A stretch of 64,000 nucleotides of DNA from Anaeramoeba ignava BMAN. Its lineage: Eukaryota; Protista; Anaeramoebae. A model generated the notes under the pieces. The model was not told the origin of the DNA. It made no database searches and saw nothing but the letters and a program-made list of their open reading frames with translations. Both the position numbers and the translations under genes were made by a program. Location: positions 1 through 64,000 of the forward strand of contig JAPDFW010000144.1 in NCBI GenBank assembly GCA_028826165.1, given 5' to 3'. Positions 1-64,000 of the stretch are shown in pieces (the stretch's first letter is position 1; each line of letters starts with the position of its first letter).

Positions 1-1
1 T

Positions 2-3000
2 TATGCAGTTACACAAAAATTTTTCTTTGATACTCTTGTTATTTCTGAACAATTTAAAAATGCGAAATCTGAAGAAACAAATTCTTTTTTTGGATTTTCC
101 AACAAAAATGTTTATGAAAATTTAGTAACTTTTTGGTTCAAAGTTGAAGGATTTGCAAGATTTAATCTCAAAAAAGCATTAATTGCAATTTATAAATCAC
201 AATTAGATGAAAATTTATGTTCTGAAAGTAAAAAAACTACTGATTTTATCATGTCAGTATATGTTAAAAGTATCATTTTGCAACAAAAAATAAATATAAA
301 TGAAAAAGAAGAAAAAGAATCTTATTTTCAAATAAATCAAGATGTGAATAAATATTCAAATCCTCTTATTAACAAAAATAGAAATAATATAACAGAAACA
401 AGAAGTGGAATTCCTGAAGAACAATCATCAAGATATATTTTTATAGATTCCTTAATTGAAACATCAAGTGATTTTAAATATTATCAAATAGGAGTTGATA
501 TTACAACCAAAATAATAGATATGATTACTTACAACCAAGATCCTAGTGTTTATGCTGATTTTGTTGTTATTTTCTTGCAACAAGCAATTCATTTTTGTTA
601 TTTACCTGAATTTAATTTTAAATTTGGAGGTGTTAATACACTTTCTGTATTATGTCCTCGATTAACAAGATTAATTACAGTTGAATATCAAAATAAAATT
701 ATTAGTGCACTTATACTTGTGATCAAAGATACAATTTCAAAATATTCCTTTATAATCCTAAAAAGAGCTGAAACAACTTTAACAGATTTAATATACTCAA
801 TTTCCTCTTTTTATTATTCTGAAAAACAAGAAAGTAAAAATAATAATATTATTGAAGAACAAGATTTATTTAAAGAAAATAATGTAAATGAAAATATGGA
901 AATTGAAATGGAAATTGAAATGGAACAAGAATACAAAAGAGACTTTTTTAACTATGAAGAAGAAATTGATCAGAATATCCAAAACATTCCTAAAGTTTTT
1001 GTTGAATCAATTTCTTTATTATTACAAGAACTTTTTTCTCACAAAAGAAGAATTAGAATAATAATTAAAGAAATATTAAAAATTGCTTATGAAAGTAATC
1101 AAGAAGATAATTTGTGTATTTTCACTGATTTTATCAAAAAGTTCCTTTCTAAATTTAATTGGGATGAAAATAATTATGGTAAAAATATTAGAGTTCTTGA
1201 TGGAATATCTTTTATGTTGAATTTAAATCCAAAAATATTATCAAGTAGTAAATCATATTTATACTTAATTTTACAAAAATCTATCATTTATATAGATCAA
1301 ATACAAGAAAAACAAGATGAAGATAAAAAAAATTAAATAAAAGATTTATTCATGATCCAAATATAGCTTGTTTAATCAAATTTATTACTGAAATTTTCAT
1401 ATCCAAAATACTAAATGAAAATGAAAATGAAAATGAAAATAATCATAAAATTAATATTGAAACATTATTTTCTCTTTTATTCTCAAGCAATGATGAAATT
1501 AGTGCACAAGTAAGAATGCATATTAAAATGATTGAAATTCCCGAAAAAATTAGTGAACCTTTATTCGAAAAATTTTGGATACAAAGAAAAAAACAAGAAT
1601 TTAAAGATTTAACTCAACCATTATTAATTAATATTAATTTACTTGCAGAAATTTTCCCAAATTTTGTTGATCCATCTTTTGTGAATTTTTAGTTGAGATA
1701 CTTAAAAATAAATGTTTGAAAATTAAACAAGAAGATATAAATTTGATCAATATTATTGTTAGTATAATTTCACATACAAATTCTGAAAAGTATTTTATAG
1801 ATATTAAAGATTCAATAATGAATTTGCAAGCACAATTACAAGATTATTCTTTATGGGCAGATACTTTCCAATCTTTCATTTTATATTTTAACAAATTCTC
1901 ACAAAAACTATTGAATACTTTTTATCAAAAGAATGTCTCGATAACAAACAAGAAATTTACTGTTTCATTTCAATATTTTACCAAGAAAAAGCACAAAATT
2001 TACACAATGGATTAATTGAAAGAAGTCAAGAATTTATTGATATTTTTTCAATGAACTTACAAAATATATCTTTAGGTGATCAAAAAGAATTATGAATTAC
2101 TAGAATCACAAAAATGGAGATTTGGATTGGAATTGATGCAAATTTTATTTCATTTTTCATCAAATAAATTTGTCGAGAATAAACTTTTTATGAATACTGT
2201 AATAACATTTTTGGAAAATATATCAGTTCAGTTTGATAGAGCAATCAGATTTTTATCGACAATATGAACCTGAAAGCTTTGCAAGAATAATAATATTTTA
2301 TCTTAAATTAAATAAGGATATTGATATTTTATTTCAGTTAGCTCAATTTTTCCAAATGAAATCATTAATTGATTATCAATCTATAAAAAACTTCTTTTTT
2401 AAAGAAGCACCAAAAATATTCAATGATTACAAAGAAATGATTTTAGATGGATTTTTGAAAAATTTTAAAAATGCAAAAACTCTAAATAAAATAGCTCATT
2501 CTACATGTGAAATGAGAGCATTGATTATCCCATTACTTCTAAATGAATTTACTCAAAATAATGGAGAAAGTAATGTTTCAAATAAGGTTTTGGAAATTAT
2601 AAATGATTCAATTGATATATTTTCTAATTTTAGTTACAGTTATCTTGAAAATGATGAAAAAATAAATTTTAATCAAGATATTTACAATTATGAAAACTAT
2701 TTAATAACAAAATTAGTCAAATATTCTTTCCAATTAATTTATTTGGTTACATTTGAAAAAATCAAAAGTATTCCAAATTTATTTATGAAAATTATGGAAT
2801 TTTTATGGTTCCAAACAGGAAGTATTAATATAAAAATACGAGAAGAAACTTATTCATTACTTATTCAAGCTATTGAATTAATCAAGAAAACTAAACAATT
2901 CCCACTTTATATAAGGTTATATCAATTAATATTAGAAGATATAAAAAAATCAAATCAAGAACAAACTCTTTGGAATTATTTGAAAATAGTAATGAGAAAA

Positions 3001-6000
3001 CTTGAAAATAACACAGAAAATAATATAAATAACAAAAATTTTCCTGAATGGACTTTAATGTTTAAAGAATTTTTTGATCATGAAAAGTTTTTAAAAAATA
3101 TTTATAAAGAAAAACCACCTCCAATTTGTCAATTTATAATTGAAGAAGAAGATATTTTTTATAAATATAAAGATCTATTTACATTTCCAATTATTGAACA
3201 TATTCAAAACTTAGAAATAACTAGATCAAATTTAGATTGTGGATTTGAGCTAATTTATATTATTATTAATTGGAAAATCAAATCAAATGAGAAAGAAAAA
3301 GACTTAAAAAATATTATGGAAATTGAATCAAATTTACAAAAACAAACACAATTAAATGAAAAATATGATGCAATTATTTTCCATAAATTGAATAAATTAA
3401 TATTTAATTTTCTAATAAAGGAAAGATCTTTTAAAAGAGATATTAACAGATGGTTTGATTTGATTGAGAAATCTTTTGAAGGATGGGCTAATATTTCTAT
3501 TTCATTTCCAGATATTATTGGTAATTTTCCAAATGAAAATAATCCATTCCTTTGGCTTTCAAATACAGTTATAACAATTTTATGTATTTTAAGTAAACAT
3601 CAACCAATATCATTTCTACTTAAAAATGGGAAAGAATTAGCAGCTTTTCTGAATACAATACTTATTACAGAAAATAAAGAAATTGTTATAAAAGTTTGTT
3701 ATTTACTAAAAAACTTACTTAAACAAATAACAAATTCTAGTAAACAAAAAAATCAAAATCAAAATCAACAAAATTATAACGATAATGATATGCGAAAATT
3801 TTCAATGACTCTTAAGCAAATTATTCAAGTTATCGAGAAAAAAGTTGCACCAAATACAGATCCAAGAACAAACATCAGAAAATTATTTGGAGTTTCAGAA
3901 TTCTTTAGAACTGTTTATTATCAAATTCCAAACTATCTTGATCAACATTTACCAGATTTACTTTTATATTTTGAACAAGTGATTGTTGTTCATATTGATC
4001 ATGTTAAGAAACCTATTAATATTAATGAAGAATCACAAAATGATGTTGTGAATAGTATTCGCGATTGTTTTTTCATGTTGTCTTTTAGAATAAATAATTT
4101 TCCTTATTTAAGAAAAAGATTTTTAAGAGGAGTAAGAAAAATTATACTTCAATGTGGAGATTTTGGGTTAATATTTGATGTTTTCAAAGTTATTAAAAAT
4201 TGGATAATTGATAAAAATCTGAATGAAAATCAAAACGAAAATAAGATATTTGAAGATTCTTTTAAAACTAAAGATCCAGAAAAACTTCAAAAAATTACAG
4301 GATGGGAAAATTTCCATGATCGTATTAATATCTCTTTAACATTGGAAGAAAAACTTAAATTTATCAGTGATTTTACAGCAGCTTATCGAAATATAGAAAT
4401 TAGAAATAATCCAAATAACCCAGAATTACATCAATTAATTTTTGAAATATTGTTAGAATGTTCTAAATTGGATTATATAGAAAATACAGATATTTTTTTA
4501 GAACAAATATTATATCTTGGATTTGTTTCTCAAAACAAAAAAACAAAAGATCAATTTTTCCAAATTATTCATCAAAAAATGCCAAAGAATACATTAAGAG
4601 AAAGAATATTATTTGTAATTTTAAGTGATATTTGGAAACCTAAAATACCAACTTGGATTAATGAAATATTGAAATTATCAATTAGTTTATATGATCCAGA
4701 AGCTCTTTGTCTAGGATCAATTTTCACATTTTTTAAAAAGAAAGAAATTAATAATGAATTTAATGATTTGCAAATTAATGCTAAAGTTATGGAAGAAAAA
4801 ATACAAAAATTGTTATTTATTATTCCAGATCGGAAATATTTAAAAATACGAGAATTAATTGAACCAATAATTGATTTAATTGACGAAGAACCACAAATGA
4901 TTCAAGCTTTATGGCCAAGTTTATTTTCACAATTCTGGGGAAATATTTTAAATAATGATGAAGAAAGAAGAAAAGTTGCAGTTTCTCTTGTTGATTTTCT
5001 TTTGAAAGAATCATATACTATTAATCGAGATCTTTGCAAAGTAATATTAGATGGATTTTTATATTCAGAACCACGTGTTAGAATATCAATCCAAAAAATC
5101 AAAAACATTGCAAAACAATTTGGACATTGGTATATTGCTGTTGCTATGATGGAAGCATATCATTCAAAATCAGTAGGATTATTAACACATGCGAAAAACA
5201 TTCGAGAAGTTGAAGAAATTGATGAAGCAAACTGCGAGTTATCTGTGATGTTTATGCAACTTGGAGAGATAGATTTGATGTATGGATTGTGGGATATGAT
5301 ATCTGTTAATCAAGAAACAAAACAAGGAATAGCGTTTGTTCAACATGGAATGTGGAAACAAGCTCAAGAATATTTTCTTAAATCAATGGGGAAAGTTGAA
5401 TCTAAATTTGCAGAAAACAATCCAGGAAAAGGAGAACTTGGATTCTCTGAAGAGCAGTGGATTTATTGCTCACAAATAATTGGAGATTATTCAACTCTTC
5501 TTGGATTTTCAGAAAAAATAAATCATTCAGAATTATTGTTGGATTCAGCATGGAATTTGGGGAAATTGAAACATATAGCACGAGCATTAAAACAAAATTC
5601 ACAAACATTGGAAAGAGCTCAACAATTATTATATCAAGGATATTTGTTTTATACTCAAATTAATTTGAATATTATTGAAGCTAAATTTAAAAATTTTGTT
5701 AGAAATCCAATACAAAGTAATTTGAATGAACAAACTACATTTGAAAGCATAAATCAAAATCGAAATTTCCAAAAATCATTTCTCTTTAAAAAATCAACAA
5801 GTGAAAATGATATTAGTAATTTAAAAACAGTTGTAGATCAAGAAAATTCAAATAATCCAAATACAAATGAAGAACGTCCAACAAGAAAAATTTCTTTTTG
5901 GGATGAAGAAAATGCAAATAATAAAACAAACTCAGTAAATCAAGAATCTAAAGAAAATCATAATACAAATAAAAATTTGAATGGATATCAAACAAAAATA

Positions 6001-8916
6001 GAAACTGATGAAAATGAGAAACAAAGAATAATCAAAACAAAACAAAAAATGAGAAGATTTGATTCTTTTGAAACTTTTGAATTTGAATCACTAAGTGATA
6101 TTATTCATTTAAAAGCTGCTTATCAAGAAGGAATTTTGTATTTAATTACTGAATGGGATACATTACCTAAAAATTTAAGCAATTTACATATTAGATTTCT
6201 CCAAAAATTTCAACCATTTATTGAATTTTTTGAATCAATCAAAGTATTTAAAATTATCAAAAATTCATTAGAAAATAACACAAAAACAGAAATGGAACAT
6301 TTTCTTACAATGTGGAAAAACAGAATTCCAGATATTCATGAAGAATTATCGATTTGGAATAATTTATTTGTTTGGAGATTTCATATATTTGGGAATATTG
6401 AAAGAGTTTCCAAATTTAATATTCACAACAAATTTGAAAATATGGCAATTTATCAATCAGCAAAAGCATTAATTTTGATTGCGAAAATTTTTAGAAAACA
6501 AGGATTACCAAATAATGGAATTAGATATTTAGATCGAATCCATACCTTCTCGATTGTAACAACAAATGATATGTTTCAAAATTTAAAAGAAAAAACCAAA
6601 TGTTGTTTAGAAGTTCCAAATCGAATTCCAGAATTTCTTCAATTTCTAAATGATGATCAATTAAATAATTTTCCAGATCATAATCAAAGATCAACTTTGA
6701 AAAGATGTCAAGCAGAATTATATTCCAAACTTTCATTTTTTCAAGAAGCCAATGAAAAATTTTATCAAAGTACAAAAATATCTCAATTTGTTGGAAGTAA
6801 TTGGAAAGCATGGGGTAAATTTTGTGATCAAATGTGGAAAAAAACCAAGAATATTTCTTGGGTTAAAGAAGCAATAAAAAATTACATTCAAACTATGATA
6901 TTTGGAGAAGATAAACAAGCTGATATTGCACCAAGAATTATTTATCTATCAAGATATGAAAACATGAGTGATGAAAACATTCCTCGATTATTAATAAATG
7001 ATACACCTATTTATGTTTGGGTTATTTGGATACCACAATTAATTTCAGAAATTATTCAAAGAAATCACATTCCTATCTACAAGAATTTATTAGCTAAAAT
7101 ATCGTTGGTTTATCCGCAAGCTGTTTATTATCATCTCCGTTCATCAATTCAACAAATTTTATCTCTTGAAAAATTGGGAATTTTGGAAATAAATTTGATT
7201 ATTAGAGCGTTAAATGATATTATGAAATATTTGAAACAAAATGAAATTATAAAGAAAAAAATGTCTAAGAAGACAAATTTTGAAGAATCATCAACAGAAC
7301 AAATTGATAATATTATTCGATCTGTAATTTCAAATTTCCAATCAACACTTTCTGATGAATGTTTAAATGATTTAGATAAAATTTATTATAAAATTATTAA
7401 TTCATGTGAGACATTTGATGGTTTCATTTCTTTAGAAGATATTCAAGAAGTCATTAAGAAATATTCACAAGAAAAGTCATTAAAGGAGATTTTTGAATTT
7501 TCAGAAATTATAAAATTAGAGAAAAAGAACCCAGAATTATCAAAAATTAAAGTATCTGAAATCCGAGATATAATTAGAGCAACTACAGCTTCTCTTCGAA
7601 GATTATTCAGATCAAATATGGAGAATAAATATGTTGAAGATTTTGATTTTGCACTTTCACAAAGTAGATTTGAAGATAATATTGAAGTTCCAGGTCAATA
7701 TTTAGAACCTAATTTTTACATTGATAAACATCGAAAAATTTATTGTATTCATCCTGAATTTCAATCAATAATGAAATCAAATGTTGTATTTCGCAAGATT
7801 AAATTTGTTGATAATTGTGGAGATTTTCATGATTTTATTGTTGAAAGAATGAGTTATTTGGATTCGAGATCTGAGGAAAGAGTTATACAATTTATGCGTA
7901 TTCTGAATATTCATTTGGATAAATATTATCAAACTAAAAAAAGAGGAATTAAGTTTACATTACCAGTTATTTTACCATTAACAAAAGATGTAAGAATTTT
8001 TAAAGGGATGAGTGATGTTGTATCGTTTTCCGAAGTTTGTGAAGATTATTTTTATCAGAAAGGAATATATTTTGAAAATCCCATTATATATCATTTTAAT
8101 AAGATTAGCAAATTTAAAAAATTAGAAGAAAAATCAACAGAAAAAAATGAAATGAAGAAAAAACAATATTTGATGAAAATATTCCAAAAGATACAAAACA
8201 AATTTGTTCCTCCACCCTTATTCCATTTATTTATGTTTTCAATGTTTTCATCTGTTTATGAAACTTGGGTTTTTAGGAAGCAATTTACAATACAACATGG
8301 ATTGAATTCTTTAATAAAATTTTTATTTAGTATTGAAGATAAGCCAATAAATAGGATTTATTTTGACAGAACATCAGGGAAATTGATTCATACAAGAATG
8401 AATATGAAAATTGAATCAGATGAATTACTTTATGAATATAAACCAAATGATGTTCCAATGAGATTAACACCAAATATTATTGGATTCATGTCAAATATTG
8501 GAGTTGAAGGAACATTTTCAGTTGTTTTAACTTGTTCTTCTCTTTGTTTTACTAAGAAAGAGTTTAGTTTAGAAAATTGTCTTAATTTAATTATTAAAGA
8601 TGAAATGTTTTCAAAAAGAATTGAAAAAGTTATTTCCAATGAAAATTATCAAACGAAAATAAGTAATTATAATCAAATTGATGATTATTTGATAATTGAT
8701 GAAAATTTTTTGGATAAAATGGAAAAAAATGTTGAAAAAATTCTTAATAGAATTAATTTACTTTCACCAAAAGAATCATTAGAAAATTTAAATCAAAATC
8801 AAAATCAAAATCAAAATCAAAAACCAATAAATTGGTATGCAAAAGAATTAATATATCATTGTTCAAATATTGAGAATATTTCATTAATTAAACCTAACTT
8901 TTTTCCTTGGTTTTGA
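2..8916 (+). CDS. TRRAP: TRRAP/Tra1-like PIKK pseudokinase (5' end outside the window; about 5 apparent frameshifts between ~1330 and ~2235)
   Basis: Very long HEAT/FAT-like ORF with FAT motifs (QHGMWKQAQ, WKNRIPD..E.LSIWNNLFVWR, VWIPQL, YPQAVYYHLR), a PI3K-like domain (RSEERVIQF, VPMRLTPNI) lacking the catalytic DRH/DFG residues, and a FATC end (..PNFFPWF*). The frame is open from base 2 and continues across homopolymer indels. Confidence 0.9.
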
Positions 8917-10052
8917 AAGAAGAAGAAAATAATTAAATTATAAATATGAATATAAATATAAATATAAATATAAATATAAATATAAATATAAATATAAATA
9001 TAAATATAAATATAAATATAAATATAAATCAAAATCAAAATCAAAATCAAAATCAAATTCAAAATCAAAATCAAAATCAAAATCAAATTCAAAATCAAAA
9101 TCAAATTCAAAATCAAATTCAAAATCAAAATCAAATTCAAATTCAAATTCAAATTCAAATTCAAAATCAAATTCAAATTCAAATTCAAATTCAAATTCAA
9201 ATTCAAAATCAAAATCAAAATCAAAATCAAATTTAAAATCAAATTCAAATTCAAATTCAAATTCAAATTCAAAATCAAATTCAAAATCAAAATCAAATTT
9301 CAAAAATCAAAATCAAATTCAAATTCAAATCAAAATCAAAATCAAATTCGAATTCAAAATCAAAATCAAAATCAAAATCAAAAAATAATATATTGGTATG
9401 CAAAAGAATTAATATATCATTGTTCAAATATTGAGAATATTTCATTAATTAAACCTAACTTTTTTCCTTGGTTTTGAAAGAAGAAGAAAATAATTAAATT
9501 ATAAATATAAATATAAATATAAATTTAAATATAAATATAAATATAAATATAAATTTAAATTCAAATTCAAATCCAAATTCAAAATCAAAATCAAATTTAA
9601 ATTCAAATTTAAATTCAAATTCAAATTTAAATCCAAATTCAAATTCAAAATCAAATTCAAATTCAAAATGAAAATGAAAAAATAATAAATTGGTATGCAA
9701 AAGAATTAATATATCATTGTTCAAATATTGAGAATATTTCATTAATTAAACCTAACTTTTTTCCTTGGTTTTGAAAGAAGAAGAAAATAATTAAATTATA
9801 AATATAAATATAAATATAAATTTAAATATAAATATAAATATAAATATAAATCAAAATCAAATTCAAATTCAAATCCAAAATCAAAATCAAATTCAAATTC
9901 AAATTCAAAATCAAATTCAAATTCAAATTCAAATTCAAAATCAAATTTCAAAAATGAAAATGAAAAAATAATAAATTGGTATGCAAAAGAATTAATATAT
10001 CATTGTTCAAATATTGAGAATATTTCATTAATTAAACCTAACTTTTTTCCTT
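8830..10052 (+). repeat. Tandem array containing four copies of the TRRAP FATC-coding tail
   Basis: TGGTATGCAAAAGAATTAATATATCATTGTTCAAATATTGAGAATATTTCATTAATTAAACCTAACTTTTTTCCTT occurs at ~8833, ~9394, ~9691 and ~9977 (the last lacks GGTTTTGA). Copies are separated by (ATAAAT)n/(AAAATC)n microsatellite. Confidence 0.95.
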
Positions 10053-10162
10053 TTCCTTTTTTCTTTTTTCTTTTTGTGAAATTTTTTCTTTTTAAAAAAA
10101 AAATTCAAAAATTTAACAATTTAAAAATTTCATTTTTCTTCACTTTTCTTTTATTATTGAAA

Positions 10163-11415
10163 ATGAAAGTTTTTATTCTTTATGCTCATGTAACAATTTT
10201 CACAAACAGAAATCCCTTTTTTCTTTTACTAAATTTCTTTTTCATTTTTTTTTTAAAACAAAACAAAAAAGCCTGAACCAAAATCTTACAATTGCAAACT
10301 TAAGAATAAAGCCTTTACAACACTTACTAGACAAGGACATGAAGTTAAAGTGAGTGATCTTTATGCAATGGAATGGAAAACAGTTGCTGATAAAGTAAAA
10401 AAATTAATAAAATAAATTTGCTTTTTTTTCTTTTTGCTTTTTTTTTTCTTATTTTTGTTCTCTTTTTTTTTATTTAATTTTTAAAGGAAGATTTTACTGA
10501 ATTAGAAAGCAAAGATTTTTTAAAATATCAAGTTGAACAAAAGAAAAGAAAATTAACAGAAGATATTTTAGAAGAACAAAAAAAAGTAGAATGGGCAGAT
10601 TTAATTATAGTTCAATTTCCATTTTGGTGGTTTGGAGTAAATTTTGAATTATTATCCAAAAATAAAAATAATAAAAATAAAAATAATAGAAATAATAATA
10701 AAAATAACAAAAATAATAATAATAAAAATAAAAATAATAATAATAAAAATAATAAAAATAAAAATAATAATAATAAATATAATAATAAATATAATAATAA
10801 TAAGGTTCCAGCTATTATTAAAGGATGGATGGATAGAGTTTTAACTAGTGGTTGGGCTTATTCTTGGCCTAATATTTATGATAAAGGACCTTTCACTAAA
10901 AAGAAAGTGCTTATTTCAACAACAACTGGAGGACCAGATGCTTTGTATACTGACAAAAATTTAAATGGAGATATTATTCAAATTCTTTTCCCAGTTCTTC
11001 ATAGTTGTAACTTATTCTTTTTTACATTAAAATTTTCCTTTTTCCATAAAAAAATTTTTTTTTTCTTTTCGGGAAAATTTCTTTTTTAATCCATTTTCTT
11101 TTGCTTTTTTTTTAATAAGTTTATTTTTGCGGATTTCAAATTCTTCAACCTAATCTTATTTTTTCACCAGCTCATTCAGAAGTTGATCGAAAAAGAGTAA
11201 TTTAAAACCAAAAACAGTTTTAAATTAAAATGGTTCTAATTTATTTATATTTTTTTCTTTCTTTCTTTTTTTAATTTTAGGATTTAAAAAGTTGGGCAGC
11301 TCGACTTAAAAAAATTAGTGAAGAAAAACCACTTCCATTTTCTCGTCAAGATGAATATTGCGAACTTACTTCTTTAAAGAAGACTGATATGGATATTTTA
11401 ATGAGGAAAAAATAA
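10163..11415 (+). CDS. NAD(P)H dehydrogenase (quinone), Flavodoxin_2/NQO family, 6 exons
   Basis: The spliced translation is MKVFILYAH|PEPKSYN..GHEVKVSDLYAM..|..EQKKVEWADLIIVQFPFWWFG|VPAIIKGWMDRVLTSGWAY..ISTTTGG..|..FCGFQIL. These are typical NQO motifs, and all introns are GT-AG. Confidence 0.9.
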
Positions 11416-11612
11416 AAGGAAAAAGAAAAAATTCTCAAAAAAAAAAAAAACAAATCAAAATTATTTCTTCAATTCATTTCTTTTTTAATTCCAAACCTTT
11501 CTTTCTTTTTTTGCTTTCTTTCCAAAAAAACAACAATTAAAATTCAAAAATCAAAAAATATTTTTTTCATTTTTTCATTTTTTCATTTTTAATAAAAATT
11601 ATAATAATAAAA

Positions 11613-12338
11613 ATGGTTGTTGGATTTTTAATTCATGTTTTTACACCCAAACCTTCAATAAATTCAATTTTATTTTCTAATTTTTATTCTACAAAATTAA
11701 ATGATGAAGATGAAATTAAAAGATCAACAGCAATTATTCAACAAGTTATTCAAGATTATTCATTTCAAGAAAAATGTTTAAAATCAACACCAATTAATGA
11801 AGGGATTGATTCCAAAATGTAATCAAAAATTCAATTCAAAAATTCAATTCAAAAATTCAATTCAAAATCATTTAATGAAACACTTTTTTTTCTTCTTAGA
11901 AAAATTCAAATTCAAGAAAAAAGTGTCAATATTGGAAGTTTTAGAATCCCTAAAGGAAAATTATTTGATTCACCCAAAATAGTTTTATGGAAAAAAGTCT
12001 ATGAGTATCAAAATTTCAAATTTATTCATATTCATTTTTATTCCTTTTAATTTCAAATTATTTTTTCATTTTATAGGGTTTTTTATACTTTAATTCTTGA
12101 AAAAGATGAAAATCGAAAACTTGCCAAATATTTTTTACAACAATTTGTTTTATCTTTGAATGATTTATTTCGAGATGATAAAATTTCTTCTAAACCTCGA
12201 GATTTATTTACAAAAGCAGAAGAAGTTTTAATTTTGGTTGATCAAACTTTACCAGGAGGTCAATTAATTTATCCAAATTCTTATCTTATGAAACATATTC
12301 AAAAACAAACAAAAACATTAATTTCTGAAAAGAAGTGA
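11613..12338 (+). CDS. AP5S1: AP-5 complex sigma subunit, 3 exons
   Basis: The N-terminus MVVGFLIHV resembles AP5S1 MVHAFLIH. The middle has GSFRI..PKIVLW and FYTLILEKDENRKLA, and the C-terminus has LPGGQLIYPN. There are two GT-AG introns. Confidence 0.8.
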
Positions 12339-12469
12339 AAAGAAATTTTTTTTCTTATTAAATTTCTTCAAAAATAAAAAATTAAATCAAAAAAAAAAAG
12401 TGGAATTGATTTTGATTTTAGATTTTTGATTATCCAAAAATTCCAAATTCTCAAATAAATTTTTTCCTT

Positions 12470-13149
12470 TCAAGCAAAAGTCAAATCCTTGAAAAAAAAT
12501 TGCCAAAAAATTCCAAAAAAACAAAGTAATAAACAACCACAACCAGCAAGTGAAATTATAACTATTGATTCACCAAGAGTAACAGAATATAATTTCCCAC
12601 ATTCATCTTTCTAAAAATTAAATTAAATATTAAATTAAAAATTAATTAAATATTTTCAAAATATTTTTCTTACAACTCCTTCTCTTGTTGCCCAAACTAA
12701 TCCAATTATTGACCAAACAATCAAGAATAAAGAAATTAATCCATTTAAAAATTCATAATTACATAAAAATTTCGATTTAATAAAAAAATTGGAAATAATA
12801 TTGTAACTCCTAAACAAATATTAAAAACTAAAACCCAAGTCCAAAGTGGTTTTGAACAATCCTAAATTTAAAAAAAGCAAAAAATAATTTTGTCCCGAAT
12901 TTAAATTAAATCTTATTTTAATTTTAATTTAAATTTTAATTTACTTTATCTTTATCTTTTGAAGCAACTCCAAGTGATGGTGCAATTATAATAATAATAA
13001 TGATTGAATTTACAATCCAAATTGGAAGAACTTCACCTTTTGTTTTTTTAAAAGAAAAGAAGAATTAAATTGAAAAAAAAATATTATTTAAATTATAAAA
13101 ATAAATTAATTTAAATTTAAATTTAAATTTAAAGCAAACTTGTTCTCAT
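12470..13149 (-). CDS. Small multi-TM protein (TMEM272-like), tandem copy 1, 4 exons
   Basis: Spliced MRT|SEVLPIWIVNSII..APSLGVASKDKDK|DCSKPLWTWVLVFN..LIVWSIIGLVW..|KDECGKLYSVTLGE.. It is part of a ~900 bp triplication. The family label is tentative. Confidence 0.65.
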
Positions 13150-13422
13150 GTTATTATTATTAAAAAACAATTAAAAATGAAAAAGAAAAAATGAAATCCA
13201 AAAAATAAATATTTTTTCTTTCTTTTTTTGTTAATTATTTTTTATTCTTTTATTCTGAAATTAAAAAGTGAAATTAAAAAAAAAGTGGAATTGATTTTGA
13301 TTTTGATTTTGATTTTGATTTTGATTTTGATTTTGATTTTGATTTTAGATTTTTGATTTTGATTTTGATTTTAGATTTTTGATTATCCAAAAATTCCAAA
13401 TTCTCAAATAAATTTTTTCCTT

Positions 13423-14091
13423 TCAAGCAAAATTTATATCCTTCAAACCACATTCCCAACAAATTCCAAAAAGACAAAGTAATAAACAACCACAACCAGC
13501 AAGTGAAATTATAACTATTGATTCACCAAGAGTAACAGAATATAATTTCCCACATTCATCTTTCTAAAAATTAAATTAAATATTAATTAAAAATTAATTA
13601 AATATTTTCAAAATAATTTTCTTACAACTCCTTCTCTTGTTGCCCAAACTAATCCAATTATTGACCAAACAATTAAGAATAAAGAAATTAATCCATTTAA
13701 AAAATTCATAATTACATAAAAATTTCGATTTAATAAAAAAATTGGAAATAAGATTGTAACTCCTAAACAAATATTAAAAACTAAAACCCAAGTCCAAAGT
13801 GGTTTTGAACAATCCTAAATTTAAAAAAAGCAAAAAATAACAATTTTGTTCATATTATGTTTTTAATCTTATTTTAATCTACTTTATCTTTATCTTTTGA
13901 AGCAACTCCAAGTGATGGTGCAATTATAATAATAATAATGATTGAATTTACAATCCAAATTGGAAGAACTTCACCTTTTTTTTGTTTTTTTAAAAGAAAA
14001 GAAGAATTAAATTGAAAAAAAAATATTATTTAAATTATAAAAATAAATTAATTTAAATTTAAATTTAAATTTAAAGCAAACTTGTTCTCAT
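13423..14091 (-). CDS. Small multi-TM protein (TMEM272-like), tandem copy 2
   Basis: Near-identical to copy 1 with the same intron positions. An A-run near 13700 is longer, giving a possible frameshift or sequencing error. Confidence 0.6.
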
Positions 14092-14306
14092 GTTATTATT
14101 ATTAAAAAACAATTAAAAATGAAAAAGAAAAAATGAAATCCAAAAATAAATATTTCTTTTTCTTTTTTTATTAATTATTTTTTATTCTTTTATTCTGAAA
14201 TTAATAAGTGAAATTAAAAAAAAAGTGGAATTGATTTTGATTTTGATTTTGATTTTAGATTTTTGATTATCCAAAAATTCCAAATTCTGAAATAAATTTT
14301 TTCCTT

Positions 14307-14971
14307 TCACATAAAACTCATATCCTTCAAACCACATTCCCAACAAATTCCAAAAAGACAAAGTAATAAACAACCACAACCAGCAAGTGAAATTATAACT
14401 ATTGATTCACCAAGAGTAACAGAATATAATTTTCCACATTCATCTTTCTAAAAATTAAATTAAATTAAATTAAAAATTAAATAAATATTTTTAAAATAAT
14501 TTTCTTACAACTCCTTCTCTTGTTGCCCAAACTAATCCAATTATTGACCAAACAATTAAGAATAAAGAAATTAATCCATTTAAAAATTCATAATTACATA
14601 AAAATTTCGATTTAATAAAAAAATTGGAAATAAGATTGTAACTCCTAAACAAATATTAAAAACTAAAACCCAAGTCCAAAGTGGTTTTGAACAATCCTAA
14701 ATTTAAAAAAAGCAAAAAATAACAATTTTGTTCATATTATGTTTTTAATCTTATTTTAATCTACTTTATCTTTATCTTTTGAAGCAACTCCAAGTGATGG
14801 TGCAATTATAATAATAATAATGATTGAATTTACAATCCAAATTGGGAGAACTTCACCTTTTTTTTGTTTTTTTAAAAGAAAAGAAGAATTAAATTGAAAA
14901 AAAAATATTATTTAAATTATAAAAATAAATTAATTAATCTAAATTTAAATTTAAAACAAACTTGTTCTCAT
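14307..14971 (-). CDS. Small multi-TM protein (TMEM272-like), tandem copy 3
   Basis: Near-identical to copies 1 and 2. It differs mainly in the C-terminal tail (KDMSFM* versus KDINFA* and KDLTFA*). Confidence 0.65.
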
Positions 14972-15071
14972 TTTATTATTATTAAAAAACAATTAAAAAT
15001 GAAAAAGAAAAAATGAAATCCAAAAAATAAATATTTATTTTTTTCTTTTTTGTTAATTATTTTTTATTCTT

Positions 15072-18038
15072 TTATTTTGAAAAGAAATTATAAAAAACAA
15101 TAATCCAAACACAAAATAAAGAAAAAATACCAAAAATAAGAGAAGATAAACTGAAAACTCTTTTTGAAAATAAGTTTGAATAAGGAGTTGAATCTTTTTG
15201 GAAAATCATTTTGGAAACTTTTTGTGATTTTCTTTCTAATAAGCTTGGGAAAATATAAGCAATAAAGCAACCAAATGAACCATTCATAATGATAATATAA
15301 GGAAGTTTTCTGAGAAATAAAGCACCAATAATTGGAGGAAAAGAAGCTAATAATCGAAACAGAATTTTCTTTTTTTTGGTTCTTTTGGAAATATTGGTGA
15401 TTATTAATGATGAAATATCTTCCTCTTTTGGTTCAATTTGAAGTGAATTTCTTTTTGAAAGTTGAATTAATTCTTCAAAATGTATTCTTTCTTTTTTGAT
15501 TGGATAAAATGCTGAGAACATATTATTTCCAAGAGTTATTGCATGCTAAAATTTGAATTTGAATTTGAATTTGAATTTGAATTTGAATTTGAATTTGAAT
15601 TTGAATTTGAATTTGAATTTGAATTTGAATTTGAATTTGATTTTTAATTTTAAATTAAATTGAATTTGAATTTAAATTAAATTGAATTTATGTATTATAC
15701 TAGTGGAAAAGCTGATAAAACTTCAATAACAGGAAAAATAACAACAAGATAACGAATTGCATATTTTAATTTCGGAGATTCTGCAAATAAATCCAAAGAA
15801 ATCCAATTCAAAGAAATAACTGAAAGAGTTGAATTTCCGAAATACATTGCACACACTATCCCCAAAAGAGTATAAAATGAAAATGTTGTTGCAAATGCGG
15901 AATTGAAAATTTTTCTAAGTTTGCTTTTTGATTTAATGGGTTCTGCAATTATTGTTGTGCTATGATGAATTAATTGTGAAAATATTGCAGCTGTAAAAAC
16001 ATAAGCAATTCCATGAATATCAAAAAGCTTTTTTGTTGCAATAAAAGGTGGTGAATCTGTTTTGTGTTGTGATCCTTTTGTTGTATAAATTGCAATTATT
16101 GTAGTCACAAAGATTAATAATAATGAAAAAAGTCGAAAAATAAAAAGGAGAGTTTGAATTATCACTTGCTCATTTAAATCTCTACAAGAAAGGGGAACAA
16201 CCAGAATTGTAAAAATGAGTAAATAAAGACGGTAATTATCTTGACATCCTTGACTTAAATTTCCATCAATATCACTTCAATAATAAATCAATTTTTTAAA
16301 ATCAAACAAACTTAAATTAGCCTTTTTTTTTCTATTGAAAAAACAAATATTTAATTTGTAAAATATTCAAAACAAACCAATCAACACCATGAGTTAGAAA
16401 TTTCCAAGGTAAAATTTTTGTAAGTGTTGTTGCAAAAACTGACGAATATCTATTAAATTTCATTTATTATTGTAATTAATTTCAATATCCTTTCTTTCTT
16501 TCTTTCTTTTTTTTAATCACATACGACCATAGAGCTCCATATAAATAACAAGTTACAGCTATTGTATAAAATCTTTTCCCTAATTTTCCAAGAAATATTT
16601 TGCATAATTCATTAGTATCAAATTTCCTATTTTTGATGAAAAAGCGATTTGAATGATCCTCTTGAATTTGTTTTTCTGAAATTTGACTTGAAACTTCAAA
16701 TTGAGCCACTTAAATTATATTTATTTATATATTTTTATTTATCAATTTAAGTTCAAAAAATTTTTTTAATTTTTCTTGATTTGATTTTTTGAAATAATTT
16801 GATGTGATACAATATTCAGAAATATCTTTTGACTCGTCTTGATCTTGATTTTTATTTTGATTATTTTCATTTTGATTTTGATTTTGATTTTCATTTTGAT
16901 TTTGATTTTGATTTTGATTTTGATTTTGATTTTGATTTTGATTTTGATTTTGATTTTTATTTTCATTTTGATTTTGATTTTGATTTTGATTTTGATTTTG
17001 ATTTTGATTTTGATTTTGATTTTCATTTTCATTGGAAGTTAAATCTGAAGATAAACTTAAATTTGAATATTCTATCATGAGATTCATTGATTGAAGAGGA
17101 ATTTGAGGATAATCAACATTTGATGTCAGATCTTCATAAAAAGAAATTATTGCTTCTGCTCTTGATTCAACTTCAATTAAATACATCATTGTTATGCTAC
17201 TAAAAATAGCAACAATACACATAAATAAAGAAGAAAGTAAAATACCAGCTGAATTAAAAGCATAAGGAATTTCTAGAATTCCGACTCCTAAAATATAATT
17301 CTAAATTATCAATAAATTATATTTATATTTAGATTTATGTTTAGATTTAGATTTAGATTTAGATTTAGATTTAGATTTATATTTAGATTTAGATTTAGAT
17401 TTAGATTTAGATTTAGATTTATAAATATATTTATATTTATATTTATAATTATATTTATATTTATATTTATATTTATATTTATATTTATATTTATATTTAT
17501 ATTTATATTTATATTTATATTTATATTTATATTTATATTTATATTTATATTTATATTTATATTTATATTTATATTTATATTTATATTTATATTTATATTT
17601 ATATTTATATTTATATTTATATTTATATTTATATTTATATTTATATTTATATTTATATTTATATTTATATTTATATTTATATTTATATTATTTATATTTA
17701 TATTTAGATTTAGATTTAGATTTATATTTATATTATTTATATTTATATTATTTATATTTATATTATTTATATTTATATTTATATTTATATTTAGATTTGA
17801 AAAACAATTTACAATTGTGAAAATATCTTTGAAAATCAAAGTAAAAACAAGAAAATAAAAGAAAATAAAAGAAAATTCTTAATCAAAATTAAAAAGGATC
17901 TTTTTTTTTGTTGTTTTGTTTGTGTTTGTTTTTTAACTCAAAATTTATCATTAAATAAATAAAACAAAACATACATCCAATAATAGAACTAAATTGTCTT
18001 TGTTTTGTTTGTATTTTTTTCTGTTGATAAAAATCAAA

Positions 18039-18070
<32 letters not shown>

Positions 18071-18098
18071 CTAATAAATTAACATTATCTAAATCCAT
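15072..18098 (-). CDS. Amino-acid transporter, Aa_trans/TMEM104-like, 7 exons including a 14-nt microexon
   Basis: Spliced FSSIIG|YIFTI|NYILGVGILEIPYAF, YLYGALWSYSSVFA, FSQLIHHS, SAFPL|HAITLGNN, CFIAYIFP. The product has about 11 hydrophobic segments. Confidence 0.85.
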
Positions 18099-18359
18099 TT
18101 TAAATTGAATTATTTTAATTAAAAAAATGAAAAAAAAAAAGGAAAAATTAAATTAAAAAAAAAATTAAAAAAGAAAAGGAGAAAATTTTTTGATCTTCCC
18201 CTTTTTAAACTAAACCGCCAAATTAAAATTAAAAATAAAAATTAAAATTAAAACAAAATTAAAATTATTTTTTTAAAAACCATTTTTCTTTTAATTTTCA
18301 TCACTTCAATTCGCTTTTTTAAAACTATCAATTTTTACAATTAAAAACAAACAAACCAA

Positions 18360-20838
18360 ATGGAAAAAAAATTAATAATTTTACTAATAACAATAACAGT
18401 AACATTCTTAACGAAAAGTCAAGTTGATCCTGATATAAATTTGAATATAACACAAGTAGTAAGAAGACACGGTTATCCATGTACAAATCACAAAGTAATA
18501 ACTGAAGACGGTTACATTATCCAAATGCAACATATCCCCCATGGCCCGAATAATCCGCTTCGTGAAGGTGAACAACGTCCTGCTGTTTATCTCCAACATG
18601 GTGTTGTAGACTCCTCTTTCACTTGGTTCATGTGCCAACCTTATGAATCTTTGGGTTATATATTGGCTGATGCTGGTTTTGATGTTTGGGCTGGTAATGT
18701 TAGAGGAAATATTTATGGTATGGAACATGTTCATCTGGTATTTATTTTTATTTTTATTTTTATTTATCTTTATTTTAGTTTGTTTTCTTTCAAAACTTCA
18801 ATTTTTATTTAATTTTGTTTTTTTAAATTATTTTATATATTTTTTGGAAACTTTAATTTTTTAATTGGTTTCCAAAATATTTTTTTGGATCCTTTAAAAA
18901 ACAATTTAAAAAATATATATAAATAGATTTAAAAATATTAATTTATAAATAGATTTAATAAATAGATTTAAAAATAGATTTATAAATATATTTAAAAATA
19001 TTAATTTATAAATAGATTTAAAAATAGATTTAAAAATATATTTATAAATAGATTTAAAAATATTAATTTATAAATATTAATTTAAAAATAGATTTAAAAA
19101 TAGATTTATAAATATTAATTTAAAAATAGATTTAAAAATAGATTTAAAAATAGATTTAAAAATAGATTTATAAATAGATTTAAAAATAAATTTAAAAATA
19201 AATTTAAAAATATTAATTTATAAATATTAATTTATAAATATTAATTTAATAAATATATTTAAAAATAGATTTAAAAATAGATTTAAAAATATATATTTAA
19301 AAATATAGATTTAAATATAGATTTAAAAATAGATTTATAAATATTGATTTATAAATAAATTTAAAAAATAGATTTAATAAATATATTTAATAAATATTGA
19401 TTTATAATATTTATTCTAAATATAGATTTAATATATAGATTTAAAAATATTAATTTATAATATTTATTCTAAATATTGATTTTTTTAGTCTCCAGATAGT
19501 GATGCTTTTTGGAATTTTAGTTTTCAAGAAATGATGATTTATGATTTCCCAGCAAACACAGAATATATTTTAAATCAAACTAAACTTTCTCAAATTTCAT
19601 ATGTTGGTCATTCTCAAGGTGGAGGAATGCTTTTAGGTGGTCTTTCACTTCTTCCTGAAATGCAAGATAAATTCTCTTCAATTGTTCTTCTTGCTCCAGC
19701 TTCTTATGAAGGTAAATTAAGTTATTAAAATTCAAAATAAAATTCAATTTAAATTCAAAATCAAATTAAATCAAATTAAATTCAAAATCAAATTCAAATT
19801 TAAATCAAAATTCAAATTTAAATCAAATTAAATTCAAAATCAAATTAAATCAAAAATCAAATCAAAATCAAAATCAAAATCAAAATCAAATTCAAATTCA
19901 AATTCAAATTCAAATCAATTCAATTCAAATTCAAATTAAATCATTTTTTAAATAAAAAGAACATCAATCTTCTATCCTTTTGGAAGTTTTGGCTACTTTG
20001 GATACTGCTGAATTTCTTGAAATGTTTGGATATCAAGATTTTCTTCCACAAACTTGGTGGTTAAAATTAATAGCAGATACAATTTGTGCAGCATGGCCAA
20101 GTATTTGTGAAAATGTGTAAATATTTAAAATTAAATCAAATCAAATATTCAAATCAAATATTCAAATCAAAATTAAATCAAAATATTCAAAAATCAAAAT
20201 TAAATATTCAAATCAAATACTCAAATTAAAAAATCAAAATTAAATCAAAATATTCAAAATTAAAATCAAATATTTAATTAAAATTAAATCAAATTTAAAT
20301 CAAATATTTAAATCAAAATTAAATCAAAATATTCAAAATTTAAATCAAATATTCAAAATTAAAATCAAATATTTAATTAAATTTAAATCAAAATATCCAA
20401 AATAGCCTTTTCTTAATAACTGGAACTGATCCAGGAAATCTAAATCAAACCCGAATGCCTGTTATTATTAATCATACACCAGCAGGAACATCAACCAAAA
20501 ATATGATGCATTGGTCACAACTTGTGTTTACAAATAGATGGCAAATGTTTGATTATGGAAAACAAGGCAATATTGAGATGTATGGAGTAGATCCACCACC
20601 AGAATTTCCTGCTGAACGAATTACACATCCAATCTCATTCTATTTTGGAGGAAAAGATAGTTTGGTTACTCAAGCAAATTGGGAAATGTTATTTGCAAAA
20701 TTATCTCCTGATGTTGATCATGAAGTTACAGTTATTGATAAGTATGAACATATGGATATGCTTTGGGCTTTGGATGCTTATAAAATTTTGAATCCGAATG
20801 TTGTTGCCGATTTAAAGAAAAATCAAAAAACAAATTAA
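18360..20838 (+). CDS. Lysosomal acid lipase/gastric lipase family, 4 exons (18360-18737, 19489-19711, 19960-20116, 20406-20838)
   Basis: Signal peptide, TEDGYII, YLQHG, LADAGFDVWAGNVRGN, GHSQG nucleophile elbow, PAGTSTKNMMHW, GGKD and YEHMD. All splice junctions keep the frame. Confidence 0.95.
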
Positions 20839-21452
20839 TTGAATCAATAATCCAAAAAATCTTTTTTTTTTTTCTTTCAAAATTTAATTGGATTTTTAAT
20901 CAAATAAAAAAAAAGGAATTTCTTTTTTGTTTTTTTGTTTTTATTTTTTGAAAAGAATTGAAACAAAAAAGAAGAAGATTTTTGAATTTGAATTACAAAT
21001 GAAATTGAATAAATTTTGAATAAATTTTAATTTGAATTTAATTTAAATTTTAATTTTAATTTTATAAATGAATTTTAATTTTGATTTTAATTTTTAATTT
21101 TAATTTTAATTTTAATTTTTAATTTAATTTTAATTTTAATTTTAATTTTTAATTTTAATTTTAATTTTAATTTTAATTTTAATATTAATATTAATATTAA
21201 TATTAATTTGAATTTGAATTTTATAAATGAATTTTAATTTGAATTTGAATTTTATAAATGAATTTTAATTAATTTAATATTTTAATTTTAATTTTAATTT
21301 TAATTTTAATTTTAATTTTAAATTTGAATTTGAATTTTAATTTTAATTTTAATTAATTTATTATTTTAAATTCTATTCAATTTCCTTGAGCTCTTTTTGC
21401 TTTTTTTTTTTTGGATTGTATACAAAATCAATATTTATAAAAAAAAAAACAG

Positions 21453-21848
21453 CTAAAATCCTTGAAAATGAAAATAAGTTCTTTGATGAAGAAAGAAACG
21501 ATGAAAAGCCAAATAAGAACCATAAATCAAAAACAAAGGAGAAAAAGAAAAGCAAATAATAGCCCAAAAAGAGTGTTTATCGAAGACATAAAAACCAAAA
21601 AATAAAATAATTGAACCAAGTAAAATTAAAAGTGAATTAAATTTTGAGTCAGTTTTCAAAGCTTTAATTCTCGCTGAGCATGTTTTGCTATTTGCGTTTT
21701 CTTCATCTAGGTTTTCTGTGTGATTTGATTCGTCTCGTTGAGATTCATTTTCTGAATTAACTTCTTCTATTTGTGATGCTAACTCAAATACTTCAATATT
21801 TTCTTCTTCTTTTATATCTTTTTCTTCTTTTGATTGTTCTTTTGACAT
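21453..21848 (-). CDS. Small protein with an acidic N-terminus and two C-terminal TM helices (TMEM134/TMEM230-like?)
   Basis: 131-aa ORF with normal composition and two hydrophobic segments. The family assignment is weak. Confidence 0.6.
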   Translation of the reverse strand: MSKEQSKEEKDIKEEENIEVFELASQIEEVNSENESQRDESNHTENLDEENANSKTCSARIKALKTDSKFNSLLILLGSIILFFGFYVFDKHSFWAIICFSFSPLFLIYGSYLAFHRFFLHQRTYFHFQGF

Positions 21849-22047
21849 TTAAATTGCTATATCTGTGCTCGTTTTTGTGTTGTTTTTCTTTCTGTTGTTA
21901 ATTTTCTTGAATTTTGTTTTTTCTTTTCTTTTCTTTTGTTTGGATAAATTAAAAAAAATATAAATTTAAAAAAAAAAAAGAAAGAAAAAAAATGAAAAAA
22001 AAAATTTAATAAAAAAAAAATTAATTTTGCTTTTTTCCCAATTTAAT

Positions 22048-23068
22048 AAGAAATTTAAATAGATTTAATTTATTATTAAATTAGAAATATTATTTAAAAT
22101 TATTATTTAAATTAAATTATATGTTTAGAATAATAATTTATTGTTTTATATTTTATTATTTTATTGTTTATTTATTTTATCAATTTTTTAAAAAGAAATT
22201 TAAATAGATTTAATTTATTATTAAATTAGAAATAATATTTAAAATTATTATTTAAATTAAATTATATGTTTAAAAATAATAATTTATTGTTTTATATTTT
22301 ATTATTTTATTGTTTATTTATTTTATCAATTTTTTAAAAAGAAATTAAATAGATTTAATTTATTATTAAATTAGAAATAATATTTTAAAAATTATTTAAA
22401 TTAAATTATAGTTTAAAATAATAATTTATTGTTTTATATTTTATTATTTTATTATTTATTTATTTTATTAATTTTTTAAAAATAAAATTAAATAGATTTA
22501 ATTTATTATTAACTTAGAAATATTATTTAAAATTATTATTTAAATTAAATTATATGTTTAAAATAATATTTTATTGTTTTATATTTTATTGTTTTATTGT
22601 TTATTTATTTTATCAATTTTTAAAAAGAAATTTAAATAGATTTAATTTATTATTAAATTAGAAATATTATTTAAAATTATTATTTAAATTAAATTATATG
22701 TTTAAAATAATAATTTATTGTTTTATATTTTATTATTTTATTGTTTATTTATTTTATCAATTTTTTTAAAAATAAATTTAAATAGATTTAGTTTATTATT
22801 AACTTAGAAATAATATTTAAAATTATTATTTAAATTAAATTATATGTTTAAAATAATAATTTATTGTTTTATATTTTATTATTTTATTATTTATTTATTT
22901 TATCAATTTTTTATAAAAGAAATTTAAATAGATTTAATTTATTATTAAATTAGAAATAATATTTAAAATTATTATTTAAATTAAATTATATGTTTAAAAT
23001 AATAATTTATTGTTTTATATTTTATTGTTTTATTGTTTAATTATTTTATTAATTTTTTAAAAAGAAAT
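22048..23068. repeat. Intergenic tandem repeat, ~145 bp unit, about 7 copies
   Basis: AAATAGATTTAATTTATTATTAAATTAGAAAT recurs at ~145 bp spacing. The array abuts the stop codon of the U-box gene. Confidence 0.9.
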
Positions 23069-23878
23069 TTAATCATTTTGTTCAATTATCGTCTCATTCC
23101 TTTTTTTTGCCCAAGGATTTTTTTCCAAAAACTCTTCAATAGCTTGACGAAGACAAATATTTGGATGAAATTGGTCTTTATTAATAGGAATTCTTGTTAT
23201 TGGATCTTGATTACCACCTGAATCTATATAATTGAATATAGCATTTTTTTCATAAGAAACACCACTATTTCCAACAACAGGATCATTCATAATATCCAAC
23301 GAAATCGGACAACAAAAATAGGAAGGGATTTCTGGCCTTTTTGGTTGGATTTTCTCGAAAAAAATTTGGAGTTCTGACATTTTGTCTTGAATATCAAGAA
23401 CATTTTTTGAATTTTGATTTCTCAAACGAATCAATTCATCCAAATATTGAAAAAGATTATTTTTTGTTTTTTCCAAATAGTTTTTTTCCTGATTTTCATT
23501 CTCTTGGAAAAGTAAGAGTTCAACTTCATCGATTTTCCCTTTCAATTCTTGGATCCAAGTCGCTTTTTCCTTTTCTGAAAGACGAAGCGAAGTTTTAAGT
23601 GATTCCAATGCATTTTTATATTGTTTTTTTCCTGATAAAGCTAATCCTCGAAAATAGTGTGCTTTTATTGAAGAATGATTAAATTGCAAAACTGCTTCGC
23701 AATCTGATAAACTTTTATCATATTCTAATATTTTAATTTGTGAAAGTGCTCTATTAAGATATAAAACTTCTCTTAAATTTTGATCGGGATGTGAATTTAA
23801 TCCAAATGTATAAAAATTAATTGCTTGTTCGAATTGATTTGATCTAAAAAATTCATTTCCTTTTTCTTTAAATTCCAT
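23069..23878 (-). CDS. TPR + U-box E3 ubiquitin ligase (CHIP/STUB1-like)
   Basis: Three TPRs (KEKGNEFF..A..Y, YLNRA, IKAHYFRG) and a U-box (IPSYFCCPISLDIMNDPV..SGVSYE..DPITR..PN..LRQAIEEF). Confidence 0.9.
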   Translation of the reverse strand: MEFKEKGNEFFRSNQFEQAINFYTFGLNSHPDQNLREVLYLNRALSQIKILEYDKSLSDCEAVLQFNHSSIKAHYFRGLALSGKKQYKNALESLKTSLRLSEKEKATWIQELKGKIDEVELLLFQENENQEKNYLEKTKNNLFQYLDELIRLRNQNSKNVLDIQDKMSELQIFFEKIQPKRPEIPSYFCCPISLDIMNDPVVGNSGVSYEKNAIFNYIDSGGNQDPITRIPINKDQFHPNICLRQAIEEFLEKNPWAKKRNETIIEQND

Positions 23879-24181
23879 TTTAATTTTAATTTTGATTTTA
23901 AATTTTTATCCGATTTTGAAAAAAAAAATGAAAATTAAATTTTTTGTTTGATTTTTTTTTATTGTGAAATTTTTAATTTGATGAACCAAAAAGAAAAAAA
24001 GAAAAAAAGAAAAAAAGAAAGAAAAAGAGAAAGAAAAAGAGAAAGAAAGAAATTGGAAAATTGGTATAAATTGATTAATAATTTTTGGCTCAATTAAGAT
24101 AATTTGAATTATTTTTTGGAAGATTGATAAACTTTCAAGCAATAATCACGAAATTTAGTCAAATCCATAAAATAATTATTT

Positions 24182-26442
24182 TTAAATTTTTGGATTTTGT
24201 GATAATTTTCCCTTAAGAGATAATAAAGATTGTTGAATTTTATCGAAATCAAAAGAAGGAACATGATAATATTCTGTTTTTAAATGGATTGCTTTTCTGA
24301 TAAAATGATAATAAGGAAGAACAACACTAAGATGATAATTCAATTCAAGTGAACCGAGTCCAGTGGGTATTTTTGGATAAGCAAATAATTCTTGTAACGA
24401 ATTGAGAATTTTTTCTGATTCTCCAAAATCCTTATTATCAATTGCTTTTCGAATATCTTTCTCTAATTTTTCAAATTGTTTGTGTTGATTATCTCCATAA
24501 TAATAAAACTCATTCAAACGTTCAAATGGTGAAACAACTTTGGAAATTTCGCTTAAATTCACCACTTCTATCTTTCCAGTTCTTACACTGATGCTTCCTT
24601 CGTGCAAAGGATTTTCTGTTGTACTAGTTTCTGCTTTCACTTTGAATTTGTATTCAGTATCTGGTACTAAATTTTGAAATGTTAATATTCGAGTTTCTTT
24701 TCCTTGACCTATTTTTTGAATCATTCGTGGTGCTTTTGGTTTAATTTGAGCAGTAATTTTGGGATTACGTCGCCATATCATTTTGGATTCAAATGCCAAT
24801 TTCAAAGTGATTGTTGTTGGATCATCTTTATTTTCCTGATTTTTAAATTATTTTTAAATTTTAATTTTAAATTTAATTTTAATTTTAAATTTAAATTATT
24901 TTTATTCCACAAACTTGAGTAAGTGTAAATTCACAAGATGCGCCTTCATCTATAAAATATATAAAATTTATAAAATTTAAAAAAATAAATATAAATATTT
25001 AAAAAAATAAATATATAAATATAAATATAGTTATGATTTTTGTTGTAGATTATATTTTCACAAACCATCATGAACCTGGGGTGGGAAAAGATGTTTTTTA
25101 TCAGCAGGCTAGAAAATAGTAATAAAGAAATGAATTAATTTTCTTACTAAAAATAAATAACAATAAATTACAATCTATTATGAGTTATTTATTAAGAATT
25201 AACCTTTCATTCTTTTAAAAAAAATTAAAATAAATTTACTTTCTAAGAAATATAAATATTATTTATAAATTTAAAATATTTTGATAAATAAAAAAAATAC
25301 AATTCTGTTTATATTCCATGTATTTTTTTCATCTTTGGTATTAAATATATCGAAAATTTTTTTAGAAATGCTTAATGTTAAATCATTACGAAAAACTACA
25401 TAATCGTAAGGAGTTTTTTGCTAAATTTTTATACAAATAAGAATAAATTAGAAAAATATAATTTTTGGGAAATAATTATTTACTTTCTATTTTAGTAATA
25501 ATAACAATTAAAATTAAAATTCATTTATAAAATTAAAATTCATTTATAAAATTAAAATTAAAATTAATTTACTTCCTAAAATTAAATGTAAAATTAAATG
25601 TAAAATTAAATGTAAAATTAAATGTAAAATTAAATGTAAAATTAAATGTAAAATTAAATGTAAAATTAAAATTAAATTCATTTACATCCTCAGCATTTCT
25701 ATCAGCCCCTTCTTTAATAAGTAATTCAATAATTTCAGGTGATGAATTCATACAAGCAAGATGTAAACAAGTCACTTTCTAGCACATTAAAAAAAACGAT
25801 TACTCTTAATTTAATAACTTAAAAAAAAAAAGAGGAAAAAAAAATTTTACATCCTAAAAAAAAATTAATAAAAAAATTTTTTAATTAAAAAAAGGAAAAA
25901 AAAAATTTACAATTTCATAATTATAATTTGCTTTATAACTTAATAAAAGTTTAACTATTTCTAATCTGGGGTCATTTTCTGGAGTTTTTTGTTGGTCTGT
26001 TTCATTATTTTTATTATTATCATCTTTATCATCTTTATCATCTTCATCATCTTTATCATCTTCATCTTTATTATTATCATTATTATTATCATTATTATTA
26101 TTATTTTCATTTTTTTGAGTATCTTGAACTGGACTAATATCATAATCTGAAATTAATCCAAAATCATCTGGTGTTGCCAAAAGTTCATAAAGAAAAGAAG
26201 TTGCTAATTTTTGCTAAAAAAAGAAAAAGCAAAATTTGTAAAAAAATTTGTAAAAAAATTTGTAAAAAAATTTGTAAAAAAATTTGTAAAAAAATTTGTT
26301 TGTTTTGTTTTTTTTTTTGTTTTATAAAAATATTCACATCCTGTATTCGTTGTTTGTAGTTTTCTATTTCTGACAAATTTTCCCAATTACATTGGATGAT
26401 ATCTTTTCTGAAATTATCAAGTTTTGAATCTTCTCCACTCAT
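24182..26442 (-). CDS. Ankyrin-repeat + FN3-like protein, 12 exons of which five are 3 nt long
   Basis: Exons: 26442-26338, 26213-25911, 25853-25851, 25778-25686, 25575-25573, 25486-25484, 25420-25301, 25242-25240, 25174-25172, 25108-25066, 24949-24915, 24835-24182. Ankyrin motifs are LEIVKLLLSYKAN and TCLHLAC..IIELLIKEGADRNAED..KTP. The FN3 motif is NLVPDTEYKFKVKA. Confidence 0.8.
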
Positions 26443-26739
26443 TAAAAAAAAGAAAAAAATGAAAAAAAAAATGAAAAAAAAAAATAAAAAATAAAAAAGA
26501 AAAGAAAAGAAAAGTGGATCTTTTTTAATTAAAAAAAAAAAAGAGGAAAAAAATTGAAAAAAAGTAAAAAAGAAAAGGTTTGAAGGAAAAAACTGAAAGA
26601 AAAGAAAAGAAAAGAAAAGAAAAGAAAAGAAAAGAAAAGAAGAAAAATAGAAAAAATTTCAGATAAAAAAACCTTCAAACACAAAAACAAAAAGAAAGAA
26701 AGAAAAAAAGAAAGAAAGAAAAAAAAAAATCTTGCATCT

Positions 26740-29542
26740 TTACATTACGTAAAGAGAAGGATCCACTTGTTGAGGTAAAGGCTCAATTTTATGTTCTAAT
26801 TCTTCTTCAATTTTTAAAATTGAAGGTTCATCTGGATTTGTAATGAAACTAATTGCTAATCCTCTATGTCCAAATCTACCTGAACGTCCTATTCTATGGA
26901 GATATGTATCTGAATTATCAGGAAAATCAAAATTAATCACAACATTTACTGATTGGTTATCAATTCCTCTTGTAACAACATCTTAAAAAAAAAATTCAAT
27001 TAAAATTTTCCAAAAACAAGAAATTTAGAAAAAAATTAAAATTATTTCTTTTACCTGATGCAATAAGATGTCTGACTTTTCCATCTCTAAAATTATGAAA
27101 AACTTGTGCACGTTCTTCATTACTCATTTTGGAATGTATATAAAGACATGAATATCCTTGATCAAGAATTGTTTGTCTCAGTTTTTCAACTCTGTTTATT
27201 GTATTGCAAAAAATAACTGATTGATTGATTTGTAACTATAAAATTAAATTGAATTGAAATAATAAGTTGCCAATTTTTATAAAAGAGCAAAAAAAAAAAA
27301 AGAATTTTTTTTCTTTTTTACTGAAGAGAAAAGATTATTCAAACAAATGATTTTCTGATCTTCATTAAGAGACACATAATATTGTTTTACTCCCAGTAAA
27401 GTAAGTCCATCCATTGTATTTACGTATTTAACCTGGTGAAGATTTCCTTCCTTTTAATAATAAAAAAAACAATTTTCAATTTTTTGGGATTCATTCCAAT
27501 TTTTTTTGAAATTTGTTTTTTGAATGAATTTACAATAAAAGATTGAATTTCAAATGGAAATGTTGCTGAAAATAAAAGGGTTTGTTTTTTTTGAGGGCAA
27601 AGTTTCATGACATCCTCAATTTTCGATCTTGAATCAATTTCTGTAAGAAGTTTATCTGCCTAAAAAATAAATTTTGTTTATTTTGAAAATATTTTTGAAT
27701 TTTTCATGTAAAAAATAAATTTTTTGAATTTTTATAATTCTTTACTTCATCCATAATTAGAACAGAAACATTGCTTAAATCGAGAATTCCTTCAGATGCA
27801 AAATTATGAAGTTTTCCTATTTATGATTCAAAAATATAAAAATAAATATAAATATAAATATAAATATAAAAATATAAATATAAACAAAAACAAAAACACA
27901 AACCAATTGTACAAACTAAAACATGAACAGTTTTTTTAAGTCTTGCTAAATCTTCATCAATTTTTGAACCTCCTGTTAAATGCATAACCTAATTTTTGAA
28001 TTGAATAAAAGGAGAAATTATTTTTCTTTTAAATATAAATAAAAAAATAACCAAAAACAAGAAAATTTACTTGTATGTCATCAAAATTTCCTAATTTTTT
28101 TGTTTCAATTGAAATTTGCATAGCTAATTCTTTAGTGGGAGCAATAATCAAAACTTTAAAACAAACAAAAAAATTCAAAAACAAAAAAAAAACAGTTTAA
28201 ATTATAAAAAATTGAATGAAAAAAAAAATTTAAGAAATATTTACCTTGAACAGTATTTTTAGAAAAATCAATCTTTTCAATTGAAGGTATTAAAAATGTA
28301 GCTGTTTTTCCTGTTCCATTTTTTGCACGGGCAACAACATCATATCCTTTTAAAATTAATGGGATTGCTTGTTCTTGAATTGGTGATGGTCTTTAAGATG
28401 AATTAATATAAAAAACAAATTATTTTATTTTAATTTTCAAAATAAATGAATAAAAAAAAGAAGATGAAGTAAAAAAATACTTTTCATAACCACATTCATG
28501 GATTCCTCTAAGTAAATTACGATGAAAATTATATCCTTGAAAATCTGGAGTAGTACTACTTGTAACATCAGAAGTTTTTTCTCTTTTATCTTTTTGACTT
28601 TTAATTTTATAAATTTATAAATGAATTTTAATTATAATTTTATAAATGAATTTTAATTTTATAATTTTATAAATGGATTTTAATTTTATAATTTTATAAA
28701 TGAATTTTAATTTTATAATTTTAAATGAATTTTAATTATAAATTATAAATGAATTTTAATTTTAATTTTATAAATGAATTTTAATATTAATTTTATAAAT
28801 GAATTTTAATTTTATAATTTTATAAATGAATTTTTATATTAAATTTATAAATGAATTTTAATTTTATAAATGAATTTTAATTTTAATTTTATAAATTAAT
28901 TTTAATTTTAATTTTATAAATGAATTTTTATATTAAATTTATAAATGAATTTTTAATTTAATTACGGGTTTGTTTTTTTGATTTTCTTCTGATTTAAATT
29001 ATCTGTTTGTTTCTGAAAGGGACCATCCTGATTGGTAAACTGATTATTTGATTTTTGCGAGAATTTTTTGGTGAAATGGGTTTTTGAGAATGAGAATTAG
29101 AATGAGAATGAGAATTAGAATTAGAATGAGAATTAAAGTCTCTATTGTGGGATCTTTGATGATGATGATGATGAATATTAGGAGGGGGATAATAGTAATT
29201 ATAGTATTCATAAGGATTATAAGGATATTGAGGATATTTTGGGTTGTTTTGTTGATATTCAAATCCCATTGGCATTTGCATGTAATTATTTGGAAAATTA
29301 TAAGGCATTTGTGGATATTTTGGATTTGGATTTGGATAATAAGGTTGATAATGTGAGTAATATGGATTCTGTTGATAATATGGATTTTGTTTTTTTTTCA
29401 CATAACGTCCTCTTCTTTCATAATTTTTTTGTATCGGTTGTTTTGTTTTTGTGTTTGTTTTTGTATTTGTATTTGTTTTTGTTTTTGCTTTTGTTTTTGC
29501 TTCTGAATTATCTGTTGATTTATTTGGTGTATTTTGATCCAT
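26740..29542 (-). CDS. DDX6: DEAD-box RNA helicase DDX6/Dhh1, multi-exon, with a Y/P/N/Q-rich N-terminus
   Basis: [85 protein letters not shown]. There is one probable indel near 29050. Confidence 0.92.
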
Positions 29543-29867
29543 TTAATTTTATTTAATTTTAATTAATTTTAATTTTAAATTAAATTTTAAATTTAATTGT
29601 AATTTTAATTTGTATTTTTAATTTGTATTTTTTTGTATTTTTTTGTTTTGCTTTGTTGGCCTTTTTTGTGTTTGGTTGAGTGTGTGACTCTTTGAGTTTC
29701 TAATTAAAAAAAAATTAACAGAAAAAAAAAATTTAAAAAAAAAATAAAAAGTAAAAAATGAAAAAATAAAAAATAAAAAAAATTTTTTTTCCTTTTTCTT
29801 TTTTTTCTTTTAACTTGCCCCCTATTATTTTTTATTTAAATTTTTTATTATTTATTTTATTTTAAAT

Positions 29868-30905
29868 TTAGATCAAAAAAATCAAAAGAAAGAAAGAATA
29901 TTTAAACAATAAAAATAATTTAATTTTTTATTATTAATTATTTTAATTCAATTTAATCCACTTTTTTATTATTAATTATTTTAATAATTTAATTAAATTT
30001 AATCCACTTTTTTATTATTAATTAATTTAATTCAATAATTTAATTCAATTTAATCCACTTTTTATTATTAATTATTTAAAATTTTAATTTAAAATTTAGA
30101 TCAAAAAAATCAAAAGAAAGAAAAGAATATTTAAACAATAAAAATAATCTAATTTTTTATTATTAATTATTTTTAATTAAATTCAATCCACTTTTTTATT
30201 ATTAATTATTTCAATAAATTTAATCCACAATTTAATCCACTTTTTATTATTAATTATTTTATTTAAATTTAATTAAATTTAATTTTTAAAATTATATTTA
30301 AACAATAAAATTAATTTAATTTTTTATTATTAATTATTTTAATTTAATTAAATTTAATCTAATTTTTTATTATTAATTATTTTAATATTTTAATTAAATT
30401 TAATCCACTTTTTTTATTATTAATTATTTTAATTTAAAATTTTAGATCAAAAAAATCAAAAGAAAAAAAGAATATTTAAACAATAAAAATAATTTAATTT
30501 TTATTATTAATTATTTTAATTCAATTTAATCCACTTTTTATTATTAATTATTTTAATAATTTAATCCAATTTAATCCACTTTTTATTATTAATTTTTATT
30601 TTAAATTTTCAAAAATCAAAAGAAAAAAAATAAACAAAAAAAAAAGAATATTTAAACAATAAAAATAATCCTAATTTTTTATTATTAATTATTTTAATTA
30701 AATTTAATCCACTTTTTTATTATTAATTATTTTAATAATTTAATCAAAAATAAAAAGAAAAAGAATATTTAAACAATAAAAATAATCTAATTTTTATTAT
30801 TAATTATTTTAATTCAATAATTTAATCAAAAAAATCAAAAGAAAAAAAGAATATTTAAACAATAAAAATAATTTAATCCACTTTTTTATTATTAATTATT
30901 TTAAT
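29868..30905. repeat. Complex AT-rich tandem repeat between the divergent DDX6 and DPP genes
   Basis: Recurrent modules AATCCACTTTTTTATTATTAATTA and AAAGAATATTTAAACAATAAAAATAAT. Confidence 0.85.
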
Positions 30906-30948
30906 TAAATAATTTAAATTTCATTTTTTTTTTTTCGATTTTGGAAAA

Positions 30949-33900
30949 ATGACAAATCAATTAAAGGATAAAATTCAACAAATTTCATATCTTTTATCAC
31001 AATCAAACCATCAAAAAATTCCAAGAAATTTACATTTTTATGAAGATAAATTATTATTTATTGGAGAAGATTATAAAATTTCACGAACAACAAATCTATA
31101 TACAGCGGACATAAAAACAGGAGAATGGAAAGCAATATATGAAGGAAACCTAACAGAAAGCAAGAAAACACTTTCAAAAGAGGAAATTTTATTGCAAGAA
31201 AGACAAAGAAAAAGAAATTTTTCAGGATTATCAAATTATATTATAAATGAAAAAAATCAAATTCTACTTTTTCCACTTTCAGGAAATACAATTTATTATG
31301 ATTCACTTATTGAAACTTCCAAAAACTCTTTTACAAACAAGGATATAAACAAAAGTTTGATTGAAATCACCCCCAAAGATTCAATTTCTTCATCTCCAAG
31401 AATGTCACCTTCTTTTTCTTCTGATTCAAGATTTCTTTCTTTTGTTAGAGATAATGATCTTTTTATCACTCTAATAGATAATAAAAATCAAAATACAAAT
31501 TTATTTATGGAATTCCAGCTTACTCAAGGCTCGAAATCTGCTTATGCTGAGTTTGTTATGCAGGAAGAATTTGATAGGTTTGATGGATATTGGTGGTCTC
31601 CTTCTGTTTATTTGAATGTATTTTGTTACTTTTGGATTTTTATTCAAATCAAAATTAAAATTAAAATCAAAATTAAAAATCAAAATCAAAATTTAAATTA
31701 AAATTAAAAATCAAAATTAAAATTAAAATTAAAATTAAAATTAAAATTAAAATCAAAATTAAAAATCAAAATTAAAATCAAAATTAAAATTAAAATTAAA
31801 ATCAAAATAAAAATCAAAATTAAAATCAAAATTAAAATCAAAATCAAAATTAAAATTAAAATTAAAATCAAAATTAAAATCAAAATTAAAATTAAAATTA
31901 AAATTAAAATTAAAAATCAAAATCAAAATTAAAATCAAAATAAAAATTAAAATCAAAATTAAAAATCAAAATCAAAATTAAAATTAAAATTAAAATCAAA
32001 ATTAAAATTAAAATTAAAATTAAAATCAAAATTAAAATTAAAATCAAAATCAAAATCAAAATTAAAATTAAAATCAAAATTGAAATCAAAATCAAAATCA
32101 AAATCAAAATTAAAATCAAAATTAAAATTAAAATTAAAATAAAAATCAAAATTAAAATTAAAATTAAAATCAAAATTAAAATTAAAATCAAAATCAAAAT
32201 TAAAATCAAAATCAAAATCAAAATCAAAATCAAAATCAAAACTAAAATTAAAATCAAAAATTAAAATTAAAATCAAAATCAAAATTAAAATTAAAATAAA
32301 AATTAAAATTAAAATTAAAATTAAAATTAAAATCAAAATTAAAATCAAAATTAAAATTAAAATTAAAATCAAAATTAAAATTAAAATAAAAATCAAAATC
32401 AAAATTAAAATCAAAATCAAAAATAAAATCAAAAATAAAATAAAAATCAAAATTAAAAATTAAAATCAAAAATTTTAGGACTCAATAAGAACTTATAGAA
32501 TTTTATACCTCGAAGTTGATGAAAGTGAAATCACAAAATATCCAATTCTAAATCAAGCAAAAAACAGTTTTGAAGTGGATAATTTTCTTTTTCCATTTGT
32601 CGGAACTAAAAATGCAAAATGTGATTTGCGCCTCATAGAAATAAATGAAAACATTGAAACAGGGGAAATCAAGTGGGAAAAATACAAATTAAAAACTCCG
32701 ATATTTGAAGAATTTTCTTGGGCCGAATATATTGTGCGTTGTGGTTGGGTAACCGATGGCCAACATTATTGGGTTCAATTACTTGATAGATCGCAAGAGA
32801 AATTATCTTTAATACGGTTTGGATTGGACAGTTTTATTTCTGAAAAAAATGGAGATCAAGAAAGCACAAAAATCAAATACGATATTTTAATTGAGGAAAA
32901 AACGGAAATTTGGATCAATGTGACAGACATTTGTTATTTTTTTGAAAAAAATCCAAATCAATTTATCTGGGCAAGCGAAAAATCAGGTTTCAGACATCTT
33001 TATCTGAAAGTGATTGTGGAAGATGAAAAAAGAAATGTTTTAGAAGTGAAAACTTTTGATATTACAAAAGGTGAAAATTGGCAAGTTTGTGAACTTGTTT
33101 CTATTGATGAAATAAACCAACTTGTGTATTTTATGGGGACTAAGGACACTCCTCTTGAAAAGCATTTGTATGTCGCATCACTAAAACAAGGGAATGATCC
33201 CACACAAATTCACAGACTGACTGAATTTGGGTTTAATAATATTGAAGTTGCAATGAATTCCAAATGCACAATGTTCGTTTCCAAAAAATCAAGTATTCAA
33301 AAAGAAGCAACAATTACAATTTACGGAATAGAATTTCCTGAGGGAGAAAAATATCAACCACCGAATATCAAAACATTGGCAAATGTGGATACAGCGCCAT
33401 CTATAGTGTACAATAATATTTTCCCCATTTGCAAACCCGAAATTTTTAATTTTCAATCAAAAACAGGTGAAGATCTTTATGGTTGTTTTTATCGTCCAAA
33501 TGAAGATGATTTCCAACCGCCTTATAAGACTTTCTTGAATATTTATGGAGGTCCTCATGTTCAGCAAGTCAAAAACGACTATTCACTTACAAGCAATTTA
33601 CTCTATCAAACATTAGTCAGTATGGGATATGCTGTTGTTATTATTGATGGTCGTGGTTCTTGGAATCGTGGATTGCATTTTGAAAGTTATTTTAAGAAAA
33701 AAATGGGAACTTTTGAGCTTGAGGACCAAATTCAAGGTCTGAAAACTTTATCTGATTTTGGAATTGTTGATTTGTCAAGGATTGCTGTTTATGGTTGGAG
33801 TTATGGTGGATATATGGTAGCTATGGCTATGGCTAGATATTCTAATTTTTTCAAGTTGGGGATTTGTTGTGCTCCTGTTATTTCATGGAATTTTTATGAT

Positions 33901-34536
33901 ACTGTACTTTTTTATTTCAATATTTATTTTTTATTTCAATATTTATTTCAATATTTTAATATTTATTTTAATATTTAATATAATATTTAATATAATATTT
34001 ATTTGAATATTTTAATATTTAATTCAATATTTAATATTTATTTCAATATTTAATTTAATATTTATTTCAATATTTATTTCAATATTTATTTTAATATTTA
34101 ATTTAATATTTATTTTAATATTTATTTGAATATTTAATTTGAATATTTATTAGGGTTATACTGAAAGATATATGGATACACCTCAAAAAAATCAACAAGC
34201 TTATGAAAAAGAAACATCAGTTTTATCATATGTTAAAGATTTTCCAGATGAGTAAATTAATTTTCTAAATTTAATTCTTTCCATTTAAATTTATAAATAA
34301 AATTCTTTTTTATTTATTTAAATTTTAAAAGAACAAATCGATTTCTTTTAGTTCATGGACTTCTTGATGAAAATGTTCATTTTACTCATTCTTATTCTTT
34401 AATTGAAGCATTAATTGAAAATGGAAAACCTTATATTCTTCAATTATTTCCAAGAGAAAGACATGGAGTAAGAAATTGGAAAAGTTATATTCATTTACAA
34501 GGAACAATATTATCATTTTTGGAACAGAATTTATAA
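30949..34536 (+). CDS. Dipeptidyl peptidase 8/9-like (S9B), 4 exons
   Basis: FVMQEEFDRFDGYWWSP, YGGPHVQ, IDGRGS, catalytic GWSYGG, YDT|GYTERYM, HGLLDENVHF and FPRERHG. No signal peptide or TM segment, consistent with the cytosolic DPP8/9 type. Confidence 0.95.
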
Positions 34537-34679
34537 AAGATTTAAAAAAGGGAAATTTTTTTGAATTTGGAATTTTTGAAGAATTTATAATTTTTTTTAT
34601 GAGAGAAACAAATTCCAAAAAAGAATTGATTCATTTCATTAAAAGATTTAAAAGCAATTTTCCATTTAATTTGTTTTAA

Positions 34680-36110
34680 TTTAGATTTATATTTATATTT
34701 ATAATTATATTTAGATTTATATTTAGATTTATATTTATATTTATATTTATATTTTAAATATTTGAATTGAATTTGATTTTAGATTTATATTTATATTTAG
34801 ATTTAGATTTAGATTTAGATTTAGATTTAGTTTTATTTAGATTTTAGATTTAGATTTAGATTATATTTAGTTTATATTTTAATTTAGATTTATATTTTAA
34901 ATATTTGAATTGAATTGAATTGAATTAAATTTGATTTATATTTAGATTTTAAATATTTGAATTGAATTTGATTTAGATTTAGATTTAGATTTATTTCAAT
35001 TTATATTTAGATTTAGATTTATATTTATTTTTAGATTTATTTTAATATTTAATTTGAATATTTAGATTTATATTTTATTTATATGGATTTATTTATATTT
35101 AAATTTAGATTTTAGAAAAGAAACATAGTTTTATATTTATTTAGATTTAGATTTAGATTTTGATTTAGATTTAGATTTAAATTTAGTTATATTTAGATTT
35201 AAATTTATAATTAAAATTTTTATTTTTAAATTTTAAAAGAACAAATTTAGATTTTTAGATTTGGACTTTTGATGAAAATGTTCATTTTTTAGATTTTATT
35301 TTTAATTGAATTTAGATTTGATTTGGAAATATTTATATTCTTCAATTATTTTAGATTTATATTATGATTTATATTTATGGAAAAATTTATATTTAGATTT
35401 GGAATTTATCATTTATGGAACATATTTTTGGATTTAATAGGAAATTTTTGAATTTAGATTTTAAAGAATTTATAATTTTTTTGAGAGAAACAAATTCAAA
35501 AAGATTTGATTCATTTATTTAGATTTTAAAAGATTTCCATTTTAATTTTTTTATTTAGATTTATATTTAGATTTTATTTTTATTTAAATATTTGATTGAA
35601 TTTAGATTTAGATTTAGATTTTAGATTTAGATTTATATTTAGATTTATATTTAGATTTATATTTAGATTTTATATTTTAGATTTAGATTTAGATTTTATT
35701 TATATTTATATTTAGATTTAGATTTAGATTTAGATTTATATTTATATTTATATTTAGATTTAGATTTAGATTTATATTTAGATTTAGATTTAGATTTAGA
35801 TTTAGATTTAAATATTTAAATTGAATTGAATTTGATTTATATTTAGATTTATATTTAGATTTATATTTAGATTTAGATTTATATTTTAAATATTTGAATT
35901 GAATTGAATTTGATTTAGATTTATATTTAGATTTATATTTAGATTTATATTTAGATTTATATTTAGATTTTAATTTAGATTTATATTTAGATTTATATTT
36001 AGATTTATATTTAGATTTAGATTTAGATTTAGATTTATATTTAGATTTATATTTAGATTTATATTTAGATTTAGATTTATATTTTAAATATTTGAATTGA
36101 ATTTGATTTA
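34680..36110. repeat. (TTTAGA/TTTATA)n microsatellite containing a garbled echo of the DPP 3' end
   Basis: Hexamer satellite with fragments of 34170-34680 interleaved at ~35080-35560. Confidence 0.85.
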
Positions 36111-36225
36111 AATGATTTATTTTTGATTTGTTAAATGATTAATTGAAAATGTTAAAAATAATTTTGGATTTGATGAGAAAAAGAAAAAGAAAAAGAAAAA
36201 AAAATAAATCATTGAAGAAATCAAA

Positions 36226-36750
36226 TCAAAAGAAGAAAAAAAAGAAATTAAAAAATAAAAAGAAGAAGAGAATAGAAGAAGAAAAAGAAGGAATTGAGCT
36301 ATTATTACAAGCAAGAATATCACAGTCCGCAGCTTGTTCATGCATAGAAAGGAGTTGGTCACAAGAATAACCAAGAGGATCGTAGCAGTTATAATTATAA
36401 GTACCGTTTACTTGAGTACCGCACCAAAAACAGTCTTTACTTAAGCAAGTTGACTTGTAATTTGCATCTGTTCCATTCCAATCACATTTAGAAACATTTT
36501 GATGACAATTAAAAACTAAACAAGTTCCAAGAATATCGTTTCTTTCCTTGAAATGTTCACATGATTCATTCACTTTATCATAACAAGTGAATTCATAATG
36601 ATAATTCCATTCATATCCACACCAAAAACAATTGGATGACAAACATATTGATTGATATGATATATCTGTTCCTGTCCAATAGCATGGGAGATCATCTGAA
36701 AATGCTTGGAGGAATGTATAAAAGAAAATTAGAAATATAACGAAACGCAT
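36226..36750 (-). CDS. Secreted or surface Cys-rich protein with two internal repeats and a hydrophobic C-terminus (possible GPI anchor)
   Basis: Signal peptide, two copies of CxWxGTDxxYxSxCLSxxCFWCG, a Ser-rich spacer and a hydrophobic tail. Confidence 0.8.
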   Translation of the reverse strand: MRFVIFLIFFYTFLQAFSDDLPCYWTGTDISYQSICLSSNCFWCGYEWNYHYEFTCYDKVNESCEHFKERNDILGTCLVFNCHQNVSKCDWNGTDANYKSTCLSKDCFWCGTQVNGTYNYNCYDPLGYSCDQLLSMHEQAADCDILACNNSSIPSFSSSILFFFLFFNFFFFFF

Positions 36751-37019
36751 AAAAGAAGAAGAAAAATGAAGAATTTTAAATTAAAAAAAAATTTGAAATA
36801 ATTATTAATTTAAAGAAATAATTATTAATTTAAAGAAATAATTATTAATTTAAAGAAATAATTATTAATTTAAAGAAATAATTAATAATTTACAAAACAC
36901 GTTTTATTTTTTATTTTTTGTTTTTGTTTTTTTAAATAATTTTTTCAAAATACTTTTTTTCATTTTTCATTTTTCATTTTTCATTTTTTCATTTATTTTT
37001 ATTATTTTTTTTTTACAAA

Positions 37020-38638
37020 ATGAATTTTTTAAGTGGAAATCATTTTGATTCAACTGCTTTTTCAGAATTTCCAGAAATTGGAGAAGATATGTTTGATACT
37101 TTAATTGATTCTTTTGATACAATAGATAACGCAGATATTTTAAATCTTGATTCTATTGATGAATTTAATCAAACAAATCATAGAGACAATTTTTCTCATG
37201 ATCAACCTTCAATTCAAACAATTGAACCAATTTCAAAACCAAATGAAGATACAAATACCACAATTATATCATTAAACGAAGAAGAAAAAAAAACCAATGA
37301 AGATCAAATTGAAAATGACAACAAGAAAAAGCAAATTGAAAATGACAGCAAGAAAAAATCAAGTCAAAATGACAGCAAAAAAAAATCAAGTCAAAATAAT
37401 TCAAGATCAAAGAAAACAACACAAAACAGAAAAACCAGAAAAAAAAGAAAAAAAGAAGAAATTCCTGATCATCTTTGGGTCAAAAATACAATTGGAGAAG
37501 AAATTGATCTTCTTGGAGATTTAACAAAAGAACAATATAAAATTTTAACCGAAGAACAAAAAGAACAAAGAAAATTACTTAAAAATCGAAAAAATGCTCA
37601 AATAAGTCGAGATCGTGCAAAAAACAAGTTGAAAAATCTTGAAGATGAAGTTGAAGATTTAAAAGATATGAATGAAAATTTATCGAGTGAATTAAGCAAA
37701 ACAAACAAAGAAAATGAACTTTTAAAGGTTTGTTTTTTTTATTAAAATTAAAATTCATTTTAAAATTAAAATTCATTTTAAAATTAAAATTAAAATTAAA
37801 ATTCATTTAGTTAAAATTGAAAGAATTAGAAGAAAAAAACAAACGATACGAGCAAGAATTTCAGGAAGACCATGTTAAAAAATCACGAACTCATTCCAAA
37901 GCAAATCAACAAAACTCATTTATTAATACAGCAAAAACATTTTTTAATCATTATACTTCACTTCCAGTTGATGAGATTGTAGAATTTCAAGAAGATAGCC
38001 AATTATTAGAATTTAATGAAAATCAATCAAATTTAAACGACAAAAAACCATTTGATGATTTTTTCAGTTTTAATCCGAATGATTTATCTTTTGATTACAA
38101 ATCAAACTCAAGAACACAAGCATATTCTTCAAATAACTCACTTGGAATTTCAATGATGATTTTCTTGTTTTTATTCGGCTTATTTTTTGGATCAAGCCTT
38201 AAATTCACATCAAATCATGATATTTTCCGAACTTTCCCAAAAGAAATTGATTTTAATTCATTTAATTCTATTCAGGAAATTGATTTTTCCGCTCAAAATA
38301 TTGGCACTCGAGTTTTAAATAGTTTCAATTACAAAACAATTTTGGATCAATCAAAAGCAAATCTTTTTCAGTTTCATTCTTTCGATAATTTTAATTCAAG
38401 TTATTCTAAAAATAGGGATATTTGTCCTGTTATTAATATCAAAAATGCACTTCAAGCTATCAATCACAATGACTTCGATTCTCTTTGTAATAAAATTATT
38501 TCTCCTTCTTGTTCACTAAATAGTCGTTCTTTGTTTTGTTTTGTTGGTGATGCTTTTTGTCAGCAAAAAAATAGTAATTTACTCAATCATCTCATTTATT
38601 TCTTAATGAAAGGTGATCAAAAATGTCGATTTGTATAA
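37020..38638 (+). CDS. Membrane-tethered bZIP transcription factor (ATF6/CREB3/bZIP28-like), 2 exons (37020-37727, 37811-38638)
   Basis: Basic region RKLLKNRKNAQISRDRAK plus a leucine zipper, followed by the TM segment LGISMMIFLFLFGLFFG and a Cys-containing C-terminal tail. Confidence 0.85.
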
Positions 38639-38818
38639 AATGAAGTTTTTTTTTTTATTTTTAAAAAAGAAAGAAAGAAATATCAAAAAATTACTTCCAA
38701 ATAATAATATTATTTTTTTTTAAAAAAAAGTTTTAATCATTTAAGTTTTCAATAAAGAAAAAAATAAAAAGAAAAAGATAAAAAGAATTCGATAAATTTT
38801 TAAATTCAAAAATTAATG

Positions 38819-39492
38819 TTAAACTCCTCCTAAAGCAGATGAAACAAGAACATACATTCCAAATCCAAAACATCCATAAAGAATAACAAGAACACATAAA
38901 CAAATTGAATCAGCTAAAGTAACACTATATAATTTCCCACATTGATCTTTCTAAATAAAATAAAATAAAATAAAACAAAATAAAAAGTGGAATAAGAATA
39001 AAAAAAAATTTTTTTCTTTTTCTTTTTCCTCATTTTTATTTACAATTCCATTAGAAGAAGACCAAACAAATCCAATAATTAACCAAACCAAAAGAAAAAG
39101 ATGAGTTAAGTGAATTGACCAAATAAAAACGCCAATTAAAGGATAATCTCTGGAAAAATAAGTTAAAATTGCAAAGACAAGATCAACAATCAAAAAAATA
39201 TTACAAACCAAAATCCAAGTCCATAATTTTTTATCACAATCCTTTAATATTTTTTCAATTAAATTTGTATTTAGATTGATTTTTTTTATTTTTGCTTTTT
39301 TTTTTTCTTTTACTAAATTTTTATCTTTTGAAGCAATAACTAAAGAAGGAATAACAACAGCAAAAGTTGTAACAAATTGAATTAAGAAAAGTATTATTAA
39401 AACTCTTTAAATTAATACAAAATTTCAAATTAAAATTAAAAATGTTTCTTTTTTTAAATTTAGTTTTGGTTTTACTTATTATCTCTTTTCAT
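38819..39492 (-). CDS. Diverged paralog of the 12.4-15 kb small multi-TM proteins, 4 exons
   Basis: IPSLVIASKDKNL|DCDKKLWTWILV..LVWLIIGFVW..|KDQCGKLYSVTLA. The last two intron positions match those of the triplicated gene. Confidence 0.75.
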
Positions 39493-39590
39493 AATAATTT
39501 TAAATGAAAGAAAGTAAAAAAGAAAAAATGATTTGAAACAAAACAAAAAAAAAATGGGAAATAAAACATTTTTTTTTCTATTTTTAAATT

Positions 39591-39989
39591 CTAATTGTTT
39601 TCTATTTCTTTAAGTGTTTCAATTTCTTCAAATTGTTTTTGAGATTTTGTTTGTAAATTATTTAGTTCAGAAAATAATTTTTCAGTTTGTTCTTTTTCTG
39701 TTTTTAATTGAAGAAATTTTAAATGAATTTCTTTTAATTTTTCAGATTTTTGTTCAATATTTTGATTTTGTTGAAGATTATTAAGTGAATTTTCAATATT
39801 TTCACTTTCTTTTTCTAAAAAAATAATTGTTTTTTCATAATCAGAAATTTTTTCTTCATAAATAGAAATTTGAGAAATATAATTATCAAGTTTTTGGTTT
39901 TGATTTTCTGTTTTTTGAAGTTCTTTAATAACATTATTAATTTTATAATCAATTTCCTTTTCTAAATTTTGAAGAGAAATATTTTCCAT
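39591..39989 (-). CDS. Small coiled-coil protein of unknown function
   Basis: 132-aa ORF rich in E/K/Q/L with heptad character. Confidence 0.6.
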   Translation of the reverse strand: MENISLQNLEKEIDYKINNVIKELQKTENQNQKLDNYISQISIYEEKISDYEKTIIFLEKESENIENSLNNLQQNQNIEQKSEKLKEIHLKFLQLKTEKEQTEKLFSELNNLQTKSQKQFEEIETLKEIENN

Positions 39990-40045
39990 TTTAAAAAAAA
40001 AAAATAAAAAAAAATAAAAAAATAAATTAATAAAAAAATTAAAAA

Positions 40046-40118
40046 TGACGTTGCCAAGAGTCGAACTTGGGTCTTGAACGTGTAAAGTTCACGTGCTCAA
40101 CCGTTACACTACAACATC
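40046..40118 (-). tRNA. tRNA-Val(TAC), intact and intronless
   Basis: GATGTTG-TA-GTGT..GCAC-G-TGAAC-TTTACAC-GTTCA-AGAC-CCAAG-TTCGACT-CTTGG-CAACGTC-A folds into a cloverleaf and is followed by a TTTTT Pol III terminator. Confidence 0.97.
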
Positions 40119-43100
40119 TTTTTAATTTAAATTTAAATTTAAATTTGTTATTTTAATTTTTTAAAAATAAATATATTTAAATTAATTATTAAAATTATTT
40201 TATTAAATTTATATTAATAATTTTAATAATATTATATTAATATTTATAAATAAATTTAAATAAAATAATATAAATATAAATAAATATATTATTAAATATA
40301 TATTTAATTTAATTTATTAATTTAATAAATTTTATTCCACTTTTTATTTATTTAATCATTTAAATATAAATATATAAATAAATAAATATAAATATAAAGT
40401 TCACGTGCTCAACCGTTACACTACAACATCTTTTTAATTTAAATTTAAATTTTAAATTTGTTATTTTAATTTTTAAAAATAAATATATTTAAATTAATTA
40501 TTAAAATTAATTTATTAAATTTATATCAATAATTTTAATAATATTATATTATTATTTATAAATAAATTTAATTAAAATAATATAAATATAAATAAATATA
40601 TTATTAAATATATATTTAATTTAATTTATTAATTTAATAAATTATATTCCACTTTTTATTTATTTAATCATTTAAATATAAATAAAAATATAAATAAATA
40701 AATATAAATAATTCAAATTTAAATTTTAAATTTGTTTTTAATTTTTAAAAATAAATATATTTAAATAAATTATTAAAATTATTTTATTAAATTTATATCA
40801 ATAATTTTAATAATAATATATTAATATTTATAAATAAATTTAAATAAAATAATATAGATATAAATAAATATATTATTAAATATATATTTAATTTAATTTA
40901 TTAATTTAATAAATTTTATTCACTTTTTATTTATTTAATCATTTTAAATAAATAAATAAATAAAATAAATAAATAAATAAATAAATAAATATAAATAAAT
41001 AAATAAATAAATAAATAAATATAAATATAAAGTTCACGTGCTCAACCGTTACACTACAACATCTTTTTTAATTTAAATTTAAATTTTAAATTTGTTATTT
41101 TAATTTTTAAAAATAAATATATTTAAATAAAATATTAAAATTATTTTATTAAATTTATATTAATAATTTTAATAATATTATATTAATATTTATAAATAAA
41201 TTTAATTAAATAATATAAATATAAATAAATATATTATTAAATATATATTTAATTTAATTTATTAATTTAATAAATTATATTCCACTTTTTATTTATTTAA
41301 TCATTTAAATATAAATATAAATATAAATAAATATAAATATAAAGTTCACGTGCTCAACCGTTACACTACAACATCTTTTTAATTTAAATTTAAATTTAAA
41401 TTTGTTATTTTAATTTTTTAAAAATGAATATATTTAAATAAAATATTAAAATTATTTTATTAAATTTATATTAATAATTTTAATAATATTATATTAATAT
41501 TTATAAATAAATTTAAATAAAATATATAAATATAAATAAATATATTATTAAATATATATTTAATTTAATTTATTAATTTAATAAATTATATTCCACTTTT
41601 TATTTATTTAATCATTTAAATATAAATATAAATAAATATAAATAAATATATAAATAAATATAAATATAAAGTTCACGTGCTCAACCGTTACACTACAACA
41701 TCTTTTTAATTTAAATTTAAATTTTAAATTTGTTATTTTAATTTTTTAAAAATAAATATATTTAAATTAAATTATTAAAATTATTTTAATAAATTTATAT
41801 TAATAATTTTAATAATATTATATTAATATTTATAAATAAATTTAAATAAATATATAAATATAAATAAATATATTATTAAATATATATTTAATTTATTTTA
41901 TTAATTTGATAAATTATATTCCACTTTTTATTTATTTAATCATTTAAATAAATAAATAAATATAAATAAATAAATAAATATAAAGTTCACGTGCTCAACC
42001 GTTACACTACAACATCTTTTTAATTTAAATTTTAAATTTGTTATTTTAATTTTTAAAAATAAATATATTTAAATTAATTATTAAAATTATTTTAATAAAT
42101 TTTATATTAATAATTTTAATAATATTATATTAATATTTATAAATATATTTAAATAAATAATATAAAATATATATAAATAAATATATTATTAAATATATAT
42201 TTAATTTAATTTATTAATTTAATAAATTTTATTCCACTTTTTATTTATTTAATCATTTAAATATAAATAAATATAAATAAATATAAATAAATAAATAAAT
42301 ATAAAGTTCACGTGCTCAACCGTTACACTACAACATCTTTTTAATTTAAATTTTAAATTTAAAATTTGTTATTTTAATTTTTTAAAAATAAATATATTTA
42401 AATAAAATATTAAAATTATTTTAATAAATTTATATTAATAATATTAATAATAATATATTAATATTTATAAATAAATTTAATTAAAATAATATAAATAAAA
42501 ATAAATATATTATTAAATATATATTTAATTTAATTTATTAATTTAATAAATTTTATTCCACTTTTTATTTATTTAATCATTTAAATATAAATATAAATAT
42601 AAATAAATAAATAAATATAAATATAAAGTTCACGTGCTCAACCGTTACACTACAACATCTTTTTAATTTAAATTTAAATTTTAAATTTGTTATTTTAAAT
42701 TTTTAAAAATAAATATATTTAAATAAAATATTAAAATTAATTTAATAAATTTATATTAATAATTTTAATAACATTATATTAATATTTATAAATAAATTTA
42801 ATTAAAAATATATAAATATAAATAAATTTATTATTAAATATATATTTAATTTAATTTATTAATTTAATAAATTATATTCCACTTTTTATTTATTTAATCA
42901 TTTAAATATAAATAAATATAAATAAATAAATATAAATAAATGTAAAGTTCACGTGCTCAACCGTTACACTACAACATCTTTTTAATTTAAATTTAAATTT
43001 TAAATTTGTTATTTTAATTTTTTAAAAATAAATATATTTAAATTAATTATTAAAATTATTTTAATAAATTTATATTAATAATATTAATAATAATATATTA

Positions 43101-46100
43101 TTATTTATAAATAAATTTAAATAAATAATTTAAATAAAAATAAATATATTATTAAATATATATTTAATTTATTTTATTAATTTAATAAATTTTATTCCAC
43201 TTTTTATTTATTTAATCATTTAAATATAAATAAATATAAATAAATAAATATAAATAAATGTAAAGTTCACGTGCTCAACCGTTACACTACAACATCTTTT
43301 TAATTTAAATTTGTTATTTAAATTTGTTATTTTAATTTTTAAAAATAAATATATTTAAATAAAATATTAAAATTAATTTTAATAAATTTATATTAATAAT
43401 TTTAATAATATTATATTATTATTTATAAATAAATTTAATTAAATAATATAAATAAAAATAAATATATTATTAAATATATATTTAATTTAATTTATTAATT
43501 TAATAAATTTTATTCCACTTTTTATTTATTTAATCATTTAAATATAAATAAATATAAATAAATAAATAAATATAAATATAAAGTTCACGTGCTCAACCGT
43601 TACACTACAACATCTTTTTAATTTAAATTTAAATTTTAAATTTGTTATTTTAATTTTTTAAAAATAAATATATTTAAATAAAATATTAAAATTATTTTAA
43701 TAAATTTATATTAATAATATTAATAATATTATATTAATATTTATAAATAAATTTAAATAAATAATATAAATAGAAATAAATATATTATTAAATATATATT
43801 TAATTTAATTTATTAATTTAATAAATTATATTCCACTTTTTATTTATTTAATCATTTAAATATAAATATAATTAAATATAAATATAAATAAATATAAATA
43901 AATATAAAGTTCACGTGCTCAACCGTTACACTACAACATCTTTTTATTTTAAATTTAAATTTTAAATTTGTTATTTTAATTTTTTAAAAATAAATATATT
44001 TAAATTAAATATTAAAATTATTTTAATAAATTTATATTAATAATTTTAATAATATTATATTAATATTTATAAATAAATTTAATTAAATAATTTAAATATA
44101 AATAAATATATTATTAAATATATATTTAATTTATTTTATTAATTTAATAAATTTTATTCCACTTTTTATTTATTTAATCATTTAAATATAAATAAATATA
44201 AATAAATATAAATAAATAAATGTAAAGTTCACGTGCTCAACCGTTACACTACAACATCTTTTTAATTTAAATTTAAATTTTAAATTTGTTATTTTAATTT
44301 TTTAAAAATAAATATATTTAAATAAATTATTAAAATTATTTTAATAAATTTATATTAATAATATTAATAATATTATATTAATATTTATAAATAAATTTAA
44401 ATTAAATAATATAAATAAAAATAAATATATTATTAAATATATATTTAATTTAATTTATTAATTTAATAAATTATATTCCACTTTTTATTTATTTAATCAT
44501 TTAAATATAAATAAATATAAATAAATAAATATAAATAAATAAATAAATATAAATATAAAGTTCACGTGCTCAACCGTTACACTACAACATCTTTTTAATT
44601 TAAATTTAAATTTAAATTTGTTATTTTAATTTTTTAAAAATAAATATATTTAAATAAAATATTAAAATTAATTTAATAAATTTATATTAATAATTTTAAT
44701 AATATTATATTATTATTTATAAATAAATTTAAATTAAATAATATAAATAAAAATAAATATATTATTAAATATATATTTAATTTAATTTATTAATTTAATA
44801 AATTATATTCCACTTTTTATTTATTTAATCATTTAAATATAAATAAATATAAATAAATAATATAAATAAATAAATAAATATAAATATAAAGTTCACGTGC
44901 TCAACCGTTACACTACAACATCTTTTTAATTTAAATTTAAATTTGTTATTTTAATTTTTTAAAAATAAATATATTTAAATAAAATTATTAAAATTAATTT
45001 AATAAATTTATATTAATAATTTTAATAATATTATATTAATATTTATAAATAAAAATTTAATTAAATAATATAAATATAAATAAATATATTATTAAATATA
45101 TATTTAATTTAATTTATTAATTTAATAAATTTTATTCCACTTTTTATTTATTTAATCATTTAAATATATATAAATATATATAAATATAAATATAAATAAA
45201 TAAATAAATATAAAGTTCACGTGCTCAACCGTTACACTACAACATCTTTTTAATTTAAATTTAAATTTTAAATTTGTTATTTTAATTTTTTAAAAATAAA
45301 TATATTTAAATAAAATATTAAAATTAATTTTAATAAATTTATATTAATAATTTTAATAATATTATATTATTATTTATAAATAAATTTAAATAAATAATAT
45401 ATAAATAAAAATAAATATATTATTAAATATATATTTAATTTAATTTATTAATTTAATAAATTATATTCCACTTTTTATTTATTTAATCATTTAAATATAA
45501 ATAAATATAAATATATAAATATAAATATAAAGTTCACGTGCTCAACCGTTACACTACAACATCTTTTTAATTTAAATTTAAATTTAAATTTAAATTTGTT
45601 ATTTTAATTTTTAAAAATAAATATATTTAAATAAAATATTAAAATTATTTTAATAAATTTATATTAATAATTTTAATAATATTATATTATTATTTATAAA
45701 TAAATTTAATTAAATAATATAAAATAAAAATAAATATATTATTAAATATATATTTAATTTAATTTAATTTATTAATTTAATAAATTTTATTCCACTTTTT
45801 TTATTTATTTAATCATTTAAATATAAATAAATATAAATAAATAAATAAATATAAATATAAATATAAAGTTCACGTGCTCAACCGTTACACTACAACATCT
45901 TTTTAATTTAAATTTAAATTTAAATTTGTTATTTTAATTTTTTAAAAATAAATATATTTAAATAAAATATTAAAATTATTTTAATAAATTTATATTAATA
46001 ATATTAATAATATTATATTAATATTTATAAATAAATTTAATTAAATAATATAAATAAAAATAAATATATTATTAAATATATATTTAATTTAATTTATTAA

Positions 46101-46200
46101 TTTGATAAATTTTATTCCACTTTTTTTTATTTAATCATTTAAATTTAAATATAAAAATAAATATAAATAAATATAAATAATTCAAATCAAATTTAAATTT
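40119..46200 (-). repeat. ~320 bp tandem array, about 19 units, 17 of which carry the 5' half of tRNA-Val
   Basis: The tRNA position-1 G of each half lies at 40430, 41063, 41375, 41702, 42016, 42337, 42659, 42978, 43296, 43614, 43940, 44258, 44591, 44922, 45246, 45563 and 45899. The unit near 40710 lacks the tRNA piece. Confidence 0.97.
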
Positions 46201-46591
46201 GTTTTTTGTGTTTAATTATGATCAAAAAAAAAAAATAATAAAAAGAAATCTTTGATCAAACTGCCATCTAAAAGAAAAAATTTTTCCAACACAACCCAAA
46301 ATTTAATTAATTTTTAATTAAAAATTAAATAGCAAATGATTAATAAGAAATAATAAAAAAAAATAGAATGATTAATAACAAATTTTTTTTTAAAAAGAAA
46401 AGAGAAAAGAAGTTTCAAAAAAAAAAAACAAAAAATAAATCCAAATTTGATCAATTCAAAGATAAAAAAAAATTTACAAATAAAAAAATCCTTTCATCAT
46501 TTTTTTTAAATTCATTTTTTTCATCTTTTTCTTTTTTCTTTTTTTTTTTACTTTTTATTTGAGAAATTAAAAAAAAAATACTTAATTTAAC

Positions 46592-49500
46592 ATGAAAAAA
46601 ACAAACAAAAAAAATAATAATAACAATAATAACAATAATAATAATTATTATAACAATAACAATAACATAAAAATTCAACAAAATTCACAACTCTCACCAT
46701 CACAAATTATATCTCCAATTCCAAAGAACCAAATACAACATACAGAACTTTCAGAAAACACAATATTCAGTTATTTTTCAGGTTCCAAAATATATACAGT
46801 AAACCATCATTTGCACCCAATTGCGCAAATTTCTCTCAAGGACTCTTTCCCTATTAGACTTTCTTGGTCTCATTCCAAACATCTTGTAATTTTTTTTTTT
46901 ATATTTTCTTGATTTTTTATTTTTTATATATTTTTTATTTTTTATATATTTTTTTCTTTTTTATCTTAAAAAATTTCTTCTTCTTCCTGATAATTTTTCT
47001 CAAAAAAACCAAAAAACAAAAAAATGCAAATATACCAATATTTAATTATGTATTCTAGCTTGCTGTGGCAAGAACTTCTGACATCCAAATTTATCATTTG
47101 TTTTACCAAAATGGAGACTATCGTTTTTCGCTTTTTGCCACTTTGAAATACAAAGCAACCCAAATGTTCTGGTCTCCTCTTGACCGCTACTTTTCCATTT
47201 ATTCGGAGAATCTAGTCATTCTTAGAATCAACGAAGAAAACCAATTCGAAAAATATTTTCAAATTCCCATTTTTTCCCCAATTATTGACTCACAATTTTC
47301 TCCAGATGAAAGACTATTTTTTACAGTTTGCCAAAATGATCCATTTGTTAAAATTTGGTTCAATCAATCCAAATGTAACCGATTAATTTTTTTACAATTT
47401 AAAATGTGATAATTTTTTAACTCGACAAAATTTGAAAAAAAAATAATTTTTTTTTTAAAAATTAATTTAGCAAAAACAAAACTCAACTTTATTTATCTGA
47501 GACATCCAGCAAAAGTACTAAATGCTCAATGGAGGACAGGATACCCATTAATTTCTACAGTTCCAAGAAAGCAAAACTTACTTACATCATGTGCAGATGG
47601 ATTATTAAGAATTTGGACAGAAGCAAATTTTTATGAACCGTTTATGTTTCTTCATAGTTGTATTTTAGAAAGCGTTCCGAACACTTTAGTTTGTTGGCTG
47701 AACGCGAATATTTCTTCGCCAGCCAAAAAGGAGGATATTAAATTTTTCCCTATTCCTGAAAAGAATCCAAATTTTCAAATCAACGAAAATGAAAATTTTT
47801 CAAAAGAAAAAAATCCAATCCAAACAAATCCAAAATTAAGAATTGAATATCAAAAAAACAATTTCATTTCGAGTTTTCATCAACATGAATATTATTCGCC
47901 AGAAAATCACGAGGTTGAATATTTTATTGAAACTCCTTCAGAAAGAACTCGTGATTTAATTCTTGGAATTGATCCTGAAGGAACAATTATAATTTGGCTT
48001 ATTAAAGGATTATCAGAACAATCTAGAAAAATACCCAAAATCAAAGAATTTGCGAAATTCTATTATGCAATTAAACTGATCAATCCTCAATCTCAAATAA
48101 CCCATTTTTATGTTTCTCAAAAAAGCTTCAAATCATGGCCGTCTTTTCTTGCTGGCGACCATAAAACATTACTACCAAGTCACTTGAAAATTTTCACTCA
48201 AATCACTCATAATAATGTTTCATCTGATAATGATCCTTTAACTGAATTTACTTTTTGGGAATTGGAATTTGGCAAAGAAATCAAAAATAGATATAAAAGA
48301 TCCAATAATCCATCAAGAAACCATAAAAAGACAAATCCTATTTCTTTTCATAAGTTTCATCGGTTTCAAATATCATATTCACAAGATACAATTCATATTA
48401 AAGATCATATTCAAGAAAAAGAAAATCAAAATCAAAATATAAAAGAAAATCAAAATATAAAAGAAAATCAAAAAGAAAATATAAAAGAAAATCAAAATAT
48501 AAAAGAAAATCAAAAAGAAAATATAAAAGAAAATCAAAATCAAAATCAAAATATAAAAGAAAATCAAAATATAAAAGAAAATACTGACACAATTCATCAT
48601 ACTCTCCAAATTCTCAATTCTCCAATTACCTTACGCTCCAAAATAATCGGACATCCAAGTGAAATCATCAGAATAATTTCTCATAGTAATCTTCCAATAA
48701 TTGGATCTCTTGATATTAAAGGAAATTGTTTTATATGGGTTTATTCTGAATCAAGTTTCCAAACACATTCAAAATATCTTCGTATTCTAGGGTGTTTGAA
48801 CATGATTCCAAATGACAAAACTGTTTCTCCAAATAGTAAATTCAAGAATATTTTTTCTCTCCAGAAATTCCTCTTCTTTTTGCTCAAGATGCTAATGGAT
48901 TGCATTGCTTTTATGTTGACATTCATCTTGAAAACACAGCACATTCTCCTTTTAAATATTTGGGTGAGGTTTTAAATGCTCATGAATATAGTACAAAAAA
49001 TGATATTCTTAATGTTCAAATATTCATATCAACCCAAAAAAACCTTTTTTTGATTCTTTGCTTTGCTTCTTTTGATAGAAAGAATTTAGTTTTAAAGAAA
49101 ATCCCATTTTATCAAAAAAAAAACAAATTCAAAATTACTATTGATCCCAATTCAAACAATAAAATTGAAATTGGGATTGAATCCAATCAAGAAATTGCAA
49201 GTATTGCATCCACAGAGGATATTTGTCTGAGTTGTATTCCAGATTCATTGTTTAATCTCCTTGTAGCTGATTGCTCTGGAATTATCCATTTTTTCTCAAT
49301 AACATTAACAAATGAAGATGTAAATGAAAATTCATTCGGTTTTAATTGCAAAAAAATCCTCAAATTCCAAACTTTCCAAAAAAAAATCTCGAATATCAAA
49401 ACTCTAAATATTGATAAATTCGCAACTTTCAGTGCAAGTGATTCTTGCATTTGTATTTGGGCACTCAAGTCTTCATTTTCTGATTTCTATTTAGAACAAA

Positions 49501-52500
49501 AAATCAAAATCACAAAACCAATTCAACAAATGGATGCACAATTTGAATGGTTTGATCTCCACAATAACACAAATATCCTCACTGTTTGTGACGGTGCAAA
49601 AATTGTAATTTATGGCCCAAAACCTATTTTGCATCGCACAAACTTACAGAAATTAACTCCACAAAATGAAAAGGAAGAAAACCAAGAAACATCTCAACAA
49701 AAAAATAACTATTGGGAACCATTAGCAGAATTTGCTAATAAGGATTCTCAAAAAACCCCATTTCGCACATTTCAATGGAGCACAACAGGATTGCTTTTGG
49801 CAAGTTGCAAAGACACAATATATGTTGTTAACTCAATAAAGAAAACCAAAGAACAAATCAATGATGATTATTCTGATTCTGGAAAAGAAACTATTCTCGA
49901 ATTGATTCACCATCAAACAAAACTCTTGCCTTATTATCATTCTCAAAACCTCATCTCAGATCTTAAAGCAGGCAATTTCCAGCGACTTGATGCCTTGATT
50001 AAACATTTTTTTCAGTTTCTTCAACAGAAAATTGAAAATAACCAAAATATGATTCCTGATATTGAAGAAATGTTCAATTTCCATAAAAACAGCAACGAAA
50101 CAAAACAGAATTACGAAGACATATTCGAATTAAAAATCGAAAATGAAAATCAAAATGAAAATGAAAATCAAAATGAAAATCAAAATCAACCAGACAAAAA
50201 AGAAATTCTTGAGAAAATCAAATACTGGATTACTCAAGTCGATCTTTTCCCATCTCACGAATATCCAAAAGAGGAAGTTATCAAATTGATTTCTTTGATT
50301 GAACTTTTCTTCATGAAAGACAACCTCAAAGGAGCCTTGGATGATTTAGCCTTCCATTTCTTTTTGCAATTCAAATACAATCAAATTCTCAAAGAGAATG
50401 AACAACAATTCCAAATGAAAGAAGTTGAAGAACAAGATGATCAACAGGAAACCATTGGAAACATTGAATCGCAACAAGATTCAAGCATTGAGCACTACTA
50501 TTTCTCATCATCTGATATTGCTTGGGCTTTTCTTTCAGAATCCCAAGAGCAGCTAATAGAGAGTTGCTTGACATCTCCCGAGTTATTTCAATGGAAAAAT
50601 GTCAGAACACTTGGATGCGGTTATTGGATCAAATCACCCCAAAATCTCCAATCTCTTGCTGAGAAAATAGCCATTTCTGAATTCAAAAAAACTGGAGATC
50701 CTGAAGATTGCGCTTTATTTTATTTGGCAATGAGAAAGGTTTCTATTCTTTCAGGAATTTATAAAACAACCAAAGATTTCAAGCTTTCCAAATTCTTGCA
50801 AAACAACTTCCAAGAGGAAAGATGGAAAAGTGCAACCTTGAAGAATATTTACAAATTATTAGGATTTCGCAAATTTAAAATTGCTGCTAGTTTCTTTTTG
50901 TTAATAGGAAGAGTAGAAGATTCTATTAGTATTATTATCAAGAATATCCAAGATATTCAACTTGCTGTTTTTGTTGCAAGATTGTATTTAAGCGACCAAG
51001 ATGAAGCTTTCCAAAAATTAGTTTTTGAAAAATTTCTTCCTTTAGCAACAAATCAACAAGATGTATTTATTCAATTTATATTCAATTTCTGGGTCAAGAA
51101 ATATCAAGAATCTATTAATTGTTTACTTGGGATTTCTATCCAAAATACGCACAATTTGAAAGATATTGAGAAGGAAAATACAGATTTCAGATCAATCAAT
51201 CAACCTGGTGATTCTTCAATTATTCAATTCATCCAAATAATCAAACAAAATGAATTTATGAGAAATATTCAAATTCCAAAAGAGTTTTTTATAAATTATT
51301 ATAAGAATTTATTCCAATTACATGCAAAGCAAGGTTCTTCATTTCTTGCATTTGAGAGTTTGAAGCGTTTGGATGAATTATTAAATGGAGATTCTAAAAA
51401 AGATGATGAAAATACAGATTTTGAAAAAGATGATGAAAATACAGATTCTAAAAAAGATGATGAAAATACAGATGAAATTTTTGAAAATGATAATTCAAAT
51501 TTTGAAAATGATAATTCAAATTTTACAAATGATAATTCAAATTTTGAAAATGATAATTCAAATTTTACAAATGAAAATTCAGAAGATGAACTTGATGGTT
51601 TTGATTATGGTTATGGAGTTGGTTTTGGTGCTGTAAATAGATCTAATTTTATGTATGGAATTGATCTTGATAAAATTGAAGAAAATCAAATTGAAAATCA
51701 AATTGAAAATCAAAATAAAAATCAAAATAAAAATGAAAATGAAAATCAAAATGAAAATCAAATTGAAAATGAAAATGAAAATGAAAATGAAAATGAAATT
51801 CAAATTCAAAATCAAAATAGAAATCAAATTGAAAATCAAATTAAAAAAGGATTTCTTACAAAAGATTTATCAAGAGATGTTATAAAACACTTCCAAATTG
51901 AATTCTCCTTAGAATTGTTATCAGAATTTCTCCCACAAACAACACTAGAATTTTCATCCTTAGTTTTACCATTGCAATCAAACCCAAACAAAACACAAAA
52001 AAACTCTCATTTATTTGATGATAAGCCTTTCCAACAATTTTATCGGAATTTACACTTTATATCAAGTTATTTTAAAATACCAAAGAAAATATTAAAAAAT
52101 AGATTGATAAAATTTTGCCATTTAAGAAATGTTGATTATCCAGGTTATCTTTTCTCAAAGAAAAAAGAGAGAAAAGTTTATTATATCGAGATTCTTTCAG
52201 ATCAGATTTCGAACATAATTGAAGATAATGATATTGACCTTATCCACAAATTACCCAAAAAGAAAATTTTTGCATTTGCTCAATCGCTTTTGATTTTATA
52301 CAGATTGAGAAAATCAGCACAAAAAACAAAAGATCCAAGCCTGGAAAAAACTATTGCAAAAGCAACTTTTACATTGTATTTTGGGATATTCATTCTGGGG
52401 TTTATGGAAAGAAAATATGATATTATAAGAGATTTCTTGGCAAAAGAACCAAACGAAAAACATATGTTTCGGGAAGTGATTAAAAAATTGGAAGCGTTTA

Positions 52501-54680
52501 TCCAAGAATATATTCGCAACCATTTCCATCCGGATAATTTTGCTGGAATGGAAAGAGCCAAAACAGAAGATGATCTTTATGATTTGGAATTGAAGCAGAG
52601 ATTGGGGTTGATCGATAAACAGGAAATCAATAATGAGCAATTTGAATTGGAAAATATCAATACAAATATAAAATTGGAACAAAAAAAGCAACAAAAACAG
52701 GATGAGATGAGAGGAAAACAGAGCAAAGTTTTTTGTTCCTCATTAACCAATATCAGCAATGTTGCATTTCACTTATCCAAATTAACTGTTCTTCATTTTT
52801 TCAAGACACAATTAAAAATACAATTTGTGAAATGTTTTGGGACTGAAATGATTGAAACATCCCAAATGGAAAACCCGATTGAATCCGAGCAACAAATTTT
52901 AATATCAATGGAACATCTTAATTCGGAGGTGCGGAACCATCTTGTTCAATTTTATCAGCAAAATATAGACACAATCCATAGTTTTGCGTTGTTTATTGAA
53001 GAAATTCTCCACTTTAATTTCCAAGACGAAAAACACAATCGTTTGTGGAATTTTATGAGAACAAAATATAAGCATATCATTTTGGAAGTGATTCAAAATA
53101 GCATTTGCAGATCAAGATTCCATCATTTTGGAAGAGAAAGTTATAAGAGCCATCTCACAAAAAAACACTCATCAGAACCACCAATAGAGCAAACAGGACC
53201 ACGAGTTTTGGTCAACTCTATGGGACTATTCCGCTCATTTTGCATCAACAATCTCGACAAGAATCAATTCGCAATTGCAAGTACAAAAGGACTTCTTGAT
53301 ATTTCGATTGGAGACTCAGAAAATGAAAGATTTTTCCAACTTTATCACGAATATTTGGAACATGAATCCCTAACAAATCCTTCATCTTTCCATTTTTCTC
53401 AATGCGACTCTTCTCGAATCCCTAATTTGCATTCCCAATTAGATCTCAGGCCAAAACATCAATCTCAATATCAACACAAAAATAAAGAACAACAGAAACA
53501 AAACGATTTGGTTTCACCTACAAAAAAGAAAATTAAGAAAAAATTCCGCAACAAAAAGAACCAACCCAAAATTGCCCATAATTTGGAGAATTTTGAGAAT
53601 TTGGAACAAAAAACCGTTTTGGACGCACATTTTTTCAATGAAAAATTAAGTTGTTTGGATCGACCAATGCGTTACAAACTTTTGATTGATCTACCTAACT
53701 TGAAAATTCCCGAAAAACTAATTTCTGGACCTGTTTATAAATTTACAAAAAGTAGATTTTTAGTGGATGATCGAAGCCAATATTTGACGCAAAAGAAGCG
53801 CAAGATATACTCGTTGGTTTCAAGAGCAAAGCCGTGGAACTCTGCCAATTTCACGCTTGAGTCACACCATTCGAGTTGGGTTGAATCTCATCCAAAATCA
53901 CCCTTTTATATTTCATCAGGATTAAATGGAAGATTATTTTTTTTCGAATTCCAGAAAAAAATGCCACTTTATGAAATACAAAAACAGACGAACAAAAAAA
54001 TTCTCAAGGTGAATTTCACGCCTGATGGAAGACAATTTGGGGTTTCTGATGTTTCTGGGTTTGTGCGTTTGTGGAATTGCGACCACAAACAAAACGAACC
54101 GTTTCAACCTTTTTACAGTCTTGAATGTCATCTAAAAAGAGCGAATGATTTTTTGTTCATCAATTCAGGAAGTGTGATTGCAACTGTTGGCAAAACAGAT
54201 TCAAACACAGAAAACATCTCTTTATGGGATACACTTATGCCACCTATGAATAACCGAATTGCAAAATTTGACGTTTTAAATGATGGAAGTGCTTCATCAC
54301 TTGCGTTTTCCAAAAAATACAATCTTCTTATTTGCGGAGGAAAAAAAGGAAGTCTTCATGTTTTTGATCTTCGGAAATCACAGTTGCTTTTTTCTTCCAA
54401 ACGCAATCATAAAACAACTATCAAAACAATTGCGATTAATCATGATGAATCAGTTGTTTTTACTGGCGCAACTGATGGGTCAATAAACGCTTATGATTTG
54501 CCTTCTTTTAAACTTTTGGAGCAATTTAAAAGTGAGCATTCAAAAAGACTTCGTTTTAGAGATAAAGTTTCAACAAAAACAGTTGCTGCTTATGGTGTTA
54601 CTAGGATTATATCTTCTGGTGATGAAATTATTTCTTCTGGTGCTGATGGCAAAATTATTGCAAGACATTTCCAAAATTGA
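46592..54680 (+). CDS. DMXL: DmX-like/Rabconnectin-3alpha/Rav1 WD40 protein, 3 exons, one probable indel near 48850
   Basis: N-terminal WD40s (YLRHPAKV..WR, LLTSCADGLLRIW), a Rav1p_C region (LPYYH, DIAWAFLSESQEQL, LGCGYWI, DPEDCALFYLAMRK, NNFQEERWKSATLKN, AASFFLL, DIQLAVFVARL) and C-terminal WD40s (ISLWDTLMPP, SSGADG). Confidence 0.92.
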
Positions 54681-54709
54681 TGATTATTTTTTCTTTTTTT
54701 CTTTTTGTT

Positions 54710-56495
54710 TTTTTTCTTTTTCAAAATTTAAAATGAATTTTATCAATTTAAATTTAATCCAAATCCATTTAAATCAAATCAAATCAAAGTCAATTTAAAA
54801 TGAATTTTATCAATTTAAATCTAATCAAAATCAAAGTCAATTTAAATCTAATCCAAATTAATTTTCTTTTTTTTTGATTAAAATTTAAAATGAATTTTAT
54901 CAATTTAAATCTAATCCAAATCCAAATCAATTTAAATCAAATCAAATCAAAGTCAATTTAAAATGAATTTTATCAATTTAAATTTAATCCAAATCAATTT
55001 AAATCAAATCTAAAATTTTTTTTTTGATTAAAATTTGAAATGAATTTTATCAATTTAATCCAAATCAAAGTCAATTTAAATCCAAATCCAAATTAATTTT
55101 TTTTTCTTTTTAAAATTTAAAATGAATTTTATCAATTTAAATTTAATCCAAATCCAAATCAATTTAAATCAAATCTAAATTAATTTTCTTTTTTGATTAA
55201 AATTTAAAATGAATTTTATCAATTTAAATCTAATCTAAATCCAAATCAATTTAAATCAAATCCAAATTAATTTTCTTTTTTTTTTCAAAATTTAAAATGA
55301 ATTTTATCAATTTAAATTTAATCCAAATCAATTTAAATCAAATCCAAATTAATTTTCTTTTTTGATTAAAATTTAAAATGAATTTTATCAATTTAAATTT
55401 AATCCAAATCTAAATCAATTTAAATCTAATCCAAATCAAAGTCAATTTAAATCTAATCCAAATTAATTTTCTTTTTTGATTAAAATTTAAAATGAATTTT
55501 ATCAATTTAAATTTAATCCAAATCCAAATCAATTTAAATCAAATTTTAAATCAAATCTAAATTAATTTTTTTTTGATTAAAATTTAAAATGAATTTTATC
55601 AATTTAAATTTAATCCAAATCTAAATCAATTTAAATCAAATCTAAATTAATTTTCTTTTTTGATTAAAATTTAAAATGAATTTTATCAATTTAAATCTAA
55701 TCTAAATCCAAATCAATTTAAATCAAATCAAAGTCAATTTAAATCAAATCCAAATTAATTTTCTTTTTTTTTTCAAAATTTAAAATGAATTTTATCAATT
55801 TAAATTTAATCCAAATCAATTTAAATCAAATCAAATCCAAATTAATTTTCTTTTTTGATTAAAATTTAAAATGAATTTTATCAATTTAAATCTAATCCAA
55901 ATCAAAATCAATTTAAATCAAATCTAAATTAATTTTCTTTTTTGATTAAAATTTAAAATGAATTTTATCAATTTAAATCAAATCCAAATCAAATCAATTT
56001 AAATCAAATCTAAATTAATTTTTTTTTTTGATTAAAATTTAAAATGAATTTTATCAATTTAATCCAAATCTAAATCCAAATCAATTTAAATCAAATCAAT
56101 TTTATCAATTTAAATCTAATCCAAATCAATTTAAATCAAATCTAAATTAATTTTTGATTAAAATTTAAAATGAATTTTATCAATTTAAATTTAATCCAAA
56201 TCTAAATCAATTTAAATCAAATCTAAATTAATTTTCTTTTTTGATTAAAATTTAAAATGAATTTTATCAATTTAAATCAAATCCAAATCAAAGTCAATTC
56301 AAATCAAATCTAAATTAATTTTCTTTTTTGATTAAAATTTAAAATGAATTTTATCAATTTAAATCTAATCCAAATCAAAGTCAATTTAAATCCAAATCAA
56401 AGTCAATTTAAATCAAATCTAAATTAATTTTTTTTTGATCATTTTTTTTTGATCATTTTTTTCTTTTCAAAATTTAAAATGAATTTTATCAATTT
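54710..56495 (+). repeat. ~85-110 bp tandem array, about 20 units, each containing the start-codon region of the downstream CEP104-like gene
   Basis: AAAATTTAAAATGAATTTTATCAATTT recurs throughout, and the last copy is the real ATG at 56479. Confidence 0.9.
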
Positions 56496-58632
56496 TCAAA
56501 TTTTTTCAAAAGAAAATCAAGAAGATTTAAAAAATTATATTTTTCAAAATATTTCTAATTTTGGAACAAATTCAATTATGAATGGAAATGGATGGATTTC
56601 AAAACCTCAATCAAAATTTCCAAAAGAAATGATAATTTCATTTGGAAAAGAAATTTATTGTCAAAAGATTCAATTACTTTTTCATGAGAAATTAATTCCT
56701 AATTTATTAAAAATTTCTATTCAATCCAAAAATTCTCAATTTGAATTTCTTGGATTTGCAAAAACTCATGATAATCAAGAAAATAATTTTTTAGCAAGAG
56801 AATTAAGATCAATTTATATTGAAAAAAAATGTTTATCAATTTTAATTAGTTTTGAAGGATTTCATTCAAATATTTATAATTCAAAATCACAAGTAAAAAT
56901 TTAATTTATTAATCAAAAAAAAAATAATTAGGATAATTTTATTAATTTTTTTTAGATTGGAATTATAGTTATTAATGTTTATGGAAAAGAAATGGAAGAA
57001 TCATTTGAAGATTTAAATCAAAATCTAAATCAATTTAATCAAAATCCAAATCAAAATCTAAATCAATTTAATTCAAATTCAAATTCAAATCTTAATCAAT
57101 TTAATCAAAATTCAAATCTAAATCAATTTAAATCAAAAATTCAAATTCAAATCAAAATCAATTTAATCAAAAAATTCAATCAAAAATTCAAATTCAAATC
57201 TTAATCAATTTAATTCAAAATTCAAAAATCAAAATTTAATTCAAATTCAAATCTAAATCAATTTAATCAAAACTAAATCAAATCCTTTTAAATCAAAAAT
57301 GAAAATGAAAATGAAAAAAGAAAATAGAAAAGTAGAAAATAGAATTAAATCAAACAGACCAAAAATTGTAAACAAACTCCTTCAAGTTTTCCAAGAAAAA
57401 TGATATTCTTCAATTTATTTTCTAAAAATGGATAACAAGATCACAAGCTATCAAAGAAATCACACAAGAAATTTCAGAAGGAAATCAAAAATCATTAAAA
57501 TTCTAAATCAATTTGTTGAATTCAAAAAGTAAATCAAGTTTTTGAATCTTTAATTTTCTTTTCAAAATTTGTGGAAAATTATTTTCAATCAAAATCCAAA
57601 TCAAGAATCTAAATCAAATTAATTTGTGAAAAAATTCAAATCAAAATCTAAATCAATTTAATCAAAATTCAAATCTAAATCAATTTAATCAAAATCCAAA
57701 TCAAAATCAAAATCAATTTAAATTCAAATTCAAATCTAAATCAATTTAATCAAAATTCAAATCAAAATCAATTTCCTTTTAATGAAAATGAAAATGAAAA
57801 TGAAAATGAAGAAGTAGAAGAAGTAGAAGAAGTAGAATTAAATCAAACAGACCAAAAAATTGTAAACAAACTCCTTCAAGTTTTCCAAGAAAATGATATT
57901 CTTCCTTTATTTTCTAAAAAATGGATAACAAGATCACAAGCTATCAAAGAAATCACACAAGAAATTTCAGAAGGAAATCAAAAATTCCCATTAGAAATTC
58001 TTTCTCTTCTTTCTTCAAGATTGTTGAAAGAAAAAGTAAATCAAGTTTTTTTTGAATCTTTAATTTTCTTTTCAAAATTTGTGGAAAATTATTCTCAATC
58101 AAAATTTGTATTTTTTCAAGAATCAATCAAATTAATTTGTGAAAAACTTGGTGATTCAAATTCAAGAGTTAGTGTTTCATCAATTCAAACATTAATTTCT
58201 GTTTGTAATTTTATTGATAGAACAAATATTCTTAGAATTGCAATTGCTATTAATTTACCAGATCAAAAAACTCAAAGAAAACCTGGTTTATCACAAAAAC
58301 CTAAAACAAGATCAAGTTCAAAAAATGTTCAAAAAAATTCTTTTTTAGGAAAATTTTCTTGGAAACCAATTTTTGGACTTTTGAGGTTTATTCAAGAATT
58401 TATTATTAAATTTGGTATTGGAAAAGAATTTGAGTTGATAATGAAATGTGTTAGATTAGGATTATTAAATTCAAAAAGAGAAGTTAGGGAATTAGCTGTT
58501 TCTTTGTGTGGAATTATTTATAAATTAATTCCAATTACAAGTGAAAAACAAAAGGAAAAGAAATTATTTTCTTATTTAGGGAAAATTAATAATTTGCTTG
58601 TTAATCAAATCAAAGAAACATTTTCCAAATAG
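56479..58632 (+). CDS. CEP104: CEP104-like protein (N-terminal jelly-roll + TOG domain), middle region garbled or duplicated
   Basis: GW.S....FP.E, KIQLLFHEKLIP, DNQENNFLARELRSIYI and HSNIYNSKSQ|IGIIVINVYG match the CEP104 N-domain. The TOG part has LFSKKWITRSQA, EKVNQVF, EKLGDSNSRV and NSKREVRELA. Confidence 0.8.
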
Positions 58633-58639
58633 AATTTTT

Positions 58640-59462
58640 AAATTTCAAATCTAAATCAAATTTTAAATCAATTTTAAATCAAATTTAAATCAAATCTTAA
58701 ATCAAATTTTAAATCAAATTTTAAATCAAATTTTAAATCAAATTTTAAATCAATTTTAAATCAATTTTAAATCAAATTTTTAAATCAAATTTTAAATCAA
58801 ATTTTAAATCAAATTTTAATTAAATCAATTTTAAATTAAATTTAAATCAAATTTTAAATCAAATTTTAAATCAAATTTTAAAATCAAATCTTAAATCAAA
58901 TTTAAAATCAAATCTTAAATCAAATTTTAAATCAATTTTAAATCAAATTTTAAATCAAATTTTAAAATCAAATTTTAAATCAATTTTTAAATCAAATTTT
59001 AAATCAAATTTTAAATCAAATTTTAAATTAATTTTTAAATCAAATTTTAAAATCAAATTTTAAATCAAATCTTAAATCAATTTTAAATCAAATTTTAAAA
59101 TCAATTTTTAAATCAAATTTTAAATCAAATTTTAAATCAAATTTTTAAATCAAATTTAAATCAAATTTTAAATCAAATTTTAAATCAAATTTTAAATCAA
59201 ATTTTAAATCAAATTTTAAATCTTAAATCAATTTTAAATAAATTTTAAATCAAATTTCAAACAAATTTTAAATCAAATTTTTAAATCAAATTTAAATCAA
59301 TTTTAAATCAAATTTTTAAATCAAATTTAAATCAATTTTAAATCAAATTTTAAAATCAAATTTTAAATCAATTTTTAAAATCAAATTCAAATAAATTTTG
59401 TTGAATCTTTATTGATTCTGATTAAATTCTGATTAAATTCTGATTAAATTCTGATTAAATCT
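58640..59462. repeat. 12-bp minisatellite (TTTTAAATCAAA)n followed by about 5 copies of CTGATTAAATT
   Basis: Seen directly; it lies between two convergent genes. Confidence 0.9.
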
Positions 59463-59485
59463 GCTTTGAAATCAAATAAAAGAAA

Positions 59486-61252
59486 TCAAGAACTCAAATG
59501 TTGAATATAATAGATGCTACTATCATAGATATTTTGAGGACAATCACTTCCTTCTTGAGTTCTTAATTCCTGACTGCAATCAAACATATTAAACTGTTTA
59601 TCAAAACAAAAACCAATTTCATGAAGAATAATCTTATCACCCATACCACGACAATGTATAGTAGCAAGTTTTCCAGTAGCAGCACGAACAGCAATATCAA
59701 TAAGATGATAAGAATACGCGACAGAATCTGAAGGAACTATATTTGCATTAGCAAGAAAATCTCCGGCAGAAGTATAAGCTCGAAGAATAAGCGCATGTTG
59801 AAAGTAATTTTCCTCAGTCCCTAATTCAGATAATGCACATGTTCCGTGATTTACCCAATTTGTTGCCCAGAAATCTTCAGGATTCGCAAAATCCCAAAAA
59901 TCAGGCCATAATATTGATAATAATGTTTTGAATGTTGATATTTCAGTTTCGTTAAATGGATAACTTGGTGTGCAATTGACTGGTATGTTTGCATCTGTTC
60001 TTGGAACAAATGTGTGAATTGAAAATGTTTTATACCAATCAGGTACTGAACAGTTTGGTGCATTAACACAATCAGAAAGTGGCCACCTTTTTAATATTAA
60101 ATTTAAAATTAAATTAAATTAGATTAAATTAAATTAAATTGAATTAAATTAAATTGAATTAAATTATATTGAATTAAATTAAATTAAATTAAATTAAATT
60201 AAATTAAATTAAATTAAATTAAATTAAATTAAATTAAATTAAATTAAAATAAATTATTGAATTATTATAATAAATTAAATTGAATTAAATTGAAATAAAT
60301 TAAATTAAATTAAATTAAATTAATAAATTAAATTAAATTAAATTAAATTAAATTAAATTGAATTGAAATTATAATAAATTGAATTATTATAATAAATTGA
60401 ATTAAATTGAATTATTATAATAAATTAAATTGAATTGAAATAAATTAATACAATAAATTGAATTGAAATAAAATAAATTAAATTAAATTAATAAATTAAA
60501 TTAAATTGAACTAATAAAATAAATTAAATTGAATTGAACTAATAAAATAAATTAAATTAAATTGAATTATTGAATTAAATAAATTGAATTAAATTGAACT
60601 AATAAAATAAATTAAATTAAATTAAATTATTGAATTAAATTATTGAATTAAATTGAAATTAAATTAAAATAAATTAAATTAAATTAAATTAAATTGAATT
60701 AAATTGAATTAATAAATTAAATTAAATTAATAAATTAAATTAAATTAAATTAAATTAAATTAAAATAAATTAAAATAAATTAAAATAAATTAAAATTAAT
60801 AAATTAAATTGAATTAAATTAAATTAAATTAAATTAAATTAAATTAAAATAAATTAAATTAAATTAAATTAAATTAAAATAAATTGAATTGAATTAATAA
60901 ATTAAATTAAATTGAACTAAATTGAATTGAATTATTAAATTAAAATAAATTAAAATAAATTAAATTAAATTAAATTAAATTAAAATAAATTAAATTAGAT
61001 TAAATTGAATTAATAAATTAAATTGAATTAAATTAATAAAATAAATTAAATTAAATTGAATTAAATTGAATTATTGAATTAATAAATTAAAATTAAATTG
61101 AACTAATAAATTAAATTAAATTATCTCTGCATTTGGAAATAAAATTTATTATTGTTTTACATCATTTTAAAATGATAATAATCAAAAACATCTGCAGTTG
61201 ATCCAAAATTAAAAATTAAAAATAAAATAATTGAAAATAAAAGAATTTTCAT
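59486..61252 (-). CDS. Ribonuclease T2 family protein, 230 aa, 2 exons (61252-61161, 60086-59486), divergent active site
   Basis: Signal peptide, FDYYHFKM|MWP..C, CAS I FSIHTFVP, WPD, CAS II FWATNWVNHGTC, YF..AL, L..ANIVPS and LHEIGFCFDK. The splice junction AT|G keeps the frame. The gene is absent from the supplied ORF track. Confidence 0.92.
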
Positions 61253-61630
61253 TTGAATTTGCTTTTTAAAATTGTTTGTCAAAATGGAAAAATGAAAAAA
61301 AATTTTTTTTTTTTAAATTAAAAAAATTTATTTCTTTCATTTGATTATTTGACAATTTCTTATTTAGATTTTTATTTCTTGCATTCCAATGGAACAAAAT
61401 TTTATAATAAAAATATTTTTTTTAATTAAAAAAATAAATAGAAAATTTTGCTCATAAAAAATGCTTTATTTTTGAACTTAAAAAATGAAAAAAAAAAAAT
61501 TAAATTAAAAAAAAATTTTAATTAAAAAAATTCGTTAAAAAAATAAATTAAAATTTTAATTTAAACAATCCACTTTTTTTTTTCAAATTTATTTCTATTT
61601 TTTTTTAATAAAAATAATAATAAAAATCAA

Positions 61631-64000
61631 ATGGGAATAAAAGGTTTAACAAATCAAATTAAAGAAAAAGCACCAGAATCAGTTAGAGTTGAACAATTAA
61701 AGAATTATTTTGGAAGAATAATTGCAATAGATGCATCAACAGCAATTTATCAATTTTTAATAGCAGTAAGAACAGGAGAAGATGGAAATCAATTAAAAAA
61801 TCAAATGGGAGAAGTAACAAGTCATCTTCAAGGAATGTTTTATAGAACTATTAGATTAATTGTTAACGGAATCAAACCTGTTTATGTTTTTGATGGAAAA
61901 GCTCCTGAATTTAAATCAGAAGAACTTGCTAAAAGAAGAGAAAAAAGAGAAAAAGCTCAAGCTGATTTTGAAAAAGCAAAAGAAGCTGGTGATTCAATTT
62001 CATCTGCTAAATTTCAAAAAAGAACCGTTAGAGCTACAAAAGAACATGTTGAAGATTGCAAAAGACTTTTAAAATTAATGGGAATTCCATATATTGAAGG
62101 TATTTATTAAAATCAAAATGAAAATCAAAATCAAAATTAAAATCAAAATGAAAATCAAAATCAAAATCAAAATTAAAATCTAAATCAAAATTAAAATCTA
62201 AATCAAAATTAAAATCAAAATATAAATTAAAATCAAAATATAAATCAAAATCAAAATTAAAATCAAAATCAAAATCAAAATCTAAATCAAAATTAAAATC
62301 TAAATCAAAATTAAAATCAAAATATAAATTAAAATCAAAATATAAATCAAAATCAAAATTAAAATCAAAATATAAATCAAAATTAAAATTAAAATCAAAA
62401 TCAAAATCAAAATTAAAATTAAAATTAAAATCAAAATCAAAATCAAAATCAAAATTAAAATCAAAATCAAAATATAAATTAAAATCTAAATCAAAATCAA
62501 AATCTAAATCAAAATCTAAATCAAAATATAAATTAAAATCAAAATATAAATCAAAATTAAAATCAAAATTAAAATCAAAATCAAAATCAAAATCAAAATC
62601 AAAATCAAAATCAAAATCAAAATCAAAATCAAAATCAAAATCAAAATCAAAATCAAAATTAAAATCTAAATCAAAATCAAAATCAAAATTAAAATCAAAA
62701 TCAAAATCAAAATCAAAATCAAAATCAAATTTAAATCAAAATCAAAATCAAAATCAAAATCAAAATCAAAATCAAAATCAAAATCAAAATCAAAATCAAA
62801 ATCAAAATCAAAATCAAAATCAAAATCTAAATCAAAATCAAAATCAAAATCAAAATCAAAATCAAAATAAAAATTAAAATCTAAATCTAAATCAAAATCA
62901 AAATCAAAATTAAAATCAAAATCTAAATCAAAATCAAAATATAAATTAAAATCTAAATCTAAATCAAAATCAAAATATAAATTAAAATCAAAATTAAAAT
63001 CAAAATCAAAATCTAAATCAAAATTAAAATCAAAATATAAATCAAAATCTAAATTAAAATCAAAATCTAAATTAAAATCAAAATTAAAATTAAAATCAAA
63101 ATTAAAATTCAAATTCAAATTGAAATTCAAAATCAATATTAAAATTAAAATCAATATTAAAATCAAAATTATTTTTCTCTTGGAAATAAAAAGCACCATC
63201 TGAAGCAGAAGCACAATGTGCAGTATTATGCAAATCAAAAAAAGTATATGCAGTAGCATCAGAAGATATGGACACACTTACATTTGGATCACCACGAATG
63301 ATTAGAAACTTAACATCATCACAAGCAAAACAAAAGCAAATATTAGAATTTGATCTTGAGAAAGTATTGAAATCATTCAAATTAACAATGGATCAATTTA
63401 TTGATTTTTCAATTCTTTGTGGATGCGATTATACTGATACAATCGCAGGAGTTGGGAAATAAAAGAGCATTAGAATTAATCCAAAAACACAAAAATATTG
63501 AGAAAATTTTGAAGGCAATTGCTTCTCATAAAGCTTATAGAGTTTCTGAAAATTTCCGTTATGAAGAAGCTAGAAATTTATTTAAAAATCCACAAGTTAT
63601 TGATCCAAATGAAATCACTTTTAAATGGAGTGATCCTGATCCTCAAGGTTTGATTGAATATTTATGTAAAGAAAAAGGTTTTCAACAAGAAAGAATAGAA
63701 AAGGGAATTGAAAAATTACAAAAAGCTAGAAAGGAACCTGTTCAATCTCGTTTAGATTCTTTTTTTTCAATGAGAAATCAACAAAAACCACAAAATAATC
63801 AAAAACAAAATAATCAAAAACCAAAAATAATCAAAGAGAAAAAGAACAAAAAGAAAAAGAACAAAAAGAAAAAGAACAAAAAGAAAAAGAACAAAAAAAA
63901 GAACAAAGAGAAAAAGAAGAACAAGAAAAAGAACAAAAACAAAAAGAAAAAGAACAAAAACAAAAAGAAAAAGAACAAAAACAAAAAGAACAAAAAAAAG
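61631..64000 (+). CDS. FEN1: Flap endonuclease 1, 2 exons (61631-62099, 63194 to the window end); probable 1-nt insertion error near 63457
   Basis: [60 protein letters not shown] and the PIP box QSRLDSFF. Confidence 0.97.
62100..63193 (+). repeat. Microsatellite-filled 1.1 kb intron, (AAAATC/AAAATT)n
   Basis: Similar expanded introns occur at 17301-17812, 18738-19488, 31618-32478 and 60087-61160. Confidence 0.9.

Follow-up and report, generated by a model that had tools for sequence, protein, structure and literature searches.

We suggest that five triplets lying within the apparent introns of an ankyrin-repeat gene of Anaeramoeba ignava BMAN each represent a genuine one-codon spliceosomal exon, a reading that the arrangement of splice sites, the reading frame and the ankyrin repeat make probable. 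With these five codons the gene would, again in all probability, comprise 455 codons and combine ankyrin repeats with a fn3-like segment. One-codon exons appear to number in the thousands in the A. ignava genome, where the layout is most likely widespread.

The gene lies in a 64-kb stretch of A. ignava BMAN DNA with ~20% G+C (hereafter, the window). As read from the sequence and the list of open reading frames, it is composed of seven large exons on the minus strand, running from 26442 to 24182, and its product begins with acidic, N-rich sequence, continues with two to three ankyrin repeats and a weak fn3-like segment, and ends in a helical tail. Within the gene, the five motifs divide three apparent introns, 132, 265 and 192 nt long, into eight pieces, all of which have GT at the start and AG at the end. 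The parts of the gene, in the order of transcription and with the microexons as candidates, are as follows.

26338..26442, minus strand: exon 1, 35 codons, ATG at 26442 (sequence and ORF list)
26337-26214, minus strand: intron 1, 124 nt, after exon 1; contains the 12-nt tandem repeat caaattttttta x5
25911..26213, minus strand: exon 2, 101 codons; N/D/K-rich low-complexity sequence, then a degenerate first ankyrin repeat
25854..25910, minus strand: sub-intron a1, 57 nt, GTAAAT..TTTTAG
25851..25853, minus strand: putative microexon 1, GAT (Asp), ankyrin position 3 as deduced from the Pfam mapping of exon 3
25779..25850, minus strand: sub-intron a2, 72 nt
25686..25778, minus strand: exon 3, 31 codons (KVTCLH..NAED), ankyrin repeat, Ank positions 4-32
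25576..25685, minus strand: sub-intron b1, 110 nt; contains the 12-nt tandem repeat catttaatttta x8
25573..25575, minus strand: putative microexon 2, GAA (Glu), ankyrin position 2; architecture as in 12 loops of other genes
25487..25572, minus strand: sub-intron b2, 86 nt
25484..25486, minus strand: putative microexon 3, AAA (Lys), ankyrin position 3; architecture as in 12 loops of other genes
25421..25483, minus strand: sub-intron b3, 63 nt
25301..25420, minus strand: exon 4, 40 codons, starting QKTPYDY; degenerate, capping-like third repeat
25243..25300, minus strand: sub-intron c1, 58 nt, GTATTT..TCTTAG
25240..25242, minus strand: putative microexon 4, AAA (Lys), linker after the ankyrin part
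25175..25239, minus strand: sub-intron c2, 65 nt
25172..25174, minus strand: putative microexon 5, ATT (Ile), linker after the ankyrin part
25109..25171, minus strand: sub-intron c3, 63 nt
25066..25108, minus strand: exon 5, 43 nt, followed by a phase-1 intron (25065-24950)
24915..24949, minus strand: exon 6, 35 nt, followed by a 79-nt intron (24914-24836)
24182..24835, minus strand: exon 7, 217 codons plus stop; weak fn3-like segment, helical tail

The original prediction had placed five TAG-NNN-GTAA sites on the minus strand at 25853-25851, 25575-25573, 25486-25484, 25242-25240 and 25174-25172. The sequence was re-read and the observation of five such sites in the introns of one gene is confirmed, as are the predicted piece sizes of 57, 72, 110, 86, 63, 58, 65 and 63 nt. 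Phase 0 was found throughout, every junction falling on whole codons (..GAA ATT / AAA GTG.., ..GAG GAT / CAA AAA.. and ..AGA ATT / CCT GCT..), and the G rarity that had been described amounts to 5.9% G across the eight pieces. That these pieces (57–110 nt) are of normal intron size also holds, the published mode being 76 nt and the genome-wide spacing of such sites having a median of 71 nt. The A. ignava BMAN genome is 80.65% A+T, with 32,108 introns of modal length 76 nt, an intron G+C content of 8.1% and a minor spliceosome (PMC11550330).

The motif TAGNNNGTAA occurs five times in the 64-kb window, in each case at one of these sites, and not once on the plus strand. This total is ordinary, as shuffled sequences give 2.8±1.8. 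The placement, in turn, is non-random: 0.013 occurrences are expected in the 589 nt of the three apparent introns (Poisson P(≥5) ~3e-12). Each triplet has a 3' AG directly upstream and a 5' GT directly downstream, as a 3-nt spliceosomal microexon would have, and all five keep the frame and contain no stop (GAT, GAA, AAA, AAA and ATT), stop-free status being not significant by itself for just five triplets. On reading, no convincing isolated AG-NNN-GT sites were seen beside long exons in the window and in contig C2. One sequencing run, of unrecorded kind, contains the locus, with 0.53 of the locus words present, near the share for exons, a figure that hints at RNA but is no proof of it.

Agreement with the ankyrin repeat provides a second line of evidence. 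Exon 3 matches Pfam PF00023 (E = 2e-8, 34.5 bits against a cut-off of 21.1) over profile positions 4-32 of 33, and since it ends at position 32, four residues are needed before the next T-P. This gap is filled by E and K from microexons 2 and 3, together with Q and K from exon 4. Counted exon by exon from the per-exon Pfam mapping, the T-P period is 33 with E and K and 31 without them, in keeping with the earlier proposal that GAA and AAA restore the ankyrin spacing; the two codons fall at the beta-hairpin tip of the loop, on ankyrin positions 2 and 3. In the first loop, GAT corresponds to position 3, and position 2 is fused to exon 2, which ends in ..NYEI at that position. No Pfam domain above cut-off was found in exon 2 and no Pfam match at E ≤ 1 in exon 4, while the fn3 match of exon 7 has a Pfam E of 4.7e-4, below cut-off. 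Microexons 4 and 5 are without domain-spacing support, and it is motif statistics only that mark them as candidate exons.

Exon 7 is single copy, with one match in the whole A. ignava assembly, and against 1.84 billion representative proteins it gave weak fn3 matches only, with no orthologue and no self match. Relatives of the gene were not found in metagenome contigs either, and neither an orthologue nor a paralogue was detected across the representative proteins, the metagenome contigs and its own assembly. Searches with exon 7, the BTB exon and P0016 (the last two of ankyrin-BTB genes described below) did not find a transcript-derived protein of the target gene or of a paralogue, the latter two queries matching genome-based models only.

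Among its neighbours in the window, a TPR/U-box ORF (CHIP-like) has a transcript-derived counterpart in EukProt, an Anaeramoeba ignava protein with 98% identity. At the C-terminus of this ORF (window 23072-23100) EukProt has ..EKKSLGKKKE and the genome ..EKNPWAKKRNETIIEQND, a discrepancy of one base in an A run that is either a homopolymer error in one data set or a real variant. Elsewhere in the window, a tRNA-Val(TAC) gene on the minus strand (40046-40118) is followed, within 40046-46177, by a satellite of 19 units of ~318 bp each with 6% G+C, each unit carrying roughly the first 35 nt of the tRNA gene.

The paired arrangement recurs in other ankyrin genes of A. ignava. Three of them (L002, L003 and L004) contain at least eight loops that carry two AG-NNN-GT sites each, neither more nor fewer, placed along the repeat as in the target gene: a repeat exon extends to position 1, the one-codon exons would supply positions 2 and 3, and the next exon starts from position 4, with sub-introns of 56–95 nt. 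In the P0016 gene (G000:C64:1228621-1232346), each of four annotated introns (204–275 nt) carries exactly two AG-NNN-GT sites, which cut it into thirds of 57–103 nt. This makes 12 loops in four other ankyrin genes, each with two putative one-codon exons at positions 2-3. Judging from these gene structures, a repeat exon of ~31–33 codons followed by two predicted one-codon exons is the standard layout of a large A. ignava ankyrin family.

NCBI models of such genes are either two residues short per repeat or devoid of the ankyrin part. The distance from 'GA' to the 'H' of TPLH is 12 residues in nearly all of them, with the large exons alone, as against 14 residues, the ankyrin consensus, in the exon-continuous relatives A. 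flamelloides P0024 (continuous according to a three-exon map) and A. ignava P0027 (one open frame). A. ignava NCBI protein M0811_00429 (P0015) shows 100% identity to a BTB exon from contig C1; as a model it represents the L003 gene by its BTB exon alone.

In the genome, 122 places match the BTB part of P0016 and 62 match P0027 (E ≤ 1e-80), indicating that the ankyrin-BTB family is very large. Two layouts are seen in it, the ankyrin part being either split by microexons or continuous in one exon. In the A. flamelloides locus L027 ordinary exons encode the loops and spacing 3 shows no excess; the one-codon layout may thus be specific to A. ignava. At ~5390-5480 of L004 (G000:C1:1325390-1325480) an ankyrin exon switches frame midway (TPLPFMC versus KKEIIRYLISQGARIDARN), which reflects either a pseudogene or an assembly indel.

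Across the whole 42.8-Mb assembly, TAG-Nk-GTAA has 3,588 occurrences with k=3, as against 1,389 with k=2 and 784 with k=4, and an unselected 200-kb block has 27 sites at k=3 against 1–13 at fifteen other spacings (k=0-15). The k=3 sites form same-strand clusters with a median spacing of 71 nt (interquartile range 67–77). Clustered triplets (n=87) have a G+C content at codon positions 1/2/3 of.45/.26/.03 (P(GC1) = 1e-15), to be compared with.34-.45/.18-.30/.04-.17 in real A. ignava exons and.11 in introns, and true stops are absent from 86–87 clustered triplets where 7.5 are expected (P = 4e-4). Such a gradient, along with the absence of stops, is a mark of translated sequence, and this codon-like composition is the strongest indirect evidence that the triplets would reach mRNA.

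The scan that the original prediction called for, a search for enrichment at N=3, thus gave, by TAG-Nk-GTAA counts, an excess at spacing 3 only. Its broader idea, that splicing in this lineage may proceed codon by codon, gains support, for parts of genes, from the same excess, from the intron-sized spacing, from the stop-free, codon-like triplets and from the ankyrin spacing. Its expectation that gene predictors would overlook the exons also proved correct when tested on paralogues, with P0015 lacking the whole ankyrin part and each intron of P0016 hiding two sites.

We propose that each AT-rich piece of 57–110 nt (GTAA.. to ..TAG) would be a complete intron, recognised as a unit in the manner of intron definition. 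The 3' and 5' splice sites that stand 3 nt apart could not be occupied simultaneously, and neighbouring introns would therefore be removed one by one. After one removal the codon would be joined to the larger exon and form its end for the next removal. Being attached to the growing exon, the codon would be retained, such that any site used would keep its three bases. We infer from the sequence both that splicing follows this order and that mRNA contains the codons.

The same splice sites could be usable and the codons nonetheless serve as cassette exons that are mostly skipped, their inclusion being rare or conditional. We consider this unlikely. All the microexons are 3 nt long and in phase 0, so that the frame would survive skipping, and in the paralogues RNA-guided NCBI annotation passes straight from one large exon to the next, which counts against the microexons. 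However, exons of 3 nt are beyond the reach of short-read aligners and predictors, and these direct joins are uninformative enough to be weak counter-evidence. Skipping would leave every loop two residues short of both the consensus and the exon-continuous relatives, whereas codon-like composition and missing stops imply regular translation. Room for partial inclusion does exist in one ankyrin gene on the minus strand (L007, G000:C2:7000-9700), the loops of which carry 10, 8–10 and 4 putative one-codon exons and would be 1–7 residues over the ankyrin consensus if all were included. The first of these loops would read K-T-G-W-D-S-G-F-Y-D, and the introns between its one-codon exons are not clones.

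Regular inclusion of the five codons is thus the reading we prefer over skipping. A bolder idea, also improbable in our estimation, is that hairpin-tip one-codon exons and the runs of up to ~35 described below are cassettes combined variably, giving many loop variants per gene. By a similarly long shot, such variable use would let splicing act as a source of diversity in binding proteins, perhaps for recognising bacterial symbionts or prey.

Duplication has contributed to the pattern, as shown by the resemblance of a1 and a2 (local alignment z = 4.6); b2 and c2 are also weakly alike (z = 4–4.6). The tandem repeats in intron 1 and b1 show that intron length in the target gene changes by repeat expansion. 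Could the sites then be inert, produced when intron ends were duplicated in tandem or repeats expanded inside long introns, and never be used as exons? The likeness of a1 to a2, the repeats within b1 and intron 1 and the near-identical intron arrays found elsewhere would suit such an origin, but it leaves unexplained the GC1>GC2>GC3 gradient and the missing stops, the occurrence of exactly two sites per ankyrin loop at fixed repeat positions, and near-identical introns with variable triplets between them, and we rate it as very unlikely.

The array in question (L001, G000:C1:405001-415000, minus strand, locus ~4300-8130) has ~35 near-identical introns of ~72 nt (GTAAATAATT..AATAAATAG) with one triplet between each two neighbours; these triplets vary and include no stop. 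Upstream of the array are a BTB domain (Pfam E = 1e-18) and a coiled-coil exon, and two of its units have GC or AT in place of an initial GT. Conserved introns alongside varying triplets are not what plain tandem duplication would explain.

Finally, AG and GT might meet by chance in AT-rich introns, and the window total of five, inside the shuffle range, would agree with this. The idea is refuted by the site counts, namely the clustering (P ~3e-12) and the genome-wide excess at spacing 3 only, and has practically no probability left.

We therefore return to one-codon exons as the favoured explanation. We found no published description of such a layout in A. ignava, as predicted here from sequence: the terms 'microexon' and 'micro-exon' are absent from the text and 15 supplements of the genome paper (PMC11550330), and in a literature search runs of 3-nt exons turned up for no organism. 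Known 3-nt exons are rare single cases. If transcripts confirm the exons, this free-living protist assembles loops of its proteins one codon at a time, in pairs and in long runs, and offers a natural test of the limits of intron definition and of splice sites 3 nt apart. The published annotation would then be short of about one-tenth of introns, and a very large ankyrin-BTB family would be mis-stated, its models being truncated or two residues short per repeat. A role of tiny exons as combinatorial cassettes would also become testable.

Several known systems share individual aspects of this arrangement. Introners are dispersed, and are not set between successive codons. Near-identical intron copies, as produced by introner-like elements or tandem intron duplication, are a likeness seen elsewhere in the A. 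ignava genome, in the L001 array, and the eight sub-introns of the target gene are not clones of one another. In DARPins, the binding positions that are chiefly varied are repeat positions 2 and 3, at the hairpin tip; the A. ignava microexons would encode these positions too, a likeness that extends to position and no further.

The ratchet points of Drosophila (recursive splice sites) consist of AG abutting GT, retain nothing and serve very long introns. They resemble the sites described here in that 3' and 5' splice sites are juxtaposed in an apparent long intron, which points to stepwise removal. Unlike ratchet points, the A. ignava sites hold 3 nt that would be retained, and the pieces between them are of ordinary intron size; three bases separate AG from GT at all five sites, and spacing 0 is not enriched.

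The MEGs of Schistosoma have symmetric exons of 6–36 nt, long introns and secreted protein products. Here too, coding sequence would come largely from runs of symmetric tiny exons, and variation by exon choice has been proposed. The A. ignava exons differ in being 3 nt long and in belonging to loops of ankyrin, BTB and similar genes of intracellular type.

The closest parallels are the ultrashort microexons of animals and plants, among which are a 3-bp micro-exon of Drosophila homothorax (PMC7392893), plant microexons of 1–15 nt (PMC8831610) and a 1-nt exon of Arabidopsis (PMC4674806). These cases demonstrate that the spliceosome is able to retain 1–3 nt, and they share with the A. ignava candidates the canonical AG and GT flanks, a preserved frame and absence from annotation. 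However, they are isolated, usually located between long introns and few per genome, whereas the one-codon exons of A. ignava would occur in consecutive pairs and runs, between introns of ~70 nt, at fixed positions of a protein repeat, and apparently in their thousands.

Follow-up and report, generated by a model that had tools for sequence, protein, structure and literature searches.

Upstream of the tRNA-Val(UAC) gene in the 64-kb window analysed here (the whole stretch of A. ignava DNA under study) lies a tandem array of 19 units, each built from the gene's own upstream flank and its first 36-38 nt. We consider this array to be, probably, a young satellite made in place, one of many that adjoin tRNA genes. 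Its likely origin is local tandem duplication by microhomology followed by unequal exchange, with the tRNA pieces carried along as passengers. A neutral satellite was the alternative that the preliminary description had set beside its functional readings, and the evidence favours it over them.

Organization of the array

The tRNA-Val(UAC) gene is the single tRNA called by ARAGORN within the window, and no other Rfam match was obtained between positions 39000 and 47500. A T5 run at 40041-40045 stands directly 3' of the gene. The array and its landmarks are as follows.

40046-40118, minus strand: intact tRNA-Val(UAC), the sole complete copy (ARAGORN; Rfam RF00005, 62.3 bits)
40143-40154, minus strand: upstream box AAAATAACAAAT, about 25-36 nt 5' of the tRNA-Val start
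40333-40345, minus strand: AAAAAGTGGAATA box of the proximal unit
40083-46177, minus strand: tandem array, 19 units of 312-336 bp (TRF; unit table; alignment)
40700-40720, minus strand: junction of the tRNA-less unit, AAATTTGAATTA joined to TTTATATTT
46169-46188, minus strand: distal array edge, GATTTGAATTA joined to TTTATATTT

Partial copies of tRNA-Val (nt 1-36), all exact matches, named by the base at nt 37:
40395-40430, minus strand: copy 1, T-type
41028-41063, minus strand: copy 2, T-type
41340-41375, minus strand: copy 3, T-type
41667-41702, minus strand: copy 4, T-type
41981-42016, minus strand: copy 5, T-type
42302-42337, minus strand: copy 6, T-type
42624-42659, minus strand: copy 7, T-type
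42943-42978, minus strand: copy 8, C-type, identical to the gene through A37
43261-43296, minus strand: copy 9, C-type
43579-43614, minus strand: copy 10, T-type
43905-43940, minus strand: copy 11, T-type
44223-44258, minus strand: copy 12, C-type
44556-44591, minus strand: copy 13, T-type
44887-44922, minus strand: copy 14, T-type
45211-45246, minus strand: copy 15, T-type
45528-45563, minus strand: copy 16, T-type
45864-45899, minus strand: copy 17, T-type, most distal

TRF reports a period of 318, 19.0 copies, 89% matches and a score of 9485. The units run head-to-tail, and the proximal one continues into the intact gene. The 36-mer GATGTTGTAGTGTAACGGTTGAGCACGTGAACTTTA, which terminates at the second anticodon base, occurs 18 times without a mismatch, always on the minus strand, against an expectation of none from shuffled sequence: once in the tRNA-Val gene and once in each of the 17 partial copies, with no copy elsewhere in the genome. 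The array of 17 identical partial copies upstream of an intact gene, as originally described, is thus confirmed. The copies had also been said to comprise the first 38 nt of the tRNA; this holds for 36 nt in 17/17, followed by (T/C)A and then an AT-only, (TATTTA)n-like spacer. The base at nt 37 is T in 14 of them and C in the other three, and only in these C-type copies does identity to the gene reach A37.

While 17 units end in a tRNA piece as claimed, one of the 19 has none. This tRNA-less unit is the most divergent of the array (9-17 differences, versus 2-15 among the remaining units), and its junction is the same as that at the distal edge, where a degenerate unit end, also without a tRNA piece, stands ahead of the first unit. 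Both observations support the array history proposed below. As in a satellite, the units derive from the adjoining flank and a partial unit lies at the array edge.

Outside the tRNA piece, the G/C content of a unit is limited to one G in ATGATT, GTGG, and one C in AATAACAAAT (AACAAA). The AAAAAGTGGAATA box is present once per unit, in 18 exact copies from 40333 to 46113 at one-unit spacing and in one further copy with a 1-nt deletion (40917-40928). It is the box that recurs in arrays at 22 of 27 tRNA loci and is described below. The upstream box AAAATAACAAAT, a variant of the AAATAAGAAAAA box that precedes most tRNA genes in the genome, is kept in 18 units, with its C invariant.

Conservation of core and spacer

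The spacers carry substitutions and indels, as first reported: 32 of 245 stable columns are variable (13%), and length changes occur in the (TATTTA)n-like stretch. Nucleotide diversity (pi) is 0.031 in the spacers, and the 36-nt core has no change across the 17 copies, a pattern that may reflect either constraint or the unequal mutability of AT-only and mixed sequence. Invariance of the core has P ~0.006 if all sites are treated alike, at equal rates; for A/T sites alone the value is ~0.05. Most of the variable spacer columns (27/32) are A/T swaps in low-complexity sequence, and the G/C columns of the spacer are invariant too (5/5). In two more variable arrays, at Gln-CUG and Trp, the tRNA pieces do show changes: the Gln-CUG pieces have indels, with G21 kept in one piece and A in two others, and one Trp piece has an inserted A. 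The conservation of the tRNA-Val core is real, but it is weak evidence for constraint.

Arrays at other tRNA genes

For comparison we used 26 other tRNA loci, each with 4 kb on either side (27 loci counting tRNA-Val). A search for similar arrays had been suggested, and it found extra partial tRNA copies at 7 of the 26, including the following.

Trp: nt 1-21, 11 copies, period ~320
Gln-CUG: nt 1-15 to 1-21, 7 copies, period ~320
Gln-UUG: nt 1-17 to 1-20, 4 copies
Thr-UGU: nt 1-18, 3 copies
Gly-GCC: nt 1-32, 1 copy
Ala-UGC: last 21 nt (2 copies) and last 18 nt (1 copy)

All the end points fall in sequence coding for the D-, anticodon- or T-loop, the only A/T-rich parts of a tRNA gene, and each is joined to an AT-only spacer. 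Spacer sequences are unrelated between these arrays of the same design, which lie at different tRNA genes and on other contigs. The tRNA piece is 15 to 38 nt long depending on the array and is absent from most arrays. Most sampled tRNA genes directly adjoin tandem repeats, of which about a quarter have taken up part of the gene. The 37/38 position had been read as a designed end; since the equivalent arrays at seven other tRNA loci end elsewhere, this end point of the tRNA-Val pieces looks coincidental.

Repeats and the AAAAAGTGGAATAAA box around tRNA genes

Counting arrays of period at least 60 bp, repeat coverage is 0.45-0.59 at -750 to 0 from tRNA genes and 0.35-0.42 at +250 to +1500, and it falls to 0.03-0.09 at 3.5-4 kb on either side. 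The upstream-side array edges lie between -106 and +38 relative to the tRNA start, and downstream arrays mostly begin no more than about 70 bp past the tRNA end. Satellites form readily in this genome: more than 10 arrays are present within the 64-kb window alone. The tRNA genes are foci of repeats in this genome.

In 22 of the 27 loci a AAAAAGTGGAATAAA box lies no farther than about 260 bp from the tRNA start. Among 18 independent arrays with unrelated flanking sequences, 17 carry this box without change, which suggests that at least part of the unit is under selection. Its exact 14-mers number at least 2878 in the genome, as against 1 for the reversed control, and its spacing peaks at 80-89, 150-169 and 310-329 bp. 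Neither its strand nor its side relative to the tRNA gene is fixed. We found no published description of such an invariant 15-nt box.

Alternative explanations

In the preliminary description, the locus was proposed as a direct source of 5' tRNA-half small RNAs, or of 5' trans-splicing partners like those of archaeal split tRNAs. We find this hardly credible, although the three C-type copies do share sequence up to A37, the canonical intron/split position, the core is identical in every copy, and each unit retains the upstream box and start site. The A-box region (nt 8-19) is present in the partial copies, but alignment of the units reveals neither a B box nor any B-box-like sequence. The partial copies have their first T4 run at +99 to +250 (it is at +74 in the real tRNA-Val gene), so any Pol III product would be 100-250 nt long and not a half. 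With an A-box region but no B box and no nearby oligo-T terminator, the unit was also rejected as a Pol III type 2 unit. Orphan 3' halves, for which a search had been advised, are absent: a search of the 42.8-Mb genome for the 37-nt 3' part, with as many as 3 mismatches allowed, matched a single site, inside the intact tRNA-Val gene, and this leaves the trans-splicing proposal without its second partner. That intact gene moreover adjoins the array, the anticodon base is altered in 14 of the 17 copies, and at other tRNA genes the equivalent arrays stop at nt 15-21 or nt 32, or contain 3' ends instead.

A chromatin role, also raised at the outset, deserves more weight but is still rather unlikely. 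Here the array, and tRNA-flank satellites generally, would be a functional Pol III-linked chromatin element: a factor would bind AAAAAGTGGAATAAA boxes reiterated at about one nucleosome repeat, with or without partial promoters, and would phase nucleosomes, insulate genes, or serve tRNA transcription as an enhancer or buffer, and the tRNA piece would belong to the working unit. The invariance of the box among unrelated flanks, its proximity to tRNA starts, its spacing peaks and its excess over the reversed control all speak for such an element, as do the retained upstream box with its invariant C and the unchanged core of all 17 copies. The units do contain an upstream box, a start site, an A box and the 15-nt box; what they do not contain is a B box. 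In type 2 promoters, strong TFIIIC binding is expected from the B box, and it is therefore not expected here. The box is missing from several tRNA-adjoining arrays, at Gln-CUG, L025, L030, L031 and L041, its strand and side relative to the gene vary, and 11 of the 17 box clusters on contig C1 have no B-box-like match within ~1 kb. The variable length of the tRNA piece, and its absence from most arrays, also tell against a working unit, and the box could be an ordinary flank element amplified as a passenger. We give only a small chance to the idea that tRNA-flank satellites are a working Pol III-linked chromatin system with a factor on the AAAAAGTGGAATAAA box and, in arrays such as that of tRNA-Val, an upstream box, start site and A box that recruit TFIIIB or Pol III; if true, the 17 units would serve as boosters or decoys for the promoter, or Pol III would make from them transcripts of 100-250 nt that start with a 5' tRNA half. 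Finally, it is very unlikely that misassembly of AT-rich, low-complexity sequence created the array or its apparent copy number. The region is ~6-7% G+C and strongly repetitive, and the copy number is taken from assembled sequence; however, substitutions and length variants are combined differently in every unit, the tRNA piece is missing from one of them, and arrays of the same design with unrelated spacers are found at several other tRNA genes on other contigs.

A model for the origin of the array

We infer that illegitimate tandem duplication of a ~310-bp segment gave rise to the satellite, the segment comprising 38 nt from the 5' end of tRNA-Val together with its upstream flank, in which lie the start site, the upstream promoter-like box and the AAAAAGTGGAATAAA box. 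On the proximal side the break would have fallen in the A/T-rich anticodon-loop sequence, just after ACTTTACA, and on the distal side in a TTTAT-rich stretch, with short TA/TTTA microhomology at both. Such an event would be harmless, since one intact copy of a gene always survives a tandem duplication that ends inside it. Unequal sister-chromatid exchange or replication slippage would then have expanded the array to 19 units; nt 37 would have decayed afterwards from C to T, the variant spreading to 14 copies. The 17 partial copies would be passengers that yield no RNA product themselves. With the upstream box, start site and A box kept in each, the units may nevertheless be transcribed independently of TFIIIC.

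By analogy with other organisms, arrays are most likely drawn to tRNA genes because Pol III complexes stall replication forks, a cause that has been proposed for yeast and Entamoeba; alternatively, the flank may hold an element worth amplifying.

Comparison with known systems

A fork-barrier origin has been proposed for the repeats near tRNA genes of Entamoeba (Tawari et al. 2008, PMC2652664), another AT-rich protist genome in which tRNA genes are closely tied to tandem repeats; the proposed cause, Pol III complexes acting as replication fork barriers and recombination hot spots, is the same. In Entamoeba, however, almost every tRNA gene belongs to an array and is whole within its repeat unit, whereas in A. 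ignava the tRNA-Val gene is single and a unit joins flank sequence to 15-38 nt, or to the final 18-21 nt, of a tRNA gene; the spacers also differ, being 7-12-bp STRs in Entamoeba and 80-480-bp units in A. ignava. An Entamoeba-type array was therefore rejected, as only nt 1-36/38 are repeated and both ARAGORN and Rfam find a single tRNA in the array region. Some animal mitochondrial control-region repeats include part of a neighbouring tRNA gene and have been proposed to arise at replication pauses through nascent-strand misalignment, for example in a pause-melting misalignment model (PMC3599147). They resemble our array in joining non-coding flank and a truncated tRNA gene head-to-tail; the A. 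ignava array is nuclear, with much longer units, many loci and ~160-bp harmonics.

The 5' piece ends after position 37 both here and in the split tRNA genes of Nanoarchaeum and other archaea, but an archaeal-type split gene was rejected: A. ignava has no 3' half genes and no complementary leader or trailer, the intact gene stands alongside at 40046-40118, and the anticodon base is mutated in 14/17 pieces. Stress-induced 5' tRNA halves (tiRNAs) are cut from mature tRNA by anticodon-loop nucleases and not encoded as such; the A. ignava piece equals a 5' half in sequence, but the array shows no sign of an RNA product. In yeasts, ETC/TFIIIC-only sites and tRNA genes serve as chromatin boundaries. 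ETC sites, like our units, are partial Pol III promoter elements in non-coding DNA, but they are B boxes, whereas the units have an A box and an upstream box without any B-box-like sequence, and an ETC site was rejected accordingly. Plants and animals likewise have tRNA-derived satellites, whose monomers contain tRNA-gene sequence; those are old, dispersed families, whereas here birth is caught at the parent gene, and independently at several genes.

A tRNA-half or split-tRNA locus would have been remarkable, and the tests run speak against it. The tie among tRNA genes, satellites and the AAAAAGTGGAATAAA box is the more interesting result: an invariant 15-nt box at nucleosome-scale spacing beside most tRNA genes offers a concrete experimental handle. 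In A. ignava, tRNA genes appear as focal points of satellite birth, in progress at several genes and with ends in A/T-rich loop-coding patches. They provide natural material on how satellites arise, and on whether replication is destabilised by Pol III genes to a degree that shapes genome architecture.

Anatomy of the tRNA-Val array

The tandem array upstream of tRNA-Val(UAC) occupies a region in which the G+C content is 6-7% (40001-46000), compared with approximately 20% across the window. This tRNA-Val is the sole tRNA gene that ARAGORN finds in the window, and Rfam confirms it at 62 bits with no other match in 39000-47500. Searching for exact matches to the first 36 nt of the gene (the 36-mer, or core), we found 18 perfect occurrences, every one on the minus strand, where none is expected by chance. 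The exact-match search and TRF thus agree with the preliminary description, in which 17 5' pieces of tRNA-Val, each followed by (T/C)A, lie upstream of the intact gene.

Features of the tRNA-Val locus
40046-40118, minus strand: intact tRNA-Val(UAC) gene
40083-46177, minus strand: single tandem array, period 318, 19.0 copies (TRF)
40143-40154, minus strand: upstream box of the gene, a variant of AAATAAGAAAAA
40333-46125, minus strand: GTGGAAT box (AAAAAGTGGAATAAA), one per unit

Read on the minus strand, a unit consists of approximately 275 nt of AT-only sequence, laid out like the flank upstream of the gene itself, and then the 36-mer; 3' of each partial copy, (T/C)A precedes (TATTTA)n-like sequence. 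The last nucleotide of the 36-mer is the middle anticodon base, and the next base is C, as in the gene, in three copies (C-type) and T in 14 (T-type), and identity with the gene extends to A37 in the C-type copies only. The earlier claim that all pieces end at position 37 therefore holds for these three, while in the 14 T-type copies the match stops at nt 36. Likewise, 17 units of about 320 bp do carry a tRNA piece, as had been described, but one of the 19 units, with its junction at 40700-40720, has none and had been missed. Units differ from one another at 2 to 17 sites, with the greatest divergence in the tRNA-less unit, whose junction matches the distal edge of the array; from these observations, the present duplication was apparently preceded by an older one without a tRNA piece. 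At the level of the assembly the array is real, and we regard an assembly artefact as unlikely.

Between the end of the tRNA-Val gene and the ATG of a 132-aa ORF (39591-39989), both on the minus strand, lie only 57 bp, and the array occupies the space up to oppositely oriented genes that start at approximately 46500, one of which encodes a RAVE/Rav1-like protein (48900-54680). Pfam domains in the neighbouring ORFs are the Rav1 C-terminal domain, WD40 repeats and bZIP, and matches in the protein atlas are to Rav1 families only; a neighbouring 443-aa ORF, used as a query for other encoding contigs on record, gave no match.

Variation in core and spacer

In an alignment of the 19 units, from which the length-variable microsatellite part at the unit start was left out, 32 of 245 spacer columns are variable (π 0.031) against none of the 36 core columns, which bears out the described contrast between identical cores and variable spacers; under equal rates the probability of 0 of 36 is approximately 0.006. 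Considering the 21 core A/T sites alone, the probability is about 0.05. Since 27 of the 32 variable spacer columns show A/T exchanges within low-complexity stretches, and all five spacer G/C columns are invariant, like the core, we conclude that the apparent variation among units comes mostly from slippage-like processes that spare mixed sequence, a comparison in which constraint and unequal mutability are not separated.

Partial tRNA copies at other tRNA genes

We extracted 26 other tRNA loci of the same genome, with 4 kb on either side, from the best Rfam hits, a selection blind to repeats. The preliminary description had proposed a search for similar arrays at other tRNAs, and seven of the 26 loci indeed contain extra partial copies of their own tRNA. 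The two Ala-UGC loci have common flanks and may not be independent.

Partial copies of the adjacent tRNA
Trp: nt 1-21, 11 copies, period ~320
Gln-CUG: nt 1-15 to 1-21, 7 copies, period ~320
Gln-UUG: nt 1-17 to 1-20, 4 copies
Thr-UGU: nt 1-18, 3 copies
Gly-GCC: nt 1-32, 1 copy
Ala-UGC (L022): last 21 nt and downstream flank, 2 copies
Ala-UGC (L032): last 18 nt and downstream flank, 1 copy

All end points fall in sequence coding for the D loop, the anticodon loop or the T loop, where a tRNA gene is A/T-rich (TA, TTT, TTTA), and each is joined directly to AT-only spacer, a pattern that microhomology-mediated joining would give. The end at 37/38 in tRNA-Val is thus one outcome among several. We also observed decay in two more variable arrays: four of seven Gln-CUG pieces are changed, G21 being retained in one piece and replaced by A in two others, and an A is inserted in one of the 11 Trp pieces. 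The C to T change at nt 37 in the tRNA-Val array is a parallel case.

At four loci (tRNA-Asn, Ile, Leu-CAA and Leu-UAA; L034, L038, L039 and L045) there are two identical gene copies 1.3-4.8 kb apart with near-identical flanks, the repeat unit including the whole gene. At 288264-292571 of contig C104 of the 42.8-Mb genome assembly, nine or more full-length tRNA matches (50-77 bits) lie mostly about 250-500 bp apart, a cluster that points to whole tRNA genes in tandem arrays as well. Furthermore, a B-box-like string, GGTTCAATTCC, occurs in arrays with a 200-300-bp period on six contigs of this assembly (C6:36216-38722; C11:9562-12213 and 87993-89317; C17:74237-80023; C22:61191-72852; C24:53608-54491; C1:171436-172228); these arrays may consist of either whole tRNA genes or 3' fragments.

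A common box in tRNA-flank arrays

The Val, Trp, Gln-UUG, Thr and Gly units have in common the string AAAAGTGGAATAAA. Comparing one consensus per locus, we found the GTGGAAT box invariant in 17 of 18 arrays, the rest of the unit being unrelated. GTGGAAT lies within approximately 260 bp of the tRNA start, on either strand and either side of the gene, at 22 of the 27 loci (the tRNA-Val locus included), and the box is absent from some arrays adjoining tRNA genes. The spacing of successive copies peaks at 80-89, 150-169 and 310-329 bp. Exact 14-mers of the box number at least 2878 in the genome, against one for the reversed control, and 241 of these copies lie in the 27 loci, which represent 0.66% of the genome. 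On contig C1, six of 17 box clusters are within about 1 kb of a B-box-like match, by a pattern search that is incomplete and missed the L020 array; each of these six has its box upstream, on the same strand. The largest clusters on C1 (1087303-1093437 and 1178246-1198761) have no B-box-like match within several kb, so the box also occurs away from tRNA flanks.

The box may be a regular element of tRNA flanks, amplified as a passenger, or its reiteration may itself be the point of the arrays. We rejected a degenerate B box, as the GTGGAAT box has G where the B-box consensus requires the essential C56, and also a simple polar fork barrier, as downstream copies are on the same strand at approximately eight loci and on the opposite strand at approximately seven. 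Our literature search with the box string returned primers and unrelated sequences only, and no paper with the box; in metagenome contigs, a 22-nt form of the box gave nine contigs with a single match and no arrays, probably chance matches.

Origin and possible functions of the tRNA-Val array

Taken from the sequence, the likely reading of the tRNA-Val array is a young satellite that formed in place and carries the tRNA pieces as passengers. It would have arisen by local tandem duplication through microhomology-mediated joining, with an endpoint in an A/T-rich loop-coding patch. The preliminary description had offered a neutral satellite as its alternative, and this becomes the best reading given the varied loop end points at seven other loci, the decayed pieces and the lack of 3' halves. 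Among its proposals were that the locus may directly encode 5' tRNA halves or supply partners for trans-splicing, with 37/38 named as the canonical intron site, and these we consider very unlikely: other tRNA arrays end elsewhere, and the 3' part of tRNA-Val is found only inside the intact gene, leaving no orphan 3' halves in the 42.8-Mb assembly as splicing partners. With up to three mismatches, the 36-mer is likewise absent from this assembly outside the array. Nor do the units contain a B box, and, while T5 directly follows the real tRNA-Val, the first T4 after the partial copies is at +99 to +250, so that any Pol III transcript of a partial copy would measure 100-250 nt.

That the unit has a Pol III-linked or chromatin function is possible, though of low probability. 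Most tRNA genes among the 26 loci have a AAATAAGAAAAA box approximately 30-45 nt 5' of the tRNA start; after this box come (AAATT)n-like sequence and, directly before the start, an A run. We take the box as a probable upstream element of Pol III promoters. Each unit of the tRNA-Val array keeps its variant, AAAATAACAAAT, together with the start site and the A-box region, and TFIIIC-independent initiation may therefore occur at the units. By the tests that define them, the array belongs neither to split tRNA genes nor to type 2 Pol III units or ETC sites.

Our literature search for partial tRNA copies in satellites returned chiefly papers that are mitochondrial or unrelated in subject, along with work on Entamoeba. 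Partial-tRNA tandem repeats in mitochondrial control regions work like the tRNA-Val array, which is not one of them; the repeat-prone tRNA loci of Entamoeba also work like the tRNA-Val locus, again without the array being a member.

tRNA genes as foci of satellite formation

Running TRF on the 26 loci and counting arrays with a period of at least 60 bp, we observed that arrays either stop between -106 and +38, counted from the tRNA start, or for the most part start no more than approximately 70 bp past the tRNA end. Mean array coverage across 22 single-gene loci is 0.45-0.59 at -750 to 0, 0.35-0.42 at +250 to +1500 and 0.03-0.09 at 3.5-4 kb on either side; in the window, with the tRNA-Val array excluded, we estimate approximately 7% from array coordinates. 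Pol III complexes have been argued to act as replication fork barriers and to turn tRNA genes into recombination hot spots (Tawari et al. 2008, citing yeast work; PMC2652664), an idea used there to account for repeats beside Entamoeba tRNA genes, and by analogy we infer why tRNA genes may attract arrays here. A tandem duplication ending inside a gene always leaves one intact copy, hence there would be no selection against such duplications. A mobile element inserting repeatedly at tRNA genes is unlikely, as units are homogeneous within an array and, except for the box, unrelated between arrays.

The window also contains long microsatellites, (TTATAT) with ~82 copies, (ATTAAA) with ~137, (TTAAA) with ~215 and (AAAATC)n, and several unrelated arrays with periods of 87-490 bp and without the GTGGAAT box (microsatellites and other arrays together: 17317-17798; 31642-32471; 34664-36084; 58652-59399; 60091-61123; 62109-63169; 22042-23072; 29954-30748; 54955-58105). 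The genome of A. ignava is generally prone to satellite formation.
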